Virus record (IMG/VR): IMGVR_UViG_3300033489_000009
Span: 769 to 64,768 of that record
Origin: a virus
Strand: one strand, 5' to 3'
Length of the DNA: 64,000 nucleotides
Position numbers and translations under genes: made by a program. The notes below the pieces were generated by a model, which searched no databases, had not been told where the DNA came from, and worked only from the letters and a program-made list of their open reading frames with translations. Positions within the stretch are counted from its first letter, which is position 1; the number at the start of each line of letters is the position of its first letter. Shown here piece by piece: positions 1 through 64,000 of the stretch.

Positions 1-97
1 GCCAGCCGCCAGCGCGGGTGCGCATTCCGGCTCCGGGCCATCACGGGATGACCCCGGTTCAGGCTCGCCGGCTCCCCCGGCCTCGCGGAGGAGGGCC

Positions 98-238
98 TCA
101 CGAGCCGAGCCCCGGGCTCCACGTGTTGCCGTACTGGTCGAGGTGCCAGCCGTCGTGCCCAGCGGGGTGGAGGCACTGGTAGTCAGCGCCGAGGTTCGGG
201 CCGAACTGGCAGGGGCAGTGACCGTCGAAGTCAGCCAC
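98..238 (-). CDS. Small Cys/His-rich hypothetical protein (46 aa)
   Basis: Read manually: MADFDGHCPCQFGPNLGADYQCLHPAGHDGWHLDQYGNTWSPGLGS; GTG start overlaps the end of the upstream ORF. Confidence 0.55.
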   Translation of the reverse strand: MADFDGHCPCQFGPNLGADYQCLHPAGHDGWHLDQYGNTWSPGLGS

Positions 239-752
239 GGTTCACCTTCCGCAGGTCATCCACAGTGACCGGCCGATTCTCACCGTCGACCCGGTAGATC
301 GTCCCCAGCCGCTCAAGCTCCGAGTAGGAGAAGCTGACCGCAAGCCGCGCAGCCTCTTCGGTCGCGTAGACGCCAGGAAGCCACGCCTGATCCTCGGCCA
401 CGACCCAGCGCTCACAGTTCATCGACTCGTCAGGGCCGAGGCGGTAGACGTCGACATGGTCGAGGCCACCTGCCTCGACCATCTGCGGGAATGGGGCCAC
501 CGGCCCATCCTGGACCACGACCAGGTCCTCCACCGCAGGCTCACCGGTCTCGACGTCCATGTAGGGGCGGCCGTGCCGTAACGCGAGGACCTGCACCGTG
601 ACCGTCCCTGCCTCATCGTCCACGGTCACCCTGGCCCCGACGGGGGTGGTCTCCGGGTTGATGCCTACCGTCTGGAGCCAGGCCATCCACGCGTCCCGCC
701 GGGCATACCAGTCCGGGTCCCGGTGGGTCGGCAGCTTGGCGGTCCGGGTCAC
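231..752 (-). CDS. Hypothetical protein
   Basis: ORF 231..803; likely GTG start at 752 overlapping the stop of the upstream gene (GTGA coupling). Confidence 0.6.
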   Translation of the reverse strand: MTRTAKLPTHRDPDWYARRDAWMAWLQTVGINPETTPVGARVTVDDEAGTVTVQVLALRHGRPYMDVETGEPAVEDLVVVQDGPVAPFPQMVEAGGLDHVDVYRLGPDESMNCERWVVAEDQAWLPGVYATEEAARLAVSFSYSELERLGTIYRVDGENRPVTVDDLRKVNRG

Positions 753-1045
753 AGTGTCGCCTCCAACGCCTCTTCCAGCGCGTCCCGGACGGTCGCCGTC
801 CACCTGACGATCACCACGTCCGCGTCAGCCTCCTCGCATGGAACCTGGACCGGGCCATCCGGGGTGGCGACGTACCGGGCGAAGGTGTGCCCCCGCCACG
901 GCCGCCCATCGGGGACCGCCGCCTGACCCTGGCATGCCTGCTCCCACATCGCGTCCAGCACCATCTCCCGCAGACCCGGCCCCAACTCTCGCCAAACCTC
1001 GACCGGCAGCTGCAGGCAGAGGGAGAACTGCCTCGGGTCGCTCAT
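749..1045 (-). CDS. Hypothetical protein
   Basis: 98 aa ORF coupled to both neighbours by 4-nt overlaps. Confidence 0.6.
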   Translation of the reverse strand: MSDPRQFSLCLQLPVEVWRELGPGLREMVLDAMWEQACQGQAAVPDGRPWRGHTFARYVATPDGPVQVPCEEADADVVIVRWTATVRDALEEALEATL

Positions 1046-1344
1046 CGGGATGCCGCCTCGGTGTCCGTGATCCAGGCCGAGTAGCTCAGCCGCACCTCGA
1101 ACATCTCCCCGGCCTGCCGGACCCAGTCACCCTCCGGCGGGGTCGGCGGCACGCCCAGCGTCGGGCGCCCCGCAGGGCCACCGCCGAGACGGACACCCCG
1201 CTCCTTGGCCAACGCGACCGCCTGGGCGTGCAACAGGTCCCTGATGGCCGACCGGCCGCGCTGCTCGGCCGGGACCTCCGCGTAGAAGGTCCACGTACCC
1301 CATCGCCCGCCCACCACAGCCCGCCCCTGCTCCTGCTCGCTCAA
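1042..1344 (-). CDS. Hypothetical protein
   Basis: 100 aa ORF overlapping the TerL stop by 4 nt. Confidence 0.6.
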   Translation of the reverse strand: MSEQEQGRAVVGGRWGTWTFYAEVPAEQRGRSAIRDLLHAQAVALAKERGVRLGGGPAGRPTLGVPPTPPEGDWVRQAGEMFEVRLSYSAWITDTEAASR

Positions 1345-3917
1345 ATGAACCTCACCCGAGGCCTGGCACCGAGATCCCGCTCAGCGCACATGTACCTAGC
1401 GCAGTCACAGTTATGCACGAGGACGCCGGCCGCGAAGTACTCCGGCTGGTCAGCCACCGTCAGGTTGAACACCGGCACAAGCCCGGGCTGAACGCAGACG
1501 CTGAGCACATGTACGTCCGCAGCATTCCTTGCGGCTGTAGCGGTTGGTAGTGAACTCGGTACCGCACTGGGGGCAGGTCCTCTGCTCGTCGTCCACGCCG
1601 CTCGCGTAACGCCATGCCGTCTTGCACCTATTCGAGCAGAACCGCTCACGACCGTGCTGGTTGGTGGTCTCGAAGTCGGCCCCGCACTGCTCGCAGGTGC
1701 TGGTTCGCACGGGTCCATGCCCGAAGCGTTCCACCTCAGCGTGCCAGCGGTGCCAGTCCAGACCCTCAGGCGAGCTGTGCCATGCCGCAGCGAGCGGACG
1801 AATCCGCTCGAGATGCGCGCGAGCCTCGGGACTTTGCGATCGGACCCGCGCCTGTTCCCGGTGAACTTCCTTGTGCTCGGCGATCGTGACGCAGGCCAGG
1901 TTCCCCGGGTCATTGTTGAGGGGGTCGAAGTCGAGGTGATGGACCTCGCAACCCTCGGGTATCGGTCCATGCTTGGCCTTCCATATCTCCTGGTGAAGGT
2001 GCCCGACTCCCCGCTTCCTGTCGGCGATTCCAGGAGTGAAGTAGTTGCGGTTGGCCTGATATGGAGAGTCTGGGTAGCGGCGGAATGTGATTCCGGCGAA
2101 CTTAACTCGCTCGACGTTGGACACCCCATAAGTCTATCCCCATATCCCAATGAATCGAGCCGCGACCAGCCTCTTTCGTTCACCCAGACAGGATGATCCC
2201 CTGTACCGACAAGCACTTCCCCGGTCGACAGCAGGACCTGCACCACTTCCGCAGCGGGCATGGTCATGCCACTCGCAACTACAGGTCGTGGTCCGGCCCT
2301 GGTAAGCACCAGGTGCCATGGCCGGATCTGCTCGATCGGGACGTCTCCGGCAGTGGTGGCGACCAGCGTCCCGGCAATGAGGCACCCATGGTCGTCCACC
2401 TTCAACGGTGTCTCCTTCGTCTCCCTCGGCACCGCCGCCGTCGCCCCGGCCGGATCCCACACGTAGCCGGGCAGCTCCTCCGCGAAGCATGTCGGCTTCT
2501 TCGCCTCCTCCAGCTCCGGGTCCAGTTCCACCAGTGAGTCCCGGAGGATGTACAGGCGGGGCTTCCCGTCACCCGCTGGCCGGAGGCGGGCCTGCATGGC
2601 CTGGATGCCGTCCTTGACCGTCTTGTGCGCCGCGGAGGTGGACATGCCCAGGTGCCGTTCCAGGGTCGCCCTGTCTTCCGCGTCATGGTCGCAGATCACC
2701 GCGGTGGGGCGGGGCTCCAACCAGACGCCGTCGCCGTCGCGCATCTGGGCGAGCATGGTCCGGGCGTGGTCCTCGACGAGCCGTCTCGTGTGGTAGATCT
2801 CCCGGTACATCCATAGCCGGCCGTCGCCGTCCTCGGCGTACCACTGTGCGGTGAAGGGGTTCGTGAAGCCGAAGTCCACCACGATCCACCTGGTCCAGTC
2901 GGCTGGGATTTCGAACCGGTCGACGAGGTGGATCGCAGGGTCGTACCCGTCGTAGATGATCCCCTCGGCGGCGACCCACTTCCCTCCCTCCAGGCGGGCC
3001 TTCCGGACGCCGGTGAGCTTCGCCAACTTCGCCAGGTACGCCGCCCCAGCGAGGGTGGGTTTGCCGGTGGCGGGCGCGATGAGGGTCGGGTTGTCCGAGT
3101 GCCGGCAGTGGAGCATCCGGGTGTCGCCCCGCTGGCAGCGGACGTTCAGCCAGTGGGTGGGCTTGTCCGGGTTGGTGTCGGCGAGGAGCTGCTGGACCGG
3201 GGTACGGGCGTTCCGGAGCCGGGTGGTGAGCGCCTCCCAGTTGTCGGTGGTCAGCTCGATCGCTTCTTGGACGTACACCACGTCGTAATCGGAGGACATC
3301 ACCCTGGTCGATTTGTCCATTCCGCCGAGGTTGATGGCGGACCCGTTGGCGTACCGGTAGGCGGCGGCCTCCTGCTGGGATCCGCCGTAGAAGTGGACCA
3401 GTCCCGCTTCGAGGGCTTCGGGGATGACCTTCTCCCGCCAGGTGACCAGGGCCGTGGAGCCGAGGGAGGTGAGTGTCTTGCGGATGACCAGGCCGCGCAT
3501 CCCGGGCCAGGCGAGGGCGAGGAGGTTCAGCAGCTCGAGGGCCGCCCGGGACTTGCCGGTGCCCGCGGGACCGGACAGGAGGACCTCGTCCTGGGCGGTG
3601 GTGAACACGTCGCGGGCCGCGCCGTGCGGGGCGTACAGGTGGACGCCGGGCACGGTCGGATGCTCGTCGGTGCTGGCCTGGTCGGGGTGGACGGGCAGGT
3701 GCAGGGCGGTCGGCAGGTGCACGCCGGGGATCAGGTAGGTGACGGTGCTCGCGTCGGGCCCGGTCAGGACGAGCCGGTCGCCGGCCGGGACGGTCGCGGT
3801 CCAGCCGGCCTTGCGCCACAGCCGGTGCCCGGAGTGGTCGAGGTCGTCCGCGGCGTTCCTGGCAGCTTGGGCGACCAGCCTGGCCACCCACCCGCCCGGG
3901 GCCGCGGTCGTTGTCAC
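1341..3917 (-). CDS. terL: Terminase large subunit, intein-containing
   Basis: Walker A GPAGTGKS, Walker B YVQEA, coupling motif DTNP, nuclease motifs VDFGFTNP and DDHG/CD..RY; interrupted by an intein. Confidence 0.95.
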   Translation of the reverse strand: MTTTAAPGGWVARLVAQAARNAADDLDHSGHRLWRKAGWTATVPAGDRLVLTGPDASTVTYLIPGVHLPTALHLPVHPDQASTDEHPTVPGVHLYAPHGAARDVFTTAQDEVLLSGPAGTGKSRAALELLNLLALAWPGMRGLVIRKTLTSLGSTALVTWREKVIPEALEAGLVHFYGGSQQEAAAYRYANGSAINLGGMDKSTRVMSSDYDVVYVQEAIELTTDNWEALTTRLRNARTPVQQLLADTNPDKPTHWLNVRCQRGDTRMLHCRHSDNPTLIAPATGKPTLAGAAYLAKLAKLTGVRKARLEGGKWVAAEGIIYDGYDPAIHLVDRFEIPADWTRWIVVDFGFTNPFTAQWYAEDGDGRLWMYREIYHTRRLVEDHARTMLAQMRDGDGVWLEPRPTAVICDHDAEDRATLERHLGMSTSAAHKTVKDGIQAMQARLRPAGDGKPRLYILRDSLVELDPELEEAKKPTCFAEELPGYVWDPAGATAAVPRETKETPLKVDDHGCLIAGTLVATTAGDVPIEQIRPWHLVLTRAGPRPVVASGMTMPAAEVVQVLLSTGEVLVGTGDHPVWVNERGWSRLDSLGYGDRLMGCPTSSELSSPESHSAATQTLHIRPTATTSLLESPTGSGESGTFTRRYGRPSMDRYPRVARSITSTSTPSTMTRGTWPASRSPSTRKFTGNRRGSDRKVPRLARISSGFVRSLRHGTARLRVWTGTAGTLRWNASGMDPCEPAPASSAGPTSRPPTSTVVSGSARIGARRHGVTRAAWTTSRGPAPSAVPSSLPTATAARNAADVHVLSVCVQPGLVPVFNLTVADQPEYFAAGVLVHNCDCARYMCAERDLGARPRVRFI
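1410..2384 (-). mobile_element. Intein (325 aa) in the TerL nuclease domain
   Basis: Begins CLIAGTLVAT (Cys1 codon 2382-2384), has a block B-like TGDHPVW, and ends FNLTVADQPEYFAAGVLVHN followed by Cys+1. The exteins rejoin as KVDDHG-CDCARY. Confidence 0.93.
1450..2124 (-). CDS. HNH endonuclease with C-terminal zinc fingers, nested in an alternative frame inside the intein
   Basis: HLHQEIWKAKHGPIPEGCEVHHLDFDPLNNDPGNLACVTIAEHKEVH (HNH) plus CEQC, FCSNRC, CPQC and CCGRTC motifs; same strand as the intein, different frame. Confidence 0.88.
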   Translation of the reverse strand: MSNVERVKFAGITFRRYPDSPYQANRNYFTPGIADRKRGVGHLHQEIWKAKHGPIPEGCEVHHLDFDPLNNDPGNLACVTIAEHKEVHREQARVRSQSPEARAHLERIRPLAAAWHSSPEGLDWHRWHAEVERFGHGPVRTSTCEQCGADFETTNQHGRERFCSNRCKTAWRYASGVDDEQRTCPQCGTEFTTNRYSRKECCGRTCAQRLRSARACAGVQPDGG

Positions 3918-4597
3918 AGTCGTGCTGCCGGGTCGATCTGCTCGGCGAGAGCGCGCAACTGGACGGGGATCAGGGCCTGTGCCCGTTCCGCCTGTTCGGG
4001 GGTGAGGTCAAGGTCGGCCAGGACGGCGCGGAGGGTTTCCCCGACCATCGCCCCGACCTGCTCGGCGAGGGTGACACGGCGTTCCTCGATGCCCATCCGG
4101 TGGGCGATCTCGCAGGCTTTCAGGAGCCGGTCCTGCGCCTTGCCGAGGAGTTCGACCCACAGGTTCGGGTGGGCTTCCTCGGTGATGTCGGTGCCCGGGT
4201 TCTCGGTGGCCTGCTTGCTGACCTGCTTCGTGGTGCCCCAGATCACGTCGTCCGCAGCGAGCTGGCGGACCTGGATCCGATACCAGGCGACCTCCCCCGC
4301 CAGGTGCGCGATCTCGCCAAGGACGACCTCAGCCGGGTCGAGGCCGTCGATGGGCAGGCCGAGGGTGGTGGCGGCGGCGCGCGCGGCGAGCTCGGCCCTC
4401 GCTCGCTCGGCCGCGTTCTTGGACCGGCGGGTCGCGCCGCCGTGGACCCGGCACGCCTTCCCGCCCGCCTCCGGGTAGGCCAGGCACGGGGCGGGCGGGC
4501 TGGTGCCTTTCCGGTGGCCGCTGCAGGTCGGCACACCAGGGGCGGTCTCCCGCTCGTGACGGTGCCCGCAGCGGCGGCACTTCCGGACGGGACTCAT
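3914..4597 (-). CDS. terS: Terminase small subunit (putative)
   Basis: Directly upstream of TerL with a 4-nt overlap; N-terminal Cys cluster and CRVHGGAT (HGG-type) motif; helical C-terminus. Confidence 0.75.
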   Translation of the reverse strand: MSPVRKCRRCGHRHERETAPGVPTCSGHRKGTSPPAPCLAYPEAGGKACRVHGGATRRSKNAAERARAELAARAAATTLGLPIDGLDPAEVVLGEIAHLAGEVAWYRIQVRQLAADDVIWGTTKQVSKQATENPGTDITEEAHPNLWVELLGKAQDRLLKACEIAHRMGIEERRVTLAEQVGAMVGETLRAVLADLDLTPEQAERAQALIPVQLRALAEQIDPAARL

Positions 4598-4635
4598 GAG
4601 GGTCCGGTCTCCCGGGGGGACTCATGAGGTTCCGG
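4589..4635. repeat. 19-bp direct repeat GGGACTCATGAGG(G/T)TCCGG x2 at the terS start
   Basis: Copies at 4589-4607 and 4617-4635 with one mismatch; each contains the palindrome CTCATGAG. Confidence 0.8.
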
Positions 4636-4825
4636 GGTTGGGCGGGGGTCGAAGTGGACGGTGCACCCTTGGTGCATCTGCCAGGTCATGCCGGAGTCGC
4701 CCCGGTGCCAGACGCTGTCGGGGTGGCGTTCGAGGGTGCACATCTCCCGGTAGCCGGTATCGAGGTCGGGGCTGATGTGGCCCCCGCGATGCCGAGACTG
4801 TCGAGGCGGACGGCCGGTAGGGCGG

Positions 4826-6188
4826 TCATCGGGCCCACCTCGGCATATACCCGGCCCGACGTGCCCGGGACCGATCCCGGTGAGCGATGGTGGCCTGGGC
4901 GCCGCCGTCGAGGATCAGGACGGGCCGCAGGCCGGCCGGGATGGACCGGTCGATGCGGTCGAACTCCTCGGCACAGAGGGGCTGGGGGTAGGAGATGACC
5001 AGGACGTCGCCGTGCCTGCGGCGGGCCCCCGCTGGCGGGTCTGCTCGGGTGGTCACTGAGCCTGACCCCGTTTCGGAGTGGCCACGATCGGCGCCCGAGA
5101 CAAGTAGCCGCGCTGCAGCTGTTCATCCAGGGCGTTGCGCAGAGCCTGGACCTGGTCCCGACTCAGGAAGAGTTCGACCTCCGGTGCGTCGTCGGAGATG
5201 GCGGACATGATCCGGAGCAGGCCGCACATGCTGCTGCTGGCCAGGTCGATCCAGCCGCCCCGCGATGTCGAGCTCAGGGACTCGGCTGACCCGCTCGCCC
5301 AATGCCTTGTGCCGTCCCTGCTGTCGGTGAACGGCGCATCGTCGTCGTCGAGCGTCATGAAACTGCTCCAGATGCTCACGCTGGTGGTCCTTCCTTGGGT
5401 CGACTGATTCCGGATCGACGGGCCCGGCGGATTTCCCGCCATGTCGCTCGAGCCCAGCCGTAGGGCGGACATCGCGCGATCCAGTGCGCTCCACAGGGGC
5501 AGCGCCAGACGGCCCCTCGGGGAGCGACCGACTTGATGGGCAGCTCGCAGCGGTGCCGGGGCCTGTCGGCGTTTCCGATGATCGTCACGATGCCGGTCCT
5601 TTGGGTCGGGTCCAGCCGGGGCGTTCGCTCGTGTGGCGGGGCCGGGCACGGTCGTCCTGGGGGTGCCGGGCGGCCCAGATGGTCATCTGGTCGAGGAGGG
5701 CGGCCACGAGGTCCCAGGTGGGGGAGAGGCGGTGGGGTGGGTTGACGCCTGCGGTGCGTGCGGCCCGGTTCCTAGTGGGTTGGTCCCAGGTGGTGATGTC
5801 GGTGGGTGGGATGGCGTGGTGCCAGCACCAGTGGGCTAGTTGGCGGGCTTTCGTCTCGCGGTTGGTGTCCGCCTGGCTCGTCCGCGTGTAATCCACGTCA
5901 CGTCCGTGTGGCATTGGTCGCCTCCCGCCACCGGTAGCAGCCGCACACCACCGACAGGCCACACGCCCCACCACGCGGATGCCGGGCCCGAGGATGCCCA
6001 CACACGCACTTCGTCGGTGACCGCGGCGGAGGAGGGACCACCGCAGGGGACCCCGACCCCGGGCACACCGCCGCAGTGGCTGGCGGTGCACCGTGACTGG
6101 CCATCGTCCCGTCCAACTTCACCGCCATCACCCGCCCGCAGACCGGGCACGGCCGGCGCGGATGCGGCCCACCGATCACGACCTGCAC
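4826..6188 (-). CDS. Cluster of about five small coupled hypothetical ORFs (4826-5056, 5053-5379, 5376-5588, 5585-~5914, 5898-6188)
   Basis: Successive short minus-strand ORFs, mostly with 4-nt overlaps; several have CxxC or CxC motifs. Confidence 0.55.
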
Positions 6189-7045
6189 CCAGGGATAACC
6201 CGGTCCAGCCAGTCCCGGAACTCAGTGCTCGCGTCCTCCAGGACGGCGATGCACATGTCCTCACTCTCATCGTCCGGGTGAACAGGGTCCAGCTGGTAGA
6301 CGTACTCGCCGTCCCGGTACCACCGGGGGGGCGGGGCCAGCCGTTCCGCCTCGTCGCCGGTGCGGTCCCGGTCATCCCGGAGCATCCGCACAATCCGCAG
6401 CGCCTCACCCACCGCACCGGTCAGGTCCGACGTCGCGTCCTCATCGACCCCGACCAGATCAGCCAGCCCCGACGCGAGGCGGACCCGCTCCGCCTCGGCT
6501 TGGGCGGCGGCCTTGGTGTCCCCTTCCTGGATCAGGTCGATGGCTTCCGAGAGTCCGGCCTGGAGCCGGGCAAGATCCCGGCTGGCCTGCTCCAGCCGCC
6601 CCACATGGTCCATGCCGTAGCAGGCGTGCGCCCGAGCGGCGGCGTCCAGGAGGTGCCCGACCGCCCGGAGGCGGTGCTCGTCGTCGAGGTCGAGGAACTT
6701 GGCGACCCACTGAGCTGGTGCCAGGGCGTCCCCTGACCCGCTGGCCTGCTCGTAGGTCTCGTCGAAGATGCCGGGCTTGCACGGGTAGAACTCGCCCTGG
6801 ACGCCCTTGATGATGAAGTCGCCGGGGCTGGCGAGCATCGTCCCTTCCAGGGTGTCGATCCGGACCCCTGGCTGCCCGGTGAGTGTCGCCTGGCCGCCGC
6901 ACCAGGCGGCGACGCTGCGGGCCGTGTCCCACAGGTCGGCGTGTCCGATCCTCCCGAGCATCTCCGGGACGCGCATCGTCTCGATGGTGACTGGCTTCTT
7001 CCGGTACCGGACCGGCTCCGGGCCGCTCTCTGTGTTGCTGGTCAC
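6176..7045 (-). CDS. Phage protein with conserved N-terminal KKP..TLEG..GD.IIKGV.GE.YPCKP.IF..TYE domain and a coiled-coil C-terminus
   Basis: YRKKPVTIE...IDTLEGTMLASPGDFIIKGVQGEFYPCKPGIFDETYE is a widespread phage domain of unknown function. Confidence 0.75.
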   Translation of the reverse strand: MTSNTESGPEPVRYRKKPVTIETMRVPEMLGRIGHADLWDTARSVAAWCGGQATLTGQPGVRIDTLEGTMLASPGDFIIKGVQGEFYPCKPGIFDETYEQASGSGDALAPAQWVAKFLDLDDEHRLRAVGHLLDAAARAHACYGMDHVGRLEQASRDLARLQAGLSEAIDLIQEGDTKAAAQAEAERVRLASGLADLVGVDEDATSDLTGAVGEALRIVRMLRDDRDRTGDEAERLAPPPRWYRDGEYVYQLDPVHPDDESEDMCIAVLEDASTEFRDWLDRVIPGCRS

Positions 7046-7389
7046 CGTGCTGCCTCCATCGTGGTCTCGGACCGGACAGGTGCCACGTCCGGTGGGGTGC
7101 GGGCCAGGACAGCCCGGGCCAGGGCCAGATCCTGCGCGAACGACTGCTCAACCTGCTCGGGCGTGGCGTCGGGGTCGGTGACCGCGAGCAGGGCGTTGGA
7201 GCGCATCAGCAGCCCCCGGACCGCAGCCGTCAGGGCGGTCGACCCGTCCAGGAGCACGGGGTCACCGGGCGGGCAGGTCAGGGCCCGGTCCAGGGCGGTG
7301 ACCGCGTCGATCAGGGTCCGGGCCGGGTCGAGGTGGACGTAGGGGCGGCCGTTGCGGGGCCCTGCACGGTGACGGGCCGACCGGGTCAC
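7042..7389 (-). CDS. Hypothetical protein
   Basis: ORF 7042..7467; probable start near 7389, overlapping the upstream stop. Confidence 0.5.
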   Translation of the reverse strand: MTRSARHRAGPRNGRPYVHLDPARTLIDAVTALDRALTCPPGDPVLLDGSTALTAAVRGLLMRSNALLAVTDPDATPEQVEQSFAQDLALARAVLARTPPDVAPVRSETTMEAAR

Positions 7390-7799
7390 CACGGCACGTC
7401 CTCGCCCACGGCGCCGTCCACCTGCTCGTCCCGGCCGGGGCTGGTCTGGAGCGCGGGTAGCTCCCACCGCTGCACCGGGGCGGGCTGGCAGGTGCGCGCG
7501 ACGAGGCGGGCTGTCGCCTCGCTGGTCGGGGTGATCGCGTACACCGACCCTGGGCTGTAGTACTGGCTCGCTGTGGTCGGGCCGTCAGGGCTGGGGATGT
7601 CCAGGCGCAGGAAGCTCGCTCCCGCGATCTGGGCTTCGGTGAGCCAGCCCGCGAGGCGCCGGTGGCCGAGGAGCTCCAGGATCGTCCAGCCGGCGAACGG
7701 GGCGTCCGTGGGTTCGGGCAGTTGGGCTGCGACAGCGGCGTAGGCGACCTGGCCGGGGTCGACGGCCACGGTGGGGCCGGTGGTCTCTTCGGTGGTCAT
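7386..7799 (-). CDS. Conserved phage hypothetical protein
   Basis: ILELLGHRRLAG...E..IAG..FLRLDIP...YSPGSVYAITP motif recalled from phage proteins; GGAGG RBS upstream. Confidence 0.65.
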   Translation of the reverse strand: MTTEETTGPTVAVDPGQVAYAAVAAQLPEPTDAPFAGWTILELLGHRRLAGWLTEAQIAGASFLRLDIPSPDGPTTASQYYSPGSVYAITPTSEATARLVARTCQPAPVQRWELPALQTSPGRDEQVDGAVGEDVPW

Positions 7800-8121
7800 G
7801 GTTGGTTGGTCCTCCGTTTTCACAAGTGCACAATCGGACTGGATACGGGTAGGGGGTACCCGGTACTCTCGGAGTGGAGGTGACCGGAATGTCCCGACCT
7901 GACGGCATGCGACGCGACCGCACCGGAGACCTCACCCACCCCGACACCCACGACGGCCACCACTGGCGGTGCGACCGCACCGGCTGGGCGGGAGAGGACG
8001 CTGAGGGCCGACCCGTCCCCTGCCGGGCATGCCGCCCCGACACTGCGGCCCGCCTCGACCGGCAACGCGCCACCGGCGTCCCCGCGCCACGCGGCTGGCG
8101 ACCCGCCTAACCGGTGGCCCG

Positions 8122-9207
8122 TCACCGGTAGCACCCACGGCCCAGGTCACCGTGCACCACCGCAGGCCGCAGATGACCCAAATGCCAGCACCGGCCACCA
8201 TCCCTGCACGGGTACGGGCCGATCGTCGAGTCCCCCGGGTAGAAGACCCTGGCCGCCTTCCGGGCATGCTTCCGCGTCGCATACGCGCGTTTCCCGCAGG
8301 CGGGGCACTCGTGCATGTACTGGTTCCGGACCCTGGCAGCCTTCCGCGACTTCACCGGCCACCACCGCCGTGGCCCGGCAGCCGGGTGTGCTGCACCAGC
8401 AGCCCAGCCGCCTCCACCGGAGCCCACCCGGCAGGGACCGGCAGGCACGTCAGGCACGGCCACGCGCACACCGCGACCAGCCGGCCCTCCACCACGATCA
8501 CCGACCCGACCCGGGCCCCGGCGTCGTGGACGTCCCGCCACGCCACAGCCGGCGCGTACCCGGACGTCTGCTCACCGGACACCGTCGCCACGACGGCGGT
8601 CATGACGGGTCGCCCGGGCATGGCTGCCCTGCCCGCTCCCGGGACCAGGGCTGCTCGCACACGAAGCAACCGGGCCCCTCGACGGACAGGAGGTTCTCGT
8701 GGTCCAGGATCAGCTGGGCCGCGGTCGGGTCGGTCACCCGCCACGCGCCGGTCACGATCCACAGGTGCTCCCCAGGGCGGGGCTCCCGGAAGTCCGCGTG
8801 GTACTTGTGCGCGACCTCGATCCGCTGGCCGAGCGAGGCGACCCGGCGGGCCGGGTTCCCGGATGGCTGCTTGCGGCGGGTGCTCACCGGCCGCCTCCCT
8901 CGGTGAGGTGGTGGTAGCGCAGCCAGGTGTTCCCGGCCAGGCTCTCTCCCTCGACGACATGCAGCCGCGCGGTGAGGGCGTCCACGTCCATCGGGCACGG
9001 ATCCAGATCGGCGAGCTCGGCCTCCAGGGCGGCGGCCAAGTCCCGGGCGCGGTCCCGCTCCCCCTCCGCCTCTTCGAGGCGCTCCTCCGCATCCGCCAGG
9101 AGCAGCTCAGCCAGCCGCTCCCGGCCGGACCGGACCAGCAGCGCGCCCAGGGTGAGGACCCCGCCGGGGAGGGTGCACCACGCCTGCCACACCGGGACCG
9201 TGACCAT
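8122..9207 (-). CDS. Four small coupled hypothetical ORFs (8122-8355, 8352-8603, 8600-8887, 8884-9207)
   Basis: GTGA/ATGA overlaps; includes CPACGKRAYATRKHARKAA...YPC..WHL and a CFVCEQPW Zn motif. Confidence 0.6.
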
Positions 9208-9476
9208 CAGAGCGTCCTGGTGGTGCCGTCGAGCAGCTGCACAGTCACCGGACAGGAGCAGGAGCCCACGCACCCGGCGCCGCAGGTGTGGCAGCGGACG
9301 CAGTACGGCGACCCGCCGCACTCGCAGCAATGCTCCGGGACGGCCAAGCCGGTACCGCCGCAGGCGTAGCACTCGCGGTAGCCGTCCTCGCCCGTCGCAT
9401 CGCAGGAGCAGCACTCGGTCCCGCCGTCGGCGCAGATCTCGCAGGGTTCCGCCGCTTCCGGCGTGGTGGTCGTCAC
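9207..9476 (-). CDS. Cys-rich miniprotein (89 aa), DnaJ-like CxxCxGxG zinc motifs
   Basis: GAAGGAG RBS and GTG start; CEIC, CCSCDATG, CYACGGTG, CCEC, CVRC, CHTC, CSC. Confidence 0.65.
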   Translation of the reverse strand: MTTTTPEAAEPCEICADGGTECCSCDATGEDGYRECYACGGTGLAVPEHCCECGGSPYCVRCHTCGAGCVGSCSCPVTVQLLDGTTRTL

Positions 9477-9504
9477 GGGGTCGCTCCTTCGGTCGGTGGG
9501 CTGG

Positions 9505-9765
9505 TCAGTCCCAGCCGCAGGCACAGTCGTGGTCGGCGGAGGTGCAGCTGCCGGGCCGGCCGCAGTCATGGGCACGACAGCGGCCGTGCTCGTCGTGGAC
9601 GTCGCCGGAATGGGTGCAAGGGCGGCCGGTGCGGGGGCAGGGTGGCGGCTGCCAGCGGCTACAGCAGCCGCAGTGCTCACCGTCCTGCCCGTCCGGGCCC
9701 GGACGCTCACACCACCGGCAGCACCGGTCGGGGTCATGGATGGTGCCGCAGGATCTGGTGCACAC
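9505..9765 (-). CDS. Cys/His-rich metallothionein-like miniprotein (86 aa)
   Basis: CAGGAGGG RBS and GTG start; MCTRSCGTIHDPDRCCRWCE...CGCC...CACGWD, 15 Cys. Confidence 0.55.
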   Translation of the reverse strand: MCTRSCGTIHDPDRCCRWCERPGPDGQDGEHCGCCSRWQPPPCPRTGRPCTHSGDVHDEHGRCRAHDCGRPGSCTSADHDCACGWD

Positions 9766-9787
9766 GCGCTGGCCCTCCTGGCTGTAC

Positions 9788-10561
9788 TCACGGAACGCAC
9801 CGCCCCAGATCGAGGCAGTCCTGGGCGAGCCGCAGTGCGGCCTTCTCGCACTGGCTTTCGCGCTTCTCGATCCCGACCGCACGACGGCCCAGCGCCCGGG
9901 CAGCGACCAGCGTCGAACACGACCCGGCGAACGGATCCAGGACCAGGCCGCCAGGAGGGCACCCGTAGGTGATGAGCGGCTCGAGGATCCCGGTCGGCTT
10001 CTCGGTCTCGTTGAGCGCGTTGCCGTGCATGGATGGGTGTCGGATCACTGAGCGCATCATCCGGTCGGTGCTGACGTAGGCAGCGTTTTGCGCGATCGCG
10101 CCGAGGTGGGCTGGACTATTCCCCGGCCGGCGCTTGGAGGAACGGGCGTTCGTGGGTCCGTCGAAGGGGATCCGCGGGACGTCCCGCTGCAGGTCGGACC
10201 AGCGTCCGCGGTACCAGTGCAGGGCGTGCTCATGCACGCGCTTGAACCGATCGGCCGCGAATCCTGACCCATTGTGCTTCTCCCAGACCACATCCTGGCT
10301 GAGTCGCCAGTCGGCGAACTGGTGGTGTTGGGCAAGGAACATCCGCATCGACCCGAAGCACCACAGCGACGACCCGTGGCCGGTCATGAGCGACGGCCAC
10401 CCGTCCGGCCAGACGTCCCAGTCGAGCGACGTCTCACCGTAGGGAGGATCGGCCACGATCAGGTCAGCCGCGAGTCCGAGCTCGGGCAGGATCCCCCGGC
10501 AGTCACCGTGGTAGAGCGCGACCTTGTCGTCGGCGTAGTAGGGCGCGGTCACGGTGCTCAC
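9788..10561 (-). CDS. DNA amino-methyltransferase (m6A/m4C, beta class)
   Basis: LYHGDC, DPPY, VWEK, TEKP and VLDPFAGSCST motifs in beta order. Confidence 0.92.
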   Translation of the reverse strand: MSTVTAPYYADDKVALYHGDCRGILPELGLAADLIVADPPYGETSLDWDVWPDGWPSLMTGHGSSLWCFGSMRMFLAQHHQFADWRLSQDVVWEKHNGSGFAADRFKRVHEHALHWYRGRWSDLQRDVPRIPFDGPTNARSSKRRPGNSPAHLGAIAQNAAYVSTDRMMRSVIRHPSMHGNALNETEKPTGILEPLITYGCPPGGLVLDPFAGSCSTLVAARALGRRAVGIEKRESQCEKAALRLAQDCLDLGRCVP

Positions 10562-11115
10562 CGCCCCGCCGTGGCAGCCGACAGGACGAGGTCGAGCAGA
10601 CCCCCCACGGCGAGCGTCAGGGCGGCCGCGAATGCCACGAGGAGCGCCATCTCGACCACGGACGACCCGCCGTCAGCCAGGGACCGGCCACCACGGCCGT
10701 CCAGGAGCCACCGGAACCCGTCCGGATAGCGGACCGGGACCCTGCCCGGATCGACACCACGGCGGACCTTCCACCCGGCCGCGTATGCCCGCTCCGGGTG
10801 GTCCTCCAGCCAGCCGTTGTCCAACCGGCAGACCATGATGATCGACTCGACCTGGTTGACCGCCGGGTCTGAGCTGCCGCCCATGCCGCGGTTGACGCGG
10901 TGGTTCGGCACCAGCTCCGGAGCAGGGTGGTCGTGGCAGAGGAGGCCGACGACGCACTGCCCGTCCCGGGCGATCGCGGCGAGCTTGGTGTCCTGGGAGG
11001 GGCCAGTCTGGCGGGGCCGGGAGCGGACCGCCGGTGCCCGGCGGAGACCCGTCCGCCGCACCATTGCGGACCCGGCACGCAGCGCCGTCCGCCGCGTCAA
11101 CGCAGCCCGCCTCAC
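10558..11115 (-). CDS. HNH-like nuclease with C-terminal hydrophobic prepilin-like tail
   Basis: RDGQCVV...HRVNRGMGG...N..IIMVC..DNGWLE.HPE.A...GW; C-terminal GGSSVVEMALLVAFAAALTLAVGG. Confidence 0.65.
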   Translation of the reverse strand: MRRAALTRRTALRAGSAMVRRTGLRRAPAVRSRPRQTGPSQDTKLAAIARDGQCVVGLLCHDHPAPELVPNHRVNRGMGGSSDPAVNQVESIIMVCRLDNGWLEDHPERAYAAGWKVRRGVDPGRVPVRYPDGFRWLLDGRGGRSLADGGSSVVEMALLVAFAAALTLAVGGLLDLVLSAATAGR

Positions 11116-12773
11116 GCTGCCACGTCCTCTCCAGTGATTGCCTCGACCAGGGCCGAGCCGATGACCTCCGCGCACGGCGGGCAGACCGCGTTCCCGTAGC
11201 CGGCGACCTGCTCCCGCTTCGTACCGATGACCTGGTAGTCGGGGGCGAACGCCATCCCGGCCGCGATCTCCTCCGGGGCGAGCATCCGGAACGTGCAGTC
11301 TTCGACCGCCGGCACGTCCGTGGGCTGGACGAGCGCGTACCGGTCGCGGGTCGTCAGCGTGCCCATCGGTTCCGACGACGGCCGGGCCACGCCGGTGCCG
11401 TAGTAGGGCAGCATCAGCGCCTCACCCCAGGTGATCAGCGACTGGTGGCCCCTGGTGGTCAGGGTGCGCAGCGCCTCGCCCACCGGGGTAGACATCTCGG
11501 CGCCGTCACCGCGGGAGGAGTTGTTCCGCATCACCATCGCCGGTGGGTTGACCAGGGCGTGGTGGGTGCCGTCTGCGCTGAACGTGGTCAGCGGGTCGAG
11601 CATGCTGTAGGCGGCTTTCCTGGACCCGCCACCGCGCAGCAGCACCCAGAACGGGGCCTGCACGAGCGCGGTCTCCAGCCGGGTCGTCTGCGTCCGCAAC
11701 GGGGCACCAGACGGGGAGGCTGACCTCCCCTCCCGGGCTGTGGTCGGCACCAGAAGCCCGTCGGTCTCCCTGGTGGTCCGGGACGGCATCGGCGCGTCGA
11801 TCGGGTGCGCCCCGCCGCGCCACGTCCCACCGGCGGGGGCCAGCATCGGCAGGCCCGCGTACCGGCGTAGGCCAGCCTCGATCCGGGCGATCGTCGCTGG
11901 CTGCAACGGCCGGGACCGATCGCCGATCCGAGCACCCGGGTACAGGTCCCAGTCGATCGCTGCCGCGGCCGGGAGCACCGCCGGGTCCACGATCTGGTGC
12001 CGGCACGCAGACCGGGGGCACCGGTACACGTACTGGCCGCCCGGCCCGTAGTTGCCCATGTCCTGCCCGGCCCGCTTCCACGACTGGACCGCGTCCACGA
12101 CCTCATCGCAGCTGGGGCAGTAGGCCTTGGGGCGCAGCCACCGGTCCCAGTCGGGGTCACGGCCGAAGCTGGCCAGCCAGTAGGCGAGGAAGTACCGGTC
12201 CCTCGATTGGGGTGCGCGGCGGGTCCGGATCGACTGGGCGTGCATCGCGTTGAGCGCGATCAGCCGCGTCCGGTACGGGCCGATCGCCTCGATCTCGCGG
12301 CGCCACACGTCGTGCTGGTCCCACTTCCGCGCCTGGGGCACGTTCTCCACGACCCCGGCGAGCACCGGCCGGCCGCGGTCGGCCATGGCCCGCAGGTAGC
12401 GCGGGACCTCGTCCATGAGTGCCCGCCGCTTCACCAGGTCGAGCCGCTTGGACCGCTCCACCGGCGACTCGGCCGGGTCCTCGAACAGGGTCGCCTCGGT
12501 CGCAGTGTCGAAGTACTGCTTCTCGCCGCGGGCATTGGAGAACGGCGGGCACGACGGGGATGCCCAGAACAGGTCTGCTCGCGGGAATCGGGTGATGTCG
12601 GCCTTGGTGACGTCGCCGAGGTAGTGGTCGGCGTGCGGGAAGTTCCGTGCGTGGACGTCGATCGCGATGGGTGCGTGGTTCGCGGCGAGCATGACCTGCA
12701 CTCCGGGCACGGCGGCGAATCCTTGGGAGGAGCCACCCCAGCCGGCGAACTCGTCGTACAGGGTCAGGGTCAC
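11112..12773 (-). CDS. DNA cytosine-5 methyltransferase
   Basis: Motifs I (DEFAGWGG), IV (SPSCPPFS), VI (ENV), VIII (QSRDRYF), IX (RML..EEIA..M.F) and X (GNAVCPP). Confidence 0.93.
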   Translation of the reverse strand: MTLTLYDEFAGWGGSSQGFAAVPGVQVMLAANHAPIAIDVHARNFPHADHYLGDVTKADITRFPRADLFWASPSCPPFSNARGEKQYFDTATEATLFEDPAESPVERSKRLDLVKRRALMDEVPRYLRAMADRGRPVLAGVVENVPQARKWDQHDVWRREIEAIGPYRTRLIALNAMHAQSIRTRRAPQSRDRYFLAYWLASFGRDPDWDRWLRPKAYCPSCDEVVDAVQSWKRAGQDMGNYGPGGQYVYRCPRSACRHQIVDPAVLPAAAAIDWDLYPGARIGDRSRPLQPATIARIEAGLRRYAGLPMLAPAGGTWRGGAHPIDAPMPSRTTRETDGLLVPTTAREGRSASPSGAPLRTQTTRLETALVQAPFWVLLRGGGSRKAAYSMLDPLTTFSADGTHHALVNPPAMVMRNNSSRGDGAEMSTPVGEALRTLTTRGHQSLITWGEALMLPYYGTGVARPSSEPMGTLTTRDRYALVQPTDVPAVEDCTFRMLAPEEIAAGMAFAPDYQVIGTKREQVAGYGNAVCPPCAEVIGSALVEAITGEDVAA

Positions 12774-12863
12774 TGCTGCCCCCCGGCGGGGCCGGTGCGG
12801 GTTGCGGTGCGTGCCATCAGGTGTGTGTGTCCCTTCGCGATCGGTGACGAGCGGGCGTGGCGG

Positions 12864-13604
12864 TCAGTCCCCAGCCAGGCCGATGGTCCGGGCGTCCGGG
12901 AACCGCTCGCGGACGATCCGCTCCCGCTCGGTCCCGGCCGAGACCACGAGCGAGACGCATGCCAGGCCCCGCTCGACCAGGTACCTCGTCACGGCGACAT
13001 CGGAGTAGGCCGCAGCCTCGTCGGGGGTGAGCCCGAACGCGGCCGGGACCGCCCCGAGGTCGGCGAGCAGCGACTGGTCCAGATCCGGGCAGGCCATCGC
13101 CCCCCGCAGCGAGTCCACGAGGAACCCGTTCAGGTCCCCGACCTCCCGCCAGTCCGGCTCCCAGTCGATGCGGTCGCCGGCCTGCCGATAGGCCAGGTGC
13201 AAGCTGGCTGCGTCGCCGGCACGGTTGACGGCCAGCACGACCAGCGCCTCCGTGATCCAGCCCTTGGCCAGGGCGTCGTGCTGCTCGACGAGGAGCTGCA
13301 TCTCGCCGCGCTCCCACGGCTTGCCGGTCAGCGGGCTCAGCCCGCCCCGGACGGACTTGGCCACCCACGTGTCGGTGACCAGGACCACCAGGTCGGCCCG
13401 GTATCCGGCTGCGCACATCCCGGCGAGTTGGGCGGCGTGACGGCCGTCGCCCTCAGGGACGGCGGCGATGGCTATGAGGTCCTGGCCGCGGTAGGGCAGC
13501 ACGGTCGCCGGGAGGTCGATCCCGGCCCGGCGTGCGCGTTCGAGGCAGGTCCGGGCGGTGGCGGCGGCGTGGTCGAGGGATTCGCGGATCGTCGGCATGG
13601 TCAC
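12864..13604 (-). CDS. Hypothetical protein
   Basis: Globular-looking ORF coupled to the upstream gene. Confidence 0.65.
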   Translation of the reverse strand: MTMPTIRESLDHAAATARTCLERARRAGIDLPATVLPYRGQDLIAIAAVPEGDGRHAAQLAGMCAAGYRADLVVLVTDTWVAKSVRGGLSPLTGKPWERGEMQLLVEQHDALAKGWITEALVVLAVNRAGDAASLHLAYRQAGDRIDWEPDWREVGDLNGFLVDSLRGAMACPDLDQSLLADLGAVPAAFGLTPDEAAAYSDVAVTRYLVERGLACVSLVVSAGTERERIVRERFPDARTIGLAGD

Positions 13605-14026
13605 CGCCCGCCCTTCGGCATGCGGCGGGAGTCGACCAGGACCGTCGCCGACACCAGCACCGCCCGCTCGCAAGCGCGCAACACCGCGGCCATCTCCTCG
13701 TCCCGGGTGGACACGGCAGGGACGGCCAGGTCCGGTCCGGTCCTAGCGGTGGCCATCCAGTCGATGGCCTCCTGGCCGTGCAGGTGCAGGAACGTGACCG
13801 GCGTCAGCCGTGCATCGCCGGTGCCGTCGATGACCGCATCGTGCAGCTGCTGGGCGAGCTGGGCGACAGCTTCGACGGCGTCCGGGGCGGTGGTGTCGTC
13901 TGTGATCTGGGCGACGCCGGTCCGGGAGACCGCGACGAGGGTCCCGGCTTGGCGGGCTTGGGCCATGCGGACCGAGTGGCGCACGGACAGGGCCGGGATC
14001 GGGGCGGGGTGGGCGTTGGGGGGCAC
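13601..14026 (-). CDS. Hypothetical protein
   Basis: 141 aa ORF with AAGGAAGG RBS. Confidence 0.6.
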   Translation of the reverse strand: MPPNAHPAPIPALSVRHSVRMAQARQAGTLVAVSRTGVAQITDDTTAPDAVEAVAQLAQQLHDAVIDGTGDARLTPVTFLHLHGQEAIDWMATARTGPDLAVPAVSTRDEEMAAVLRACERAVLVSATVLVDSRRMPKGGR

Positions 14027-14055
14027 GGGTTTCCTTCCTTGCGTTCTGGGGTGGT

Positions 14056-14083
14056 GCCCGGGGGCCGGTGGAGGCCCCCGGGC
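14056..14083. terminator. GC-rich hairpin (11-bp stem, 6-nt loop)
   Basis: GCCCGGGGGCC-GGTGGA-GGCCCCCGGGC, intergenic, just downstream of the Gly-rich gene. Confidence 0.6.
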
Positions 14084-14093
14084 CCGGGACTTC

Positions 14094-14411
14094 TTAGTCG
14101 CCGTCGCCGCCGCCGTAGCCGCCGCCGTCGCCGCCGCCGTCGCCGTCGCCGTCGCCGTAGCCGCCGCCGTAGCCGCCGCCGTCGCCGTCGCCGTCGCCGT
14201 AGCCGCCGCCGTAGCCGCCGCCGCCGCCGTAGCCGCCGCCGTCGCCGTCGCCGTCGCCGTAGCCGCCGCCGTAGCCGCCGCCGTCGCCGTCGCCGTCGCC
14301 GTAGCCGCCGCCGTCGCCGTAGCCGTCGCCGCCGCCGCCGTAGCCGCCGTCGCCGCCGCCGTAGCCGATCGATGCGTGCGCCTCCTCCAGCACGGCGCAG
14401 GACGCGCTCAC
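14094..14411 (-). CDS. Gly/Asp/Tyr low-complexity repeat protein (105 aa)
   Basis: GYGDGDGDGGGYGGG-type tandem repeats; GTG start overlaps the upstream stop. Confidence 0.7.
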   Translation of the reverse strand: MSASCAVLEEAHASIGYGGGDGGYGGGGDGYGDGGGYGDGDGDGGGYGGGYGDGDGDGGGYGGGGGYGGGYGDGDGDGGGYGGGYGDGDGDGGGDGGGYGGGDGD

Positions 14412-14713
14412 AGCCGGTTGGCCCACTTCCCGGCGTCCGCGTCGATGACCAGCACGGTCGCGAGCTCGTGCGCCCGGACGGTCCCGCACCGGTCCAGGAC
14501 CGTCGACCCAGTGGGCCCCTCAGTCGCGATCTGGCCGAGGCCCTTGCTGGTGCCCCAGCGGCGGACGATCGCGGCGTCGGTCAGGACGTGCTCGTGGCCG
14601 TCTTTGGTGTGCCGGCCGACGGCGACCCAGCCGCGTTGCAGGACGAGGATCTTCACGTCGGCCGGGGCCGCAGGCTGGTCGGTGGGCTGGTCGGTCACTG
14701 TCGTCTCACTCAC
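14408..14713 (-). CDS. Conserved phage protein (DUF6948-like)
   Basis: KILVLQRGWVAVG...L.DA.IVRRWGT.KGLGQIA.EGP motif; this family typically precedes a GYGDG-rich gene. Confidence 0.75.
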   Translation of the reverse strand: MSETTVTDQPTDQPAAPADVKILVLQRGWVAVGRHTKDGHEHVLTDAAIVRRWGTSKGLGQIATEGPTGSTVLDRCGTVRAHELATVLVIDADAGKWANRL

Positions 14714-14776
14714 TGTTGATCTTCTTTCGGTTGGTGGTCCCCGGGTAGCGGGTTCGCTCCCGGACGATTGCTGGGG

Positions 14777-15532
14777 TCAGGCGGGCCGGTCTCGGGAGCG
14801 GGCGGCGGCGTATCGGGTTCGGAGTTCGCCGGGGCCGACCCGCTGCTCGCCGTCCGCAGACGGATCGGGGGCGGCGGTGGGCCAGAACGCGGGCTGGGTT
14901 GCGACCGGCCGCGCAGCGGCCTGGTCAGGTGGCGGAGAAGGATCCGGCCTGGAGGCTGTGGATGACGCAGGTGACGTACTCACCTGAGGTGATTGGTCTT
15001 GTGTGGTGGGAGTTCTGTTGGAGTAGTTCTTTAGCCCCCCATCCCGTGGGGGGCTAAGCCCCCCATCTGGTGACGGGCTGCGCCCCCCGTTGAGTGGGGG
15101 GCAACTTTCTGCGGTGTCACCCGGTTGCCCCCGACCGGATGGGGGGCAACTCCCGTTATCCACAACCTGTTGCCCACCAACAGACGGGGGGCAACTCCCC
15201 TCCTCGGAATCCGGGTTGCCCCCGACCGGATGGGGGGCAACTCCCGCGAAGAGCCTCAGCCGGTACTCCGCGTTCCGACCGTTCCCGGCACGCCGCTTCA
15301 CGACGATCGCGCCAGACCGCACCAGATGGCCGACCGCGTTCTCGACACGCCTGAACCCGGGCTCGGTATGCGGGGCGCCCAGCACGTCGGCCAGTGCTTC
15401 CCGGCCGCCGTAGTAGACCAGCTCCGGGTCGTCGTCGCGGCAGAGGTTCGCCATGAAGGCGAGCAGACGCCAGGACCGGTCAGGCAACTGTGCCCAGCGA
15501 GCGCATACGGCAGCCACGTTGGCCCTTCCCAT
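14777..15532 (-). CDS. Replication initiator (N-terminal winged HTH, internal iteron repeats)
   Basis: RLLAFMA...YYGGREALAD.LG...VENAVGHLVRSGAIVV...G..AEYRL; repeat region encodes SCPP units. Confidence 0.75.
   Translation of the reverse strand: MGRANVAAVCARWAQLPDRSWRLLAFMANLCRDDDPELVYYGGREALADVLGAPHTEPGFRRVENAVGHLVRSGAIVVKRRAGNGRNAEYRLRLFAGVAPHPVGGNPDSEEGSCPPSVGGQQVVDNGSCPPSGRGQPGDTAESCPPLNGGRSPSPDGGLSPPRDGGLKNYSNRTPTTQDQSPQVSTSPASSTASRPDPSPPPDQAAARPVATQPAFWPTAAPDPSADGEQRVGPGELRTRYAAARSRDRPA
15033..15245. repeat. Putative replication origin: palindromic iterons with a DnaA box
   Basis: GGGGGGCAACT at 15096, 15141, 15186 and 15232 (45-46 bp period); identical 32-mer GGTTGCCCCCGACCGGATGGGGGGCAACTCCC at 15123 and 15214; TTATCCACA at 15156-15164. 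Confidence 0.8.
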
Positions 15533-15612
15533 CAGTAGCCCACCAGGACGGTGTGCACGGCGGCGGGATCCCTTCTCGGGGACGGAGATCAGGGGCGGAC
15601 GCTCCGGCAGCG

Positions 15613-15975
15613 CTACGGCGGTGCGACGTCCTGCGCGGTCAGCTCCCGCATCTGCGCCACGGTCGGCTCGGCAACGTCACGCAGGCGCCACGCCTGCCGG
15701 ACGATGGCCTCTTCGAGGACGTTGCGGGCCCACCTGCCGTTGCCGAAGTGCTCGTCCCGGACCGTTGCCGCGAGGAGGTCGAGGAGCGCCTCCTGGCAGG
15801 GCGTGTCCGCGGCGTAGTCGGCTTGCTCGGCGAGGCGGGTGAACACCTCGATCAACTCGACGTCGGTGTAGTCGTCGAAGGCGATGGTGGTCCGGAAGCG
15901 GGAGGCGAGGCCTGGGTTGGAGGTGATGAACCGGGTCATGGGGGCGGGGTAGCCGGCGACGCGGGCGACGCTCAC
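15613..15975 (-). CDS. Stand-alone C-terminal fragment of a CbbX/SpoVK/EccA-type AAA+ ATPase (lid domain)
   Basis: VAGYPAPMTRFITSNPGLASRFRTTIAFDDYTDVELIEVF...FGNGRWARNVLEEAI; no Walker A or B. Confidence 0.8.
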   Translation of the reverse strand: MSVARVAGYPAPMTRFITSNPGLASRFRTTIAFDDYTDVELIEVFTRLAEQADYAADTPCQEALLDLLAATVRDEHFGNGRWARNVLEEAIVRQAWRLRDVAEPTVAQMRELTAQDVAPP

Positions 15976-16331
15976 GCGGACACCAGCCGTCCGGGGGTGC
16001 GGGAGGTCGGGAGCACGCCGGTGCGGCTCCCCCACCGGGGCCGGAGCGCCCGGGGGTCCCCGGCCTTCCTGGCCCGGCACACCGCCCGGTCCAGCGCTGC
16101 AGCGGTCATCCCGAGCCGTGCCGCGGCCTGGGCGATCGTGTGGTCACGCGACAGGGGCTCCCACTCGCCCATCAGTTCGTCCCGGCCGTAGGTGGCCCGC
16201 GGCCAGCGGGTCGGGCGGCCGCGGTCCATCTCGCCGTGGTAGCAGGAGTCGCACAGGTGGCGTGCGACGAGCGGCCGCAGACGGCGGCATCGGGCGCACG
16301 GCCCTAGCCGGTACCGGGTGGGGGGGTTCAC
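15972..16331 (-). CDS. Zn-finger + HTH protein
   Basis: CARC...LCDSCY followed by TIAQAAARLGMTAAALDRAV; GAAGGAGG RBS. Confidence 0.65.
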   Translation of the reverse strand: MNPPTRYRLGPCARCRRLRPLVARHLCDSCYHGEMDRGRPTRWPRATYGRDELMGEWEPLSRDHTIAQAAARLGMTAAALDRAVCRARKAGDPRALRPRWGSRTGVLPTSRTPGRLVSA

Positions 16332-16363
16332 CTGCGGCCTCCTTCGAGTGGTGGTGGTGGGGG

Positions 16364-17200
16364 TCAGCCGGCTGCTGCGGTGCGGGCGGCGTAGTGGTCG
16401 GTGAGCCGGTCCCGGAGGTCCCGCTTGTTCCCGGTCGCCCGCAGGCCGGCCTCCTTGCACAGGTGCCGTAGGCCTGCCAGGTCGAGCAGGTCCAGCTCCT
16501 CTCCCGTCCAGGACTGCTCGGCCCGCTCGGGGGCGGCGGCGGACGGTTCGGGGACGACGCTCAGCGCGGGACGCGCCGCGGTCGGCTCCGGCTCGTCGGC
16601 GTGGTCGCCACGGAGCAGGTCCAGCTCCCGTTCGGCGTCGTCAGCGGCCCGCTGCGCGGCGTCCTTCTTCAGCTGGCTGGTCGGGGTCAGGACCCACCGG
16701 GGGGACGGCCTGGACGCGGTCACACCGGGGACGGGGTGGGTGTGCCGCTGGTCGTCGACGTGCAGGACCAGCCACCCGCCCGGCAGGTCGGGGTCGGCCT
16801 GGACGATGCACCGATCGCGGAGGAACTCCCCCGCGGTTGGGCCGGGTGTCACCGCCGGGGTCCCCGGGATGCCGGCGAATCCGAGGGCCTCCATCGCCTG
16901 CTCGAGGAGGGGGGCGGGGACGGTGAGGGTGGCGGTGACCGCGTCGGGGGCGTGTTCGGCGAGCCAGGACGCGTACTCGGACGATCCGGTGATGGTGGAC
17001 GTGGCGGGCCGGTCGGCTCCGTCGAGGCGCAGGTTCCCCAGACCCTGGCTGGAGGGGAAGCGGTCGACGAGGCCGCCGGTGACGCGGAGGCGTTCGGCTT
17101 CGGCGACTGCTGCGGCCTTCATCCGCAGGGCGCGGGTGGTGGCGGCTTCGGCTTCGATGGCTGCGCCGCAGGCGGTGTCTACGAGGTCCTCGATGCGCAT
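16364..17200 (-). CDS. Hypothetical protein with C-terminal SAP-like DNA-binding motif
   Basis: Ends LDLLDLAGLRHLCKEAGLRATGNKRDLRDRL. Confidence 0.7.
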   Translation of the reverse strand: MRIEDLVDTACGAAIEAEAATTRALRMKAAAVAEAERLRVTGGLVDRFPSSQGLGNLRLDGADRPATSTITGSSEYASWLAEHAPDAVTATLTVPAPLLEQAMEALGFAGIPGTPAVTPGPTAGEFLRDRCIVQADPDLPGGWLVLHVDDQRHTHPVPGVTASRPSPRWVLTPTSQLKKDAAQRAADDAERELDLLRGDHADEPEPTAARPALSVVPEPSAAAPERAEQSWTGEELDLLDLAGLRHLCKEAGLRATGNKRDLRDRLTDHYAARTAAAG

Positions 17201-17214
17201 GGTGCGTGCTCCAT

Positions 17215-18753
17215 TCAGGTGAGGTCGGAGGCGGCGTCGTTGGCGGACCGGCCGTCGCCGGTCGTGAGGTGGCGGCGGGTGGCGTGCATGACGGCGCCAA
17301 GGGGGGTGGGCTGGTCGCCGTCGCCCAGGGCCAGAACTTGGGCGTGCTCGGGTGACAGGATCGGGCGGCAGTCGACGTGCAGGGCCCCCGCGGTCTGGGC
17401 TTCGCGCATGAGGTCGGTCAGCTGGTCCAGGTCGTATGCGGTGAGGGCGGTGAGGGCGAGTTGGTGCGCCGGATGGATCGGCTCGCCGATGGTCGGGTCG
17501 GTGGCCGGTTCTGCGGGCTGCTCCCCGGGCTCGTCCGGCGTCGGGGTCGGGCTGCCGGCGGCCGCAGTGACGGTCTCGACACGGTGCAGCAGCCACGCCC
17601 GCAGCGGGATCATCGGATCCGCCGATCCGGGAGCGACCATCTCGACCTGGGCGTCGGTCAGGGCGCCACGGACGTCGATCAGGAGCAGGTGCCGGTTCGA
17701 GGCCTCGTCCCACGTGCGGCGCAGCTTCTCCACGTCGGTGCATAGTGCGGCGAGCTCTGCGAGCTGCTCGGCGAGCTCCTGATCGGCCGGGACTCCGGTG
17801 CTGCGCTGCCCGTTCCGGGTTTCTGCCTCCGGCTCGTCGGTCCCGCTCTGGCGCTGGCCGTACCGGCGGTCAGCGATCCGCGAGCCCGCCTCCTCGGCGG
17901 CGGCCTCATCGACCCGCTCGTCCGGGGTGAGGTCCCCGCCTGTGAGGTTGCGGATCTCGGCGACCTGTGCGATCGCCGGGTCGAACTTCCACGCGTCGAA
18001 GATCAGCCAGTCGAGCAGGCTGGACCCGTCGGGCACGGTGAGCGTCACGGCGGGGTCGCCTGGGCGGATCGCGAGGTCTGGCTGGACGGCGCGGGCGCCG
18101 ATGATCTGGGGCCGGTTCCCGCGAGTGAGGCGGATCCACTGCCGCACCCCGTAGGCGAGGTCCTTCTGGCCGCGGGCCCGGTAGATCTTCGACCCCTCGA
18201 CGGGGCGGCCGTTCTTCACCTCGGCGACCTCGCCGCCGCGAGCGGTCACGACGACAATGCCGGGGAAGCTGTTGAGCAGCTTCATGACCTTGTTGTGGCG
18301 GCCGTTCGCGTCGTTCCACAAATTCGGAGGGATCACGACCTCGGCGTCGGGGTCCTCAGCAAGGCGCTTCGCGTTGTACTTGAACCGGCGGCCCCGCTGG
18401 TCCACCCACGCGGACAGGCCCTCCCATAGGTCGGTCATTGAGTCGATGCCGAGCACGACGGGCGGTTCACCGGAGGCATGCGCCCGGAGCGCCTCCTCCC
18501 GGACGGCTTCGATCTGGTCGAGGACCTGGTGGTAGCTGCCGTCGTGGTCGAGGACCTCGAAGCGGACGCCGGGGATCGCGCCGTACTCCTCGACGGTGAA
18601 CTCGCCGAGCTCGAGGATGTACATGGCGCCGACGCGGGTGGACGCGGACAGTTCGCACATGGCCCACGTCTTGCCGGCCTTCTCTTCTCCCTCGACGAGC
18701 ACGAACGGCGGGGATGGGCGACCGGACGGCTTGTGCGCGCGGACCCGGCTCAT
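17215..18753 (-). CDS. AAA_24 / Sak4-like recombination ATPase with long C-terminal extension
   Basis: Walker A EGEEKAGKT, Walker B LGIDSMT, GIVVVTAR and GQKDL.Y motifs. Confidence 0.8.
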   Translation of the reverse strand: MSRVRAHKPSGRPSPPFVLVEGEEKAGKTWAMCELSASTRVGAMYILELGEFTVEEYGAIPGVRFEVLDHDGSYHQVLDQIEAVREEALRAHASGEPPVVLGIDSMTDLWEGLSAWVDQRGRRFKYNAKRLAEDPDAEVVIPPNLWNDANGRHNKVMKLLNSFPGIVVVTARGGEVAEVKNGRPVEGSKIYRARGQKDLAYGVRQWIRLTRGNRPQIIGARAVQPDLAIRPGDPAVTLTVPDGSSLLDWLIFDAWKFDPAIAQVAEIRNLTGGDLTPDERVDEAAAEEAGSRIADRRYGQRQSGTDEPEAETRNGQRSTGVPADQELAEQLAELAALCTDVEKLRRTWDEASNRHLLLIDVRGALTDAQVEMVAPGSADPMIPLRAWLLHRVETVTAAAGSPTPTPDEPGEQPAEPATDPTIGEPIHPAHQLALTALTAYDLDQLTDLMREAQTAGALHVDCRPILSPEHAQVLALGDGDQPTPLGAVMHATRRHLTTGDGRSANDAASDLT

Positions 18754-19820
18754 GAGGTCACCTCGGATGGGGTGGCAACAGCCTCAACCGTGGTGGGGAC
18801 GCACGGCAGGTGGTGTAGGTCGGCTTCAGGCCACTCCCCGGCCGCGACAGCATCTGGCGGCGGGTACAGGGCATCCGTGGTGGCAAGGTCCACGACGGTG
18901 TCCCCGTCACGTATCGGTTCGTCGCAGACGGGGCAGACGACGGGGCTCCACGTCTCACAGGTGCAGTTGTCGGCCGGCCCAGACCAGTCGGAGCATCCCG
19001 GGGAGTCGAATCCCTTCGCGACGAACGGCGTCGGGTCGTGAGGGCGGGTCACCTGCTGCTCACCTCCGAGTGTGCTGTGAGGACGGCGCGGACCAGGGCC
19101 GCGTGCTCGGTGTCGGTGCCGTCGGGGCGGATGAACCCGTAGAGCGTCGCGACGGCGACGGCGTCCGGTCCGGGGTTGGGCAGGCGGGCAAGCTCGGCGT
19201 GGAAGTAGGCGACCGCCCGGGCGGTCCACTGGCCGGCGTCCGCGGTGGCGCGGGCCGGGCCAGTGAACGTCTCGTGGCTCATGACGTGACCGCCGTGCCG
19301 TCGCCGGTCTCGGCCTGGTCCGGGTGGGTGGCCACCTCGACGGTGAAGCGGGACCCGTCCGGGAGGGTGAGCACACCGACGACCCACAGGACGACGCGCG
19401 CACTGCCGGGGGCGGCGTCGATGACCGTCTCGCCGGTCGGGTCGGCGCCGGTCAGGGCCCGCACGTACTCCCGACCCTGGTCCGGGGGCACCCTCCGGTC
19501 GTAGTCGGCGGTATGCAGGTGGACCAGGAGTGCACCGTTGCCGTGATCCGCCACCGATGCGGTCAGGGCGTGGTGGTCGGCGGTCTGCAGTACGTGGGCG
19601 TATGCGGCGACCCGCGGCTCGGCGGCCAGCTGGGTGCGGAGGGCGGTGATGCTGTGGGCGGCGTGGTCGATCTGCGCGGTGACCAGCTCGCGGGCCTGGG
19701 CGCCGAGGTCGGTGTCGTCGCCGGCTTCGAGGCAGAGGGCGGCAAGGAGGGCTGCGACGGCCCGATCCGGGGCGTACCCGGCCGTGAGGAGCTGTCCGTA
19801 CCTGTCAGCGACGGTGGCCA

Positions 19821-19821
<1 letters not shown>
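18750..19821 (-). CDS. Three coupled hypothetical ORFs (18750-19052, 19049-19282, 19279-19821)
   Basis: 4-nt overlaps; the first contains CPVCD and H..C motifs. Confidence 0.6.
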
Positions 19822-20089
<268 letters not shown>

Positions 20090-20093
<4 letters not shown>

Positions 20094-20524
20094 CGGGTCA
20101 CCGCCAGGCTGGTGGCGACGGTGAGAAGCTCCAGCTCCCCAGGAGTCGGGACGTCGGGGCGGGCACCGAGCGCGGCCTCGATCTCCAGGACGGTCCGGGT
20201 CAGGTAGCAGGCCAGGTTGTCGTGCTCGGCGTCGGCGGCCTGGCACTGCCGCCAGACGTGCGCCTGGAGCGTCGCCTGCGCGGTGGCCTTCTCGGCCGTG
20301 GTCATGGCCGGGTCGTCGAAGATCAGCCGGGACCGGGTCTCCAGGAGCCAGGCCAGGCGTTCGGCCTGGAGCTGGTGGGCGGCGTGGGCGGCGTGCAGGT
20401 CCCGGCGGGCTGCGGTCAGGCCGAGGGTGAGGACCTCACGTCCGCGGTCGGTCAGGCCGGTGGGGAAGTAGGGAGTCGGTCGTCGCGGGTGATTTGTGGC
20501 GGTAGTTGTGGTTTCCGTGCCCAT
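20090..20524 (-). CDS. Hypothetical helical protein
   Basis: 144 aa ORF with GGAG RBS, downstream of cro. Confidence 0.6.
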
Positions 20525-20642
20525 CGGGGAGACTCCCTAGGTAGCGTGTTGCTGTTGTGGTGGCCCCGTGGCTGGGTGGCGGTGGGGCCGGCGGGTGTTC
20601 GGATTGGGTCCCTGCTTTGGCGGCGGGGGCCCTTTCTGCTGG

Positions 20643-20906
20643 TCAGGCCGAGGCGGGCATCGACAGGTGTCCGTCGGCTCGACGCATCAGCTCGATTGCG
20701 GTGATGTCGAGCGCCCGGGCATACCGTGCAAGCGCGTCGACCGGGATGGCTGATCCGCCGGACAAGTGCCGTGCCGCAGTCTTGAATGGGGTATCTGAGA
20801 CCTCAGCGAGTCGGCGCCCGGACCACTGCCTGCGGGCCAGTTCGGCCCGAAGCTCTGCCGCGACGCGCTGCGATAGGAGCGGTTCGGCGGGTGGCTGGTG
20901 AGTCAT
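20643..20906 (-). CDS. Cro-like XRE-family HTH protein
   Basis: VAAELRAELARRQWSGRRLAEVS..PFKTAARHLSG; divergent from the repressor. Confidence 0.8.
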   Translation of the reverse strand: MTHQPPAEPLLSQRVAAELRAELARRQWSGRRLAEVSDTPFKTAARHLSGGSAIPVDALARYARALDITAIELMRRADGHLSMPASA

Positions 20907-20942
20907 GGGTGAGACAGTAGGGCCGGAAATGACTCAGGTCAA
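20899..20942 (-). promoter_or_regulatory. Leaderless lytic promoter for cro with operator motifs
   Basis: TTGACC (20937-42), N17, TACTGT (20914-19), ATG 7 nt downstream; TGA(G/C)TCA at 20930-36 and 20899-905. Confidence 0.75.
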
Positions 20943-21043
20943 GCCATCGGCGTGTCGTTACCGATTCGATTGAGTCGGAGAAGCCAGACGATGTGTCTTT
21001 CGGCATCTTGCTCGGGCCGTATTCGACACGGCACACTGTGGCG

Positions 21044-21433
21044 ATGACGTTCAACCAGACGGTGGCTGCTGAAGTACGGGCGGAGATGGCCCGTCAGCGC
21101 ATGTCAGCGCGGGAGTTGTCGCGCCGATCCGGGCTTGCGCAAGCAACGCTCGCCAGGAAGATCCGCGGCGATGCGGAGCTCGGTCTGGACGATATCGACG
21201 TGATCGCCGAGGCACTCGGTGTGGATGTGGTCGATCTCATCCCTCGACGGCTGCCCGCAACCGGGACGGGTGGCGGCCCAACCCCTCAGGTGCTGGCCAG
21301 GGCGACCAGGACGAACCGGCAGAAGGCAGGCACGGGGCGTAACGGCATGAGTGCACAAAGCCGACCGAGATACGGACAGTCGCCGGACCAGGCCGTGACC
21401 CGGCTCGACTCCTACCGCATCCGGGCAGCGTAG
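21044..21433 (+). CDS. Immunity repressor (XRE HTH) with C-terminal extension ending ...LDSYRIRAA
   Basis: VAAEVRAEMARQRMSARELSRRSGLAQATLARKIRGD; lies between cro and the integrase. Confidence 0.85.
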   Translation: MTFNQTVAAEVRAEMARQRMSARELSRRSGLAQATLARKIRGDAELGLDDIDVIAEALGVDVVDLIPRRLPATGTGGGPTPQVLARATRTNRQKAGTGRNGMSAQSRPRYGQSPDQAVTRLDSYRIRAA

Positions 21434-21521
21434 GACCCACAATGCCCGGGGAATCCCCCAAACAGATGATCACCAGCTGTAACGGTCCCGTCATTCTTCG
21501 CACACGTACACGATCTTCGCC

Positions 21522-22379
21522 ATGACAGCCCGAGACCTGGGGGCCGCTGTCATCACCCGGTTCCTCGACGACAGCCGGGCACGCGGTCTCTCCACCGACG
21601 GAACCCTCCCCGGATGGCGCCGCACCCTCGACGCCCTCTCCCGCTGGGCCGACCAGCCCGTCCTCTACCTCACCGAGGACCAGCTCCGCGCCTGGGCCCG
21701 GGAACGGGCGAAGGAGATCCTCCCCCAGACCCTCCACGGCTACGTCGTCTGCCTCCGCGCGTTCTACTCCTGGGCGGTCCGCACCGGCCTCCTCTTCGAG
21801 AACCCGGCCCTCGCCCTCGAGCTACCCCGCCTGCCGAAACGCACCCCAGACCCGATCACCGAACGGGCGTACAGCCTGTGCGTCGACACCGCGCCCCTGG
21901 ACCTCGCCGCCTGCTACGGCCTCGCCGGGTTCGCGGGTCTGCGCGCCTGCGAGGTCGCCCGCCTCGCCTGGCCCGCCGTCCGGTGGGCCGAGCAGATGCT
22001 CCGCCTCGACGGGAAGGGCGAGGTCGAGCGGGTCGTGCCCATGTCGACGCCGCTCGCCGAGCTCCTCATCCGCCTCCCCGTCCGGGCCGCGGCCCGCCGG
22101 GGGCCGGTGATCCGCCGCCGCGACGGCCAGGCAGGCCACAACCGGCCGCACACCATCTCCCAGACCGCGAACACCTGGCTGGCCGACCACGACATCCCCT
22201 GGACGCTCCACAAGATGCGGCACCGGTTCGCCACCAGACTCCTCGACGAGGGCGCCGACGTCCGCATCGTCCAGGAGGCCCTCGGCCATGCGTCCCTATC
22301 GAGCACGGCGATCTACACGAAGGTCCGCCCAGAGCGGCTCCGGGCCGCGATCGAAGCAGCCGGCCGGATCATCGCCTGA
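21522..22379 (+). CDS. int: Tyrosine integrase lacking an N-terminal arm-binding domain (285 aa)
   Basis: GLRACEV (Arg), GKG (Lys), HKMRHRFAT (HxxR), LGH and AIY (Tyr) catalytic set. Confidence 0.93.
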   Translation: MTARDLGAAVITRFLDDSRARGLSTDGTLPGWRRTLDALSRWADQPVLYLTEDQLRAWARERAKEILPQTLHGYVVCLRAFYSWAVRTGLLFENPALALELPRLPKRTPDPITERAYSLCVDTAPLDLAACYGLAGFAGLRACEVARLAWPAVRWAEQMLRLDGKGEVERVVPMSTPLAELLIRLPVRAAARRGPVIRRRDGQAGHNRPHTISQTANTWLADHDIPWTLHKMRHRFATRLLDEGADVRIVQEALGHASLSSTAIYTKVRPERLRAAIEAAGRIIA

Positions 22380-22387
22380 TCAGCGGC

Positions 22388-22409
22388 CAGCCTGCGCATG
22401 CGCAGGCTG
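22388..22409. other. Perfect 22-bp palindrome immediately downstream of the integrase
   Basis: CAGCCTGCGCATGCGCAGGCTG. Confidence 0.7.
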
Positions 22410-22470
22410 CCACTACTGCCAGCCGGCCAACCCCGACCGAGTGACCCACGAAGGGCCCTTGGGCCCCACG

Positions 22471-22509
22471 TGTAGACGGATCTACAGATCACGTGTAGAG
22501 TGTTCTACA
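22471..22509 (+). promoter_or_regulatory. Leaderless promoter overlapped by two palindromic operators
   Basis: TAGACG-N17-TAGAGT; TGTAGA-N4-TCTACA at 22471-86 and 22494-509; ATG at 22509. Confidence 0.8.
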
Positions 22510-22880
22510 TGACGACGACAGCGGCGATCAGCTACCGGGTCCAGCCGTACCACCCCGAGACCTACACCCATGAGGTCACGGACATGCACTCCTGGACCGT
22601 CACCGCCGCCGATGGCACCGTGATCTCCGAGCTGTACGTCGACATGACCACCCTCGAAGTCCGCAACATCTGGACCCACGAGGACCACCGCGAGCAGGGC
22701 CACGCCACCGCCCTCTGGACCGCAGCCACCGAGATGCTCCCGGTCCGCCACTCCCACGCAGCCCACCGCACCGACGACGGCGACCGGTTCGCTGCCCGCG
22801 TCGGCGGCGAAACTGCCCCCTGTACCGATGACTGCGACTGCGACGCACCCACCGACGACGACTACGACACGGAGGACTGA
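22509..22880 (+). CDS. Minimal GNAT-like acetyltransferase with Cys/acidic tail
   Basis: Motif A-like EVRNIWTHEDHREQGHATALW, then RTDDGDRF; tail CTDDCDCDAPTDDDYDTED. Confidence 0.7.
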   Translation: MTTTAAISYRVQPYHPETYTHEVTDMHSWTVTAADGTVISELYVDMTTLEVRNIWTHEDHREQGHATALWTAATEMLPVRHSHAAHRTDDGDRFAARVGGETAPCTDDCDCDAPTDDDYDTED

Positions 22881-22886
22881 CCCCCC

Positions 22887-23273
22887 ATGAAGAACCCCGC
22901 CTACATCAGCCAGCGCCGCTGCGAGCGGGGCCCCCGCTGGCACGTCGCCGGGACCATCCGGGCAGGCGAGTACAGCGACGCGTACACCACCAGCGCGGCG
23001 GACGCTGAGCGGCTCGCGGACACCTACCAGGCGGACGGCCTGCACCAGGTGCGAGTCACCCCGCCCGTGCAGTACGAGGACCTGTCGGTCGAGGCGAAGC
23101 GGATCGGGGATGCCCTGCTCGCCGCTCGGACCGCCGCGGCAGACCTCCTGCAGCAGGCCGCAGCCATCACCCCGCAAGCCCACGACGAGGGGCTAGGAGT
23201 CGAGGAAACCCGGCTCGCCACGCTGCTCGCCGTGGACCGGATGACGATCCGCAAGTGGCTGGGCAAGCGCTGA
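22887..23273 (+). CDS. Protein with C-terminal HTH
   Basis: Ends GVEETRLATLLAVDRMTIRKWLGKR; GGAGG RBS. Confidence 0.75.
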   Translation: MKNPAYISQRRCERGPRWHVAGTIRAGEYSDAYTTSAADAERLADTYQADGLHQVRVTPPVQYEDLSVEAKRIGDALLAARTAAADLLQQAAAITPQAHDEGLGVEETRLATLLAVDRMTIRKWLGKR

Positions 23274-23279
23274 CCCCGC

Positions 23280-23924
23280 ATGCCCAGCCGCGAGCGTGGA
23301 GTGACCCGCCCTGGTGAGCCTGCACGAATGCCGGCCGCCGGGCGGGTCTGCGGTCAGGATCGGGGTCCCGCATCCTGTGCGGGACCGGTCTGGGCCCGCG
23401 GCTTGTGCCGCCGCCATTACCGGCAGCAGGCCCGCGGCGGCGTGGTCGACGCGGGCGAGCGGGCGGTCGGGGCGCCGTCCGGACATGGCCAGTGGGGGAT
23501 CGTCGACGTCGACGAGGGTGACGGCGGGCGTCTGGTCTGCCACGACTGTGGCCGAACCTTCATTGCACTTGCTGTCCACATCGGGATGGTTCATGACGAC
23601 GTCCACCCCGGCGGGGTCCGTGAGTACAGGCTCCGGCACGGACTCCCGATGAGCGTGTCGCTCATCGCCCGGGATCTGGCCGCGAGGCTGGCTGAGGCGG
23701 CCCGCCCCGCGGCCAGCCGCCTGGCCGCGGTCAGGTCCCCGGACACCCTCGGCGCCCCGCAGGAAATGGTCACGCGTGGACTACGGCTGTCCCGGAGGGT
23801 GGGGCGTCCTCGACCGGATCGGTATCCCGCGATGCCACGAATTGGACCGGAAGCCCTGCGGCCGGTCCCGGACGGCGGTCCCGTCACGCTCCATCCGCGC
23901 GAGTCCCCCGACCACGTCTACTAG
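23280..23924 (+). CDS. MucR/Ros-like zinc-finger regulator
   Basis: N-terminal C..C..ARGLC..HY finger; LVCHDCGRTF..L..HI...H....VREYRLRHGLP..VSL. Confidence 0.7.
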   Translation: MPSRERGVTRPGEPARMPAAGRVCGQDRGPASCAGPVWARGLCRRHYRQQARGGVVDAGERAVGAPSGHGQWGIVDVDEGDGGRLVCHDCGRTFIALAVHIGMVHDDVHPGGVREYRLRHGLPMSVSLIARDLAARLAEAARPAASRLAAVRSPDTLGAPQEMVTRGLRLSRRVGRPRPDRYPAMPRIGPEALRPVPDGGPVTLHPRESPDHVY

Positions 23925-24026
23925 CGAGGCGCCGATTGCGTTTGCGGCGACTGATGCTCCCGTGGACCGCCTCCGATCGGCCCGCGCCGGCAGCCATTCC
24001 CAGATCCTCGCCTCCAGGTCATCCAT
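23781..24026 (-). CDS. Small winged-HTH-like protein, last gene of the Cas operon
   Basis: GGAGG RBS; MDDLEARIWEWL...ANAIGASLVDVVGGLARMERDGTAV...WHRG. Confidence 0.55.
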   Translation of the reverse strand: MDDLEARIWEWLPARADRRRSTGASVAANAIGASLVDVVGGLARMERDGTAVRDRPQGFRSNSWHRGIPIRSRTPHPPGQP

Positions 24027-24031
24027 GGCGT

Positions 24032-25045
24032 CTACCTCCAATCCCCTCGATCGTCGACCCGGACGGATGATGTCGCGGCACGCCGGGACCCCTTCACGAA
24101 TATCAGCGTGTGCTGGTGGCCTCGGCCGAGGCTCCGGCCGGTGCGCATCGCGTGATAGCCGCGCATCGCAGACGTCCCGCACGGTGGGATCAGGACCGCT
24201 GCCGACACCAGATGAAGCCCGGCATCCTCGAATGCGCGGATCGCCATGCCACGCAGATCGATCAGACGCCCATCCCGGGCCCGCACGTCTCCGATGACGA
24301 GGCCCGCGAACCTGTCGGCGCGCAGAGCGCACGCAGCGCCGTCGACGATCCGTCTCAGTGCTCGCTCATACTGATCCACGGTCATGGTCGACAGGTCGGC
24401 CGGATCGTCCGAGTACCTCTCCGTCCAGAGGTAGGGGGGGCATGTCCACACGAAGTCGACGCTGCCCGGATCCAGGGAATCGACCCACCGCGCTGCGTCG
24501 GCGTGCGCCCACTCCGCGGATGTCAGCGAGGGGATCCCTCGCATCGCCAGCTCGGCGCAATGGGCGCGGTTGGCCTCGACCTGGGCTGCCGAAAGATCAC
24601 ACCCGATGTACCGGCGGCCGATGACCGCGGCGACGACTCCCCTGGTGGGGCCCCCGGCGAACGGGTCCAGGATCAGCCACCCCGGCGCCGTCCACCACCG
24701 ATACGCCAGCTCGCACAAGACGGGATCGAATTGGCTGGTCCCGGTGCCGAACGCTCCGCCACCAGCCATGGAAGCCGACTGGCGGTACTGATCGGCCTCG
24801 AACTCGGCGGCCGTCAGATCCCTCCCTGCGGCATCCTTAGCCGCCTGAAACTGCTGGTAATAGCTCGGGTCACGGCTAGTCGCGGTCGACAGCAGGAGAC
24901 GCCCCGGTCGCCCGACACTCGGATCGAGCCCGATGGCAAGCCACTCCTTCCGGCGCGCCTGCCACTTCCCGCGCCGCTGATCGAGCAGGTCGAACGGCGG
25001 CAGGCCGGACAGCCGATCAGTGGCCGAAGGGATCGCAGCGCTCAC
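24032..25045 (-). CDS. SAM-dependent amino-methyltransferase (probably DNA m6A/m4C)
   Basis: TSQFDPVLCE..YRWW, ILDPFAGGPTRG, YIGCDLS and WTCPPY...Y motifs. Confidence 0.85.
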   Translation of the reverse strand: MSAAIPSATDRLSGLPPFDLLDQRRGKWQARRKEWLAIGLDPSVGRPGRLLLSTATSRDPSYYQQFQAAKDAAGRDLTAAEFEADQYRQSASMAGGGAFGTGTSQFDPVLCELAYRWWTAPGWLILDPFAGGPTRGVVAAVIGRRYIGCDLSAAQVEANRAHCAELAMRGIPSLTSAEWAHADAARWVDSLDPGSVDFVWTCPPYLWTERYSDDPADLSTMTVDQYERALRRIVDGAACALRADRFAGLVIGDVRARDGRLIDLRGMAIRAFEDAGLHLVSAAVLIPPCGTSAMRGYHAMRTGRSLGRGHQHTLIFVKGSRRAATSSVRVDDRGDWR

Positions 25046-25767
25046 CTAGGGGTCCTGTCGAGGCGGTCCCGCACGGAGCGGACCTCCGGGTAGTAGGTGT
25101 CCTCCCAGTCGCCGCGTCCATACTCGGCGCCTCTCGACCCACCCAGAGAGGACACCCGCAGCCGATCTCGAGGTATGACCCCACCGAATGACATTGCATA
25201 GGCGGGATGAAGTGGAAGGTCGTGCAGTGCCGCGTACGCCCACACGTCGGCAGACCTCCACCTGATGATCGGCCTGCATGATGTCGCCGTTACTACCCCG
25301 TGGACCGCAGCTGACATCCCGCGCGCCCGCGACTCGTCGGCCCGGAGCCCGGTGATTCGCCTCGGGCTCTCATGCTCCTCCAGCCACCGGTACGGGTTCG
25401 GGCTGGCGATCCCGTACTCACGGTAGGGGGTTGGCCACCGCGCGAGGTAGGCGTCGGCGACGGACTGGCAGTCCGGGTTGCGTAGCCTGTCCGTCCCTTC
25501 CCTGGCCCCGTATGTGACGTATATCAGCTCTATGTCTAGGTCGCGGGCGAGGTGAGCGACCGTGACCGAGTCGCGACCCCAGGAGACTCCGATGTGACAG
25601 GGACCGGCGGCGGCAAACCCTGCGATGCAGGTATGGGCTGCCTCGGCGAGCCGGTCCAGCCTGCGAGCGATGTGGGACGCCCGGACGGTGGCCGCGTCGT
25701 ATCGGGCCAGCCTGGACCACACGGCCCGGTCGTCGCCGGTGAGCCGCGGCGAGTCGATGAGAGCCAT
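25042..25767 (-). CDS. cysH: CysH-like (PAPS reductase family) protein of type IV-B systems
   Basis: PP-loop SWGRDS, ITGLRADESRAR, RPIIRW..ADVWAY...HDLPLHPAY. Confidence 0.88.
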   Translation of the reverse strand: MALIDSPRLTGDDRAVWSRLARYDAATVRASHIARRLDRLAEAAHTCIAGFAAAGPCHIGVSWGRDSVTVAHLARDLDIELIYVTYGAREGTDRLRNPDCQSVADAYLARWPTPYREYGIASPNPYRWLEEHESPRRITGLRADESRARGMSAAVHGVVTATSCRPIIRWRSADVWAYAALHDLPLHPAYAMSFGGVIPRDRLRVSSLGGSRGAEYGRGDWEDTYYPEVRSVRDRLDRTPR

Positions 25768-26492
25768 CAGACGGCCATCCCAGGGGTGACGGGCATCTTG
25801 CGGGTGCCATGCCAGTAGGGGGCCCTGACTGCGCCCGGGACGCCGCGCCCGACGGGGGCCGGGAAGTCGCGGTTCATCCATGCGTCCCGGTCGGCGGGGC
25901 CACCCTCCTGGACCTCGACCTTGAGGACGCGGCCGTTCCCGTGCCCGGTGACCCGGCCGAGGGCCCGGAGCCTGGTCAGGAGGCTGGCGGTGGCGTCCTG
26001 GTCGCCGAGCGCCCACCACGTGACATGGGTGACGAGACGCCCCGGGTAGGTGATGTTGCGGGCCTTGTGCGCGCCGAGCCCATCATGATGCCGGGCATCG
26101 GTCGTGTATCGGGCGTACTCCTGGGTGGGTGGCTTCTTGCGGATCTCGACGGCGGTGGTCCCGTGCTCGGTAAGGACGGCCCGTGAGCAGCACCAGCCCC
26201 ACACGGTGCCGTCGGCGGCAAGCAGGGCCGGATTAGTGCCGGCCGGTGCGGGTCTGGTCCAGGTGGCCAGCGGGACCCTGAAGTCCGCGCACCGGTCCAC
26301 GGTGAGCGGCGGCAGCACAACCCCGGACTCGCGGGCAGCCAGGTAGGCGCAGTACGCGAGCGGCCCGTCCAGATGCATCGGGTCCGCGACAGTGATCACC
26401 GGGTCGGCGATCGTGGCGACCACCCGGAACGGCCGCCACGCCGGGGACGCCACCGTGTCGGCGACATCCCCGACGCGCACGACCCTGCTCAC
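25767..26492 (-). CDS. csf3: Type IV Cas5-like subunit Csf3
   Basis: HLDGPL, W..S.A, and a C-terminal G-loop LGRVTGHGNGRV...W...R..P...RAPYWH. Confidence 0.85.
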   Translation of the reverse strand: MSRVVRVGDVADTVASPAWRPFRVVATIADPVITVADPMHLDGPLAYCAYLAARESGVVLPPLTVDRCADFRVPLATWTRPAPAGTNPALLAADGTVWGWCCSRAVLTEHGTTAVEIRKKPPTQEYARYTTDARHHDGLGAHKARNITYPGRLVTHVTWWALGDQDATASLLTRLRALGRVTGHGNGRVLKVEVQEGGPADRDAWMNRDFPAPVGRGVPGAVRAPYWHGTRKMPVTPGMAV

Positions 26493-27406
26493 GCCCGGAC
26501 CTGCAGCAGCGCCCGGATCGCGTCAGCGTGACCACTCAGGTGGTCGACGTACCGGGCCGCCGCCGCGGACACGTCGCCGGTGAGCTCGGAGGTGTCGGAG
26601 GACACGACAGCGCACCGGCCGAAACCCTGCGCGCCCCTCGCTCCCAGCCGCCACACGCCGCCCGCAGTGACCCGGGTCAGGGCCGCACACAGGGCGTCGA
26701 CCTCGGCAGGGACCGCCGCGTCGACACCGACCTCGAACGCCCACAGGGACCCCGCCTGGATCACCTGCATGTCGTAGATCATCTGCGTTGATGCGGGAGC
26801 TGCATCCCCGAACATGGCCTCCGCGACCAGCCGGTCCACCGAAGAGCCGGTCACGTCGTGGCGGGTCCCGAACTCTTCCCCCATCCAGTCGACCGCGCGC
26901 ATCCCGGCGGACGGGTCACGCATCACGGTGGCCGGGATCCGCCACTCATTCTCCCGGCAGGCCAGGTGCGCGTTGGATACGCGGAGGCTGCCGCGGACGA
27001 TGTCCGACCCCAGCGAGTAGCCGAGCAGCGGCAGGGACGGCAGGAGCGTGTGCCGCTCCGCCATCGCCCGCAGGTCGGTTTGTGCGCCGGTCTCCGTCAA
27101 TGCCCCACCGGACCACAGGAGGTCGACGATCGCCTTCGGGAGACCGTTGTCGGGGACCTGCAGGGTGTCGACGGTGATCCAGGCGAGGGCATCCCGGATG
27201 GCGTGCCGGATCGAGTTGCCGGACACGAACGGGGTGCGGCGACGCTCCCCGTCCGGGCCGACGGAGTCCTGCATGCGCACCAGGGCGGTGTTACCGGCGG
27301 TGCCTGCGCCGTGGTGGATCGGGTCGAGGGCGCGGAGGGTGACGGGGATGCGGGCCGTGACGGTCCGCTGGTAGGTGCCGGCCCCCGCCTCGATGGTGGC
27401 AGTCAT
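26489..27406 (-). CDS. csf2: Type IV Cas7-like backbone Csf2
   Basis: LDPIHHG..TAGNT..R, PFVSGNSIRH.IR, LWSGGAL, LPLLG, QMIY..Q....G and LGARGAQGFGRC G-loop. Confidence 0.9.
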   Translation of the reverse strand: MTATIEAGAGTYQRTVTARIPVTLRALDPIHHGAGTAGNTALVRMQDSVGPDGERRRTPFVSGNSIRHAIRDALAWITVDTLQVPDNGLPKAIVDLLWSGGALTETGAQTDLRAMAERHTLLPSLPLLGYSLGSDIVRGSLRVSNAHLACRENEWRIPATVMRDPSAGMRAVDWMGEEFGTRHDVTGSSVDRLVAEAMFGDAAPASTQMIYDMQVIQAGSLWAFEVGVDAAVPAEVDALCAALTRVTAGGVWRLGARGAQGFGRCAVVSSDTSELTGDVSAAAARYVDHLSGHADAIRALLQVRA

Positions 27407-27852
27407 CAGAACATGGCTCCTGTGTCGTCGGTGGCTGCGGGCGCTGCGGATGTCTTGGTGGCCTTGTCGGCGCGCTTGTCGGCGCGGCGGAGACGCACCA
27501 TCGCCGCGATGTAGACGGCATCCCTTTCTGCGATCCGGCGCCACCGGGCGAACGTGACCGGGTCGGCCAGTGCGGCCTCGATCCCGGCGACCGTCCGGCC
27601 TGTGTGCTCAGGGAGTGTCGCCACCTGCAGTTTCCCGGACATGACGGTGACCATGTCCCGGATGCTGGTGGCGCGCGCTGCCGCAGCGGTCAATGCCGTG
27701 GTGGCGCGCGGCCACCAGTGGGCGACACCGATCGTCGCGACGTCGGCGGCGCCGAGCATCGCGTCGAGCATGTCCTCGGCGACGACAGCGAGAACGTCGT
27801 CGGGGACGTTGGGTGGGAGCCGGTCAGGCCGCGTAGCGGTCGGCGAGGTCAC
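27406..27852 (-). CDS. cas11: Type IV-B small subunit Cas11
   Basis: 148 aa all-helical protein (HWWPR..TAL..AAARA) between csf1 and csf2, the canonical IV-B position. Confidence 0.7.
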   Translation of the reverse strand: MTSPTATRPDRLPPNVPDDVLAVVAEDMLDAMLGAADVATIGVAHWWPRATTALTAAAARATSIRDMVTVMSGKLQVATLPEHTGRTVAGIEAALADPVTFARWRRIAERDAVYIAAMVRLRRADKRADKATKTSAAPAATDDTGAMF

Positions 27853-28561
27853 GGATGGTCTCCTTCGTGGTCATGTGCAGCGCGAGCTGCAGTAGAGGTG
27901 AGTTGGCGTGTGGTGCGACCGTCGGCGACCAGCGCCGCCATGCGGTCAGCCCGTCCCTGGTCAGGGCCGGGACGGTTGGGGTGACGGCGTGGATACTGTC
28001 CGGGTTGTGTCCAGCGAGGCGTAGCGCGGCGCATGCCCCGATCAGAGCCCCGTACTCGGTGGGGGTGGCGTCGACGACGCATCCCTCGATCCGGGCCAGG
28101 ACCAGGGCCGCGCCGGGCGCGTTGACGGGCGTGTACGGGAGGAGGTGTTTCTGGCCTGAGACGGCGATCGTGACCGCCCATACGTCGTCCGGGGGGTCCG
28201 TGAGTGCGGCGATGATCGCGGACTGGTCCTTGCGGTTGCAGAGGTGTAGCCGGCCATCGGATGGGTATGGGGCGGATGGTGCCCCCGTCGGGAGGATGGT
28301 GGCGGCGGTGGTGAGGATCGACCACATCCGTAGTGTCTGCGGCGGTTTCCCGGCGAGGGCCCACGCGCACGGCTCGCACACCGTCGACAGGTCCGGGCGG
28401 GCCGCGGTGAGGATGTCGAAGTTCTTGCCGAGCGCATCCCGCGCCCGTAGGTGCCGGTGGTGGGTCACCCCGCACACCACGCACCCGGCGTCGGCGGCGA
28501 TCGCCTTCGGGTGGGATGGCCCACCGGCTGCGTCCCACGCCATCCGGACCGCCGTCAGCAT
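27824..28561 (-). CDS. csf1: Type IV large subunit Csf1 (Cas8-like)
   Basis: CVVCG...LG.NF...CEPCAWAL.GKPP.TLRMWS and W.V.IA.SGQKH.LPY..VN motifs. Confidence 0.85.
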   Translation of the reverse strand: MLTAVRMAWDAAGGPSHPKAIAADAGCVVCGVTHHRHLRARDALGKNFDILTAARPDLSTVCEPCAWALAGKPPQTLRMWSILTTAATILPTGAPSAPYPSDGRLHLCNRKDQSAIIAALTDPPDDVWAVTIAVSGQKHLLPYTPVNAPGAALVLARIEGCVVDATPTEYGALIGACAALRLAGHNPDSIHAVTPTVPALTRDGLTAWRRWSPTVAPHANSPLLQLALHMTTKETIRDLADRYAA

Positions 28562-29238
28562 GCCGGCACCTGGGCTGGCGCTGGGCGGGCGAGGATGAGA
28601 CCGCACCCGAAACTCTTGTTCCGGCCTACACCCTCGGCCATGAGCGCGTGCATGGCCGGCTCGTCGCAGACCCGGCCCTCGAATCGCAGCAGTGTGTGAT
28701 TCGAATGCTGGACCCGGCCCTCCTTCACCCTGCGGCCGGTCAGGTGCCATGCCCCGGCCATGGTCACGTCGAGCCCGTCGAGGATCCCCGCGAGCCTGCC
28801 CGCCAGCACCTCCACCATCGCCTCCGGCGGGCGGACCGTATGCCGCCGTTTCTCCGACCGGGCGGAGAGTTTCCCCGGGATCTGCCCTGCCGCGACCAGC
28901 TCGCATTCCCGGACCCACTGACTGTGCGACTGGCCTGACTGGCCTGAGTCCATCACGACGGCCCCCGATATCAGGGCCCCGGCGGTCGGCCACCAGTACG
29001 GGCTGTGGGTGGTGTTGATCGCCCACCCTCGGGGCCAGTCCTCACGGGTGATGGGCCGGTCGTGGCGGACGATCAGGACCCTCGGCTTAGGTATGGCCCA
29101 CAGGACGGGCCGGGGCTGCTCCCCAGCGAGGGCGGCCTGGGTGACCAGGTCGTGGAGATGCTTGACGTCCGCCGACCGGGGATCCCGGTCGGTGATCTGC
29201 ACCGTGGTGAGTATCAGTGGGCTTCCTATCGTGTCCAT
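28555..29238 (-). CDS. cas6e: Cas6 (Cas6e-like) RAMP endoribonuclease
   Basis: N-terminal D..HLH, VLW, and C-terminal RFEGRV.D..AM..LM.EGVGRNKSFGCGLI G-loop. Confidence 0.85.
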   Translation of the reverse strand: MDTIGSPLILTTVQITDRDPRSADVKHLHDLVTQAALAGEQPRPVLWAIPKPRVLIVRHDRPITREDWPRGWAINTTHSPYWWPTAGALISGAVVMDSGQSGQSHSQWVRECELVAAGQIPGKLSARSEKRRHTVRPPEAMVEVLAGRLAGILDGLDVTMAGAWHLTGRRVKEGRVQHSNHTLLRFEGRVCDEPAMHALMAEGVGRNKSFGCGLILARPAPAQVPAC

Positions 29239-29240
29239 GG

Positions 29241-29519
29241 TCAGTTCCCCTCATGGCCGTGCTGGTGTCGGTCGCGCCACGCCTCTAGCTCCACTACGCG
29301 GTCCTCGATGGACGGCGGAGGGACAGGTGCTGCCCGCTGGCCCCGGTACGCCTCGACGTCTCCGCGGCGGTACCGGCGGTGGCCGCGGCCGCGCGCGCCC
29401 CCGGGCGTCTGCGAGTAGGGCAGCTCACGTCTGGGGATGCGCCAGACGGTGACTGGATCGACCTGTAGCAGCTTGGCGACTTCACCGGTGCTGAGGGTCT
29501 CGTCGTCGGTGGCGGGCAT
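29241..29519 (-). CDS. MerR-like/excisionase-type (BldC-like) HTH regulator heading the Cas operon
   Basis: LSTGEVAKLLQVDPVTVWR...TPGG...HRRYRRGDVEAY; AAGGAGAGG RBS. Confidence 0.85.
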   Translation of the reverse strand: MPATDDETLSTGEVAKLLQVDPVTVWRIPRRELPYSQTPGGARGRGHRRYRRGDVEAYRGQRAAPVPPPSIEDRVVELEAWRDRHQHGHEGN

Positions 29520-29537
29520 CCCTCTCCTTGGGATCAG

Positions 29538-29635
29538 TGCAAGGTGTGTGCTGGTCGCAAGGGTAGAGGGAGCGGCATTCACGTCGACATCATCGCGCGC
29601 CCCGTGCAAGCCTTGCAAGGGGTGAAAGGTGTGTG
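29538..29635. promoter_or_regulatory. Divergent control region with repeated (T/C)GCAAG motifs
   Basis: TGCAAGG at 29538, CGCAAGG at 29556, inverted repeat TGCAAG-C-CTTGCA at 29605-17 flanked by CCCC/GGGG; AAGGTGTGTG at 29541 and 29626. Confidence 0.6.
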
Positions 29636-29683
29636 TCAGGATCGTCAGGTGACTTCTCCCGACCGCCTGGCTGGTGGTGCCGC

Positions 29684-30420
29684 GTGACCGTCCCCGCCCT
29701 GCAGCTCGCCGACGTGTGCGAGTCGTGCCGGCAGTGCCCCGGCACCCGGTGGATCCTCGGAGGCGACGGTGAGTCGCCGTTCCTGGTCTGCCAGGGCTGC
29801 GCACCGACCCCCCTGTCAGCCTCCGTCCCGCCATCCCCCAGCACGGTTCCCCCGGCCGTGCCGGCGGGGCGGAGGCCCACCAACCAGACCGCCCGGGCCG
29901 TCGCGATCCAGGCCGCCGGGATCAGCACCGTCGGCGTCAGCCTTTGGGCGCTGACCCGCATCGCCGGCGGCGGCACGCTCCTCGTCCTCGGCGCGGAGGC
30001 CAGCGTCCTTTGCCTCGGCTACGCCGCCCGGGCGTTCGGTGGTGCCAGGTGATCCGGGTCATCGCCGCGGCCGCGGTGTTCGTCGCCGGCTGGCTGGTCC
30101 TCGCGACGCAGGGGGAGGCGATCGCGGCGGCCCTTGAGCGGATCGTGCTGGTGCTGGTCGCAGGCGCCGCTGCCCTCACCGTGATCGTCGTCGGTGGCGT
30201 GGTCCTGGTCCGCCGTCTGGTCAGGCCGAGCGAACAGCCGGCACCGCAGGTCCCGGATCACTCCCAGGAGCTCCCAGCGCTGGGAACTGACTGCGCTCGT
30301 GGCTGCGGCCGACCGGGGACCGTGCTGCTCGCCGGGGCCGGTTCCCTGCCGTTTCTGGTCTGCCAGCGGTGCGCCGACGTGCACACCGGCCGCGTCCAGC
30401 CCCGCGGAGCGCGGCCGTGA
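29684..30420 (+). CDS. Two coupled membrane proteins with a shared Zn motif (29684-30052, 30049-30420)
   Basis: Both have hydrophobic helices and a C..C...PFLVCQ.CA motif; GTGA overlap. Confidence 0.6.
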
Positions 30421-30427
30421 ACCGGCT

Positions 30428-30561
30428 CGTTCCGGAAGTACTCATCCGGAACGGCTGCGTTGTGGCGCCGGATCGGGGAGCGCGTCCTGCACCGATGCCG
30501 TTCCGGATGTCCGTTCCAGCCGTCCGGCCGTCCCGATCGGCTCCCGCCCACTTCCGGAACG
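30428..30561. other. Putative res site of the serine resolvase
   Basis: CGTTCCGGA-AGTACTCA-TCCGGAACG inverted repeat (30428-53); half-sites at 30499, 30512 and 30553; directly upstream of the resolvase. Confidence 0.7.
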
Positions 30562-30580
30562 ACAGCGAGGGGGATCTCAG

Positions 30581-31390
30581 ATGACCATGCTCGGCTACGC
30601 CCGCGTGAGCACCACCGACCAGGACCCTGCCCCGCAGGTCGCGCAGCTGCGCGCCGCGGGCTGCGACCGGGTCTTCGTCGAGTCGGCGTCCGGGTACCGC
30701 GATGACCGGCCCGAGCTGGCCGCGCTCCTGGACTACGCGCGGGACGGCGACGTGATCGTCATCTGGCGCCTCGACCGACTCGCCCGCTCCACCACCCACC
30801 TCCTGTCGCTGTCCGCCGATCTCGACAAGCGCGGGATTGGGCTGAAGTCCCTGTCCGACCCGATCGACACGACCTCGGCGACGGGCAGGTTGGTCTACAC
30901 CCTCCTGGCCGCGATCGCCCAGTTCGAGGGTGACCTGCGCCGGGAGCGCCAGCAGATCGCGTGGGAGGCCGGGAAGCCGAAGGGCCGCCCACCGACGCTG
31001 ACCGGCGGCCAGCGCGACCTCGCCGCCCGGCTCCGCGGTGAGGGCAAGTCGCTGGCCGAGATCGGGCGGGCGGTCGGGGCGCCGAAGACGACGATCCACC
31101 GGCACCTCACCGCGCTCCTGGCCGTGATCAGCGGCCGGCGCACCGCCCCGCTCGCCGTGTCCCTGCTCGCGTTCGCGGTGCTCGCAGGGTTTGGCGTCGT
31201 CTCGATGCTTGCGGTCGCTGCCGGCGCGACGTCGCCGCTGCTGCTGCCCGGGCTGGTGGCCACCGCGCTGACGATGCTGGTCTTACAGGGCTGCACCGCC
31301 AGTGCGCCTGCCGGGGCGCGGGGGCCGGTGAGGGTCCGTCCGCCGGTCCGGATCCGCCCGATCATGCCGATGGCGGTGGCCTGGTCATGA
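30581..31390 (+). CDS. Serine resolvase/invertase with HTH and a C-terminal two-helix hydrophobic extension
   Basis: GYARVST.DQ, RPEL, WRLDRLARS, GRPP and HTH, followed by LAVSLLAFAVLAGFGVVSMLAVAAG and LLLPGLVATALTMLVL. Confidence 0.9.
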   Translation: MTMLGYARVSTTDQDPAPQVAQLRAAGCDRVFVESASGYRDDRPELAALLDYARDGDVIVIWRLDRLARSTTHLLSLSADLDKRGIGLKSLSDPIDTTSATGRLVYTLLAAIAQFEGDLRRERQQIAWEAGKPKGRPPTLTGGQRDLAARLRGEGKSLAEIGRAVGAPKTTIHRHLTALLAVISGRRTAPLAVSLLAFAVLAGFGVVSMLAVAAGATSPLLLPGLVATALTMLVLQGCTASAPAGARGPVRVRPPVRIRPIMPMAVAWS

Positions 31391-32178
31391 CGACTCTGCG
31401 CCTGTCCGACCGCTCCCGCTGGCGTGCGGCACGCACCTTGCAGGACCTCGCCGACCTCACCGCGGCGTGGCTGGCTGGGGAGATCCGGTCGCAGCCCGGC
31501 TACTACGGCCGCGTCGATGTCGACGAGGACCGGGCGCCCGGGCTGACCGCCGCGCTGGTGGCCTGCAACAGGGCCGGGTTCCTCACCCGCACCTCCCAAG
31601 CGAGTTACGTCGGGCCCGGCTACCACGGCGCCACCCGCGCGACCGCGCTGGCCGCCGTGCACGGGTACACCGACAGGGACACCGCCCAGCGCCTGTTCTC
31701 GGCGTCCGTCTGGGCCCCGACCCGGGTCCACGTGTTCATTCACCCCATCGGGGCCGGCCGCCTTGGCGAGGACGCCCGTGAGGTGTCGTGGGCTGACGAC
31801 AGGGCCACCTGCTCATTCGGGGGCTGCGTACCGGTCGGCTACCTGCTGGACGAGTTCGCCGGCTGCTCCCGGCACGTGATCGACGCGCTCGCGCACGCAT
31901 GGTCAGTGACGGTCCTCGACCCGGAGCCGGGCCGGAACACGCTCTGGGCGTGGCTCGCCGAGGCCGTGCCTGCGCTCGCCAAGGGCGCCCGGCCAGTCCC
32001 CATCTCCGGCCACCGCGTGCCCGAGTATCCAGACCGGTGCGGATGCGGCGGGATCCTCCGGCCAGCCGACAGGCCGATCTTCGCTCCCGACGGCGGGGCG
32101 CACCTGATCCTCCGCTGCGATCACTGCGGGATCCAGACCCCGATGGACTGGACCTGGCAGCCAGGGGTTGATCGGTGA
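31387..32178 (+). CDS. DUF6919-like protein of actinomycete plasmids/AICEs
   Basis: W..ARTL.DL..LTA.WL.G....QPGY...L...NRAGFLT..SQ, and C-terminal V..IDP..GRN..LW..L-like motif. Confidence 0.65.
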   Translation: MTTLRLSDRSRWRAARTLQDLADLTAAWLAGEIRSQPGYYGRVDVDEDRAPGLTAALVACNRAGFLTRTSQASYVGPGYHGATRATALAAVHGYTDRDTAQRLFSASVWAPTRVHVFIHPIGAGRLGEDAREVSWADDRATCSFGGCVPVGYLLDEFAGCSRHVIDALAHAWSVTVLDPEPGRNTLWAWLAEAVPALAKGARPVPISGHRVPEYPDRCGCGGILRPADRPIFAPDGGAHLILRCDHCGIQTPMDWTWQPGVDR

Positions 32179-32753
32179 TGGCCACCAGCAAGCACCGGAA
32201 GCCTCCCCGGACCCGGACCACGAAGCGCCGGGGGACGACCAGCACCCGTCTCGTCAAGCCCCGCCGCAAGCGGACGGCGGCCCGCAGTCAGAGGGTCGCG
32301 AACTTTTCCCTCTTCAACATCAACTTCGGCGGTACCGGAAGCGGCCGCGGACGGCGCAAGCGCCGCTTCCAGGGCTTCCTGAAGGGCCTGTTCAAGACCG
32401 GGCGGGAGGTCGGCAAGGGGGTCGGCCGGCACATGCCGCAGGCCGGGTGCCTGAACAGCCCAGGGTCCATCCAGAAGGCTGCGGCCCGTACCGGTGGGCG
32501 GCGGCAGCCCAGCAGAGTCACCGGCGCCGGGGCTGGGGCTGCGGCCACGCTCAGCGCGCGCCGCGGGAGCCGGTCGCCTAGGTCGCGGTTCGCCGCGTCC
32601 ATGCCCGGGGCTGGGGGCCAGGCCGGCACGGACCCGCTGGACACCGACGAGGCGATCGAGAACTGGACCGAACGGACGGGCGAGGCGCCCGGCGGGGCCT
32701 GTCCCTGCGGCGGGATCGCACGACACACCGCTGACTGTGAGGTCTGGCAATGA
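32175..32753 (+). CDS. Basic hypothetical protein
   Basis: Arg/Lys-rich ORF coupled between the DUF6919-like gene and traB. Confidence 0.55.
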   Translation: MMATSKHRKPPRTRTTKRRGTTSTRLVKPRRKRTAARSQRVANFSLFNINFGGTGSGRGRRKRRFQGFLKGLFKTGREVGKGVGRHMPQAGCLNSPGSIQKAAARTGGRRQPSRVTGAGAGAAATLSARRGSRSPRSRFAASMPGAGGQAGTDPLDTDEAIENWTERTGEAPGGACPCGGIARHTADCEVWQ

Positions 32754-34957
32754 ACCTGGACGCGGCCAACGGCCACCACGACGGCAGCGCCCTCGATCTC
32801 GAGGAACGCCTCGAGGTCGACGCCCACGACCTGAAGGATTCCCTCGCCCACGAGCCCGGTCACGGTCTGACCGCCGGGGACCTGGAGGCCGGGCAGGTCG
32901 AGGAGGCGGCCGAGCAGGGCCCGGCCGTCGACCCGCCCGCCCGGCGGTCCGCGGCGGTGGACCGGATCCGGGCAAAGGCGGATGCGCGGCGCCGGCCTCT
33001 GGTCCCGGAGTGGATGGCCACCCAGGTCGGCCGGCGCACGGTCACCCGGATCGCCGCGTCAGCGGCCTGGCACTGGACGCTGTACCGGGTGGTGCACCTG
33101 GTCCCGGACCTGGGGCTCCTCGCCTGGTATGCGGTCGTGGGTGCGGGCCGGTTGGCGTGGGGGTCGGTCCAGTTCGTGGGTGACGGTGAGGCGCGGCCGC
33201 TGCGGAAGTCGGCGATCCTGTCCGACGACCACAAGGCGTACATGCTGCTGGTCCGGGAGCGGAACGCTCGGATCTCCCGCCGGCTGGCCGGCGCGACCAC
33301 CCTCGGGCTCCTCGCCCTGCTGGCGGCCGGCCTGCTCGTGTGGCTGGCGCCCGGCTGGCTCACCGGCCCCGTCACGGTCACGGCGGTCATCGGCCTGGTC
33401 CGCGCTGGCCGACCGGTGGGACGGCCGATCCTGTCCCCGGCGACCGTGAAGTCCACGGTCCCGCGGCTGACGTCGGTGGCGATCGTCCGGGCCCTGGCAG
33501 GGGTCGGCATCGGACCGCTCACCACGGGCGCGGCGAAGGGCGAGACGGCCGAGTGGTTCCCCGAGCCGATCACCAGGACCGCCGTCGGCCATGAGGTCGG
33601 GATCGAACTGCCGCACGGCACGACCGCCGCGGAGGTCGCGGACAAGCGGGAGAAGCTGGCCGCCGGTCTGCGCCGCCCGATCGGCTGCGTGTGGCCGATG
33701 GGTGAGCCGCGGGTCCACCCGGGGCGGCTGACCCTGCACGTCCTGGACGCCCCGATGTCGAAGATGGCGCAGCCGCCGTGGCCGCTCGCGAAGACGGGGC
33801 GGTCCGACGTGTTCAAGCCGATCCTCCTCGGCTGGGACCAGCGTGGACGGCCGGTCACCGTCCTCCTCATGTTCTCGAACCTGCTGGTCGGGTCGATCCC
33901 GAGGCAGGGCAAATCGAGGACGGTCCGGGTCCTCATGCTCGCCGCGAGCTTCGATGTCACCTGCGAGCTGCACGACCACGAGTTGAAGGGCACCGATGAC
34001 GACTCGATGTTGGAGCCGTACCTGCACCGGTACACGACCGGCTCCGGGTCGACCGACACACCGGCGATCGAGTCGGTGATGGCCTCGATCCGGGAGGTCG
34101 CCGGCTACCTCGATCCGCGGGCGAAGACGATCGCCCGGGTCTCCCGGGAGAACCCGGCGCGGTGCCCGGACAAGAAGGTCACCCGCGAGCTCGCCGACGA
34201 CCCGGCCCTGAAGTTGCACCCCGTGATCCTGAAGATCGACGAGGTGCACGAACTTTTCGAGACCGAGTTCGCGGCCGAGGCCGAGCAGAAGCTGACCGCG
34301 ATCATCAAGCGTGGCCCCGCGCTGGGGATCATGCTGATCCTGGCCACGCAGCGGCCGGACGCGAAGTCGATCCCTACGGCGATCTCGGCGAACGTTGGCC
34401 TGCGGTTCTGCCTGCGGGTCGGCGGGTGGAAGCCGAACAACCTCGTCCTCGGGGACGGCGCCTACGCGATGGGCATGCGGGCCGACCTTTTCACCGAGGA
34501 CGACAAGGGCTGCGGTCTGCTCCGGGACGGTGGGACGACCGCGCAGACCGTCCGGGGCGCCGACATCGACGGCCCGGACGCGGAGCCCATCGCCCGCCGC
34601 GCGCTGGCTATGCGCACCGCGGCAGGGGTGCTGTCCGGGGATGCGGTCGGCGAGCGCATCGAGCTCGAGCGGGACCAGCTGGAGGTCGTCTTCGACTGCA
34701 TCCGGGTCTTCCGGGACTGCCCCAGCGCCGACGAGTCTGTGTGGCTGCACCAGCTGGAGGAGCTGCTCGCGGAGTGGGCGCCGAGCGAGTACGGGGACCT
34801 GGAGGCACCTTGGTTGGGGGACCGGCTCCGCGCGCTTGGGATCCCGACGATGGCGCAGCGGAAACGGAACATCGACGGGGAGCAGGTCAACCGTGCGGGT
34901 GTGTCCCTGGCGGTTCTTCGGAAGGCCGTGGAGGGCCGCGAGGACGAGGGTCGGTAG
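32750..34957 (+). CDS. traB: TraB-like FtsK/SpoIIIE conjugative DNA translocase
   Basis: N-terminal TM segments, Walker A GSIPRQGKS, Walker B LKIDEVHELF, LATQRP, RFCLRV, and a C-terminal wHTH-like domain. Confidence 0.88.
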   Translation: MNLDAANGHHDGSALDLEERLEVDAHDLKDSLAHEPGHGLTAGDLEAGQVEEAAEQGPAVDPPARRSAAVDRIRAKADARRRPLVPEWMATQVGRRTVTRIAASAAWHWTLYRVVHLVPDLGLLAWYAVVGAGRLAWGSVQFVGDGEARPLRKSAILSDDHKAYMLLVRERNARISRRLAGATTLGLLALLAAGLLVWLAPGWLTGPVTVTAVIGLVRAGRPVGRPILSPATVKSTVPRLTSVAIVRALAGVGIGPLTTGAAKGETAEWFPEPITRTAVGHEVGIELPHGTTAAEVADKREKLAAGLRRPIGCVWPMGEPRVHPGRLTLHVLDAPMSKMAQPPWPLAKTGRSDVFKPILLGWDQRGRPVTVLLMFSNLLVGSIPRQGKSRTVRVLMLAASFDVTCELHDHELKGTDDDSMLEPYLHRYTTGSGSTDTPAIESVMASIREVAGYLDPRAKTIARVSRENPARCPDKKVTRELADDPALKLHPVILKIDEVHELFETEFAAEAEQKLTAIIKRGPALGIMLILATQRPDAKSIPTAISANVGLRFCLRVGGWKPNNLVLGDGAYAMGMRADLFTEDDKGCGLLRDGGTTAQTVRGADIDGPDAEPIARRALAMRTAAGVLSGDAVGERIELERDQLEVVFDCIRVFRDCPSADESVWLHQLEELLAEWAPSEYGDLEAPWLGDRLRALGIPTMAQRKRNIDGEQVNRAGVSLAVLRKAVEGREDEGR

Positions 34958-35060
34958 TGGCTGTCTGCCCTACCGGTAGGGGTGCCTCTACCACCCGGCC
35001 CTACCGGTAAACCCGCAGGTCAGAGGCCATTTCAAGCAAGATCGCAGACTGGTAGGGCAG
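34953..35060. repeat. CTACC/GGTAG repeat cluster downstream of traB
   Basis: Palindrome CCCTACCGGTAGGG (34968-81), CCCTACCGGTA (34999-35009), further CTACC/GGTAG copies. Confidence 0.6.
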
Positions 35061-35100
35061 GGGTCGCGCAGGGCCCCGAAACCGCTCCTGGAGGGGAATC

Positions 35101-35337
35101 GTGCACGTGCTCGTTTTGGCCGCTACCGCTACCGGCGTCGTCGTCGTGCTGGCCGCCGGGTACCTGGGGTGGTGCTGGCTGGTCCCCGGGTACACCTGCC
35201 ACGCTTGCGGCGGTGGCGGGTCTCGCCGGACGCGGATCCTGGGCCGGGAGCGGACCTGCCGGTCGTGTCGGGGGGTCGGTGAGCGGCCCCGGCTGGGCAT
35301 GTATGTGCTCCGCGCGTTGCGGGAGGGGAGCCGGTGA
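35101..35337 (+). CDS. Small membrane protein with CxxCxGxG zinc finger
   Basis: TM helix then CHACGGGG...CRSCRGVG; typical of genes following traB in AICE-like elements. Confidence 0.65.
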   Translation: MHVLVLAATATGVVVVLAAGYLGWCWLVPGYTCHACGGGGSRRTRILGRERTCRSCRGVGERPRLGMYVLRALREGSR

Positions 35338-36470
35338 GTGTGTTGTCGTTGCCGAGGCGTCGGGTGCCCCTGGAGACCGCACGTCGGCTGGCCGGCCAGC
35401 TCGACCGGCCCCAGCCGGCAGATGATCGGGCGAGGCGTCGGCTGGCCGAGGTCGCTTCCCGCGGCGGGACGTGGGCGATGGTCGTGCCCGTCGTCCTGGT
35501 CAACACGTTCGCTGGGATCGGGCAGACGCTGTGGGCGATGGACCACATCTCCCCGGCGCTCGGTGTGCCCGCGGTGCTCACTGCGGTCGGGTTCGCGGCG
35601 ACCCTGGAGTCGATCGCCGTCTACCTGGCCTACCAGGCGCACCGGGCGCTGATGGCCGGTGATGCGGCGCTGCGGCTGCGGGTCGCCTCGTATGCGGCTG
35701 CCGGGACGGTCGGGGCGTTGAACTACTCCCACTGGTCGGCCGACTGGCAGCCGACCGCGGTGGCGATCACGTACACGGGGTTCTCGGTGATCTCGCCGTG
35801 GCTGTGGTCGATCCAGTCGAGGTCGATGCACCGCGCCGAGCTGCGGGCTGAGGACCTGATCGACCCGAGGACGGTCCGGTTCTCGATGGCCCGGTGGACC
35901 CTGTATCCGGTCCGGACGTTCACCGCGTTCCGGGCCGCGGTGTGGGCTGGGGTGGTCGATCCTGCGGTGGCGATCCGGCTGGCCGATCGAGTCGATCCCG
36001 TCCGGTCGATCGACCCCGATCCGGGGGTGTCGATCGAGGCCGGGCACCCCGATCGGATCGACCCCGACATCGAGTCGGCGGCCGTCCCGGATCGGGTCCG
36101 GATCGAGGCCTCGATCGAGTCGATCCAGTCCGCTGCGGATCGACCCGCCGGACCGCCGGTGATCGAAGCTCCGAAGTCGATCGGATCGACCCCGATCCCG
36201 GCCGGGAGATCGACCAGGAAGAAGCCGACCCGGCAGCCCCGGACGGTCGATCAACTGGCCGTCGAGTTGGCCGCTGAGATCGAGTCGGGTGGCCTCGATC
36301 TGGCACCGTCGGCTGAGGCGATCCGGCGGCGGCTCAAGTGCGCTCCCGCCACTGCCAGGGAGCTGCGGGATCGGCTCGCGAGTGGGGACGCTCCAGCCGG
36401 ATCGGCCCCGGTGTTGGAAGTTACCGACGACGCTCCAAGCGCGACCCAGGAAGGAACACTGACCCCATGA
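35334..36470 (+). CDS. DUF2637 / Spd-like membrane spread protein with C-terminal HTH
   Basis: Four TM helices, ES.A.YL..AH.AL..GD.A..LR.ASY, GALNYSH; C-terminal PSAEAIRRRLKCAPATARELRD. Confidence 0.75.
   Translation: MSVLSLPRRRVPLETARRLAGQLDRPQPADDRARRRLAEVASRGGTWAMVVPVVLVNTFAGIGQTLWAMDHISPALGVPAVLTAVGFAATLESIAVYLAYQAHRALMAGDAALRLRVASYAAAGTVGALNYSHWSADWQPTAVAITYTGFSVISPWLWSIQSRSMHRAELRAEDLIDPRTVRFSMARWTLYPVRTFTAFRAAVWAGVVDPAVAIRLADRVDPVRSIDPDPGVSIEAGHPDRIDPDIESAAVPDRVRIEASIESIQSAADRPAGPPVIEAPKSIGSTPIPAGRSTRKKPTRQPRTVDQLAVELAAEIESGGLDLAPSAEAIRRRLKCAPATARELRDRLASGDAPAGSAPVLEVTDDAPSATQEGTLTP
35850..36255. repeat. Dense GATCGA/TCGATC repeat cluster inside the spd-like gene
   Basis: More than a dozen copies of GATCGA or TCGATC (often GATCGACCC) in about 400 bp, in both orientations. 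Confidence 0.75.
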
Positions 36471-36766
36471 CCCAGCACACGCCGCTGCCAGGACCGATCG
36501 CCGTAGACCCGTACAGCGAGCTCCTTGACCTAGCGAACGCCCAATCCCCGGGCGGTGACATCACCCCGGCCGGGGAAGTGGCCCGGGCCATGCTCGGCGC
36601 AGCCCTGGACGGGATCCAGGTCGGCTCCTACGACGAGCAGGTCATCGCGTGGCTGCAGGGGCGGGATGCGTCGACGATTGCGGTGGTGGCGTCGTTGTTG
36701 CGGCGGGCGTGGACGGCGGGTCTGGCGGCTGGGCGGATGGAGATCCGGGAAGAGCGGACCCGCTGA
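36467..36766 (+). CDS. Hypothetical protein typical of actinomycete plasmids
   Basis: GSYDEQVIAWL...DASTIAVVASLLRRA motif; AGGAAGGA RBS. Confidence 0.6.
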   Translation: MTQHTPLPGPIAVDPYSELLDLANAQSPGGDITPAGEVARAMLGAALDGIQVGSYDEQVIAWLQGRDASTIAVVASLLRRAWTAGLAAGRMEIREERTR

Positions 36767-36773
36767 AGGCTAG

Positions 36774-36826
36774 TTGACGCCATCGTTTATTACCGCTAGA
36801 GTTGAGTTAACGACATCGGATAACTC
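36774..36826 (+). promoter_or_regulatory. Principal-sigma promoter with downstream inverted repeat
   Basis: TTGACG (36774-79), N17, TAGAGT (36797-802); GAGTTA-N11-TAACTC at 36804-26. Confidence 0.8.
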
Positions 36827-36842
36827 GACACCGGAGGACACC

Positions 36843-37196
36843 GTGACCGACTACTTCGCAGCCAAGGCCCGCAGCGTCTTCACCGCAGCCTCCGGCGACC
36901 CGGACCTCAGCGGCCCGCTCGCCGCCTGGGCACGATACGCGCACGGTGTCGGCGACTCCCGCCGCGGAGTCATCGTCAGCGAGACCGGCGAGATCCTGGC
37001 CGAGACGCGCCACACCCCCGCCACGATCAGCACCCCCGGCGCCACCTACGCCACGTCGGGCGGCGAGCGCGTGCAGGACCGCGAGCTGGGCCTGGCCATG
37101 GCCGCGTTGGAGAGCCGCACGGGCCGCCACTGCATCCACGTCAAGTACTGGCAGGTCTGCACCGGGGCGAGCCGCTTCACGCCGGCCTCCCGGTGA
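36843..37196 (+). CDS. Hypothetical protein
   Basis: GGAGG RBS and GTG start, first gene after the promoter. Confidence 0.7.
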   Translation: MTDYFAAKARSVFTAASGDPDLSGPLAAWARYAHGVGDSRRGVIVSETGEILAETRHTPATISTPGATYATSGGERVQDRELGLAMAALESRTGRHCIHVKYWQVCTGASRFTPASR

Positions 37197-37399
37197 CCAC
37201 CGAGACCAAGCGTCGTCCCGGCCGCCCCACCGTGGGCGGCCGGGTCACGGTCTCCCTGGGCTCCGAACGGGTGGCCAGGCTGAAGGCTGCCGCCGACCTC
37301 GCTGGGGTCAGTTTCCCGGTGATGCTCCGCAGGTGCATCGACACGGCACTGGCAGGGCGGGATGGCCACGAGCAGGAGAACCCAGGGGGGCGGTTGTGA
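37193..37399 (+). CDS. Ribbon-helix-helix-like DNA-binding protein
   Basis: PGRPTVGGRVTVSLG..RVARLKAAADLAGVSFPVMLRRCIDTAL. Confidence 0.65.
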   Translation: MTTETKRRPGRPTVGGRVTVSLGSERVARLKAAADLAGVSFPVMLRRCIDTALAGRDGHEQENPGGRL

Positions 37400-38034
37400 C
37401 GGTGAGGGCCGGGATCGGTGCGGTGGTGGCGGGCTGTGTCCTGCTGGCCGCCTGCGGCAGCGGTAGTACCGAGCACGGTGACAGCTCCGGTCCGACGGTG
37501 CCCGCGACGGGTGCGCTGGCCGGGCTCACGGTCGCTGCCGAAGCGCACGCCGACACCTACCAGCGGGACGCGTTCGGGCAACGGTGGAAGGACGTCGACG
37601 GGAATGGGTGCGGGCAGCGGGACGACGTCCTGACCCGGGACCTGACCGGGATCACCCGCCGGGGCCGGTGCGTCGTGGTCGCAGGCGCACTGGTCGACCC
37701 GTACACCGGCCAGCAGGTGGCGTTCGCCAAGGCCCGCGCGAGTGAGGTGCAGATCGACCACATCGTCGCTCTGGCTGAGGCGTGGCGGTCCGGGGCCTGG
37801 TCCTGGACCCCGGACCGGCGGGAGGCCTACGCCAACGACCTGACCGTCCTGCAGGCCACAGCGGGCCGGGTGAACCAGGTGAAGGGCGATGAGGATGCGG
37901 CGGGCTGGTCACCGGCCGGCGGCGCGCGGCGGTGCCGGTACGCCGGCATGGTTGTGCAGGTCAAGGCCCGTTGGGGCCTGACCGCTGACCCGGCTGAGGT
38001 CGAGGCGCTGGCCGCGATGTTGGGGGACTGCTGA
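37396..38034 (+). CDS. Lipoprotein HNH nuclease (DUF1524 family)
   Basis: Signal peptide with lipobox LLAAC; YQRDAFG..W.D.D.NGC..R..VL.RD, QIDHIVALAEAW.SGA, ND...L.A....N..KGD. Confidence 0.88.
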   Translation: MTVRAGIGAVVAGCVLLAACGSGSTEHGDSSGPTVPATGALAGLTVAAEAHADTYQRDAFGQRWKDVDGNGCGQRDDVLTRDLTGITRRGRCVVVAGALVDPYTGQQVAFAKARASEVQIDHIVALAEAWRSGAWSWTPDRREAYANDLTVLQATAGRVNQVKGDEDAAGWSPAGGARRCRYAGMVVQVKARWGLTADPAEVEALAAMLGDC

Positions 38035-39546
38035 TGGTCGCTCGGCCGCCAGTGATGGAGGACATTCCGTCGCCCGTCCCCAACAGGTGGCGGATCCTCG
38101 CCTACGGCGCTGGCACCGACCCGCCATACACGGTCGCGAACCATGTGGGCGCATCCTCCACGTGGCCAGGAGCCGTCAACCACGTGCTCCCCGCCGAAGC
38201 GTGGCTGGACGAGATCGTCGTGACTGGCCTGCTCCATCTGGAGGACATGGGCGGCCACTGGTACCTCGGTATCGGGGACTGCAAGTTCTCCCTGACCGTA
38301 GACGGCGATCGGGTCCGGGTCCTCCTTTACGAGGGTGAGGTCGAGTCGTGACCGCGAGGCGTCCGTTGCGGCTGGTCGGTCCCGTCGGGCCCGCCCCGCA
38401 GGCAGGGCCTTGGACCCGGCCGGTGACGGTCCAGCTCCAGGCCGGTGCGTGGACGGCGCTCGGGTTCGCCGCGCTGATCGACGGGAAGCGGCCCGGCGAG
38501 TGGCTGTCGGAGCGGGTTGAGCAGCTGCTCGCAGACGCTGTCACCGCGGATCCCGAGCTGGCGGGGATGGTCGCCAGCGCACTGACCTACCAGCAGGGGA
38601 GGACGGTCGGGGATGAGAAGCCTGATCAGGTTCATGCTTCGGCGGGCACGGCGGAGGGGTGATCCGATTCCGGCGGGGACCGTCTGCGATCTCGGCCCGT
38701 TCGAGCCGGTCGCTGACCCGAATGTCGTGCTCTTCGACCACCTGTGCGAGGTGCTGGATCCGGCCCGGCGTGAGGCGTTCCTCGCGCTCCGTCCAGTGCC
38801 CGTGGATCCGCCCATCACGGTCGCGGCGGGTCGGCTCCGGTCGGGAGTGCGAGATCCTCAGGTCACCTGCATGATCCGCTTCGGTCGGGGCGTGACGCTG
38901 GTCGCGCTGAGCACCGGGGACGTCCATCTCGTCAATGACCGGGTATCCGGTGCGCTGGCCAGCCAGCAGGGGAGGACCACTGACCATGGCTGATGAGCAG
39001 GGTGGTGTCTGGATCCGGACGGTACCCGACATGGAAGGCATCTACCGTCCGGTCGTCGAGCTCGACGACGACACTTCACACCCGATCGACGACGTTACTG
39101 CGGTCGCCTACGCCCGGGCGATCCTCGTAGCGGTCGCCTACGCCGAGTACGACGCTGCGGTGATCCGGCAGATGACGACGGTCTGCAACCAGGAGGCGGC
39201 GGTTGATCTGGTCCGTCGGATGCGCGGCGACCGGCCGCTACTGGTCTGGCCGGCCCCGCTGGAGCTCGAGCCGGGCGTCTCCGCCCGGACGGGGGAGGCG
39301 TTCCTGGCTGTGAGCCTGCACGGCCTGCGCGTCGGCCAATGGGACATGGCGCAGGCCCGCGAGCACGCCTTGGGTGTCCTGGAGGCCGTCGAGGTTGCGC
39401 CGTTGGATTCGGCGTACCTGCGGGCACTGCGGGCAATCGATGTCGAGGAGGGGCGGGCCAGGGTGGTTGTGGACGATCTGGCCCGGTACCGGATGCTGGA
39501 GCAGGAGGGGGGAGTCGAATCGTGGCTGACCTGGTCGAGTTCCTGA
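38034..39546 (+). CDS. Four hypothetical ORFs (38034-38351, 38348-38662, ~38613-38993, 38986-39546)
   Basis: Consecutive overlapping plus-strand ORFs with globular composition. Confidence 0.55.
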
Positions 39547-39947
39547 CCGCCCGCCTCGACGAGGACGAAGCGGTTGCGCGGGTGGCTTCACGGACGGTGT
39601 CCGGCTCCTGGCACCTTGAGCGGAGCTCCGTGCTGTGGTGGCCGACGACAGACGACGACTTGGACGAGGACGATGGTGCTGGTGGAGCCTGGCCGATCGA
39701 TCCGGGGACTGCGATCGCTCCGCACATTGCCCGCTGGGATCCGGCTCGGGTCCTCGCCGAGGTGGCAGTCAAGCGGCAGTTTGTCCGCCTGTTCTCAGAT
39801 CGGCCGACCGCGCCCCCGGCCGGTGATGTCTTCCAGTCGGCGATCGCCAGCATCGTGACCAGTACGAATGACTGGGTGCTGCGGCAGTTGGTCCAGCCGT
39901 ATGCGGATCATCCGGACTTCGACCCGACCTGGAGGGACGCGACGTGA
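39522..39947 (+). CDS. DUF6221 family protein
   Basis: DLVEFLTARLDEDE...HIARWDPARVLAEV..KR...LRQLVQPYADHPDFDPTW. Confidence 0.85.
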   Translation: MADLVEFLTARLDEDEAVARVASRTVSGSWHLERSSVLWWPTTDDDLDEDDGAGGAWPIDPGTAIAPHIARWDPARVLAEVAVKRQFVRLFSDRPTAPPAGDVFQSAIASIVTSTNDWVLRQLVQPYADHPDFDPTWRDAT

Positions 39948-40680
39948 GCCGGCGGCGTCGCCCGGGTGGCCGTGACCCCAGGCTGGCCGGGGTCGACCCG
40001 GAGACGGCGGCAGTCCGGCGCTGGCTCACCGACTGCCTCCGCGCTGTGGCCAGCCGCCGGGTGACCCCGCCCGGGCACGCCTACGGGTCGCCGCAGGAGT
40101 TCGTGCTCAAGCACGGCACCTGGCACATCTCTAGCCGGGTCGCAGTGATGGTCGAGTCGCATTGCTTCGCGAACGCCCTGAACTGCGCGCTGGTGTACCC
40201 GGGCTGGTCGTACGTGGAGGGGTACGCCATGGGGCCGCTCACTCAGGTGCCGATCCACCACGGGTGGGGGCCCTGGACGAGCAGGGGCGGGCGATCGAGT
40301 TGACGTGGCGGGCACCGGGCCTGGCGTACCTGGGTGTGCCGTTCGCGGTGGAGCGGGCGGACGACTGCTCGTGGGTGGGTGACGCGACGGTGCTGGACGA
40401 CTGGCGGCGCGGTTGGCCGCTGCTGCGCGACCGGTGGCGGGGTGAGCCGGGGGATGTGCCCCGCTCGGACCGGCTGCGGGCGCTGGCTGTCACGTTGCCG
40501 TTCTCCGACTTGTTCGTGGCGGCTGGGTTGCCGGCGCCGCCGCGGCCGACGCTGGCTGGGAGCGCTCTGGGGGCGTTCCGGGCGGCTCAGGCCCGGTTCG
40601 AGACGGAGCCCGGGCTGGGCCCGGATGAGGCGATGGCCCTGCTCGTGGAGGCGGTGGAGGGCGCGCTGCAACGCCCCTGA
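39944..40680 (+). pseudogene. Gene split by a frameshift at a G5 run (CFANA...YVEGYA...HHGW / LDEQG..IE.TW...AYLGVPF family)
   Basis: ORF 39944-40303 and the frame of ORF 40162-40680 join into one continuous motif series if the G run at 40266-70 gains one G or loses two. Confidence 0.65.
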
Positions 40681-40762
40681 CCTGCATGTCCGCCACTTCG
40701 GAGCCCGATCCAACCCGGAGGCCATCACAATCGCACTGACAACCGAGAGGGAGGCCCGCAAG

Positions 40763-41086
40763 ATGATCCACGAGATCCACAACACCGACGAGAACGGCAA
40801 CCCGGCTGGCGGGAAGACCGTGTCAACCGGGCCGAGTACCGGGCTGAGCATCGAATGGCAGAACGGGCCACTCGCTGTGGACGGGGTGCGCAAGGACCCG
40901 AACGGCGCATTCGTAGAAGACGTGATCGCCGCCGCCATCGGGCGGATCGGGTTCTACCAGGCCGGCAAATTCCATTGCCTTGAGAACGCAGCCGCTCTGG
41001 GACACCTGCTGGCCGCTGCGGAGATCCTGGCCGAGCGGACCCGAGACCGGGATCGGCGCCAGGTCGAGGGAACTCATCAGAGGTGA
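40763..41086 (+). CDS. tad1: Tad1-like anti-defence nucleotide sponge (107 aa)
   Basis: WQNGP...NGAFVEDVI...RIGFYQ..KFHCLENAAAL..L..A...L.ERT.DR.RR.VEGTH parallels the Tad1 pattern FQ.GP...NG...EDL...RL..FQ...F.C.EN..A...L..A..WL..RT..R..R.VEGT; strong GAGAGGGAGG RBS. Confidence 0.8.
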   Translation: MIHEIHNTDENGNPAGGKTVSTGPSTGLSIEWQNGPLAVDGVRKDPNGAFVEDVIAAAIGRIGFYQAGKFHCLENAAALGHLLAAAEILAERTRDRDRRQVEGTHQR

Positions 41087-41640
41087 TCGGTGCGGTCCTA
41101 CTGCGGCCACTCCCCCCCGGCCGCGGAACCCGGCATTCCAGCTACGGGACGGTACGGGTCCTGGCCGTGCTCGGCCGGCAGCCCGGCTGGGTGCACGTCA
41201 CGCTGCCGACCCGCCCCAACGGCAGCAGCGGCTGGGTCAAGGCAGGTGACGTGAAGGTCGAGCAGGTCACCACGTCGATCGCCGTGGACCTATCGGCCCG
41301 GACCATCACCGTCCGGGTCGGCGGCGGGAAGGCCACCACCGGCAAGGCCGCGGTCGGCTCCACCCGGAACCCGACCCCGACCGGAAGTTTCTTCGTCACC
41401 GACCGGGTACGTCCCGCCGACCCGGGCGGCGCCTACGGCTCGTTCGCGCTCGGGTTGTCCGCCCACTCCGACACCCTGTCCGAGTTCGGTGGCAGCGACG
41501 GGCAGGTCGGGATCCACGGCACGAACGATCCGGCCAGCCTGGGCAGGGCCGTCTCCCATGGGTGTGTCCGCGTCCCGGATGGTGTTGTCGCCCTGCTGCG
41601 GCAGGTGCCTCTGGGGACCCCGGTCGTCGTCACCGCCTGA
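41083..41640 (+). CDS. L,D-transpeptidase (YkuD family), no signal peptide evident
   Basis: LPTRPNGSSGWV, AVG...PTPTGSFFV, GIHGT...GRAVSHGCVRV catalytic His/Cys motif. Confidence 0.92.
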   Translation: MIGAVLLRPLPPGRGTRHSSYGTVRVLAVLGRQPGWVHVTLPTRPNGSSGWVKAGDVKVEQVTTSIAVDLSARTITVRVGGGKATTGKAAVGSTRNPTPTGSFFVTDRVRPADPGGAYGSFALGLSAHSDTLSEFGGSDGQVGIHGTNDPASLGRAVSHGCVRVPDGVVALLRQVPLGTPVVVTA

Positions 41641-41658
41641 CCAGCCTGGACGTAGGAC

Positions 41659-41691
41659 GCGGCCCCAACCTCGCAATGAGGTTGGGGCCGC
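41659..41691. terminator. Perfect 14-bp hairpin between convergent transcription units
   Basis: GCGGCCCCAACCTC-GCAAT-GAGGTTGGGGCCGC. Confidence 0.85.
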
Positions 41692-41778
41692 TGCCGGTCC
41701 ACGGCGACCCAATACCGCGTGCCGGCGTCTCCTCCGGGCCAGCCCGGTGGGGCTGGGGTGCTGCACCGGTCACGGTAG

Positions 41779-42009
41779 CTACAGGCCCCGCGCCGTCCAA
41801 CCGGCGACCCACATGGACCCCGCCAGCACGGCCGCGAGGACGGTGACGGGGAGGACCGACCAGGGGCCGGTGGACGCCCACCATGCCAGGACCAGTCCCC
41901 CGGCGGTGACTGCTGCGGTGTACCCGGTGCGGGTGGCCAGTGCGCGCCGGATCCGTTGGGCCGTCTGGGGCTTGGGTGCGGGGTGGCGGACCTGACCGGC
42001 GGCGGGCAT
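41779..42009 (-). CDS. Small two-TM membrane protein
   Basis: 76 aa ORF with two hydrophobic helices. Confidence 0.5.
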   Translation of the reverse strand: MPAAGQVRHPAPKPQTAQRIRRALATRTGYTAAVTAGGLVLAWWASTGPWSVLPVTVLAAVLAGSMWVAGWTARGL

Positions 42010-42120
42010 GGGGGCGTCACGACCTAGGGCTGGGCTGGCGTACGGGGGTGGGGTGGAGCTCCAGGGTATGCGGGTGCAGGGAAGACGCTCGGTCAGCTTC
42101 CCGCCGTTATGGGCGGTGGG

Positions 42121-43734
42121 TCAGCGGATTCCGAGTTGCGCCAGTAGGAGACGTCCCGCTGCGGTCCCGATCGCGTTGTGTCCTGCCTGCGATGGGTGGA
42201 CCCCATCAGTGGAAACGTAGAGGTCAGAGTTGCCCGCGCCCGTCGTGGCACCAACGCGGCCGGTTCCGGACCAGAGCGCGGGCCCGACCGTCGCGATGGT
42301 CACGGGGGTAGCGGGGACTGCGGTTGTCAGGGCCGGGACGGTGATTGTGTAGGGGCCGGTCCCGGACCGGCTCGTGATGACCCGGCGGTCGATGTTGTTG
42401 ATCGACACCGTGGATCCGGCGGGGATTGGGGCCGCCAATCCCGCGATGGTCGTTGCCCCGGCCGATGCCCCGGAGGAGGTTGTGGTCGAGACGGCGGCGT
42501 GCCCGAGCGGCATCTCCAGCAGGTCGACGAACAGGCATCCAGCGGCCAGCGCCGCGGCCCTGACGGCATCCCGGAGGGGGATAATCCAGACGGGCCAGGA
42601 CTCGGGCCCGTTGTGGTACCAGGTCCCGTTGACGATTTGCAGCGCGTTGGGGAGTGCCGCGGTGACGGCCGCGAAGCACGCGGAAGCTTCGGCGCCGACA
42701 GCGGCCGCGGTCCACGCGGGGTTGGTGACCGGGCTGTCGTTGATCCCGCCGGACCAGACCACAACCTCCGGCGCGTAGGCGATGACGTCGGCGGCCAGCC
42801 GATCCCGGTATTTCACGTATGACCCGGGGTTCAGGTATCCGGTCCCGCCGATCGGGGAGGCAACGACCTCATCCCAGCCGAGGGCATGACCGAATGCCCG
42901 CACCAGGCAGTCGGCGCCCGTGTTCGGGCTACCGGTCCCCTCGGCGAAGGAGTCACCGACGAAGATCGTCCTCGGCCCGCGTAGCGGCGCCGACCAGACG
43001 GAGTCCGTGGCTGCGGTGACGATGCCGCCGAACGGGACGTTGTACAGCTCTAGGTCGATCCGCCGGGGGCGCTTATCGGCCAGCGTGACCAGCGTGTATC
43101 CGTCAGTCCCGTCGTTGACCAGAGAAACAGCCGTCTCCGACACGAGCTGGTCATCGACCCAGACCCGGTACTTGCCGTTGGCATTCCGTGCGCGGACCTC
43201 GAAGGCGATCCCGTCGAGCATGAAGGAGACCTTGAGCGGCGACACGAGAGCCGCAGACGGGCTCAGCGCGTTCGCCGAGACCATTGTCGGTCGAGTGCCC
43301 GTGGTGCCGAACTGGGCGACGCCGTACCCGCTGTAGGCGTATGTCCCGTCGACAGTCCCAGCACCGGCTGTGGCGTCTGCGGACGGCCACAGCTTGGCCA
43401 GCGTCTGCGTGCTCGTGGCGGAGATCGTCGCTGCGGCGGCGACCGGCACCAATGAGTGCTGGCTCAGCGCCCGGAACTTCGACGCCTTCCGCACATACGT
43501 GCCCGAGTCGGTTGCCGCCTGGACGGCGATCGCGGCGTCTCTAGCTACCGCCTCCGCAGCGACAGACGATGCGACCGCCGTGGCAGTCCCGACCTCCAGT
43601 GCGGCCACGGCGGTGCTGGCAGCGATCACCGCTGGCCGGGACGCCTCAGGGATGTCCGCCAGCTCGAAGAGGTGACCCTCCCCGTAGGAGATGGTCCCGG
43701 TCCGGACCGGGTGGATCGTGATCCGCTGTCCCAT
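42121..43734 (-). CDS. SGNH/GDSL hydrolase with N-terminal beta domain (possible virion-associated esterase)
   Basis: Blocks I (GDSFAEG), II (GGTGY), III (GGIND) and V (DGVHPS). Confidence 0.88.
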   Translation of the reverse strand: MGQRITIHPVRTGTISYGEGHLFELADIPEASRPAVIAASTAVAALEVGTATAVASSVAAEAVARDAAIAVQAATDSGTYVRKASKFRALSQHSLVPVAAAATISATSTQTLAKLWPSADATAGAGTVDGTYAYSGYGVAQFGTTGTRPTMVSANALSPSAALVSPLKVSFMLDGIAFEVRARNANGKYRVWVDDQLVSETAVSLVNDGTDGYTLVTLADKRPRRIDLELYNVPFGGIVTAATDSVWSAPLRGPRTIFVGDSFAEGTGSPNTGADCLVRAFGHALGWDEVVASPIGGTGYLNPGSYVKYRDRLAADVIAYAPEVVVWSGGINDSPVTNPAWTAAAVGAEASACFAAVTAALPNALQIVNGTWYHNGPESWPVWIIPLRDAVRAAALAAGCLFVDLLEMPLGHAAVSTTTSSGASAGATTIAGLAAPIPAGSTVSINNIDRRVITSRSGTGPYTITVPALTTAVPATPVTIATVGPALWSGTGRVGATTGAGNSDLYVSTDGVHPSQAGHNAIGTAAGRLLLAQLGIR

Positions 43735-43752
43735 CGGACTAGCCTCTCTCTT

Positions 43753-44205
43753 TCAGGTGGCGAGGGTGACACCGGCGCGACCCGCCAGGGCCGGGACGGT
43801 CGGCGACAGGTATGAGGTGACCACCGCAGTACCAGCGGCGGCGGTAGCAGCGACCAGGACGGCCAGCCAGTCCACGGCGAGCATCCCCGCGAACTCGGTC
43901 GGCAGGAACCCCAGCACGACCCCAGCGAACGCCGGCAACGCTCTCGACCATAGGACGGGTGCCACTCCCCCGCCGGTAACGGGCGGCACATCCCGCAGAG
44001 CGTTGAGCAGGCCCTTGATGGTGGTGAACGTCAGGACACCGCCCATCGTGACCGCTGTGGCGCGGAGGTCGACGTGCCCGGCCGCGAGCGTGACCGCGGC
44101 CAGGACCGGTGCGCCAGCTTGCAGGCCCTGGCGGATTAGCCGGTCGGCGAGGTCACGCCACCACGGCCACGACACGACCGGACGGCTGGTGCTGGGCTGG
44201 GACAT
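43753..44205 (-). CDS. Holin (putative, four TM)
   Basis: WWRDLADRLIR...; multiple hydrophobic helices; in the lysis cassette. Confidence 0.7.
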   Translation of the reverse strand: MSQPSTSRPVVSWPWWRDLADRLIRQGLQAGAPVLAAVTLAAGHVDLRATAVTMGGVLTFTTIKGLLNALRDVPPVTGGGVAPVLWSRALPAFAGVVLGFLPTEFAGMLAVDWLAVLVAATAAAGTAVVTSYLSPTVPALAGRAGVTLAT

Positions 44206-44223
44206 CAGGTGCTCCTTGTTCTC

Positions 44224-44553
44224 TCAGTCCTTCGATGGATCGGCGGGATCGAGACTCGGATCGTTCGGGACCCCGATACCGGCCGCCCGCAGTGTCTCGG
44301 TCAGTGTGGCGATGTACTGCCGCATCTCTGTGCGCTGGGAATTGACGATGGTGTGAACCTCATTCAGCCGGCCCTGCACAACCTCGGTCGAGCGCCTAGC
44401 AGCCTCGATGACTGTTTCGCGTTCGGCCTTATCCTCAGCGCGTTCCCGCCGCCGCGCCCGGTTGGTCAGCCAGGCCAGGAGCAGCGGGGTGATGGTGGAC
44501 GCCGACAACCCGAGGATCAGGGTGACGACGATCGCCACAGCGCCCGATGTCAC
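44224..44553 (-). CDS. Single-TM coiled-coil lysis-cassette protein
   Basis: N-terminal TM then ...EVHTIVNSQRT, resembling DUF2746-type proteins. Confidence 0.65.
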   Translation of the reverse strand: MTSGAVAIVVTLILGLSASTITPLLLAWLTNRARRRERAEDKAERETVIEAARRSTEVVQGRLNEVHTIVNSQRTEMRQYIATLTETLRAAGIGVPNDPSLDPADPSKD

Positions 44554-44930
44554 CGCTTGGCCTCTTCGTGCGGGCCGGTGGGGTCGAGGTGCGCGTCGAG
44601 CCGGGCGATCGTGTGGTCCAGGCGGGCCACGGTCCGCCCGGAAATCGCCGCCTGCTCGATCTGACGTTGCTCGATCCGGGCCGATGCCCTCGCCTGCTCG
44701 GCCATCTGATCCAAGAGCGTCCGCAGGTCCCCACTGGTCCGGGCGGCGAAACCGTTGTTGATGGGCCTGGTCGACGCGGCAGCCTCCGTCGCCGCGTCGG
44801 CGGCGACCCGGGCGACACGCACGGCGGTGGCATCCCGTCGCGTCGTCCGCCTGTCTCGGCGGGCGATCTCGATCGCGAGCCCTCCAGGGCCGACGATCGA
44901 CAGGATGATGGGTACCAGGTCTGATATCAC
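44550..44930 (-). CDS. Single-TM coiled-coil lysis-cassette protein
   Basis: GAGGA RBS and GTG start; TM then ...TRPINNGF...RLDAHL. Confidence 0.65.
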   Translation of the reverse strand: MISDLVPIILSIVGPGGLAIEIARRDRRTTRRDATAVRVARVAADAATEAAASTRPINNGFAARTSGDLRTLLDQMAEQARASARIEQRQIEQAAISGRTVARLDHTIARLDAHLDPTGPHEEAKR

Positions 44931-44983
44931 GATGTCCTCGGCAGGGGTTGGTGGGCCCCCCGGCCCGGCTGGCGGCAGCGGTG

Positions 44984-45799
44984 TCAGGTGGCGGGTAGTC
45001 CGGTACGGAGCTCGAGGAGGACCTGATGGGCGACAGCCGCCGGGTCCACGGATGAGGGCAGGTGGGGTGCGATCGCCGCAGCGAGCGCGGCGACGTCGAC
45101 CGTCGCTGCGGGCGGGGTCGGAGACCTCAACCACGCCGGGATCGTGGGCACCGCATCGGCACCCTTGGCGGTGATCGGCTGAACCTTCCCCCCCTTGCCG
45201 GCGTAGGCGGCCACAGTGTCCGGGTGGGTGACGTACCGCTTCCCGGAGGCTCCGATGTCCCAGACGCGGCCGTCAGGGGTCTCGTACAGGTCCACTGCTT
45301 CTCCCATGGGTGAGGTGACGGCCGGCTTGGGGGTGTAGTCGATCCGGCCGAAGCCGATGATCAGGGATCGGGGGCGGCGGCGGGCCATCACCTCACCGCC
45401 ATTTGACTGCGACCCGGTCAGGGACGTGTTGCCCTCGATGGTGTCGACGAACCCGGCGTCCCACGCTGCGGCCGAGCGGACGAACGCGACATGCTCCGGG
45501 CCAGGGTCGGCGTCGAAGTTGAACCAGACGACGTCCCCGGCCGCCGGGCGGCTGGTGTAGAACGCGCCGTGCGCGCGGGCGTCAGCGATCCCGGCCGGGG
45601 TGTAGACGAACCGGCGGACGGTCGTCCAGTCCGGTGTCGCATGGACCTTGGCCAGGACCCACCAGACGAACGCGCCGCACCAGGAGCCGCCCTGGAACTC
45701 GGGCAGCACCGACCAGTAGCCGACCCTGTTCGAGCCCGGCGGGGACTCGGTGGTGCCGACCTCGGCTGCGGCGATCCGCAGCGCATCCGACGCGGACAT
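44984..45799 (-). CDS. Endolysin, CHAP domain
   Basis: EVGTTE.PPGSN, WCGAFV (Cys), GDVV.F, EHV (His), TIEGNT. Confidence 0.92.
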   Translation of the reverse strand: MSASDALRIAAAEVGTTESPPGSNRVGYWSVLPEFQGGSWCGAFVWWVLAKVHATPDWTTVRRFVYTPAGIADARAHGAFYTSRPAAGDVVWFNFDADPGPEHVAFVRSAAAWDAGFVDTIEGNTSLTGSQSNGGEVMARRRPRSLIIGFGRIDYTPKPAVTSPMGEAVDLYETPDGRVWDIGASGKRYVTHPDTVAAYAGKGGKVQPITAKGADAVPTIPAWLRSPTPPAATVDVAALAAAIAPHLPSSVDPAAVAHQVLLELRTGLPAT

Positions 45800-45812
45800 G
45801 CGGCCCCCCCTC

Positions 45813-46349
45813 TCAGAGTGGAATGACGACGATGCGGCGGAACGCGAACGTCCCCGTCCCACCATCGACCTGATACTTCGCGGTGAACGTGTTCGACCCG
45901 GGGGTCAGGTCCCCCGACCTGAAGGACAGCGCGGTGGACCGGACCAGGTTCGACGCACCCGGGTCGGCGATCAGCGCGCTGGTCGCCGCCGCCGCGATCG
46001 TCGTGGCCCCGGACACGGCGTGACCCATGTAGGAGGACAGGCCGCCGGAGTTGGCGATCCGGGACGTCATGAAGACCAGCGCGGACGGCCCGGTGGTCAC
46101 GGTGACCTGCGGCCCGGTAGTCGTCAGGTCCACGAAGCTGGTGCTTGTCGTCGACTCCCCCGCCTCGACACTGTGCCCGGTGATGGTCCGGGCCGCGATC
46201 GAATTGACGCCGGTCGCGACGAAAATCTGGGATGCGGCCGTGGCTTTGGCCGGGGCCGTGCAGTTCAAGTTGTCCCGGACGTAGGTATTAAATTGCGCGG
46301 CCGTGAACGCGCTGTTCGCTACCGCCGTCATCGGCGCGGTCCATGCCAT
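45813..46349 (-). CDS. Minor tail protein
   Basis: MAWTAPMTAVA....TAAQFNTYVRDNL N-terminus typical of actinophage tail-tip proteins; beta-rich. Confidence 0.75.
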   Translation of the reverse strand: MAWTAPMTAVANSAFTAAQFNTYVRDNLNCTAPAKATAASQIFVATGVNSIAARTITGHSVEAGESTTSTSFVDLTTTGPQVTVTTGPSALVFMTSRIANSGGLSSYMGHAVSGATTIAAAATSALIADPGASNLVRSTALSFRSGDLTPGSNTFTAKYQVDGGTGTFAFRRIVVIPL

Positions 46350-46678
46350 TACGCCACAACTCCTTCATGCTCGAACGTCTCCGCCATCAGGTCCTCAACC
46401 CGCTGCCCGTGCGGGGCCCCGGCCGCCAGCGCGAGCGGATGCCCGGCCGGGAACCAGTTCCGGTGCTGCGGTGCCACCCTGACTGCGAGCGCCTGCCAGA
46501 TCCGGGCCGCATCGTCCGGCCATGAGACGAGGGCGACCTTCCCGCAGTTGCTGCACGCGTAGGCATCCTGGCCCGGGTCGAGTTTCTCCGCGTTGCCGCA
46601 CCCGTCCGGACAGTCCGCTATCCACCTGCCCCAATTGGCGTAGGCGGCCGCCCGGTCAGCTGGCGAATAGGCCGTCAT
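46349..46678 (-). CDS. Small Zn-binding tail-region protein
   Basis: ANWGRWIADCP..CGNA...C..CG...WP...RNW.P motif. Confidence 0.65.
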   Translation of the reverse strand: MTAYSPADRAAAYANWGRWIADCPDGCGNAEKLDPGQDAYACSNCGKVALVSWPDDAARIWQALAVRVAPQHRNWFPAGHPLALAAGAPHGQRVEDLMAETFEHEGVVA

Positions 46679-48986
46679 TGAATCCCTGCCCGTCGGTGTC
46701 GAACACGAATAGTGGGGTGACGACCGTCGCCGATTTCGCGAGCAAGCCCTGGTTGAACCCGGCACCCTCGACGTCGAACCTGAACGGGTTCGTGATCTGC
46801 GCGGGGGCCTGCTCGGCGGTGAACGTCGTGACATGTGCCGGGCCGGCGGCGATCTCGTGGGCGATCCGCTCGATGAAGAAGGAGCCGTTGACGCCGGACT
46901 GGTCCTCGCTGACGGTGACCTGGTCGGACAGTGCCCGTTCCAGCTGCTCGGCCAGGCGGGCCGTGTTCCCGCTCACCTTGAAGGTGATCATCGGGAGTCG
47001 GTCGGCGTAGTAGGTGGTGATGATGTTCGCAATCGCGGCAGCGTCGTTGGCGTTGACCCAGGGGACTTCCCGCGTGTAGGAGCGGGGCCCGTAGGTGTCG
47101 ACCGAGGCGGTGTCCTCGACGACGGTCTGGATGGTGGTGGCGACCCGGACGGGGCTGGCACGCAACGCCATCGAGGCGACGGTGGCCGCCCCGGACGTGG
47201 CGGTCACGGAGATGGTGACCGCGGCTCCGGAGGTGCGGGACAGGGTGGCGACCACTCCCCCGCCGGAGGACAGGGTGAAGTCCGTCGGGTCAGTGGGGGT
47301 GATCGCGGCCAGGAACGGGTCGCTGCTGGAGGCGACGATCTGGACCGTCTCCCCGTCCGCGAGGGTGAACTGGGTGTCGGAGGACCAGATCTGCTCGGGC
47401 AGGCCGGTGCACGCCCGGACCTGGGAGGTGATCTCGACGCGGTTGGCCAGGGCCCGCCATCCCGCGTCGTAGGTGAACCCGGAGTCCAGGGCTTGAGGTT
47501 CATCGCCGCCGCCCGCGAGCACGGCCTGCGCATACCTCGACCGGTCACGCAGGTACCGGTGGGTGCGGTCCCGGAACACCAACTGCCCGGTCCCGTCGAC
47601 CGCTATCAGCGCGGGTGGCCCCTCAGCGCGGACCAGGCGGCGGAGCGCATCCAGCGCGGTGGTGCCCTCCTCCCACCACCAGGCGATCGCCGTGTGCCCG
47701 GCGTCCAGGTCCCGCAGTCCGGCGGGCCAGCCCGCCACGTCGAGGACATAGCCGATGGCCTGCCCGGTGGACACGCCCCGGTACAGGGGGGTGGAGATGG
47801 TGACCTGCGCGAGACGGCCGAGACCGTCCAGGCAGGTCAGCTCAACCGACCGGTCCCCCAGCGACGGCCGCACGGTGTAGTCGTCGAGGTTGCCGCGGAA
47901 CAGGTTGTAGACGCTGGTCCCGAAGGTGGCGCGGACGGCGACCTCCCGGCCCGGGCCGAGGAGACCAGCCAGGGGGCTGGACCCGTTCTCCGGGCTGTAA
48001 TCCCGGCTGGAGTTCTGCAGGACGAACTGGGCTTCCCCGGCGGAGCAGTCGTCGACGGCCCGCGACGGGCTGTTCCGCCCGCCCTGGATGGACACCGCAT
48101 GCCGGGAGCCCAGGGTCCGGGCGGTGACGTCGTCGCCGACCCCACCGAAGCTCCCGTCGCCGGCCCAGTCGACCAGCACCTGGTAGGTGGCGGCCGTCCC
48201 CTCAGGGATGGGCACGGTCTCCGGGAGGGTGAACGTCAGGTCATCGGTCAGACCGAGACTGTCGGTGCCCTCGATCAGGATCGACGTCTCGATACCGGGG
48301 TCGGTGACGCCGATGCTGTCGGTGATCTCCCACAGCAGGGACGGGATCCCGATCTCGGTGGCGGATCCGAGGTTGGTGGCGATGTCGTCGATCCGCCACG
48401 TGGCGAGCGTCGCCGAGGACCCTTTGCCGAACCGGACGCGGGTCGCGTCCGCGGCGGTGGTGAACGACGACACGGTCAGGGTGTCGTCCGGGGTGGCCGA
48501 GTCGCCGGTGTACAGCTTGTACGTCGCCGACCCGCTGCTGCCATTGAGGCCGGTGCCGTAGAAGCTGATCCGGTACCAGACGCCTGTGGTGAGCGCCACG
48601 GACGAGGTGTCGAGCGTTGATGCGCCGACGATCTCCATCAGCCCCGTGGACCGCAGCTGTAGCCGCAGGATGTGGCTGTTACCGGACGATCGGAGCCCCA
48701 CCGGGAACTGGACGGTGGCGTCCGGAAGGCCGGTCAACCGCAGGTAGAACCGGACACTGAAGTCGGTCGCGCCGGTGTCGTCCATCGACAGGTAGCAGGA
48801 CGTCGCCGCTGTCGCCTGGGTCAGTTCGCCGCCGAGCGCCCCGTGCATCGGCGTGGTCGTCGAGTAGGTGATGGTCCCGCCGGACCCGGGGACGACCTCG
48901 GAGAGCTGGTCACCGGACCCGGTGTCGGAGGTGGTGATCCCGACGCCGTCGGAGCCGCCCTCGAAGGTGAACGTCTTCAGGCTCAT
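46656..48986 (-). CDS. Minor tail protein (lectin-like N-terminus plus tail-tip/hub region)
   Basis: 776 aa; N-terminal beta-sandwich (WYRI..Y...DD.A), then VDW...DDVT, F.G.LDD and DASV..YG.R motifs. Confidence 0.8.
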   Translation of the reverse strand: MSLKTFTFEGGSDGVGITTSDTGSGDQLSEVVPGSGGTITYSTTTPMHGALGGELTQATAATSCYLSMDDTGATDFSVRFYLRLTGLPDATVQFPVGLRSSGNSHILRLQLRSTGLMEIVGASTLDTSSVALTTGVWYRISFYGTGLNGSSGSATYKLYTGDSATPDDTLTVSSFTTAADATRVRFGKGSSATLATWRIDDIATNLGSATEIGIPSLLWEITDSIGVTDPGIETSILIEGTDSLGLTDDLTFTLPETVPIPEGTAATYQVLVDWAGDGSFGGVGDDVTARTLGSRHAVSIQGGRNSPSRAVDDCSAGEAQFVLQNSSRDYSPENGSSPLAGLLGPGREVAVRATFGTSVYNLFRGNLDDYTVRPSLGDRSVELTCLDGLGRLAQVTISTPLYRGVSTGQAIGYVLDVAGWPAGLRDLDAGHTAIAWWWEEGTTALDALRRLVRAEGPPALIAVDGTGQLVFRDRTHRYLRDRSRYAQAVLAGGGDEPQALDSGFTYDAGWRALANRVEITSQVRACTGLPEQIWSSDTQFTLADGETVQIVASSSDPFLAAITPTDPTDFTLSSGGGVVATLSRTSGAAVTISVTATSGAATVASMALRASPVRVATTIQTVVEDTASVDTYGPRSYTREVPWVNANDAAAIANIITTYYADRLPMITFKVSGNTARLAEQLERALSDQVTVSEDQSGVNGSFFIERIAHEIAAGPAHVTTFTAEQAPAQITNPFRFDVEGAGFNQGLLAKSATVVTPLFVFDTDGQGFNDGLFAS

Positions 48987-49942
48987 CCGTACACCCGGAT
49001 CGTGACCGGGGTGCCGGTGTCGTCGTAGACGTTCCCGGACGCGGTGTAGAAGGCGCCGGTCTTGATGTCGATGGTGTGCCCGGTGTTGTACTGGTTACGG
49101 CCGAAACGGTTGCTGGTCCAGGACCCGAGGTTGTTCCCCGCGTTCGTGGCCTTGGCCGCGTTGCTACCGATCTCGCCGCCGTAGAACCAGTTCTTGGAGA
49201 TCGTCATCCCGGTGATCGCACCCACGTTCGGGGTGATCATCAGGCAGGACGTGCCCCTGTGCCCCGCCTCACCGACCCGCGACCACGGCGAATCCCCGAC
49301 GCTCGTGTCGATGATCCCCGTGAAGTAGTTGCCGCGCAGGACCATCCCGGCGCCGCCCTGGATCTGCACCCCGTCACAGTGCGACCCGTCAGTGTGGCCC
49401 GCGGCCGGGTAGAAGAACGCGTGGTCGGCGATGTAGCACATCTCGATCGTCACGCCGAGCGCCCCGGTCGGGGAGGAGGTGTTGAAGACGCCGAACCCGT
49501 CGACGCAGTGGCGGACCCGGCAGCGGCGGGCCACGAAGTGGTGGCCGAGGATGGCGTCGAGGCTCTGGTCGGGGGTCTCTGCCTGGAAGAGGGAGTCCTC
49601 GACGACGATGTTCGCGGCGCTGCCGCTGGTGCACGTCAGCAGGCCCTGGGAGCTGGTGGGGGCGGCGTTGCCGTAGAACCCGCAGTTGCGGAAGTACTTA
49701 AGCCCGGATGTGTTAACGATCACCTGGCCGTGGAAGTCGTGGGAGTCGTAGGACTGCGCCCCCGACGGGACGGTGAAGGTGCCCGAGTGGGAGGTGCGGG
49801 TGGGGTTGTACAGGGCCGTGGACAGGATGCCGGTGTTGCTGGCGGTGGGCTGGTCGACGCCCCAGACCATCGCGTCGCGTGCGGCCCAGGGGTCGGACAG
49901 GCCGGCCCCCAGTTCCCATCGCAGCCCGCTGGTCAGCGCCAT
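48983..49942 (-). CDS. Right-handed beta-helix protein (possible depolymerase/tail spike)
   Basis: Asn/Gly/Cys-ladder pattern, HCDGVQIQGG, VLRGNYF, ISKNWFYGG, SNRFGR. Confidence 0.75.
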   Translation of the reverse strand: MALTSGLRWELGAGLSDPWAARDAMVWGVDQPTASNTGILSTALYNPTRTSHSGTFTVPSGAQSYDSHDFHGQVIVNTSGLKYFRNCGFYGNAAPTSSQGLLTCTSGSAANIVVEDSLFQAETPDQSLDAILGHHFVARRCRVRHCVDGFGVFNTSSPTGALGVTIEMCYIADHAFFYPAAGHTDGSHCDGVQIQGGAGMVLRGNYFTGIIDTSVGDSPWSRVGEAGHRGTSCLMITPNVGAITGMTISKNWFYGGEIGSNAAKATNAGNNLGSWTSNRFGRNQYNTGHTIDIKTGAFYTASGNVYDDTGTPVTIRVYG

Positions 49943-49948
49943 GTCAGG

Positions 49949-50548
49949 TCAGGCCCCGAGGAGCACGTGGTGCCACAGGGCTGTGGCGGCCAGGTCGGCG
50001 GTCTTATCCGCGGCCGGACTGATCAGCGCGCGGGCGATCGTGTTGGCGGCCGTGCTCGTGGCGTTGGTGGCGGAGTCGTTGACGATCACGATCTCGGAGA
50101 TCGCGGAGTTCGTTGCGACCCCTGCGGCCCAGGTGACCTGGTAGGTGGCCTGCCAGCCCGCGTCGGTCCCGGTCACCGCCGTCGCTGTCGGGAAGCTCGC
50201 GTCGAACGCGGCGTTGCTCGCCGACAGGTAGGTGACCAGCGCGCCGCCGGCACCGGACTTGGCGACCGCCGTGGTGCCCGTGCCGAGTTTCATCCCGGTG
50301 ACCTTGGTCGGTGCGGCCGGGTTCGCCGGAGACACCCCGGCGATCGCCATCTGCGTGTAGTACTGGTCCCCCGCCGTGGTGATCAGATTGTGGAAAGGGA
50401 TGATCTGCCGGCCGACGAGGAGGATCCCGTACCCGAACATCTCGACCCGGTTGCGGACGGCGAGGGCTACTCCCCCGGCGTGGGCTGTGGCGAGGGCCTC
50501 GGCGACGTCCCGGCGGCCGGGCCCCCTGACATGCATGGTGGCGGTCAC
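49949..50548 (-). CDS. Minor tail / collar-like protein
   Basis: HNLITTAGDQY...MKLGTG.TA...TW.AG.ATN..I.E; GTG start overlaps the tape measure stop. Confidence 0.65.
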   Translation of the reverse strand: MTATMHVRGPGRRDVAEALATAHAGGVALAVRNRVEMFGYGILLVGRQIIPFHNLITTAGDQYYTQMAIAGVSPANPAAPTKVTGMKLGTGTTAVAKSGAGGALVTYLSASNAAFDASFPTATAVTGTDAGWQATYQVTWAAGVATNSAISEIVIVNDSATNATSTAANTIARALISPAADKTADLAATALWHHVLLGA

Positions 50549-52605
50549 AGTCGGCCCTTCCGTTTCAGGTTGTTGACGGCCTGCTGGAGCCAGTCCTCGA
50601 GCTGGGACTGGCTGCCGATCGGCGCGTACACGTTCAGCTGGACCAAGCCAGCGCCCGCCCGGCCGGCACCGGCGAGCATCCGCTCGGTGTCCGGGTTGGA
50701 CCACACCCGCGACCCGGCCGGGAGAGCGACCGGCCCCGCGCCGGCGGGGATCTCGACGAGCTCCCGGCCCTGCTCGGCCAGGTCGGTCCACCCGTTGCGG
50801 GGCCCGCCCTCCGCCGCCCGCCCGACCCCGCCGACGATCCCGCCGTGCGCCTGGGCGTTGCGGGCCGAGTACGGGACCTGCTGGTTGTACGTCGACTGCC
50901 GGTCCTGCCGGTACCGGGTCGTGACCGTGACCGTGATGGACCGGGGGATCCCCAGCAGCGCGTTGGCCAAGTTCCGGGCCTGCCCGGCCGTCAAGCCCAT
51001 CTGCCGGGCCGTCTTCATCAGCCGGTCCCGGGCGGTTTCCAGGATCCGGTTCTGCGCCGCCTGAGACCCGCCCGCCTTCGCCACGGCATCCCGCCACCGC
51101 AGCGCCGAGGAGGCGATGTCGTCCAGGGCTGCCTGGTTCTCCCGGCCCTTCGCCGTGTGCACGTTCAACGTCCGGCCGTTACGTTTCAGCGCCTCCGTGG
51201 CGGCGTCGATCGCAGCCTCGTAGCCGCGCTGGTCGGCGCGCTGCTCCAGCAGCTCGTCCGCCAGCTGCCGCATGCTCTTCTTCACGGCCTTCGCGGCGCC
51301 GTCGAGGTTCGTGAACGACCGGGCAAGGTCAGCGCTGGAGCCGGTGACACCGTCGGCGGCGACCTTCGTCGGGTCGAGGGCGTCCTGCAGCAGCTTCAGG
51401 CCCTTGCTGACGTCGCCGTGGAAGATGTCCGTCATCCCGGCGCCGGCGATCGCTACCCGCCGGAACACCTCGATCAGGCCGATAACGACGGCCATCACAT
51501 CGTCCAGGGCCATCGCCACCTCGGGGCCCAAATTCCCGAAGGTGGCCAACAGGTTGCCGATCTCGGAGCCCAGGACGGGCAGGTTCTTCGCGATCACGTC
51601 GATGACCGGACCGGCGGCCTGCAGCATGTGGACGAACCCAGGCAAGGCGTTGTGCGCCAGGCCGATGAAACCCTCAGTCAGGGGGGCGATGAACTGGCCG
51701 ACCGTGTCGAACGCTTTCCGGATCTGCGGCAGGTCCCGCACCAGCCCGGCCTTGACCATGTCCAGGGCGTGCGCGACCGGCCCGGCGAGCCCGGCGGATG
51801 CCTGCTCGAACCCGTTGACGAAAGTGCGGCCCAGGCTGGTGCCGGCCTTCTCGACGGCCGGGTCCCCCTTCTGCAGGTACCCGCCGAGTCCGGCGACGCC
51901 GACGACCCCACCGGCGGTGATCGCCCCGGCGACCGCAGCGATCAGCGGCCCGGACAGCAGCGCCCCGGCGGCGATCAGCCCGGGCATCAGCCCGGACGAG
52001 AAGTTCCGGGAGAACGATGCGCTCGAGGCCATGCCGGACTTGCTGGCCGCATCCTCGAGCTGGTGGAGGCCGGACTCGGCCTTGGCCTTGTCGACGTCGG
52101 CGTCGATGTTGACGGTCTTGCCGTCGATGCGGTCCGCGAGGCGTTGCAGGTCCGCCAGCTTGGCTTCGGCGGCTGTGACGTCGGCGTCGGCCTTGACCTT
52201 CACGTCACCGGCCGCGTCGGCGGCGGCGGTCTTCAGGTCGGCGAGTTTCTGCTGCGCGGCCGCGATGTCGGCGTCCACCTGGACCCGGATCACGGTCTGC
52301 CGTTTGGCCAGGTCGTCGGCCTGGTCGCGCATCACTTTCAGCTTTGCGTCGGCTGCGGCGATGTCGGCGTCGATCTTGATTTTCGCGTCGCCGGTCGCCG
52401 TCTTGGCCTGCTCGCGGAGCTTGGTCAGCTTCTGCTCGGCGGCGATGACGTCGGCGTCGATCCGCAGCTTCTTCGCGTTGAGCTCGTTGAGCATCCGCTC
52501 GACGTCGCCCTTGAACTTCTTGGCCTTCGCATCCGCCGCCGCGAGCGCGGTGCCGGAGTCGTCGCGGCCGCGGACGACGATCTCGATCTCGTTGCTGTCG
52601 CTCAC
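50545..52605 (-). CDS. Tape measure protein (686 aa)
   Basis: MSDSNEIEIVVRGRD start, Ala-rich helical repeats, C-terminal GG...GE.G.E-like motif; follows the chaperone pair. Confidence 0.9.
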   Translation of the reverse strand: MSDSNEIEIVVRGRDDSGTALAAADAKAKKFKGDVERMLNELNAKKLRIDADVIAAEQKLTKLREQAKTATGDAKIKIDADIAAADAKLKVMRDQADDLAKRQTVIRVQVDADIAAAQQKLADLKTAAADAAGDVKVKADADVTAAEAKLADLQRLADRIDGKTVNIDADVDKAKAESGLHQLEDAASKSGMASSASFSRNFSSGLMPGLIAAGALLSGPLIAAVAGAITAGGVVGVAGLGGYLQKGDPAVEKAGTSLGRTFVNGFEQASAGLAGPVAHALDMVKAGLVRDLPQIRKAFDTVGQFIAPLTEGFIGLAHNALPGFVHMLQAAGPVIDVIAKNLPVLGSEIGNLLATFGNLGPEVAMALDDVMAVVIGLIEVFRRVAIAGAGMTDIFHGDVSKGLKLLQDALDPTKVAADGVTGSSADLARSFTNLDGAAKAVKKSMRQLADELLEQRADQRGYEAAIDAATEALKRNGRTLNVHTAKGRENQAALDDIASSALRWRDAVAKAGGSQAAQNRILETARDRLMKTARQMGLTAGQARNLANALLGIPRSITVTVTTRYRQDRQSTYNQQVPYSARNAQAHGGIVGGVGRAAEGGPRNGWTDLAEQGRELVEIPAGAGPVALPAGSRVWSNPDTERMLAGAGRAGAGLVQLNVYAPIGSQSQLEDWLQQAVNNLKRKGRL

Positions 52606-53185
52606 CCTCCTGGGTCACCTCCCTCCGACAGGTCGGGCTGGCCGCGGTTCTCGATGCGGATCAGCTGCAGCAGCTCCGCGTCCTCGGCGAGGACCGCGGA
52701 CGGCAGGACGTGGAACCGGTCGCAGAGCGCGAGGATCGCCTGCGCCCGGCTCAGCTCGGCGGGCTTACCGGCAGGGACTCCATCGGCAGTGACACCTCCG
52801 GGGCAGTCGGCCCAGGAGTCGAGGGACCGCCCAAAGGGTCGGGGACACCCGCCGCGGCGGTCATCCATTCCCTGGCCAGACGGGTCACGTCCGGGATCTC
52901 CAGCAGGCCCAGCCCGGCCCGAGTGGCGGGGATCGGGTCGCCTCCGTCGGTGAGGTTCCAGTCGAGGAGCCCGCCGGCCATCACATCCAGGACGGGGGCG
53001 AGCTGCCGGATCTGCTCGGCCTGGCCGGTGGCGTGAGCGGCTGCATCGACAGCCTCGGTGAGGGTCAGGAGGTCATCGACGGACAGGGACCGCATCCGCA
53101 CCTGCGCCCCGGCGAGCTCCGTGTCGTCGGCGAACACCAGCTTGAAGACGCGGCGGGAGATCTGATGGCCCACGGCGGCGGTCAC
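52602..53185 (-). CDS. Tail assembly chaperone pair with programmed -1 frameshift (short form 52751-53185; long form to 52602)
   Basis: In-frame slippery heptamer C CCT TTG (52832-38); the -1 frame reads ...PAELSRAQAILALCDRFHVLPSAVLAEDAELLQLIRIE up to the tape measure start. Confidence 0.85.
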
Positions 53186-53586
53186 GTCCAGGTCGGCGCG
53201 GTGCCGTTGGACAGGGCCCCCGGCACCGCGAACGTGAGCTCCGCGGACGCCGACCGGGTCAGCGGGTAGTCGGTGAGGATCTGCTCGGCGGTCATCGTCT
53301 TCGACGCGATCGTCCAGATGCACGTCCGCGACACGGACGTGGTGGGGATCGTGGAGAACACCAGGTGGGACAGGGCGGCGTTGAAGACGCCGTTCAGCGT
53401 CGAGGAGAAGTCGGCCAGGAGCAGGAGCCGCTCCATCGCGGCCTTGTCGAGGCCCGTGGTGTCCTGCACCCCGCGCGGCGTGGCGAACTGGAAGTTCGTG
53501 ATGTCGTTGCGGACGTCGGTGGCGGACGTGCCCGTCGAATCATCAACTGTCAGCGTCGTCCACGACAAACCGGACTGTTTGGCCAA
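53182..53586 (-). CDS. Tail tube-like protein (short paralog)
   Basis: MAKQSGL...DTTGLDKAAMERLLLLADFS.TLNG.FN. Confidence 0.75.
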   Translation of the reverse strand: MAKQSGLSWTTLTVDDSTGTSATDVRNDITNFQFATPRGVQDTTGLDKAAMERLLLLADFSSTLNGVFNAALSHLVFSTIPTTSVSRTCIWTIASKTMTAEQILTDYPLTRSASAELTFAVPGALSNGTAPTWT

Positions 53587-53592
53587 AGCTGG

Positions 53593-54045
53593 TCACCCTC
53601 TCTGGATCTGGTCGGCGATGCGCTGCTGATGGGTCCCGAAGTCGTCGATCCAGTCGTCCGGGCGGGTGTGCCGGTAGACCTCACCGGTCGGGTTGCCGCG
53701 CCAGTCCCCGCCGCGGCGCAGGAACAGCTCCTGCCGGTCCAGCAGCACCCGGTGCGTCGACGCACGGAAGCACGGCTGCCCCGGCGGGAAGGTGAACCGC
53801 AGGAACCCGTCCTCGGTCCGCTCCTCGACCACCCACCGCCGGCCAGAGGACCGGATCGTGCCCTCCTCGAGGGAGCCGGGCAGGACGGTGGTGGCCCACC
53901 CGCGCTCGTGATGCTCGCAGCCGACCTCCTGGCAGGTCGCGGCCCGCCAGTGGGTGGTCAGGGGTGAGACGACCTGGTAGGTCTGCATCGCCGCCGCTGG
54001 CAGCAGCGGCTGGATCCGCTGCCCTTCCGGGCTGGGTACGGTCAT
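53593..54045 (-). CDS. Conserved tail-region hypothetical protein
   Basis: QTYQV..P...RAATC.EV.C.H...GW...F.F.PGQ.CF...R.GDWRGNP. Confidence 0.7.
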   Translation of the reverse strand: MTVPSPEGQRIQPLLPAAAMQTYQVVSPLTTHWRAATCQEVGCEHHERGWATTVLPGSLEEGTIRSSGRRWVVEERTEDGFLRFTFPPGQPCFRASTHRVLLDRQELFLRRGGDWRGNPTGEVYRHTRPDDWIDDFGTHQQRIADQIQRG

Positions 54046-54794
54046 CAGAACGCCACCTCTGTGACGTTGCGGGCGAACATGACCGCGAACACTGCGGAGG
54101 TGAAGGTGCCGGTAGTGACGGCGCGGACGTACCGGCGGACCGTGGCGTCCCGGGCACCGGCCAGCCGCTGCCAGCCGGGGCCCGGCGCAGCAACCGCGGT
54201 GAACGCGGCACCGGTCAGGGCCGCGAACCCGCTGCCCGCGGACGCGGAGTCCTCCAGGGCGACCGTGACCGACGTGCCGGCCACGGAGAACACCTGCACG
54301 TACGCCTGCCACCCGAACGCCGTGGTGACATCGGTGAGATCGACTGAAGTGCCGTCCGTGGCTGCAGTGTCGGTCCGCTTCCCGGCGGTCAGCAGCCGGC
54401 CCCATTCGAGGCCGTACCCGTTCGCGACGGCGTCGACGGCCAGGAGCAGTTCCCCTTCCCGGCTGCGGTCCGGGTCGTAGTTGGTCTGCTTGCCGATCAT
54501 CGCGGCTGCGGGGTTGCCGAGGGTGGTGCCCCGGCAGTACATGAGGTGCACGTCCGTGGTGGGCAGCGTCGAGAGGAGCGCGTGCTCCTGACCGGCTGCC
54601 GGGTTGAAGAAGCTGGTCCAGGCCATGGCGCCGTCCCGGCCGCCGCCGATCCGCTCGTGCGCGTCCTTGTTCAGGCCGGTGGTGTCGAACAGCTTCGCTG
54701 GCCCGCCGGAGACACGGCGCAACTGCTGGGTGTCTCCGGACAGGTCGACGCCGGCGGCGTAGAAGTTGTCGCCGAGCGCGGATTCCTTTGCCAT
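54045..54794 (-). CDS. Major tail / tail tube-like protein (long paralog)
   Basis: MAKESALGD...DLSGD...DTTGLNKDAHERIGGGRDG...F.P, plus an extra C-terminal beta domain. Confidence 0.8.
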   Translation of the reverse strand: MAKESALGDNFYAAGVDLSGDTQQLRRVSGGPAKLFDTTGLNKDAHERIGGGRDGAMAWTSFFNPAAGQEHALLSTLPTTDVHLMYCRGTTLGNPAAAMIGKQTNYDPDRSREGELLLAVDAVANGYGLEWGRLLTAGKRTDTAATDGTSVDLTDVTTAFGWQAYVQVFSVAGTSVTVALEDSASAGSGFAALTGAAFTAVAAPGPGWQRLAGARDATVRRYVRAVTTGTFTSAVFAVMFARNVTEVAF

Positions 54795-54797
54795 CCG

Positions 54798-55466
54798 TCA
54801 GCCTCCTGTTCTGCGGGCTCGGTAACTCCGCGCCACGTCCCGCTTGTAGCACTGCCGGCACTTTCCGAGCGCATGTGGCGGGCGCTCTGGATGTCCACAC
54901 GAGTTGGCAGGAGCAGGCTCGCGCTTTTGTGCACCCGTACGCCATCTCACGTAACATGCCGCGCACATTCCGCGCGCCTTGTGGCACCTATCTGGGTGTC
55001 CGCATTCGTTCTCGCGTGCAGGCCTGTCGTAGTAGCTGCTTCGGCGCTTGTTCAGCGCCTGCTCATCCCAGGTCGCCCACCGGCAATTACCGGGCTCATA
55101 GTCGCCGTCGTTGTCGATGCGGTCGAGCGTCGTACCTTCACAGCGCTCCCCCATATCTGCCAGGAAGGTCGCAAAATCGAACCAACGTAGGCACACCTTG
55201 ATGCCCCGTGCGCCGTAGTGCTTCCACGCAGGATTCGCGGGGTTGGTGCAGCGTTGGATCATGCTGGTCCACGTGTTATACGTAGGTGTTCGATCCTGCC
55301 CGTGCTTGCCATGGCCGTGCTTCTCGCGAGTGCCGTTCGCGCGGCGAGTTGCTTCACGCTTCGCAATAGTCTCTGGCGACAGCTTGCGCCCAAGCATTGC
55401 CGTTCGATTCTTGGCCCGGATTTCGGGTGTGCGCTCATATGTCATGGACAACATTTTACCCTCCAT
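54798..55466 (-). CDS. Free-standing HNH-type homing endonuclease
   Basis: YNTWTSMIQRC.NP....YG.RGI.VC.RW..F..FL.DMG...TLDRIDNDGDYEPGNCRWAT; N-terminal NUMOD3-like segment, two C-terminal CGHP..C..CY units; visibly lower GC than neighbours. Confidence 0.88.
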   Translation of the reverse strand: MEGKMLSMTYERTPEIRAKNRTAMLGRKLSPETIAKREATRRANGTREKHGHGKHGQDRTPTYNTWTSMIQRCTNPANPAWKHYGARGIKVCLRWFDFATFLADMGERCEGTTLDRIDNDGDYEPGNCRWATWDEQALNKRRSSYYDRPARENECGHPDRCHKARGMCAACYVRWRTGAQKREPAPANSCGHPERPPHALGKCRQCYKRDVARSYRARRTGG

Positions 55467-55468
55467 CC

Positions 55469-55927
55469 TTACCTCACCTGGGGCCATAAATTGTCCACGA
55501 TCAGCGGGACGGTCACGTCGATCACCCGGTAGACGGTGTCGTCCTGGGTCAGGTACCCGGGCTTGGCGGCGATGGGTGGGCCGTGGGCTCCGAGCACGTC
55601 GACCTCCACGCTCGCGCCGAGGTCGAGGTCGCCGATGACCGAGCCGATCAGGGCGCTCGCTGCGGCGAGGATCTCCGGGTCCACGCGGTCCCCGTCGACG
55701 ATCGCCGGGAGGGGCCGGAAGATGCGGGCGAGGAACGCGAGCCGGGCGCTGGTGGTGGCGAGGCCGGACCGGCGGGGGATCGCTCGCAGGTCGTCGACCC
55801 AGACGGCGCAGGACAGGCCCCGGCCGGGGGCGTTGGCGGGTTCGTGGCCGGCGACCCGGTCGAACAGACCCAACGCGGCGGCGTGGTCGATGACCGCGGC
55901 GTGCAACCCGGCAGCGTCCAGGGTCAC
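55469..55927 (-). CDS. Tail terminator (putative)
   Basis: 152 aa; position after the neck gene; GY.......YR..D.TVP..V...W.Q motif. Confidence 0.7.
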   Translation of the reverse strand: MTLDAAGLHAAVIDHAAALGLFDRVAGHEPANAPGRGLSCAVWVDDLRAIPRRSGLATTSARLAFLARIFRPLPAIVDGDRVDPEILAAASALIGSVIGDLDLGASVEVDVLGAHGPPIAAKPGYLTQDDTVYRVIDVTVPLIVDNLWPQVR

Positions 55928-56304
55928 CGGATCACCGCCAGGTGCCTGGCCACGACCGGCGCGGCGAGCGCCGGGATCTGCTCGACGACCAGGTTGGTGG
56001 CGTCACGGAAGGAGTGGTAGCCCTTGAACCGGGTCGTCTGGTTGCGCTTGGAGACGCCTTCGAGCCAGGGACCGTAGATGATGCCCCGGTCGGTGACGTG
56101 CGCGTCCGGTCGCTGGTCGCGGCGCAGGATCTGCGTCTCGTAGTACGGCGTCGGGTACTGGATGTTCTCGTTCAGGTACTGGTGGACGTTCGCGGAGGCC
56201 TGGTCGGCGACGGTGCGGGCCACATCCCAGGCGATCTCGGCGACCTCGTCGGCGGCGCGGCCATCGAACATCGGACCCGTCAGGGTCACCGTGGCGGCGC
56301 TCAT
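55924..56304 (-). CDS. Neck / HK97 gp10-like protein
   Basis: GP.FDGRA...YGPWLEG...RN.TTRFKGY..FR; ATGA overlap. Confidence 0.7.
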   Translation of the reverse strand: MSAATVTLTGPMFDGRAADEVAEIAWDVARTVADQASANVHQYLNENIQYPTPYYETQILRRDQRPDAHVTDRGIIYGPWLEGVSKRNQTTRFKGYHSFRDATNLVVEQIPALAAPVVARHLAVIR

Positions 56305-57365
56305 ATCGCACCGATCCGTGCCTTGCGGCCGTGCGCGGCGTACACGCGGTCCCGCAGGTCGGACAGGGCACGGCCCGACGCTGGCCGGGCGTTGTCTCCC
56401 GAGCCGACGGTCCGGGCGTACCCGGATGCCTGCTGAGCCAGCGCATCCAACGCGTGGGCGACGATGTACTGGTTGACCAGTGCCGGTGGCAAATGCCGGG
56501 TGAGCGTTGCCCCGGTCAGGTGGGTGGCCGCAGTGGTGCCGGCCGCGGCACGGACAACGGTGAGAGTCCGGGGGGCGTAGATCGCGGCACCGGACGCGTG
56601 CGCGGCGACCGTCGTGCCGTCCCAGCCGCGGCGCACCACCAGCGTTGTGGCGGCCACGTCGTCGACCAGGAGCCGCTCCGCCTCGACCAGGAGCGTCTCC
56701 CCCGCGAACCACGTCCCACCGGAGACGGTCAGCGTCTGCCCGGCCGTCGACGCGGCCAGCCCTGCACCTGCCACGGTCCTGGTGGTGTCGGCCATCGTCT
56801 TACCGGTCACGAGCATCCGCTCGGTCCCGGCCTGCAGCAGGTCACCGACCCCGACAGTCGCGGAGTCGGTGACGTCGACGGCCGTCTCTGTAGCGTCGAG
56901 AGCCTCCGCCAGCGCCCCGGCCGCCGCGGAATCGAGCGAGTACGCCCAGACGCCGGTGGCGGTGATGTCCCGCTGCCACGTCGCCCCGCCACCGAGGGAG
57001 TAGGCGGTGGACGTGTCGATCTCCAGGCGGGTGTACGGGGGGCCGTCGTCGGGGCGCAGGAGCGCCGCGGTGGTGGGGATCGCCGCGCCGCCCGAGGTGA
57101 GGCCGGTGAGGGTCGCGAGGTCGGGCATCGGCGGGTCCCCGACACCCTCGGAGAGCCAGATCAGCCACGGCGTGGCCTGGGTGGGGTGCGGCCAGTCGAA
57201 CGTCCGGGATCCGGTCTGGGGCCAGAAGATGCGGTGGCAGAGTCGGTCCACGTCCCGGGAGGCGGCGGTGATGGCGTCGTCGATGCGCCGGTTCGCCCGC
57301 GCGGTGTCTTTCAGGTCGAGGGCGTCCTTGACCTGCTCGCGGGTCGCGTACACCGGCAGGCTCAT
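56301..57365 (-). CDS. Head-tail adaptor with large internal insertion
   Basis: YAT.E.VK.AL...ID.AI.AASR.VD..C.R.F...R.FD N-terminus; V.GVW.Y; inserted beta repeats. Confidence 0.75.
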   Translation of the reverse strand: MSLPVYATREQVKDALDLKDTARANRRIDDAITAASRDVDRLCHRIFWPQTGSRTFDWPHPTQATPWLIWLSEGVGDPPMPDLATLTGLTSGGAAIPTTAALLRPDDGPPYTRLEIDTSTAYSLGGGATWQRDITATGVWAYSLDSAAAGALAEALDATETAVDVTDSATVGVGDLLQAGTERMLVTGKTMADTTRTVAGAGLAASTAGQTLTVSGGTWFAGETLLVEAERLLVDDVAATTLVVRRGWDGTTVAAHASGAAIYAPRTLTVVRAAAGTTAATHLTGATLTRHLPPALVNQYIVAHALDALAQQASGYARTVGSGDNARPASGRALSDLRDRVYAAHGRKARIGAI

Positions 57366-57403
57366 CGCCGGTCACCTCCTCTCACGGCTCGGGCTGGCTG
57401 GGG

Positions 57404-57565
57404 TCAGGGTTCGTTGCCGCAGAACGGGCACTGCTGGACCCCGCCCTTGCCGGCGACCAGGAGGGTGCCGTCGGCAGGGCAGGACACGGGCCGCCGGGAC
57501 CGGTCGGCCTCGCCTTCCTGCCGGGCCTCCTTGAGGATCGACAGGAGCCCATCCCAGCCGGCCAC
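57404..57565 (-). CDS. Small Zn-ribbon protein (53 aa)
   Basis: Read manually: MAGWDGLLSILKEARQE...SCPADGTLL......CPFCG. Confidence 0.55.
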   Translation of the reverse strand: MAGWDGLLSILKEARQEGEADRSRRPVSCPADGTLLVAGKGGVQQCPFCGNEP

Positions 57566-57570
57566 GATGG

Positions 57571-57969
57571 TCAGGGCTTCCGGGGCGTGGTCGATCGGCG
57601 GCGGGTCCTGGCCGGGACGGCGAGCTTCGCCTCCGGCTCAGGACCGGGGTCGCCCTCGGGCTCCGAGTCCGGCACGGGGTCGGGCGGGCCGACGGTGAAG
57701 GTCACGACGTCCGCGCCGTCCACCTGGTCGCTCACGTCGGCCACCACCACTGCGGTCGGCTCCGGCTCGGGGTCCGGCACGACGACCGGCACTGGCGCAG
57801 CGGCCGCGGCCTTGGCGGCGTCGTCGGCTCGCGCGTTACTCGCCCCACCCTGTGCTGTGATCTTCGGCATCCCCTGGCCCTCCTCGAAGTGGCGGCGGTG
57901 ACCGCAGTGCGGGCAGCACGGCAGCCCCACGGCGAATCTGGTCCCGCACGCCATGCAGGTCCACAACAT
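57571..57969 (-). CDS. Zn-ribbon protein with Pro/acidic tail
   Basis: GGAGAGGGAGG RBS; WTCMACGTRFAVGLPCCPHCG...MPKIT..GGASN. Confidence 0.6.
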   Translation of the reverse strand: MLWTCMACGTRFAVGLPCCPHCGHRRHFEEGQGMPKITAQGGASNARADDAAKAAAAAPVPVVVPDPEPEPTAVVVADVSDQVDGADVVTFTVGPPDPVPDSEPEGDPGPEPEAKLAVPARTRRRSTTPRKP

Positions 57970-58020
57970 CCCGGCGGTGCCCCCTCCCTCTCCCCCTGTC
58001 GACTGCTGCTGACTGGCCCC

Positions 58021-58064
58021 CACGGTCCGGGCCCGGTCACCCAGGCGCCGGCGCCCGGACCGTG
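58021..58064. terminator. Intergenic 12-bp inverted repeat
   Basis: CACGGTCCGGGC ... GCCCGGACCGTG. Confidence 0.5.
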
Positions 58065-58079
58065 GAGGTGACCCTCGGG

Positions 58080-58541
58080 TCAGGCCGAGGCCGTGACCGT
58101 GGCGCCTGTCGTCAACGCCACATACGTGCAGTACCACTGGATCGCGCCATCAGCGGTGGCCTCCGTGGCCACCGACTCGACCTCACCGGTCGTGGCCACG
58201 AAGCTGAGCGGCTGCCCGGATCCCTTGACCAGGGCCGGCGCGGCAGCGGTCGCTGCCTGGCCGGCGATGACCGTCCCGGCCGCCGTGTTCGTGGTCCCGA
58301 GGTCGACCGCGGTCGCGATGACCACGGTGTCGCCGACGGTCGGGTCGGTCTGGACGTTGATGGTGTTCGCGCCGGCCATCTCGACCGTGGTCACGCCCCA
58401 CATCGCGGTGATGAGGACCTGCCCGCCGGCGACGGTGAACACCTGGTGGGTCGCTGCGCCAGCGATCGTCTGGAGCTTCCCGACGACCCGCTCACCGAGG
58501 ATCACCTTGCGGATGGATGTCTGGTCAACCATTGTCGTCAC
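58080..58541 (-). CDS. Putative virion (capsid accessory) protein
   Basis: 153 aa Thr/Ala/Val-rich beta protein two genes after the capsid gene. Confidence 0.65.
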   Translation of the reverse strand: MTTMVDQTSIRKVILGERVVGKLQTIAGAATHQVFTVAGGQVLITAMWGVTTVEMAGANTINVQTDPTVGDTVVIATAVDLGTTNTAAGTVIAGQAATAAAPALVKGSGQPLSFVATTGEVESVATEATADGAIQWYCTYVALTTGATVTASA

Positions 58542-58559
58542 TGCGAGACCCCTTCCCGG

Positions 58560-59081
58560 TCAGGCGTTCGCTGCGCCTGGCCGCAGCAGGTTGGGCAGGT
58601 TCGCCGGGGTCCGCTGGCTGGCCAGGTCGACCCGCAGGTACAGGAACGCTGCGAGCTGGGCGTTGTTGGACAGGTCGGCCTGGTTCACGGAGATGTGGGT
58701 GTACCCGTCCGCGAGCGACGTTGACGGGACGTGGATCACGTAGATCTTCTGCTTCTGCGCGTCGTCCGCGACCGCCGTCATGATCGCCGCCGCGGTCTGG
58801 GCCGTCTTCGACCACGACTCGTCGTTGTCCAGGAGCGTCTCGGCCTTGCGGTAGATCGTGGTCATGGTCGCCAGGTCCGCCGACGTGCCGCCGGTGTAGG
58901 CGGTGTGCTGCTGCAGGCTGGGCACCGGGTCGTCGCCGTCCGTGCCCGCGGCGTAGACCAGGAGCAGGTCGATCCCCCCGCAGCCCTGCATGCTGATCCG
59001 CTTGCCGGTCGCACCCGCGGTACCCAGGTCGACCGGCGCGAGGGCGAGGCCGACGTCGTAGAGCCTTCCAAGTCCGAGCAT
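58560..59081 (-). CDS. Putative capsid decoration protein
   Basis: 173 aa beta-rich protein immediately after the capsid gene. Confidence 0.65.
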   Translation of the reverse strand: MLGLGRLYDVGLALAPVDLGTAGATGKRISMQGCGGIDLLLVYAAGTDGDDPVPSLQQHTAYTGGTSADLATMTTIYRKAETLLDNDESWSKTAQTAAAIMTAVADDAQKQKIYVIHVPSTSLADGYTHISVNQADLSNNAQLAAFLYLRVDLASQRTPANLPNLLRPGAANA

Positions 59082-59134
59082 GATGCTTTGTCCTCTCCGA
59101 CCGGGGTTTCAATGCCGGCCAGGTTGGGCCTACC

Positions 59135-59169
59135 GCGTGCTCGGGACCGGGCCACAGCCCCGAGCACGC
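59135..59169. terminator. Hairpin downstream of the major capsid gene
   Basis: GCGTGCTCGGG-N13-CCCGAGCACGC. Confidence 0.55.
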
Positions 59170-59182
59170 TCGGCCGAGAGCG

Positions 59183-60556
59183 TTAGGAGCGGGTCGCGAT
59201 CTGCACGAACGGGGACAGCGTGCTGCCGCCGTTCTTGGGGGTGATCGGGGACTTGATCCAGGGCTGGCCGTCGACCCGCTCGATGATCTTGTAGGCGGTC
59301 AGGTCGCTGGCGAACTTGTAGTGCGGGCTGGACGTCGCACTCATGACCTGCCGGTCACCGATCAGGTAGAAGCCCGGGTCCACGAACGAGATGTCCCCGG
59401 CGGTGCCCAGCGTCGGAACCTTCTCCGTGAAGTACACCGGCCGGCCCAGGATGGACATCGGCGGGCCGGACACGCCGTTGTTCAGCCAGATCGCGGACCC
59501 GCCGGTCCCCACCGAGAGGGCCATCGTGGCCAACGCGGGGAATGTGTCGATGCTGGCGATCCAGATCGCCCGCCCCAGCGAGCTGGGGAGCATCCGGGCG
59601 AACATCTTCACGATGTTCTCCCACACAACCGTGGTCGCCGGCTGCCCCGTCTCGGCAGTCGCCGACACCAAGGACGTGTTCCCGGCGTCGAGCATCCCGA
59701 GCGGCATCCCGACCCCGGTGCCGTTGATGAAAGCGTCGTCCTCGTAAAACCCCAACGCCTCAGGGAAGATTTGGTTTATGAACGCCTCGAAGCTGATCGC
59801 GCTGTCCGAGATGAGCTCGTTGGGGACCTCGGTGTAGGCGGTCAGCTTCTTCGCTTCGAGGACGATCCGGGAGAACGCCGCCTGGCTCGCGGTTAGAGCT
59901 CCGCCCTCTTCGGTCCAGTAGCAGACGATCCCCCCATACACCGAGGAGGCGTTGGAGGTGGCGTCGATCGCGGGGAACGGGACCCGCAAGCTCTCCATCG
60001 GGATGACGCGGGCGCGGGGCCGGATCAGCGCCGTCTCCAGGGCGACGCGCAGCAGCTCGGCCCGGAGCGTCTCCGGGATCAGGAACCCACCCTCGGACGG
60101 CACCGTGGAGTCGAACGCGGCCCGGACCCGGGAGATCCTCGCCTGCGCGACGGCGTCCCGCTGAGAGAGGTGCCAGATGCTCTTGAAGTAGTCCGCGCTG
60201 CCCTTGAACTCGTTGTCGATCTTCGCGCCCATGGCCTTGGGGTTGTGGATCGCGTTGCGCTGCGCGGGGATCGGCAGCGGGTCCCCAGGCGCCAGGCTCG
60301 GGCGGACCAGATCCTCCTGCCGGTGCTCCTTCAAGAAGCCCGCCACGACCCGCTGCGTCTCCTCACGGACCTGCGTCGCGATGGACTGGTCCTTGTCCAG
60401 GACCGTCTTCGCATAGTTGGAGATGAACTCCCCGAATTGGTCGGTGTTCGTGGTGAACAGGTCCTTCATCCGGGTGGGGTCCTGGAGCATCGCCTCGAGC
60501 TCGGCGGCGCTGGTGGGGATGGTGAGCCGCTTCGGCTCGACCGTCGGTGCGGGCAT
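59183..60556 (-). CDS. Major capsid protein (HK97 fold), 457 aa
   Basis: GGFLIPE, ALETALIRPRA..IPM, YWTEEG, I.LEAKKL..Y..V.NEL..DS, GRPV.FTEK, YLIGDR, ERVDG. The start is set at ATG 60556 (MPAPTVEPK), not 61291. Confidence 0.95.
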   Translation of the reverse strand: MPAPTVEPKRLTIPTSAAELEAMLQDPTRMKDLFTTNTDQFGEFISNYAKTVLDKDQSIATQVREETQRVVAGFLKEHRQEDLVRPSLAPGDPLPIPAQRNAIHNPKAMGAKIDNEFKGSADYFKSIWHLSQRDAVAQARISRVRAAFDSTVPSEGGFLIPETLRAELLRVALETALIRPRARVIPMESLRVPFPAIDATSNASSVYGGIVCYWTEEGGALTASQAAFSRIVLEAKKLTAYTEVPNELISDSAISFEAFINQIFPEALGFYEDDAFINGTGVGMPLGMLDAGNTSLVSATAETGQPATTVVWENIVKMFARMLPSSLGRAIWIASIDTFPALATMALSVGTGGSAIWLNNGVSGPPMSILGRPVYFTEKVPTLGTAGDISFVDPGFYLIGDRQVMSATSSPHYKFASDLTAYKIIERVDGQPWIKSPITPKNGGSTLSPFVQIATRS

Positions 60557-60561
60557 GCGGC

Positions 60562-61820
<1,259 letters not shown>

Positions 61821-61821
<1 letters not shown>

Positions 61822-64000
61822 CAGCCGTCACCTCTCTGCTCGGGTAGTTCGACCCACTTGCGCCAGTCGGATCCGCCGCGCCAGACGGCGACTACCTGTC
61901 CTCGGCAGCGGTCCCGGCCGAGGCAGTCGAGGTAGCCGCGGATCGGGTACGTGAGCAGCCAGGGCCGCAGCGGGTCGTCGCTGTTGCCGAGCCACTTCCG
62001 ATTCACAGCCCGACAATTCGGACATGTCGCCCGGTCAAGTACCTCATCGCTGTAGAGCGCGGCGGACGGTCCGGCGGTGATCGTGGCGAGACGCCCCTCG
62101 TGCTGCGCCTGCGTCAGCGCGCCACCAAGGACGTCCTCCGCCTGCGCGTCCGTCAGCAGGTCGAGGTGCTCGGTGACCACGGTGGTGACCTGGTCGGGGG
62201 TCGAGCCGGGGCCCCAGGAGCGCAGCGCGGCCCTGCCTGCGGACATGGCCAGTCCGGCCGTCAGCGACGCGGCGGCGACCTGCGCGGTCGCGGCGAGACC
62301 GAACCGTTGGACCGTCCCGGTGCTGATGGTGACGTCCTGCGCTGCGGCCTCCGCGACGACCTGCCCGGCAGCATCCGCGGCGAGGGCGACCATCGCCTCT
62401 TCGAGGGCGGCGGCCGCGTCGAGGGACGCGGCGTGCAGGCCGGTGAGGGCGATGACGTCGCCGGCCGCGACGGCCTGCCTGACCTGCTCGACCAGGGCCG
62501 TCTTCTGCACGGTGGTGTAGCCGGCCCAGGTGGCGAGCAGGGCGTCCAGCGCCTGCTGCCACGAGTCCTGGACGGGGGTCAGGTCGGGGCCGGCGCCGGT
62601 AGGCAGCTCGGCGGGGGTGGCGTCACCGGGCGCCTCGGGCAGGACCGCGGCGGCCCGGGGCGCACCAGTGTCGTCGCGGGCATGCCGGCGGGGGGCGGGC
62701 GCGCTGTGCGTGAGGGCGGTCCGGACGGCGGCGGCGAGGGTCTGGCTGGTGGCCAGCGCCATCGTCAGCGCACGGTCATCGCGGGGGTGGCGGGCCGCCG
62801 GAGTGGGGGACACCGACGGCCCGCCGTCCTGGGGAGGCTGCGCCGCCGTCGGGGGCGGGGCGGCGTCCATCTCCAGGTCCTCAGGCAGACCCACGACCCG
62901 CGCCGCGGACCGGGCGCTCACACCGGCCTGCCGGTATGTCGAGAACGCGGTCGCTTTGCTGGTCCGGTCGGACTGCTCCAGCTCCTCGTCCTCCGGGACC
63001 GGGCTGTCGTAGTCGAACTCGACGCCCCGCCCCGTCGTCCCGAACAGGGGCAAGAAGAACCCGTTCAACGCGAGCTTGATCCGCTCCAGGCGGGGGACGA
63101 GACAGCCCGTCGCATAGATCACCCGGGCCGCTTCAGCGTTGGCCCGGTTCACGTTCTCGACGGTCCCGAGCATCGGCAGCGGGTACCGGTACGCCTCCCG
63201 GATCCGCTCCGACGACAGGTTCCGCAGCTCCGTGAACTGCATGTCCTTCACGCTGTAGCTGCGGTCGACCCATTCGCCCTGCTCGAGGATCGCGACCCGG
63301 TGGGCTTGCGCGACACCCTGATGCTGCTGCCGCCACCGGTCGCGCATCTCGTTGAACTCGTCGTCCGACAGGCGCTTGTCGACCTTGATGATCCCGCCGG
63401 GCTGCGCACTGTTCAGGAAGAAGTTCCGGTTCCATTCGGCGCCGAACCGGGCCGAGTCGATGTCAGCGAGGATCGTCCCGACCGGCCCGAGCCCCCGGTA
63501 CGGGTCCATCGGGTCCGGCAGCCGCAGCTGGATGACCTCGTCGAGGTCGAGGGGGACCTTCTCCCCGCCGGGGCCGGTGTACACCCAGCCCTTCAGGTAG
63601 TCCTTCACGGAGGGGACGGGTTCCATCCGGTCCGGGCGGACCGGCCACATCTCCAGCGGGATCGACCCGGCTTTGACGACCACCCAGTACGCCTCACCGG
63701 GCAGGTCCAGGTGCTGCTGGATCGTCTCGACGAACAGTTGCCGGTGGAAGAAGTCGTTCGGTTTGGTCCACACGTCGAGGGCGAGGTGGCGGGTCACCTC
63801 CTCCCGCTGGCCGTCCGGGGTGCCTGGTGCGGGGGTGCGGTACAGGTGCCAGTCGACGGCGGCGGTGTCGTAGGCGAGGGAGGAGACGATCGCATGGAGG
63901 GTGCCCGTCGCGCCCATGGCGGCGAGCTGGGCGGTGCGGCCCCCTCCCCCGCTGCCCGGGGTGGTGAACGCGTTCTGCCGGCCGGAGGTGTAGGGGACGG
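61821..64000 (-). CDS. Portal protein fused to a MuF-like head morphogenesis domain (5-prime end outside window)
   Basis: HK97-type portal motifs (LPGEAYW, WPVRPDR, DPYRGL.P, NRNFF.NSA.PGG), then a helical region and D..TC.NC...C.G..RCRG..VAVW. The frame is open upstream of 63917 to the window edge. Confidence 0.92.

Follow-up and report, generated by a model that had tools for sequence, protein, structure and literature searches.

In the textbook view, an intein is one polypeptide whose endonuclease, usually of the LAGLIDADG type, lies in the intein's own frame. An out-of-frame endonuclease is also said, in the title of a preprint, to occur in cyanobacterial dnaX. The first report of intein endonucleases in a shifted frame dates from 2025 (bioRxiv 10.1101/2025.01.02.630785). 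The inteins of Gosselin et al. 2025 are class-1 inteins of the large terminase subunit (TerL) with a same-strand endonuclease in 'frame 3' and an in-frame reading that is stop-free and has no recognisable fold, as in the locus described here, and were read by those authors as inteins invaded by a free-standing endonuclease gene. Similarly, the ShiLan domain of actinophage DNA methylases (Arsenault et al. 2025, PMC11855218), which has a sporadic, homing-like distribution, hides an HNH with a GTG start in another frame of a stop-free insertion. In the 'fractured genes' of Dassa et al. 2009 (PMC2677866), the two halves of a split intein flank an endonuclease gene that is translated on its own. 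For HNH inteins of the in-frame kind, the 2025 preprint cites Dalgaard et al. 1997.

The window, that is, the whole 64,000-nucleotide stretch analysed here, comes from a complete, metagenome-derived soil phage genome of 65 kb, and all parts of the locus lie on its minus strand. We consider it likely that the terL gene of this phage harbors a composite selfish element, made of a splicing class-1 intein and a separately produced, out-of-frame HNH homing nuclease. The design is already known, and an earlier sequence-only reading of the window had rightly pointed to recent reports of it (bioRxiv 10.1101/2025.01.02.630785, PMC11855218); those reports deal with another nuclease, another insertion site or an insert that is no intein. 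The Gosselin nuclease is Endonuclease VII-like (IPR004211), with its catalytic domain in residues 1-67, whereas the nuclease of the window is an HNH_3 protein whose N-terminus resembles that of I-HmuI and which carries two zinc ribbons. The Gosselin intein measures 795 nt and is inserted at ...TRWHEDD in the ATPase domain, whereas that of the window measures 975 nt and its family occupies the nuclease motif DDH|DALRY (DDHG|CDxxRY in the window). The former family has been seen in a few Gordonia phages, the latter in at least 13 phyla. In our searches, tblastn with the window HNH matched no DE1 Gordonia phage, and the nested protein gave no match to Endonuclease_7 at E<=0.1.

The other systems differ in further respects. 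ShiLan has no detectable splicing domains and is thought to be retained as a loop of the methylase, whereas the window insert has a complete HINT fold and sits in an active-site motif. The endonucleases of Dassa et al. are VSR-like and their intein is split, whereas here an HNH gene overlaps a contiguous intein in another frame. The dCTP deaminase intein of CL131 (PMC6293099) joins HintN and HNH_3 in one polypeptide, unlike the present family, in which the HNH is never in frame among 156 loci. The arrangement is not described in the papers on the zinc-ribbon HNH nickase, the Pseudomonas compost phage, TaPaz or CL131, and we found no description in the literature of the HNH_3 out-of-frame intein family of the window.

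The TerL precursor is encoded at 1341-3917 (minus strand; 858 aa with the intein, from the list of open reading frames and its translation) and matches Terminase_3 and phrog_2 (terminase large subunit). Its N-extein (2385-3917, minus) comprises the ATPase domain together with the greater part of the RNaseH-like nuclease domain and ends in ...KVDDHG, and its C-extein (1341-1409, minus), CDCARYMCAERDLGARPRVRFI followed by the stop codon, aligns with MDAMRYMVAHRDL of the intein-less TerL of Thermobifida phage P1312, a protein 60% identical to the window TerL. The insertion point, DDHG|CDxxRY, falls in the final catalytic motif of the nuclease domain of TerL. Since this essential motif belongs to the active site, the intein must be removed. 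When it is left out, the window TerL aligns colinearly with that of P1312, and this colinearity, together with the interruption of the nuclease motif, suggests that the intein is removed by protein splicing.

The class-1 intein itself runs from CLIAGT... to ...VLVHN, followed by Cys+1 (1410-2384, minus; 975 nt, 325 aa), and has the intact splicing termini that the sequence-only reading had attributed to it. The N-terminal HINT lobe (aa 1-90, blocks A and B; 2115-2384, minus) is modeled by AlphaFold2 as beta strands with pLDDT values of 93-98 and contains the invariant residues C1, T61 and H64. The C-terminal HINT lobe (aa 291-325, blocks F and G, ...VFNLTV...GVLVHN; 1410-1514, minus) is modeled with pLDDT values of 96-98 and is kept in 43 inteins. 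Cys1 is present in the window intein and at all 106 mapped loci, where the +1 residue is Cys, Ser or Thr; the block-B Thr and His (T61 and H64, in GTGDHPV in the window) are invariant in the 43 aligned inteins (alignment A2), all of which keep the terminal His-Asn. A terminus of the [HS]N|[CST] type occurs in 107 of the 121 nested loci (VLVHN|C in the window). A profile of the 43 inteins matches the solved gp41-1, NrdJ-1, DnaB and RecA inteins with E-values from 2e-15 to 1e-10. The window intein alone gives Pfam intein and HINT matches under the gathering thresholds, so its assignment to the class depends on the profile search and the model.

Between the lobes lies a linker of about 200 aa (aa 91-290; 1515-2114, minus), which results when the HNH gene is read in the intein frame. 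This linker, described in the sequence-only reading as a low-information region rich in Ser, Thr and Arg, proved to be rich in Pro as well. It is stop-free, has no family match and no conserved columns in the 43-intein alignment, and is predicted to be disordered, the AlphaFold2 model showing no secondary structure and pLDDT values of 41-54. The insert might also be thought of as a group I intron with an HNH open reading frame, removed as RNA, given that phage HNH homing endonucleases are typically intron-encoded, including I-HmuI, the top structural match of the nested protein. Yet a search of 1200-2600 against Rfam found nothing at E<=1, the flanks encode a HINT fold in frame with TerL, and the TerL frame runs uninterrupted across the insert in 106 loci, including at 31% GC. 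An intron would not need an open TerL frame, which argues against this explanation, and we give it a vanishingly small probability.

The HNH gene (1450-2124, minus) starts with GTG and encodes 224 aa in 675 nt, including the stop codon. It lies wholly inside the intein and, as the sequence-only reading had noticed, on the same strand in another frame; the offset relative to TerL is +2 (equivalent to -1). Its product matches Pfam HNH_3 (PF13392) with 57.4 bits (cut-off 24.8, E 1.1e-15) and, over nearly its full length, phrog_15471 'HNH endonuclease' (E 3.3e-37). The catalytic core corresponds to aa 42-88 (1861-2001, minus), with the HNH_3 match at aa 42-84, and H62, H63, N71, N75, H84 and H88 do not vary among 34 homologues. 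The same reading had noted several zinc fingers; zinc-binding modules are indeed found, and are more exactly described as two Cys4 zinc ribbons. Ribbon 1 (C144, C147, C163, C167; 1624-1695, minus) consists of invariant Cys columns among the 34 homologues and has zinc-ribbon and YacG-like Pfam matches, both below threshold. In ribbon 2 (C184, C187, C202, C206; 1507-1575, minus) the columns are invariant or nearly so in the same set, and a YacG-like fold matches with Z 4.4. The protein ends in GVQPDGG, which with the stop codon is the shifted reading of intein block F (VFNLTVAD; 1450-1473, minus); this tail recurs in nested homologues, and its final residues are modeled with low confidence (pLDDT 53).

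The AlphaFold2 model of the nested HNH has a mean pLDDT of 93.6, and in an exhaustive VIA search its closest solved fold was I-HmuI (PDB 1u3e; Z 7.1, rmsd 3.0 A over 76 residues), in an alignment that takes in the N-terminal sheet and the HNH core. The structures of I-PpoI, GVE2 HNH and Gme HNH gave Z 3.3-4.4. The model thus assigns the protein to the HNH nucleases with a predicted beta-beta-alpha-metal fold. Foldseek of the PDB with the whole model returned nothing at E<=0.001, because the model is extended and multi-domain, and the HNH alignment profile had no match among PDB sequences. I-HmuI, the nicking homing endonuclease of phage SPO1, likewise belongs to Pfam HNH_3; it is group I intron-encoded and has a helical (helix-turn-helix) C-terminal DNA-binding part, whereas the nested HNH has zinc ribbons, and the two proteins are 17% identical.

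The 675 nt of the HNH gene are dual-coding beyond chance. Across them, the intein frame of the window contains no stop, versus seven in the third frame, in agreement with the dual coding proposed from the sequence; no nested locus has a stop in the intein frame, against 12 in the third frame, and the equivalent frame of non-nested HNH homologues has a mean of 5.3 stops and never none. Synonymous resampling gave a probability of zero stops of <=3e-4 in the AT-rich Acinetobacter and Clostridium phages. Both frames are under selection, although not of the same kind: the same nucleotides give 41% identity in the HNH frame vs 24% in the intein frame, and variability peaks at the HNH wobble position (0.65 vs 0.47 and 0.43), indicating that the HNH frame is selected for its amino acids and the intein frame merely kept stop-free.

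These patterns bear on whether the HNH frame might be a silent relic, left unused in a fixed mini-intein with a junk linker. Endonuclease loss is common in inteins, none of the RNA runs that we searched contained the window sequence, and the ribosome-binding site in the window is weak, all of which would fit such a relic. An untranslated frame would decay, however, and the HNH frame has stayed intact in over 100 loci that are 31-65% identical, with the catalytic His and Asn and the eight Cys invariant, a wobble pattern that fits the HNH frame, conserved start codons and a confident fold. We therefore regard a relic as decidedly unlikely.

Homologues of the nested HNH number 253, and our census covers 156 homologous loci, 121 of them nested and 35 non-nested. 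The scan of viral contigs gave matches only with alignment A1 as the query; a single HNH sequence used as the query matched nothing. The HNH frame lies inside a stop-free TerL/intein frame in about three quarters of the 156 loci, and 106 of them share an identical geometry and TerL site, at GC contents of 0.31-0.68 and across at least 13 phyla (phages and prophages). The intein occupies the homologous position in Terminase_3, Terminase_6 and T7-type TerLs. In the five loci studied in detail, the HNH open frame starts about 240-260 nt past the intein start and ends 40-55 nt before the intein end, and in the 106-locus census the median distance from the intein start to the aligned HNH region is about 90 codons. 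The phage records show an annotated TerL and no HNH; in the Streptomyces assembly examined, the HNH is annotated and TerL left out.

The genome being metagenome-derived, and in-frame HNH_3 inteins being known, e.g. in the dCTP deaminase of cyanophage CL131 (PMC6293099), one could suspect an in-frame HNH intein disrupted by two compensating frameshifts of assembly or sequencing, as the sequence-only reading itself had cautioned. Contigs of an independent soil study are nevertheless identical to the window at 1200-1977 and 2000-2267, without indels. The same -1 offset is found in the genomes of the cultured phages TJE1, Highwayman, phiCDHM19 and LS06 and is common to the 106 loci, and an HNH-frame stop lies 3 codons ahead of the GTG. 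None of the HNH-frame open reading frames among the 156 loci contains a HINT lobe, which means that HNH and intein share a frame at none of these loci. The independent identical contigs and the common offset in more than 100 divergent loci exclude paired assembly frameshifts, and we accord an artefact practically no probability.

How the HNH would be produced is suggested by the region around its start. An ATG (80), GTG (21) or TTG (5) stands at the aligned first HNH residue in all 106 loci, a median of 7 codons past an HNH-frame stop (3 codons in the window). Low-GC members have strong AAGGAG- or GGAGG-type sites before the HNH start, and in the window a weak Shine-Dalgarno sequence, GGGGA, lies about 12 nt upstream of GTG 2124. 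These features indirectly support separate translation of the HNH from an internal start. Programmed ribosomal frameshifting, yielding a fusion of N-extein, IntN and HNH with no separate initiation, would suit the same-strand -1 frame, which is the commonest programmed direction, and the weakness of the Shine-Dalgarno sequence in the window. Against it stand the start codons conserved in 106/106 loci, the strong sites of low-GC members and the HNH-frame stop, which is so near the HNH start that almost no room is left for a shift site; in the 9 nt available in the window, no canonical slippery heptamer was seen by eye. Frameshifting thus appears very improbable.

Internal initiation may have a further component. 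A -10-like TANNNT hexamer, TAGACT (2131-2136, minus), stands 6 nt before the GTG as a candidate leaderless promoter, and its TAG doubles as the last HNH-frame stop. The pattern TANNNT-N6-start occurs in 50 of the 106 loci, which are not phylogenetically independent, vs 1.9% of control [AG]TG sites, and is sometimes accompanied by a TTGACA-like -35. In high-GC loci, the Asp codon that provides the T of TANNNT is GAT in a ratio of 32:1, vs a background of 22% GAT, and the following codon always begins with A (AGA 12 times, CGN never). The motif overlaps the conserved intein peptide motif LRYGDxL, so its conservation is partly protein-driven. A scan of 1300-4000 for consensus sigma-70 promoters and terminators found none, so the proposal of a leaderless, -10-only promoter rests on the family statistics. 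We suggest tentatively, as a possibility somewhat short of an even chance, that the element is triple-coded, the LxYGD-x-L codons also serving as an internal promoter for a leaderless HNH mRNA in actinobacterial hosts, independent of the late transcription of TerL, and that low-GC hosts use a Shine-Dalgarno sequence there instead.

Several observations are consistent with mobility of the insert. A phage contig about 90% identical to the window lacks exactly these 975 nt, and P1312, a close TerL relative, has neither intein nor HNH; presence is thus sporadic among close relatives and insertion is precise, as in the homing-endonuclease class. The HNH nuclease probably spreads the insert, and by analogy with that class we infer that it drives homing, a reading backed by the intein-less allele of the related phage, which would offer a natural substrate, and by the spread across TerL families. 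We assume, on the same analogy, that its target is at the insertion site and that it acts by nicking.

A translated HNH could instead be a packaging cofactor of the terminase, of the HK97 gp74 type. HNH nucleases adjoining terminase genes are known to take part in packaging or to act as nickases (PMC3592412), and the non-nested homologues always adjoin terS or terL. Terminase adjacency is what the window HNH shares with the gp74-type nucleases, which are small and conserved with the terminase, unlike the window HNH. The latter is a 224-aa, I-HmuI-like HNH_3 protein with long DNA-binding ribbons, vs about 100-130 aa for packaging HNHs; it is embedded in a mobile intein at one site of unrelated TerL families, and its distribution is sporadic, with P1312 and the roughly 90%-identical contig having no nested copy. 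A packaging role is, in our view, unlikely.

Under the preferred reading of a composite homing element, the intein would splice out of the TerL precursor and restore a working packaging enzyme, and the endonuclease slot between the HINT lobes would be filled by a -1-frame, I-HmuI-like HNH_3 with two zinc ribbons. Ribosomes in the TerL frame would read through the HNH DNA and so produce a disordered linker of about 200 aa, unconstrained in sequence except that stops are forbidden. The HNH would be made as a protein of its own from GTG 2124, initiated on the TerL mRNA or, in high-GC hosts, on a leaderless transcript from TAGACT. It would then most likely nick or cut, near the insertion site, the intein-less terL of relatives that co-infect the host or reside in it, and repair of the cut terL would copy the whole element in.

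The non-nested homologues provide a view of other states of the nuclease. In 16 of the 35, including Lactobacillus phage CL2 and Peptococcus prophages, an N-HINT lobe lies directly upstream of the HNH open reading frame, which is the layout of the 'fractured genes'. In the HNH tree, nested and free forms are interleaved with 13 changes; the branch support is too weak, and we therefore claim neither a number of origins nor a direction. Contiguous, split and free-standing states within one nuclease family support the model in which the splicing domain came first and the nuclease invaded later.

The few out-of-frame intein nucleases shown in 2025-2026 were presented as rare actinophage curiosities; in the family of the window, overlap is the usual state. 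It shows that long dual coding can persist when selection acts on the protein of one frame and, in the other, only against stops, which makes this family a clean natural system for the evolution of overlapping genes. It also exposes a systematic blind spot of annotation, in that either TerL or the HNH goes unannotated. Cultured members, namely Tetrasphaera phage TJE1, Acinetobacter phages Highwayman and BP10, Clostridium phage phiCDHM19 and Lactobacillus phage CL2, offer experimental handles. If triple coding is true, then together with the contiguous, split and free forms it would define an undescribed mobile element across many bacterial phyla, and the family would capture every stage of the merging of a nuclease with an intein.

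The large terminase (TerL) gene studied here belongs to a complete viral genome of 64,944 bp with direct terminal repeats, obtained from soil metagenomes, nearly all of which is covered by the window. Its ORF (1341-3917, minus strand; 858 aa, with Terminase_3 and phrog_2 matches) is interrupted by an intein at 1410-2384 (minus strand; 975 nt, 325 aa, TerL residues 512-836), which starts with CLIAGT, ends with VLVHN and is followed by Cys. The protein shows 60% identity to the TerL of Thermobifida phage P1312 over residues 92-520, and in silico excision of the intein gives ...KVDDHG + CDCARYM..., which aligns without gaps with KADDHG-MDAMRYM of the intein-less P1312 protein. Inside the intein, on the same strand, a second ORF runs from a GTG at 2124 to a stop at 1450 (224 aa), with a frame offset of +2 (equivalent to -1), and matches Pfam HNH_3 (E 1.1e-15) and, over its full length, phrog_15471 'HNH endonuclease' (E 3.3e-37). 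The sequence-only reading had proposed an intein hiding an HNH nuclease in another frame, and these ORFs and matches show that its coordinates and description were correct; the several zinc fingers it mentioned are more exactly two Cys4 zinc ribbons in our alignment of 34 HNH homologues (A1).

An assembly artefact as the source of the frame offset was rejected, given identical independent contigs without indels and the same layout in other phages. Contigs assembled by Logan from a second soil study (metagenome run X2) match letter for letter over 1200-1977 and 2000-2267, with no indels, and the whole stretch lies within one 18-kb contig in the probable source sample. Searching 50,697 phage records with tblastn, we found HNH homologues within the annotated terL of four cultured or complete phages, namely Tetrasphaera phage TJE1, Acinetobacter phage Highwayman, Clostridium phage phiCDHM19, and Rhodobacteraceae phage LS06-2018-MD07. 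The distance from terL start to match start, modulo 3, is 2 in all four, as in the window, and their terL products contain the same intein, running from Cys to [HS]N before [CS], with a low-information middle. The HNH open frame starts 239-263 nt past the intein start and stops 40-55 nt short of the intein end. The stretch 1200-2600 matched no RNA family, and hence no group I intron.

The HNH model predicted by AlphaFold2 with A1 has a mean pLDDT of 93.6 and is uncertain only at the last ~10 residues. This tail (GVQPDGG) results from reading intein block F (VFNLTV) in the shifted frame, which accounts for its recurrence in nested homologues, i.e. those whose HNH frame lies wholly inside the stop-free TerL/intein frame. 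Among solved structures, the HNH homing nickase I-HmuI is by a wide margin the closest match in fold (Z 7.1, with an rmsd of 3.0 A over 76 residues), and the C-terminal ribbons are YacG-like. When the intein was predicted with an alignment of 43 inteins, residues 1-90 and 291-325 formed a HINT splicing domain (pLDDT 93-98), and residues 91-290 (pLDDT 41-54) were without secondary structure. The intein profile matches the solved inteins gp41-1, NrdJ-1, DnaB, and RecA with E values of 2e-15 to 1e-10.

A1 was used to retrieve 145 loci from viral contigs and one genome per species; once the phage records, the assembly contigs and the locus of the window itself were added, 156 loci had a match. The intein-side frame (+1 from the HNH frame) is open over the whole HNH in 121 loci and the other alternative frame in one; the HNH is not nested in 35. 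An in-frame HNH, with a HINT lobe in the same ORF, was found in none of the 156. Both intein termini could be mapped in 106 loci (270-362 aa, median 323), and in every one of these the first intein residue is Cys and the insertion splits the same TerL motif, ...DH(x) before and (C/S)DALRY after the junction. The host TerLs come from different Pfam families (Terminase_3/3C, Terminase_6N/6C, T7-type RNaseH), and on the RNaseH-like nuclease profile of 155 columns the junction always falls around position 143-148. The GC content of the loci ranges from 0.31 to 0.68, and the genome-derived nested loci are labelled as belonging to at least 13 phyla, including Actinomycetota, Bacillota, Bacteroidota, Pseudomonadota, Chloroflexota, Acidobacteriota, and Patescibacteria, many of them being metagenome bins, for which a single phylum label is only as reliable as the binning. 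A 3154-nt contig of a Methanomethylophilaceae archaeon MAG (L111) also has a nested-type locus, in which no stop interrupts the intein frame along the HNH; its origin could be an archaeal virus, or the contig could be misbinned.

A1 shows little or no variation at HNH residues H62, H63, N71, N75, H84, and H88 or at the eight ribbon cysteines. Nucleotide divergence over 5,565 pairs of nested loci is 0.47, 0.43, and 0.65 by HNH codon position, the freest position being the HNH wobble, which is the second position of intein-frame codons; translated in the HNH frame, these nucleotides yield proteins that are 41% identical, versus 24% in the intein frame. The intein frame has no stop in any nested locus; in the 35 non-nested homologues the same frame has 5.3 stops on average and never zero, and the third frame 12. 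When the HNH protein was resampled with synonymous codons, the absence of any stop had a probability of 0.08 in the window and 3e-4 in the Acinetobacter phage; in the Clostridium phage (31% GC) it was below 3e-4, with none in 3,000 resamples. Selection thus acts on the encoded protein in the HNH frame, and in the intein frame only on the absence of stops.

A start codon is present at the aligned first HNH residue in 106 of 106 loci (ATG 80, GTG 21, TTG 5), with the preceding HNH-frame stop at a median distance of 7 codons; in the window, a TAG lies 3 codons upstream of the GTG. Such a nearby stop leaves little space for frameshifting and points to separate initiation of the HNH. Low-GC members have textbook ribosome-binding sites (e.g. 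AAGGAG-8 nt-GTG in phiCDHM19, GGAGGG-5 nt-ATG in LS06), and predicted anti-SD pairing is stronger at HNH starts than at control positions (mean -4.8 versus -3.2 kcal/mol); the site is weak in many high-GC members, including the window, and in its place these have a TANNNT hexamer 6 nt ahead of the start. A TANNNT hexamer precedes the HNH start in 50 of 106 loci (35 of the 52 with high GC), always spaced by 6 nt, versus 1.9% for the remaining [AG]TG triplets of these genes, and some members, such as the viral contig L071, read TTGACA-16 nt-TATAAT-6 nt-ATG, near the sigma-70 consensus. The hexamer overlaps intein codons Asp-x-Leu; at high-GC loci this Asp is encoded by GAT 32 times and GAC once, against a background of 22% GAT, and the next codon always begins with A (AGA 12 times, CGN never), a bias that points to selection on the nucleotides themselves. 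In actinobacteria, -10 boxes that drive leaderless mRNAs have this geometry, TANNNT plus a 6-nt spacer, and from this match we propose that an internal promoter might produce a leaderless HNH message, which in the window would start at GTG 2124, downstream of the -10-like TAGACT at 2131-2136. We consider this proposal somewhat less likely than not, because protein conservation accounts for part of the motif, the loci lack independence, and the TANNNT and GAT bias would also be explained by an unstructured AT-rich patch that helps internal initiation. Near-consensus sigma-70 promoters are seen 45 nt upstream of the HNH start in four viral contigs (L071, L066, L035, and L084), wholly inside the intein codons for ...LDxLRYGDII....

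In run X4, a sediment metagenome from a different study, a 10.3-kb contig has flanks ~90% identical to the window and skips exactly 975 nt (1406 to 2382); by this alignment, the contig carries an intein-less terL allele of a related phage. Compared with the window, the same contig has 915 extra nt (305 codons) in terL at ~3278-3282, in the Walker B region (...DVVYVQEA...); the size of this extra stretch and its place in the ATPase motif suggest that a second TerL site is occupied by a different intein in that relative. Both the intein and an adjacent HNH are absent from P1312, the closest cultured TerL relative.

Non-nested members of the HNH family adjoin terminase genes, for instance before terS in Acinetobacter phage BP10 and, in a metagenomic phage, with an intact terL on one side and the portal gene on the other. 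In 16 of the 35 non-nested loci, the HNH ORF is immediately preceded by an N-terminal HINT lobe, whose frame is 0, 1 or 2. In Lactobacillus phage CL2 (L008:506-2734), the annotated 'large subunit terminase' stops just past the intein N-lobe (...ATGDHLILTENGW...) and a separate HNH ORF comes next; Peptococcus prophages are further examples, and a CL2-like layout is also observed in L113, L118, L120-L122, L127, L130, L135, L138, L147, and L156. The C-terminal intein half was detected by pattern in only 3 of the 16, and loci of this layout look like split (trans-splicing, 'fractured') or broken terL genes with the nuclease gene between the intein halves. The nested, N-lobe-upstream and free loci thus suggest one nuclease family in overlapping-contiguous, split-intein, and free-standing states, which are interleaved in an HNH tree whose support is too weak for counting transitions. 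Gene 111 of Halovirus HVTV-1 (L005:3925-4551) encodes an unrelated zinc-ribbon HNH protein, with a C-terminal HNH and several CxxC pairs, and overlaps the last 7 nt of a terL that is intact, has no intein and encodes EADHGMDALRY at the C-terminus of its product; this is another nuclease family at the terL 3' end, in an archaeal virus.

The first same-strand out-of-frame intein endonuclease was described by Gosselin, Arsenault, and Gogarten (bioRxiv 10.1101/2025.01.02.630785, v2 October 2025) in the TerL of Gordonia cluster DE1 phages, and in their report HNH occurs only in frame. Their nuclease is endonuclease VII-like and belongs to an intein of 795 nt inserted in the ATPase domain at ...TRWHEDD, whereas the window has an HNH_3/zinc-ribbon nuclease in the -1 frame at the TerL nuclease site, an arrangement of which we found no description in the searchable literature. 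Methylase genes with an out-of-frame HNH but without any intein were reported by Arsenault et al. (PMC11855218), split inteins with free-standing VSR-like nucleases by Dassa et al. 2009 (PMC2677866), and, according to its title, a September 2026 preprint concerns a cyanobacterial dnaX intein with an out-of-frame endonuclease.

The observation of an intein with an out-of-frame HNH is confirmed, and the interpretation of the sequence-only reading, in which the nuclease would be translated separately and would drive homing, is supported. The design principle is known and recent; what appears to be new is the HNH_3/zinc-ribbon TerL-intein family, with its breadth and the constancy of its geometry. 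In a Streptomyces sp. assembly (GCA_042728575.1, L010:2023-4287), the nested HNH is called (3501-4175) and the 755-aa TerL-plus-intein frame is not, the reverse of the phage records, in which terL is annotated and the nested HNH is absent. Annotation, whether in the phage records or in the Streptomyces assembly, drops one of the two overlapping genes.

Follow-up and report, generated by a model that had tools for sequence, protein, structure and literature searches.

A temperate actinophage carrying an array-less type IV-B CRISPR-Cas operon, and the type I-E systems that its relatives live with

Our analysis of the operon's sequence indicates a complete type IV-B effector operon without an array on the genome of a temperate tailed phage of 64.9 kb, a soil actinophage. 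In relatives of this element, the host tolerates heavy self-targeting of the IV-B element by type I-E spacers with correct PAMs. We infer that the cassette itself causes this tolerance, as we infer its mode of action. The window, i.e., the whole stretch of 64,000 nucleotides that was analysed, comes from a phage genome that encodes portal, protease, capsid, tape measure, and terminase proteins as well as an integrase. The last lies 1.4 kb from the operon, which is thus located in the lysogeny region. The source of the phage is a soil metagenome. The operon comprises nine tightly coupled minus-strand genes (23781-29519), listed here in the order of transcription with the region that precedes them:

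29520-29683, no strand assigned: divergent intergenic region, presumed promoter, placed by the gene layout between the Cas operon and a plus-strand resolvase/FtsK-like module
29241-29519, minus strand: HTH_17 / excisionase-BldC-like regulator, at the head of the operon (Pfam HTH_17, E 2.9e-8; NCBIfam BldC-like, 8.6e-7)
28555-29238, minus strand: predicted Cas6e-like endoribonuclease, 227 aa (PF08798; PADLOC Cas6e and typeIV_Cas6)
27824-28561, minus strand: Csf1 large subunit, 245 aa, containing a zinc ribbon of four Cys as well as an SGQKH motif (PADLOC Csf1_0_IV, E 1e-20)
27406-27852, minus strand: Cas11 small subunit, 148 aa (PADLOC typeIV_Cas11, E 6.2e-11)
26489-27406, minus strand: Csf2, the type IV Cas7 backbone subunit, 305 aa (PADLOC typeIV_Cas7, E 3.8e-79)
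25767-26492, minus strand: Csf3, the type IV Cas5, 241 aa (PADLOC Csf3_0_IV, E 7e-29; TIGR03116, 6.7e-16)
25042-25767, minus strand: CysH-like PP-loop enzyme (CasCysH), 241 aa (PAPS_reduct, 1.4e-8; phrog_2302, 1.3e-20)
24032-25045, minus strand: predicted SAM-dependent amino-methyltransferase, 337 aa (phrog_12517, 6.7e-76; phrog_498; alignments A2 and A4)
23781-24026, minus strand: small winged-helix protein, 81 aa, conserved partner of CysH (homologous ORFs, alignment A6, AlphaFold model)

A preliminary description of this DNA had named these genes and noted that they abut or overlap. All of them are present on the minus strand, each supported by a profile or a model, and the coupling holds at every junction checked. 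The HTH gene, whose ATG at 29519 is preceded by AAGGAGAGGG, is separated from cas6e by 2 nt. The cas6e and csf1 genes overlap in ATGCTGA, and csf1 and cas11 by 29 nt, while cas11 meets csf2 at TGATG and csf2 meets csf3 at GTGA. The start of cysH overlaps the stop of csf3 (TGATG), the start of the methyltransferase gene overlaps the stop of cysH (GTGA), and the methyltransferase and winged-helix genes are 5 nt apart, with an RBS inside the gap. Some coordinates were corrected: Csf1 occupies the frame 27824-28561, Csf2 starts at 27406, CysH at 25767, and the winged-helix gene at the ATG at 24026, with GGAGG upstream. The frame 27849-28538 was rejected as a spurious Arg-rich ORF.

The assignment to IV-B follows from the presence of Csf2, Csf3, a small, Cas8-like Csf1 bearing a zinc ribbon, Cas11, and an adjoining cysH-like gene; the presence of Cas11 divides IV-B and IV-C from IV-A. 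The four cysteines of Csf1 (C27, C30, C62, and C65) recur in 90% or more of 60 homologues, and 187 homologues of Csf2 were found. Searches with Pfam, PADLOC, and NCBIfam profiles gave no match to a helicase (DinG/RecD) or nuclease family among the nine operon genes. Since type IV-B is usually described without Cas6 (PMC7038947, PMC8175902) and a Cas6e-like gene is present here, we file the operon as a variant of IV-B and not as its textbook form.

This Cas6e-like protein, encoded by the second gene of the operon, directly after the HTH gene, scores 36.6 bits against PF08798 (cut-off 25), with residues 22-219 aligned to positions 19-223 of 223, and matches the PADLOC Cas6e (8.5e-10) and typeIV_Cas6 (3.4e-9) profiles. 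Against the I-E equivalog TIGR01907 it reaches 20 bits, below the cut-off of 45. In the alignment of its homologues (A3), at least 90% of the sequences share His29 at the catalytic position, while the C-terminal G-rich loop GxGxxKxxGxGL is invariant. Along its entire length, the corresponding profile matches Thermus thermophilus Cse3 (2Y8W; E 5e-22), with His29 aligned to Cse3 His26. The gene had been regarded as an addition made by this phage, which is not borne out: in 29 of the 31 dereplicated Csf2 clusters that have enough upstream DNA, the operon begins with a divergent Cas6e, making it the norm of the clade, and independent Pfam scoring places an IV-B-linked copy above the PF08798 cut-off in 10 genomes. 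Cas6 in IV-B had been recorded previously in “12 instances” (PMC7038947). The HTH gene was found in none of the relatives by an HMM survey, in which the window copy is the sole member. The standard layout of this phage- or prophage-borne lineage is cas6e-csf1-cas11-csf2-csf3-cysH, to which the winged-helix gene, the methyltransferase, or both may be added.

Of the 34 related clusters, 33 contain the cysH-like gene. Its PP-loop reads SWGRDS in the window, and the consensus SWGKDS is at least 93% conserved among 54 homologues. The window protein has no Cys beyond residue 165 and lacks the C-terminal Cys that is catalytic in true CysH; these features of CasCysH agree with the description in PMC8175902. 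The winged-helix protein has 27 homologous ORFs, encoded before or after cysH or fused to the C terminus of CysH (L035, L037, and L038), and its AlphaFold model (pLDDT 79) has an H-H-H-beta-beta topology, with three helices and a beta wing.

The methyltransferase, like Cas6e, had been taken for a phage-specific addition. We find instead an optional accessory, present in 12 of the 34 clusters and always adjoining CysH, from a family widespread in phages: it has more than 528 relatives in IMG/VR, the best 80 of which lack Csf genes. Motif I is DPFAGG in the window, and DPxxGG is invariant in the homologues (alignments A2 and A4), as is the motif IV CPPY, where Cys replaces the D, N, or S of the (D/N/S)PPY class. 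The match to Pfam N6_N4_Mtase is above the cut-off but covers only 42 residues around motif I. The four solved folds nearest to the model (pLDDT 85) are tRNA m2G methyltransferases (Trm11, TrmN, and Trm14; Z 17.5-18.8), with generic Rossmann methyltransferases at Z of about 16. PHROG and PADLOC label the relatives as DNA methyltransferases, and a figure legend on IV-B neighbourhoods in Shmakov et al. 2018 lists an N6-MTase.

Where could the RNA for such a complex come from? Searches of the window, of the further 944 bases of the genome, and of 67 IV-B loci turned up neither a CRISPR array nor a solitary I-E-like repeat, in line with the absence of a repeat-spacer array noted earlier. A cluster of strong hairpins at 15033-15250 is private to the window and was not found elsewhere, and the search around the loci of relatives gave no conserved hairpin or mini-array. 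On an element without an array, the Cas6e-like RNase must act on hairpin RNA made elsewhere, and the host type I-E CRISPR transcript is the best candidate.

The hosts of relatives point the same way. All seven isolate genomes with members of the clade, and one MAG, also carry a canonical I-E cas6e (195-242 bits). The I-E operons of these IV-B hosts run in full from cas3 to cas2, with all cas ORFs intact and arrays of 8-100 repeats. I-E systems occur in 19 of 400 genomes of the phylum and in 8 of 80 and 29 of 80 genomes of two families, i.e., in about 5-36%. Against the highest of these rates, 7/7 gives a Fisher p of 0.0014, for seven genomes picked for IV-B and with kinship ignored. In five of the seven, the host's own array holds spacers against the resident IV-B element. 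The most striking case is Corynebacterium ulceribovis (G003), where about 30 of 99 spacers target the resident IV-B prophage and all matches beyond the array itself fall inside that one 42-kb prophage (C1:1065535-1107948). The other hosts have 8 of 28 (G405), about 6 (G407), 5 (G001), and 1 (G404) such spacers. As a base rate, self-targeting affects 7-18% of CRISPR-bearing genomes and 0.4% of spacers (PMC6990116). The PAM is AAC or AAG for 17 of 19 protospacers in G003, 5 of 5 in G001, 3 of 5 in G407, and the single one in G404. The strand bias of 16:3 among the G003 protospacers is a signature of priming, and leader-proximal bursts of spacers with correct PAMs occur in self-targeting arrays. 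In five host genomes, relatives of the element persist despite correct-PAM spacers in an intact host system, as expected of elements that encode anti-CRISPRs, and the IV-B cassette is the sole protein set common to the five self-targeted elements and the window. The earlier proposal that guides come from host I-E transcripts thus gains support from these relatives, whose Csf2 is 40-48% identical to that of the window.

We lean towards the explanation that host I-E crRNA is what the cassette acts on, and that I-E interference is thereby blunted. The phage Cas6e would bind or cut the I-E repeat hairpins and pass the RNA on to the backbone formed by Csf1, Cas11, Csf2, and Csf3. The phage or prophage could then face weakened I-E interference because crRNA is diverted, or because matching protospacers are occupied or marked. 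CysH, a PP-loop adenylating enzyme, may provide a nucleic-acid-modifying output with its winged-helix partner and, in some loci, the methyltransferase. Several observations weigh against this explanation. All of its evidence on I-E comes from relatives, and the sample is seven genomes. Primed acquisition continues in G003, which implies that Cascade-crRNA still forms and makes a complete crRNA sink unlikely. The I-E crRNA was not enriched in the Csf complex of JS623 (Zhou et al. 2021, PMC7937560); the JS623 locus belongs to a distant clade without Cas6e. Across IV-B as a whole the correlation with I-E is negative, and a multi-subunit anti-CRISPR was judged unlikely for this subtype (Pinilla-Redondo et al., PMC7038947). 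The tolerance could also come from a separate small anti-CRISPR on each prophage, and the near-universal CysH is left unexplained. A more elaborate version, which we regard as doubtful, is a self-updating anti-CRISPR: host I-E pre-crRNA captured by Cas6e would guide the Csf complex to the phage's own protospacers and shield them from Cascade-Cas3, by occupancy or by a modification that depends on CysH or the methyltransferase. Every newly acquired host spacer would then program its own antidote. This would account for a complete R-loop machinery without a nuclease, for the lack of arrays, for Cas6e and CysH being universal, for the confinement to I-E hosts, and for priming that continues without killing.

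Blunting of host I-E immunity has to be weighed against other readings of the same data. It is possible, at a clearly lower probability, that the function of the cassette is unrelated to host CRISPR: it would assemble on phage or cellular RNA and deliver CysH or methyltransferase chemistry, Cas6e would process a phage hairpin RNA, and the tolerance would come from small Acrs elsewhere on the prophages. Prophages often carry small, fast-evolving Acrs that are invisible to sequence comparison, and our comparison of shared proteins is blind to them. The heterogeneous RNA bound by the JS623 complex (PMC7937560) and the window's hairpin cluster would also fit. However, that hairpin has no conserved counterpart near relatives, the fixed I-E-family Cas6e and the I-E systems of all isolate hosts would be unexplained, and the cassette is all that the five self-targeted elements share.

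On an unlikely further reading, the cassette would pirate host I-E crRNAs to turn the host's spacers against rival phages or plasmids and not to block host immunity, by silencing or marking without a nuclease, much as in type IV-A transcriptional interference. The conservation of a full Cascade-like complex, the co-occurrence with I-E, and the position of the operon in the lysogeny region are consistent with it, and IV-A3 systems combine a Cas6e-like enzyme, a correlation with I-E, and nuclease-free silencing (PMC7038947, PMC11519345). Yet the host I-E system with its Cas3 already uses the same guides, which makes the benefit for the phage doubtful, and the tolerance of 30 self-targeting spacers would have no explanation. 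Least probable, in our view, is an incidental link, in which the host I-E system is transcriptionally silent or otherwise inactive, like that of E. coli K-12, self-targeting is harmless, and co-occurrence reflects host range. The sample is small and without phylogenetic control, and I-E reaches 36% in one family. Against this stand the excess of I-E in the seven hosts over that background, the intact cas ORFs, and the array of G003, which hits the IV-B prophage alone in the genome; the leader-proximal bursts, correct PAMs, and strand bias need active Cascade, Cas3, and Cas1-2.

The role of type IV-B CRISPR-Cas is a long-standing open question. The sole biochemical study of the subtype used a plasmid locus without any Cas6 and found no specific RNA (PMC7937560). 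The lineage of the window is separate from that locus, mainly phage-borne, with Cas6e fixed and I-E in all isolate hosts. It offers host I-E crRNA as a candidate RNA partner, the countering or redirection of I-E immunity as a candidate role, and a culturable strain for tests, Corynebacterium ulceribovis DSM 45146. A Cas-derived multi-subunit anti-CRISPR or RNA-guided protective modifier, if real, would be counter-defence of a new class, and one that might serve as a programmable tool for marking without a nuclease.

Among known systems, the IV-B locus of Mycobacterium sp. JS623 plasmid pMYCSM02 (PDB 7JHY; PMC7937560) shares Csf1, Cas11, Csf2, and Csf3 with a CysH-like protein, lacks array, helicase, and nuclease, and resides on a mobile element; our Csf2 profile matches its Csf2 with an E of 1.7e-21. 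Within 6 kb of it, however, there is no gene for a Cas6e-like protein, a methyltransferase, or a winged-helix protein, and its cysH is placed in a divergent operon. Csf2 identity between the two clades is at most 28%, and that of the window is phage- or prophage-borne, with cas6e first. Plasmid-borne type IV-A3 is also a type IV effector with a recruited I-E-family Cas6, and it shows a positive correlation and functional cross-talk with host I-E and interference without a nuclease (PMC7038947). Unlike the window operon, it has its own CRISPR arrays and DinG helicase, without Cas11 or CysH. The IV-B locus of Fuxivirus, a Bathyarchaeia virus, is likewise virus-borne with CysH and was proposed to interfere with host immunity or rival elements, but it has a two-repeat mini-array and Cas4, no reported Cas6e, and an archaeal host (PMC10848311). 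From the Cas6e of type I-E (Cse3 of T. thermophilus, 2Y8W; CasE of E. coli), the window Cas6e differs in being encoded with Csf and not Cascade genes, in having no cognate array, and in carrying Lys26 at the position of Tyr23, whereas it shares the G-rich loop, the catalytic His, and both the LW and the NP motif. A parallel for the relatives' behaviour is offered by the prophage anti-CRISPRs revealed by self-targeting, as in Xanthomonas albilineans with its 24 self-targeting spacers (PMC10810201), where elements also persist under many perfect correct-PAM spacers of an intact type I system. The counter-measure proposed here would, like theirs, be aimed at the crRNA or effector stage. The Acrs described to date are either small proteins that act singly or RNAs resembling repeats, and Camara-Wilpert et al. 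reportedly described, in 2023, RNA anti-CRISPRs built of solitary repeats. The candidate suggested here by association has no repeat mimic and would instead be a nine-gene, Cas-derived RNP equipped with enzymes.

The phage carries an array-less type IV-B operon, as the preliminary description had proposed. It consists of nine minus-strand genes in which every junction is an overlap or a gap of at most 5 nt, and the Csf proteins, Cas11, the Cas6e-like protein, the CysH-like protein and the methyltransferase (METHYLTRANSFERASE) were all matched by profiles.

Genes of the type IV-B operon
29241-29519, minus strand: HTH_17 regulator (profile match)
28555-29238, minus strand: Cas6e-like protein (profile match)
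27824-28561, minus strand: Csf1 (Csf1_0_IV, E 1e-20)
27406-27852, minus strand: Cas11 (profile match)
26489-27406, minus strand: Csf2 (profile match)
25767-26492, minus strand: Csf3 (profile match)
25042-25767, minus strand: CysH-like protein (profile match)
24032-25045, minus strand: methyltransferase (profile match)
23781-24026, minus strand: small winged-helix protein (predicted model with three helices and a beta wing)

The reading frame of Csf1 differs from the longest ORF at the same place, and the correct frame is the one that matches Csf1_0_IV. The phage genome was found to contain neither a CRISPR array nor an Rfam CRISPR repeat or a solitary repeat of I-E-like type, and an Rfam search covering all of the window (E up to 1) gave no match. 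Scanning the operon for sigma-70 promoters and intrinsic terminators returned nothing useful.

The window spans nearly the whole of a single-contig virus record from a soil metagenome (64,944 bp, G+C content about 70%). Genes for the portal, head protease, major capsid, tape measure and large terminase, together with a tyrosine integrase, indicate a temperate tailed phage. We found no near-identical DNA elsewhere in the phage collection. The Cas operon sits between the integrase region and a resolvase/FtsK-like module on the plus strand.

Other features of the phage genome
11112-12773: second, larger DNA methyltransferase (553 aa, phrog_116)
14094-14411, minus strand: ORF of a 105-aa low-complexity repeat protein, nearly all 12/30/42-nt tandem repeats (GC3 0.99)
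21522-22379: tyrosine integrase
29684-36766, plus strand: module divergent from the Cas operon
30581-31390, plus strand: serine resolvase, within this module
32750-34957, plus strand: FtsK/SpoIIIE (TraB-like) translocase, within this module

The plus-strand module also encodes DUF6919 and DUF2637 proteins. A module of this composition is typical of actinomycete conjugative elements, and here it is found inside a tailed phage genome.

The operon belongs to a distinctive clade. A search at E up to 1e-5 recovered 187 homologues of Csf2, chiefly from metagenomes and Actinomycetota; there was no match among plasmids and one weak match among phages (Skermania phage SPI1, 27.7% identity). A Csf2 profile gave 0 matches over 400 other Actinomycetota genomes, so the clade is rare in genomes. 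We used iterated HMMs to survey 67 Csf2-anchored loci from IMG/VR, GTDB genomes, metagenomes and encoding contigs, and dereplicated them at 90% Csf2 identity into 34 clusters, 31 of which have enough upstream DNA. In 29 of these 31, csf1 is immediately preceded by a Cas6e-like gene; the other two are a Kofleriaceae MAG and a fragment of Csf2. CysH occurs in 33/34 clusters, the winged-helix gene in 14/34 and the methyltransferase in only 12/34, and among the surveyed loci the leading HTH_17 gene is found in the window only. The preliminary description had presented Cas6e and a coupled methyltransferase as additions to type IV-B; the former turns out to be the norm of the clade, and the latter is restricted to a minority of its members. 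The phage is a member of a Cas6e-bearing phage lineage of type IV-B. We found no description of this lineage in the literature that we searched; Pinilla-Redondo et al. record 12 IV-B loci with Cas6 (PMC7038947).

In ten genomes, the IV-B-linked copies of the Cas6e-like gene independently exceed the cut-off of PF08798, a curated Pfam model that is also on record for the closest relatives. The catalytic histidine (His29 in the window protein) is at least 90% conserved, the G-rich loop is kept, and an end-to-end alignment of the family profile with T. thermophilus Cse3 pairs the two histidines. What RNA could this protein process? No mini-arrays, solitary repeats or conserved hairpins were found near the relatives. 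Ten loci have a 400-nt gap separating cas6e from csf1, which was rejected as an RNA source: it encodes a protein, either a Zn-ribbon plus LuxR-type HTH or, at two loci, another Cys-rich ORF. The inserted Zn-ribbon plus LuxR/GerE-type HTH gene encodes about 135 aa (surveyed loci L007:4100-4499, L022:1140-1539, L024:559-940, L055:2215-2617 and others), and the different Cys-rich ORF of L003 and L023 about 165 aa. In the phage itself, the 900-bp gene-free gap 14699-15612 contains six strong G/C hairpins at 15033-15250, which are not I-E-like and have no Rfam match. Three of the six are a 36-nt repeat at 45-46 nt spacing (plus-strand fold z-score -7.2). This repeat (15120-15246) was discarded as a shared Cas6e substrate, no copy of it having been found in IMG/VR or in 34 related loci.

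The methyltransferase has a motif I DPxxGG preceding an invariant CPPY motif IV and belongs to a family (phrog_12517/phrog_498) that is abundant in phages. It has more than 528 relatives in IMG/VR, and no Csf genes lie beside them in the best 80 of these loci, so the family is not Cas-specific. Nor is the operon copy the only methyltransferase of the phage, given the phrog_116 enzyme. Within IV-B loci, the gene always adjoins cysH, on either side, and their stop and start codons often overlap. In a quick ML tree, 14 IV-B-linked methyltransferases fall on one side of a weakly supported branch (SH-aLRT 80), and none of 500 label shuffles was as clustered. A figure legend in Shmakov et al. 2018 includes an N6-MTase among IV-B neighbors. 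For the AlphaFold model (pLDDT 85), VIA-align was more informative than Foldseek, which against the PDB returned generic Rossmann methyltransferases only (TM about 0.45). The nearest structures by VIA-align were the tRNA guanine-N2 methyltransferases Trm11, TrmN and Trm14 (Z 17.5-18.8, rmsd 2.1-2.8 Å), slightly ahead of generic Rossmann methyltransferases at Z about 16. The top 50 contained no classical DNA methyltransferase. From this model, the substrate may be either DNA or RNA.

The neighboring CysH retains the PP-loop and lacks the C-terminal catalytic Cys. The winged-helix gene is found on either side of cysH or as a fusion to the C terminus of CysH (loci L035, L037 and L038), which identifies it as a partner of CysH; in the window, the methyltransferase gene separates the two. 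Among the closest relatives, the CysH proteins with a fused winged helix have 307-336 aa (L035:11619-12590, L037:11837-12760, L038:4618-5628). A predicted complex of CysH and the methyltransferase scored 0.00, which counts neither for nor against their pairing.

The preliminary description had also proposed that guides come from elsewhere, for example from a host type I-E system, and here the relatives' hosts lend it support. All seven isolates carrying the clade (Phytoactinopolyspora limicola, a Frankia symbiont, Corynebacterium ulceribovis, Corynebacterium sp. MSK041, Brevibacterium otitidis, Scrofimicrobium canadense WB03_NA08 and Nocardiopsis lucentensis), plus one MAG, encode a canonical I-E Cas6e (195-242 bits) elsewhere in the genome. 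The seven isolates also have the complete cas3-cse1-cse2-cas7-cas5-cas6e-cas1-cas2 set, and their I-E arrays are of the typical kind, with 8 to 100 repeats. The background of canonical Cas6e is 19/400 in sampled Actinomycetota genomes, 8/80 in the family that includes the corynebacterial host and 29/80 in that of the Nocardiopsis host; 7/7 against this highest background gives a Fisher p of 0.0014. For IV-B taken as a whole, the published correlation with I-E is negative (PMC7038947), the reverse of what we see in this clade.

Several of these hosts target their own IV-B elements. The I-E array of C. ulceribovis DSM 45146 (100 repeats of 28-29 nt; array and complete system at L149, G003:C2:487000-506900) has about 30 of 99 spacers matching its own chromosome, mostly 32/32. 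All these matches fall within C1:1,065,535-1,107,948, a 42-kb integrase-bounded prophage with the IV-B operon, and none elsewhere in the genome; they include sites inside cas6e, csf2, csf3 and the methyltransferase gene. Of 19 protospacers, 17 have an AAC or AAG PAM, the strand bias is 16:3, and the self-targeting spacers concentrate leader-proximally. Such PAMs, strand bias and leader-proximal clustering are marks of primed I-E adaptation. Spacers against the resident IV-B element are also found in S. canadense (8 of 28), Corynebacterium sp. MSK041 (about six), P. limicola (five, all with PAM AAC or AAG) and B. otitidis (one); in the two isolates without such matches, the arrays or the IV-B contigs are broken by assembly gaps. 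For comparison, self-targeting spacers occur in 7-18% of CRISPR-bearing genomes and represent 0.4% of spacers (PMC6990116). An ORF of 160-178 aa is common to three of the self-targeted elements, directly upstream of cas6e-like in C. ulceribovis (G003:C1:1098813-1099292) and about 3 kb upstream in B. otitidis (G404:C46:107769-108254) and S. canadense (G405:C55:143824-144357).

Tolerated self-targeting with correct PAMs and an intact system is the classical sign of an anti-CRISPR on the targeted element. This tolerance may be due to an undetected small Acr rather than to the cassette; by BLASTP (E <1e-6), the five self-targeted elements have only the Cas6e-like, Csf1, Csf2, Csf3 and CysH families in common with one another and with the window phage, the methyltransferase being shared by four. 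With self-targeting tolerated, and with the cassette as common denominator, containing an RNase of the family that recognizes I-E repeats and no RNA source of its own, the most likely reading, which we favor with some reserve, is that the lineage acts on the crRNA of the host I-E system and weakens its interference. We infer this from co-occurrence and self-targeting in relatives, and it is their hosts that provide the I-E evidence. That priming goes on in C. ulceribovis speaks against a complete crRNA sink; attenuation or target protection is the better fit. In the boldest reading, guide piracy, which we regard as less likely, host crRNAs would load the Csf complex through the phage Cas6e, and this complex would then find the matching phage protospacers and shield or mark them. 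As far as we searched the literature, the link of the Cas6e-bearing IV-B phage lineage to host I-E is new, and a culturable strain allows a direct test of it.

To our knowledge, the only IV-B system studied biochemically is that of Mycobacterium sp. JS623, which belongs to a distant plasmid clade: its Csf2 matches the profile (E 1.7e-21) and is at most 28% identical to those of the present clade. The JS623 locus (L165, NC_019958.1:178722-191099) differs in having no Cas6e-like, methyltransferase or winged-helix gene nearby, the first being absent within 6 kb, and in the position of its cysH, which lies in a divergent three-gene operon with two uncharacterized genes of 294 and 140 aa.

Follow-up and report, generated by a model that had tools for sequence, protein, structure and literature searches.

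A candidate two-way control region between type IV-B Cas cargo and a tra-like operon in an actinobacterial phage

Introduction

The traR and traB genes of Streptomyces plasmids make up a kil-kor pair, in which TraR has its binding sites, a set of repeats, between traR and spdB3 and controls a long transcript with traB in it (PMC4447253). Direct repeats are the targets of other small DNA-binding proteins. BldC binds 9-bp direct repeats head-to-tail, in a 2:1 or 4:1 ratio (PMC5859096), and Gp36 of phage D29 is a MerR-like repressor with GC-rich direct repeats as its binding sites (PMC12266134). Type IV-B CRISPR-Cas loci are reported mainly from actinobacterial plasmids, and 12 exceptional loci with a Cas6 are on record in the literature (PMC7038947).

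Here, we describe a phage locus in which elements resembling these systems meet. A packed type IV-B operon, headed by a small BldC-like regulator gene, diverges from a tra-like operon, and the short gap between them holds repeats and a predicted two-way promoter. Comparison with a sister phage and with homologous loci was used to trace the origin of the parts.

Results

The window, i.e. the whole 64-kb stretch of DNA analysed, is a complete tailed phage according to identity and completeness analysis; the phage is actinobacterial and has a size of 65 kb. Behind the regulator gene, seven leftward genes overlap or lie at most 2 nt apart. They encode a Cas6e-like protein (28555..29238; PF08798; the native start of its relatives corresponds to residue 8), Csf1 (27824..28561, 245 aa, the ATG at 28561 lying in a 7-nt overlap with the cas6 end), a Cas11-like protein (27406..27852, 31-68% identical to its relatives), Csf2 (Cas7; 26489..27406, 305 aa), Csf3 (Cas5; 25767..26492), a CysH-like protein of the PAPS-reductase family (25042..26019, start uncertain; PF01507, E=2.9e-8) and, last, an MTase-like protein (24032..25045; PF01555, E=1.1e-6). 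Csf2 reached 26.4 bits with the NCBIfam csf2 model, below its cutoff of 130, and Csf3 58.6 bits with TIGR03116 (E=6.7e-16), below the cutoff of 140; PF27782 (Csf3) is recorded on csf3 homologs. In 23 homologous loci the genes keep the full csf1-cas11-csf2-csf3 order. The cysH-like gene keeps its place next to csf3 in relatives, and the MTase-like gene adjoins cysH in six other loci. Type IV-B loci are expected to have no Cas6, yet a Cas6e-like gene is present both here and in most of the relatives that extend far enough. A search of the whole 64 kb with Tandem Repeats Finder returned no array-like repeats that would indicate a CRISPR array.

The rightward operon begins, as far as conserved genes are concerned, with a Cys-rich small protein (29684..30052), 80% identical in the sister phage and without a match in the family search. 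A serine recombinase follows (30194..31390; Resolvase domain, PF00239, E=1.9e-37, plus HTH), and then, by family search, a DUF6919 protein and a 192-aa protein without a family (31387..32753). Homology and Walker motifs identified the next product as a TraB-like FtsK/SpoIIIE ATPase of 735 aa (32750..34957). It is 39% identical to FtsK proteins from two actinomycete plasmids, and its Walker A (GK 387-388) and DE (497-498) residues are invariant in 12 homologs; with the NCBIfam plasmid_TraB model it reached 18.4 bits, at a cutoff of 800. The last three products are a 147-aa protein, a weakly matching DUF2637 membrane protein and a 142-aa protein (34982..36766; family search and neighbourhoods), and homologs of the 142-aa protein accompany TraB-like genes in six loci. 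No clt repeats were identified. Between the Cys-rich and recombinase genes there is a gap of 141 bp (30053-30193).

A first-pass annotation of this DNA had called the two blocks a IV-B operon and a tra operon. The first name is correct as a description of architecture, given the csf gene set and its tight packing. For the second, there is a TraB-like ATPase with DUF2637 nearby; the DUF2637 match is weak, and 'tra-like' fits better. The same annotation had placed a BldC/MerR-like HTH gene at the head of the leftward genes, and this agrees with our domain searches. The gene (29241..29519, minus strand) leads the leftward operon and encodes a 92-aa HTH_17 or BldC-like regulator, which matched PF12728 (HTH_17) at 34.3 bits (E=2.9e-8, cutoff 27) and scored 28.7 bits with NCBIfam HTH_BldC (NF033787), below the cutoff of 77. 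Its AlphaFold model (pLDDT 91) shows an additional helix at the C-terminus (residues 71-88), and the best PDB matches of the model were the BldC-DNA complexes 6AMA and 6AMK, at 40% identity and with an rmsd of 1.5 A across 53 columns.

Full-length homologs of the regulator are 50-57% identical. Four homologous loci (L086, L087, L092, L093), all on short metagenome contigs, have a layout in common with the window. For three of the four homologs, the gene again diverges from its neighbour across a gap of 122-139 bp, and in two of these cases a WhiB gene is opposite; the contig of the fourth, L093, ends before any gene call. No adjacent recombinase was called in these loci.

The regulator's ATG (29519, minus strand), with the SD sequence AAGGAGAGGG ahead of it, and the GTG of the Cys-rich gene (29684, plus strand), which is conserved in the sister phage, enclose a gap of 164 bp (29520-29683), close to the ~165 bp noted in the first pass. 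The gap aligns over ~150 nt with the regions upstream of the four regulator homologs. All four (T/C)GCAAG motifs reported earlier were located on the plus strand, at 29538, 29556, 29605 and 29614, together with a palindromic minus-strand copy at 29612. The earlier finding of a sequence repeated in the gap also held: AAGGTGTGTG occurs at 29541 and 29626 and nowhere else in the 64 kb. GCAAG density reaches its maximum for the window in the gap, at 5 in 164 bp vs 80 in 64 kb.

These motifs can be read as CTTGCA-type units of 9 bp in tandem order, which are candidate sites for the regulator. Candidate operator array O1 (29602..29637, minus strand) consists of four tandem 9-mers, GACACACAC, CTTTCACCC, CTTGCAAGG and CTTGCACGG. 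It includes the motifs at 29605, 29614 and 29626 and the only exact CTTGC-N4-CTTGC of the window. Candidate array O2 (29535..29561, minus strand) has three, CTTGCGACC, AGCACACAC and CTTGCACTG; it lies in the regulator's 5'UTR beside the SD, includes the motifs at 29538, 29541 and 29556, and is part of a 25-nt direct repeat, D1, with 76% identity.

We infer the promoter positions from spacing and conservation. The palindrome CCTTGCAAGG (29611..29620, both strands) contains TTGCAA (29613-29618), which can be read as a -35 box either way. Across five loci, the window and its four relatives, this box is TTGCAA, TCGCAA, TAGCAA or GTGCAA, with spacers of 17-18 nt in both directions. The predicted leftward -10 of the HTH-cas operon is GATGAT (29589..29594, minus strand). 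It lies at the same distance in all five loci (GATGAT, GATGAT, CATCAT, GACAGT and CATCAT) and would leave a 5'UTR of ~60-70 nt. To the right, a predicted extended -10, TGT CAGGAT (29634..29642, plus strand), keeps its geometry as well: TGn plus CAGGAT, CATGCT, CATGCT, CAGGGT and CAGGGT are each followed by exactly 6 nt and then a start codon (5/5 loci; three matched by script, L086 and L092 read directly from the sequence). O1 spans the shared -35 and most of the spacer of the rightward promoter, together with the first base of that promoter's -10. A generic sigma-70 scan of the gap called no promoter, and not the predicted leftward -10 either, so that by the standards of E. coli both -10 boxes are weak.

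In the window, the start codon 6 nt past the rightward -10, placed as in the relatives, would open a leaderless mini-ORF of 12 codons (VTSPDRLAGGAA and stop; 29649..29687, plus strand), whose stop overlaps the Cys-rich GTG at 29684. This mini-ORF, whose translation is predicted, arose at a mosaic joint. It is very probable that one compact region holds both promoters and the operators of the regulator, which makes control of both operons by the HTH protein plausible; the basis is the promoter geometry conserved in five HTH loci and the tandem 9-bp repeats over the shared -35.

The mosaic structure was revealed by a single sister genome, which is collinear with the window, at 88-93% identity, over the integrase and 29656-38040. 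The sister keeps the integrase, an island of 67 bp (29225-29291) and the entire TraB-like block from 29656. Two segments of the window have no similarity to it. Segment A (22384..29224) contains three plus-strand genes and then the leftward MTase-like to cas6e-like genes. Module B (29292..29655), homologous to L086, L087, L092 and L093, contains the HTH_17 DNA-binding domain, the two-way promoter and the operators. The backbone island between them (minus strand; local alignment to L004 6273-6345) encodes the regulator's C-terminal helix (ELEAWRDRH..; residues ~77 to 92 of the protein fall within the island), the stop and the first five codons of the next gene (MDTIG). Homology breaks in the gap (~29652-29656) and in the first codons of cas6 (~29225). 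At the right joint, the last eight codons of a plus-strand HTH_17 gene of the sister (DYLAGGAA, then stop) survive at 29661-29687; in the sister protein, they are part of the Pfam domain.

In place of 22384-29655, the sister carries ParB_N-like, PAPS_reduct+DUF3440 and Imm_superinfect genes. Its 64,136-bp record (CheckV: ~70% complete) has no csf2 anywhere, and the Cas genes are missing there. Its leftward operon is headed by a 108-aa GntR-type regulator without an effector domain (PF00392, E=1e-12), and its divergent gap of 131 bp has three GTGCAC palindromes, vs 26 in 64 kb. The sister has the same divergent regulator/TraB architecture, with another regulator and its own GTGCAC repeats.

Linkage of csf and tra-like genes was also searched for outside the two phages. 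TraB was found in none of the 23 other csf loci, and csf genes in none of the 52 TraB-like loci. One complete phage of 99.9 kb has the csf cassette and lacks TraB. The Csf2 clade of the window gave no tblastn match among 72,556 plasmids (PLSDB), and its closest relatives are located in phage-like contigs.

Discussion

The explanation we favour, with somewhat better than even confidence, is that the gap is the control region of a tra-like operon carried by a phage, built in the kil-kor fashion of TraR/KorA, that the DNA-binding half of the regulator and the operators were exchanged, and that the IV-B genes are cargo inserted behind the regulator. One -35 box in the palindrome at 29611-29620 would serve both directions. 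A leftward transcript starting from the GATGAT box, with a 5'UTR of ~65 nt, would carry the regulator and the seven packed cargo genes. The rightward transcript would be leaderless, starting at GTG 29649 by way of the extended -10, and its 12-codon ORF would be coupled to the Cys-rich gene and followed by the recombinase, DUF6919, TraB-like and DUF2637-like genes. The regulator probably binds the CTTGCA 9-mers of O1 and O2 head-to-tail, and probably represses itself and the cargo and, simultaneously, the tra-like operon. In the ancestral phage lineage, a leftward operon with a regulator at its head would already have stood opposite the tra-like operon. The HTH_17 DNA-binding half, along with its promoter and operators, and the Cas cargo would then have come in by two exchanges, separate from each other, the cargo being fused in frame behind codon five of the second gene resident there; the order of the exchanges rests on two genomes, because there is one sister genome.

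Alternatively, the motifs could serve just the HTH-cas operon. The tra-like genes would then use promoters of their own, for example ahead of the recombinase, and there would be no co-regulation. Every motif lies on the HTH-module side of the ~29652-29656 joint, and the native first gene of the tra-like operon, the plus-strand HTH_17 gene of the sister, has been lost together with its promoter. TraB may not depend on the control region, because the 141-bp gap at 30053-30193 could hold a separate promoter. However, the generic sigma-70 scan found no promoter-like site in that gap, the rightward -35, extended -10 and start 6 nt on are as intact as in the four relatives, and the mini-ORF retains its stop/start coupling to the Cys-rich gene. 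We regard separate promoters as unlikely, while taking them as the most serious competitor of a shared control region.

A very small probability is given to a role of the HTH protein as excisionase or recombination directionality factor, which would bind the repeats within a site recombined by the serine or tyrosine recombinase encoded nearby. The HTH_17 fold is of the kind seen in excisionases, Pukovnik Xis came up at rank 46 of the structural matches, direct repeats are also bound by Xis proteins, and the serine recombinase gene and the integrase are 0.7 kb and 7 kb away, respectively. The excisionase model TIGR01764 ('excise'), however, gave 13.9 bits against a cutoff of 28.8, the homologous loci keep the layout with WhiB genes opposite and no recombinase called nearby, the conserved boxes match promoter spacing both ways, and the HTH gene and the cas genes form one translationally packed series. 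Chance repeats in a GC-poorer intergenic stretch are the least credible explanation of all. When the gap (29520-29683) was shuffled 5000 times with its dinucleotides preserved, a 5-mer occurred at least four times in 9.8% and an exact repeat of at least 10 nt in 2.0%, but both features together in just 0.4%. Four homologous loci, with a protein identity of just ~50%, also show this layout, and we consider this recurrence stronger evidence than the shuffle statistics. Nearly as improbable is the proposal of the first-pass annotation that csf and tra travel as one plasmid-derived cassette, with IV-B acting in conjugative entry, for example by shielding transferred DNA. In its favour, the blocks adjoin each other in divergent orientation and a single regulator lies between the two, type IV-B is reported mainly from actinobacterial plasmids (PMC7038947), and an autoregulated repressor would let both operons fire together in a naive cell. 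Against it stand the sister's tra-like block without csf, the joints inside the gap and cas6, the complete phage with csf and without TraB, and the Csf2 clade without a PLSDB match and with its nearest relatives in phage-like contigs. With co-occurrence at 0/23 and 0/52, the two blocks were never linked elsewhere in the reachable data, which is an outcome that the first-pass annotation itself had named as refuting its proposal. Since the sister indicates that the Cas genes and the DNA-binding half of the regulator were swapped separately, there was no co-inherited Cas-plus-transfer cassette, and on these genome comparisons we reject a common origin of the two blocks. What stands of the earlier reading is that shared control by the HTH protein is plausible, both promoters very probably lying in a single compact region; joint cassette origin does not.

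Returning to the kil-kor-like control region, we tentatively add a rather improbable extension: a Kor-type BldC-like repressor of the TraB module, with the IV-B cargo made in an entry burst and tied to the establishment of incoming DNA. If true, both promoters would be active upon entry, by infection or TraB-mediated transfer, before repressor accumulates, and transfer and spreading proteins would be made in one burst with the Csf complex, the CysH-like enzyme and the methyltransferase.

Compared with described type IV-B systems (PMC7038947, PMC8175902, PMC7937560), the locus has the same gene set and order, no array and an actinobacterial mobile element as carrier. It differs from the typical case by its Cas6e-like and MTase-like genes, by being phage-borne and by its position behind a foreign regulator. 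Gp36 of mycobacteriophage D29 (PMC12266134) is similar by description, as a small phage-encoded MerR-like repressor that lowers downstream phage genes; genomic setting and target genes differ. The regulator resembles Streptomyces BldC (6AMA, 6AMK; PMC5859096) in a winged-helix domain of 40% identity and in lacking an effector domain, and its candidate sites are likewise direct repeats of 9 bp, two to four of them per array. In contrast to BldC, it has an extra C-terminal helix, is phage-encoded and stands at a two-way promoter, and its repeats are of the CTTGCA type, without the AATT core that BldC needs. The comparison with the Streptomyces kil-kor systems (pSVH1, pIJ101; PMC4447253) is architectural only. 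Here the carrier is a tailed phage, and the regulator is a 92-aa BldC-like HTH_17 protein instead of a full-length GntR/TraR with effector domain. Its gene heads a 5.5-kb cargo operon, and the rightward operon adds a serine recombinase and DUF6919. Common to both are a small repressor gene (for a predicted repressor in the phage) divergent from an FtsK-like TraB operon and repeated operator boxes (candidate boxes in the phage) across an intergenic region of ~130-165 bp, and the regulator of the sister phage has a GntR-type DNA-binding domain, as in the plasmids.

Phage genome and gene content

The IMG/VR record is 64,944 bp long and has direct terminal repeats; the window covers nearly all of it. 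Because of these repeats, and because a large terminase, a portal, a head protease, a decoration-like protein and a tape measure are encoded in the window, the source element is a complete tailed phage. The GC content is ~70%, and the closest protein relatives are from actinomycetes. Neither a CRISPR array nor a tRNA was detected in the 64-kb window. Tandem hairpin-forming repeats at 15033-15246, with periods of 24 and 45 nt (e.g., GGTTGCCCCC..GGGGGGCAAC), were ruled out as a CRISPR array by their too short repeat spacing.

The leftward operon has eight minus-strand genes, which either overlap or are separated by no more than 2 nt. They encode a 92-aa HTH_17 (BldC-like) regulator, here called HTH (29519-29241), a Cas6e-like protein (PF08798, 29238-28555), Csf1 (28561-27824), a Cas11-like protein (27852-27406), Csf2 (27406-26489), Csf3 (26492-25767), a CysH-like protein (ending at 25042) and an MTase-like protein (25045-24032). 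The longest cysH-like frame extends ~250 nt over the csf3 3′ end (25767-26019), and tblastn likeness to relatives begins within this stretch. The long overlap could be genuine, or an artefact of open frames in high-GC DNA. RNA structure at the convergent end (23900-24060) was not significant (z = +1.18).

On the plus strand, a small Cys-rich protein (29684-30052) is followed by a serine recombinase (30194-31390), a DUF6919 protein (31387-32178), a protein of unknown family (32175-32753), a TraB-like FtsK/SpoIIIE ATPase (32750-34957) and three more genes up to 36766, one with a weak DUF2637 match. Directly after the last of these tra-like genes, a good sigma-70-like site (TTGACG, 17 nt, TAGAGT; 36774-36802) could be the promoter from which the GmrSD_C/HNH gene and those downstream of it are transcribed separately.

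The TraB-like ATPase showed 39% identity to FtsK proteins of one Streptomyces and one Pseudonocardia plasmid, on both of which DUF2637 genes adjoin the FtsK gene. Its Walker motifs were invariant across 12 homologs. A tblastn search against 50,697 phage records gave no match for it, the serine recombinase matched only one viral contig (the sister phage described below), and a metagenome scan with DUF6919 gave no match. The closest plasmid TraB-like gene, with a DUF2637 gene, was on the Pseudonocardia alni plasmid pPaSha2 (CP052773.1, 41.9 kb, circular; locus L006), which also carries Bet recombinase and holin genes and may be a phage-plasmid. The 142-aa protein at 36338-36766 has homologs close to the TraB-like gene at 6 of 52 loci, and so probably does belong to the genes for transfer or spreading.

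A predicted divergent promoter region with two candidate operator arrays

The first-pass annotation had placed the first genes of the two operons about 165 bp apart; the gap measured 164 bp (29520-29683). Its four YGCAAG motifs and two AAGGTGTGTG copies were recovered at exactly the positions reported. Of dinucleotide-preserving shuffles of this sequence, 0.4% had both features, which is moderate support; the gap's density of GCAAG was the highest in the window. Five relatives of the cassette had neither GCAAG nor GGTGTG motifs upstream of cas6, so the motifs are not part of the cas cassette; by sequence, they are assigned to the HTH module.

A word-based protein search with HTH found only itself, while a full HMMER search recovered full-length relatives with 50-57% identity and a common C-terminal WRxRH helix. 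Viral-contig scans with the single protein returned nothing or self only. A 5-sequence alignment gave three distant, N-terminal-only matches (L089-L091); a 14-sequence alignment was too diverse for scanning. Among the four loci fetched, three have the homolog as the leading gene at a divergent junction with an intervening gap of 122-139 bp, and in two of these a WhiB gene lies opposite. In the locus L093, the contig ends ~176 nt upstream of the homolog, and the divergent partner is marked only by a predicted start codon. These upstream regions align with that of the window across ~150 nt. The WhiB-domain genes (L087:1476-2015 and L092:587-817) include one fused to a weak HTH_17 match. The L087 WhiB partner and the Cys-rich protein of the window are unrelated. 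The HTH/WhiB pairings suggest that a two-way switch of BldC-like and WhiB-like proteins recurs in mobile elements of actinobacteria.

Predicted promoters were conserved in both directions. Towards HTH, all five loci have a -35 box (TTGCAA, TCGCAA, TAGCAA or GTGCAA), a spacer of 17-18 nt and a -10 box (GATGAT, CATCAT or GACAGT) 63-78 nt ahead of the start codon. In the opposite direction, again in 5/5 loci, a -35 box on the same bases is followed by a 17-18 nt spacer with a terminal TGn, a -10 box (CAGGAT, CATGCT or CAGGGT) and, exactly 6 nt further on, a start codon. This second promoter was found by script in three loci, and by eye from the script output in L086 and L092 (17-nt spacer). Its geometry would be that of a leaderless transcript. 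The predicted leaderless start in the window, GTG 29649, opens a 12-codon ORF ending on the start of the Cys-rich gene. No Rfam family was detected in 29200-30100.

Two candidate operators were recognized as tandem 9-mers, read in the HTH direction. O1 consists of GACACACAC, CTTTCACCC, CTTGCAAGG and CTTGCACGG (29637 to 29602), and spans the shared predicted -35 together with, in the rightward promoter, the greater part of the spacer and the first -10 base. O2 consists of CTTGCGACC, AGCACACAC and CTTGCACTG (29561 to 29535), and lies within the HTH leader, adjoining the ribosome-binding site. Exact CTTGC-N4-CTTGC occurred nowhere else in the window. The structure model of HTH was confident (pLDDT 91), and its winged-helix part best matched BldC-DNA complexes (40% identity, rmsd 1.5 Å). 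BldC binds head-to-tail on 9-bp direct repeats, 2:1 or 4:1 (PMC5859096), and Gp36 of phage D29 is a MerR-like repressor acting on GC-rich direct repeats (PMC12266134).

Mosaic joints revealed by a sister phage

The sister phage IMGVR_UViG_3300037483_000693 (64,136 bp; locus L004) is collinear and mosaic relative to the window. The two shared 93% identity over the integrase (21185-22383) and 88% over 29656-38040, which includes the whole tra-like block, with no similarity detected by BLASTN between 22384 and 29655. In this slot (L004:1305-6930), the sister's leftward operon is headed by a 108-aa GntR-type regulator (PF00392) and carries genes for a ParB_N-like protein, a PAPS_reduct+DUF3440 (IbrA-like) protein, two proteins of unknown family and Imm_superinfect. 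A PAPS-reductase-family gene is thus present in the integrase/tra-like slot of both phages. Viral-contig scans with the sister's GntR-like gene returned nothing or self only.

At the right joint, sister homology starts from ~29656. The sister's Cys-rich gene is preceded by a plus-strand HTH_17 gene, whose stop overlaps the Cys-rich GTG. Its last eight codons (DYLAGGAA*) persist in the window as DRLAGGAA* (29661-29687). As this stretch lies within the Pfam domain of the sister protein, it argues that the window is the derived state here. An origin of HTH by inversion of the sister's plus-strand HTH_17 gene was rejected, since the recognition helices share just 9 of 16 residues. Likeness of the window to HTH relatives ends at ~29651 and sister likeness begins at ~29656, locating the joint to within a few bases.

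Further left, an island of ~80% nucleotide identity (window 29225-29291, L004 6273-6345) covers the 16 C-terminal residues of HTH and the five opening codons (MDTIG) of cas6. In the sister, it encodes the C-terminal helix of the GntR-type regulator and then MDTIG, with which the Imm gene starts. Relatives of Cas6 begin at residue 8 of the window protein; the cas cassette was therefore joined, in frame, to a resident second-gene start. We interpret the region as two independently exchanged inserts framed by three backbone pieces: cargo A (22384-29224), with the Cas genes and three plus-strand genes, and module B (29292-29655), with the HTH_17 DNA-binding half and the promoter/operator region. 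The sister gap contains three GTGCAC palindromes, compared with 26 in 64 kb, which fits its GntR-type domain. With CTTGCA repeats accompanying HTH_17 and GTGCAC the GntR-type domain, each DNA-binding half would have travelled with its own repeats. The site is a probable hotspot of modular exchange in this phage.

No linkage of the csf cassette and TraB in the other loci collected

The first-pass annotation had proposed that csf and traB may have arrived as one plasmid-derived cassette, which would tie type IV-B to conjugative entry. This proposal is not supported, and a synteny search spoke against the cassette. For 23 csf loci, 8 of them on viral or metagenome contigs and 15 in genomes of actinobacteria, flanks of up to 10 kb were compared (several of the contigs are just 2-5 kb long), and none contained a TraB or HTH homolog. 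Likewise, none of 52 TraB-like loci (379 kb altogether) had a cas, csf, cysH or MTase homolog. Absence of linkage elsewhere is the outcome that the first-pass annotation had itself named as refuting its proposal. Each block was also found alone: the sister has the tra-like block, with Csf2 absent from its 64,136-bp record (~70% complete by CheckV), and a complete 99,865-bp phage with terminal repeats (IMGVR_UViG_3300046115_000153; L003 / G001) has the cassette from the cas6e-like gene to cysH, without TraB anywhere. In that phage, distantly related to the window (terminase ~67% nucleotide identity), the same six-gene cassette lies ~5 kb from the terminase gene, a position unlike that in the window.

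Megablast of 23280-36766 against plasmids and phages gave no match, and a viral-contig scan with Cas6 returned nothing or self only. Csf2 of the window clade had a single weak tblastn match among phages (Skermania phage SPI1, 27.7% identity). Because it had no tblastn match in PLSDB, and its closest relatives (68-80% identity) lie within co-directional arrays alongside RusA, Lsr2, Gp3-like and RNase_T genes, the cas cassette is best described as a phage-borne cargo unit. An MTase-like gene stands beside cysH in 7 of 24 loci (window 24032-25045, L002, L022, L025, L027, L030, L031), mostly after cysH and, in two Corynebacterium loci, before it.

Relation to known systems

Instead of a travelling csf and traB cassette, a testable kil-kor-like model is now available. 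The regulator's DNA-binding half with its operators, and the cargo behind, were each exchanged on their own, as modules with very precise joints. Two 9-mer arrays and two predicted transcription starts give the model defined sites, and the two phages form a natural heterologous pair: HTH_17 with CTTGCA repeats in the window and a GntR-type regulator with GTGCAC repeats in the sister. Array-less type IV-B could thus be wired into an existing phage regulatory circuit, which bears on the timing of its expression and not on its function.

Type IV-B loci are known from actinobacterial plasmids and sometimes prophages, and lack Cas6 with 12 exceptions (PMC7038947, PMC8175902). In contrast to this rarity, most of the array-less type IV-B loci in the window's clade have a Cas6e-like gene (PF08798) ahead of csf1 (window 28555-29238; L003, L014-L019, L023, L024, L027-L034).

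In Streptomyces plasmids, the GntR-type TraR/KorA gene is transcribed away from the transfer genes; its product binds intergenic repeats, controls a long transcript including traB, and is required for tolerating traB (PMC4447253). The phage lineage has the same architecture, with a minimal GntR-type regulator in the sister and a BldC-like one in the window. By this analogy, a tailed phage appears to have kept a plasmid-style kil-kor switch ahead of a TraB-like operon. The co-regulation of both operons suggested by the first-pass annotation is therefore plausible, and has gained a concrete model. It suggests that the Cas cargo would share the expression of the repressor and not that of the transfer genes, apart from an unrepressed burst on entry. 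The gap region is a variant of a known control design.
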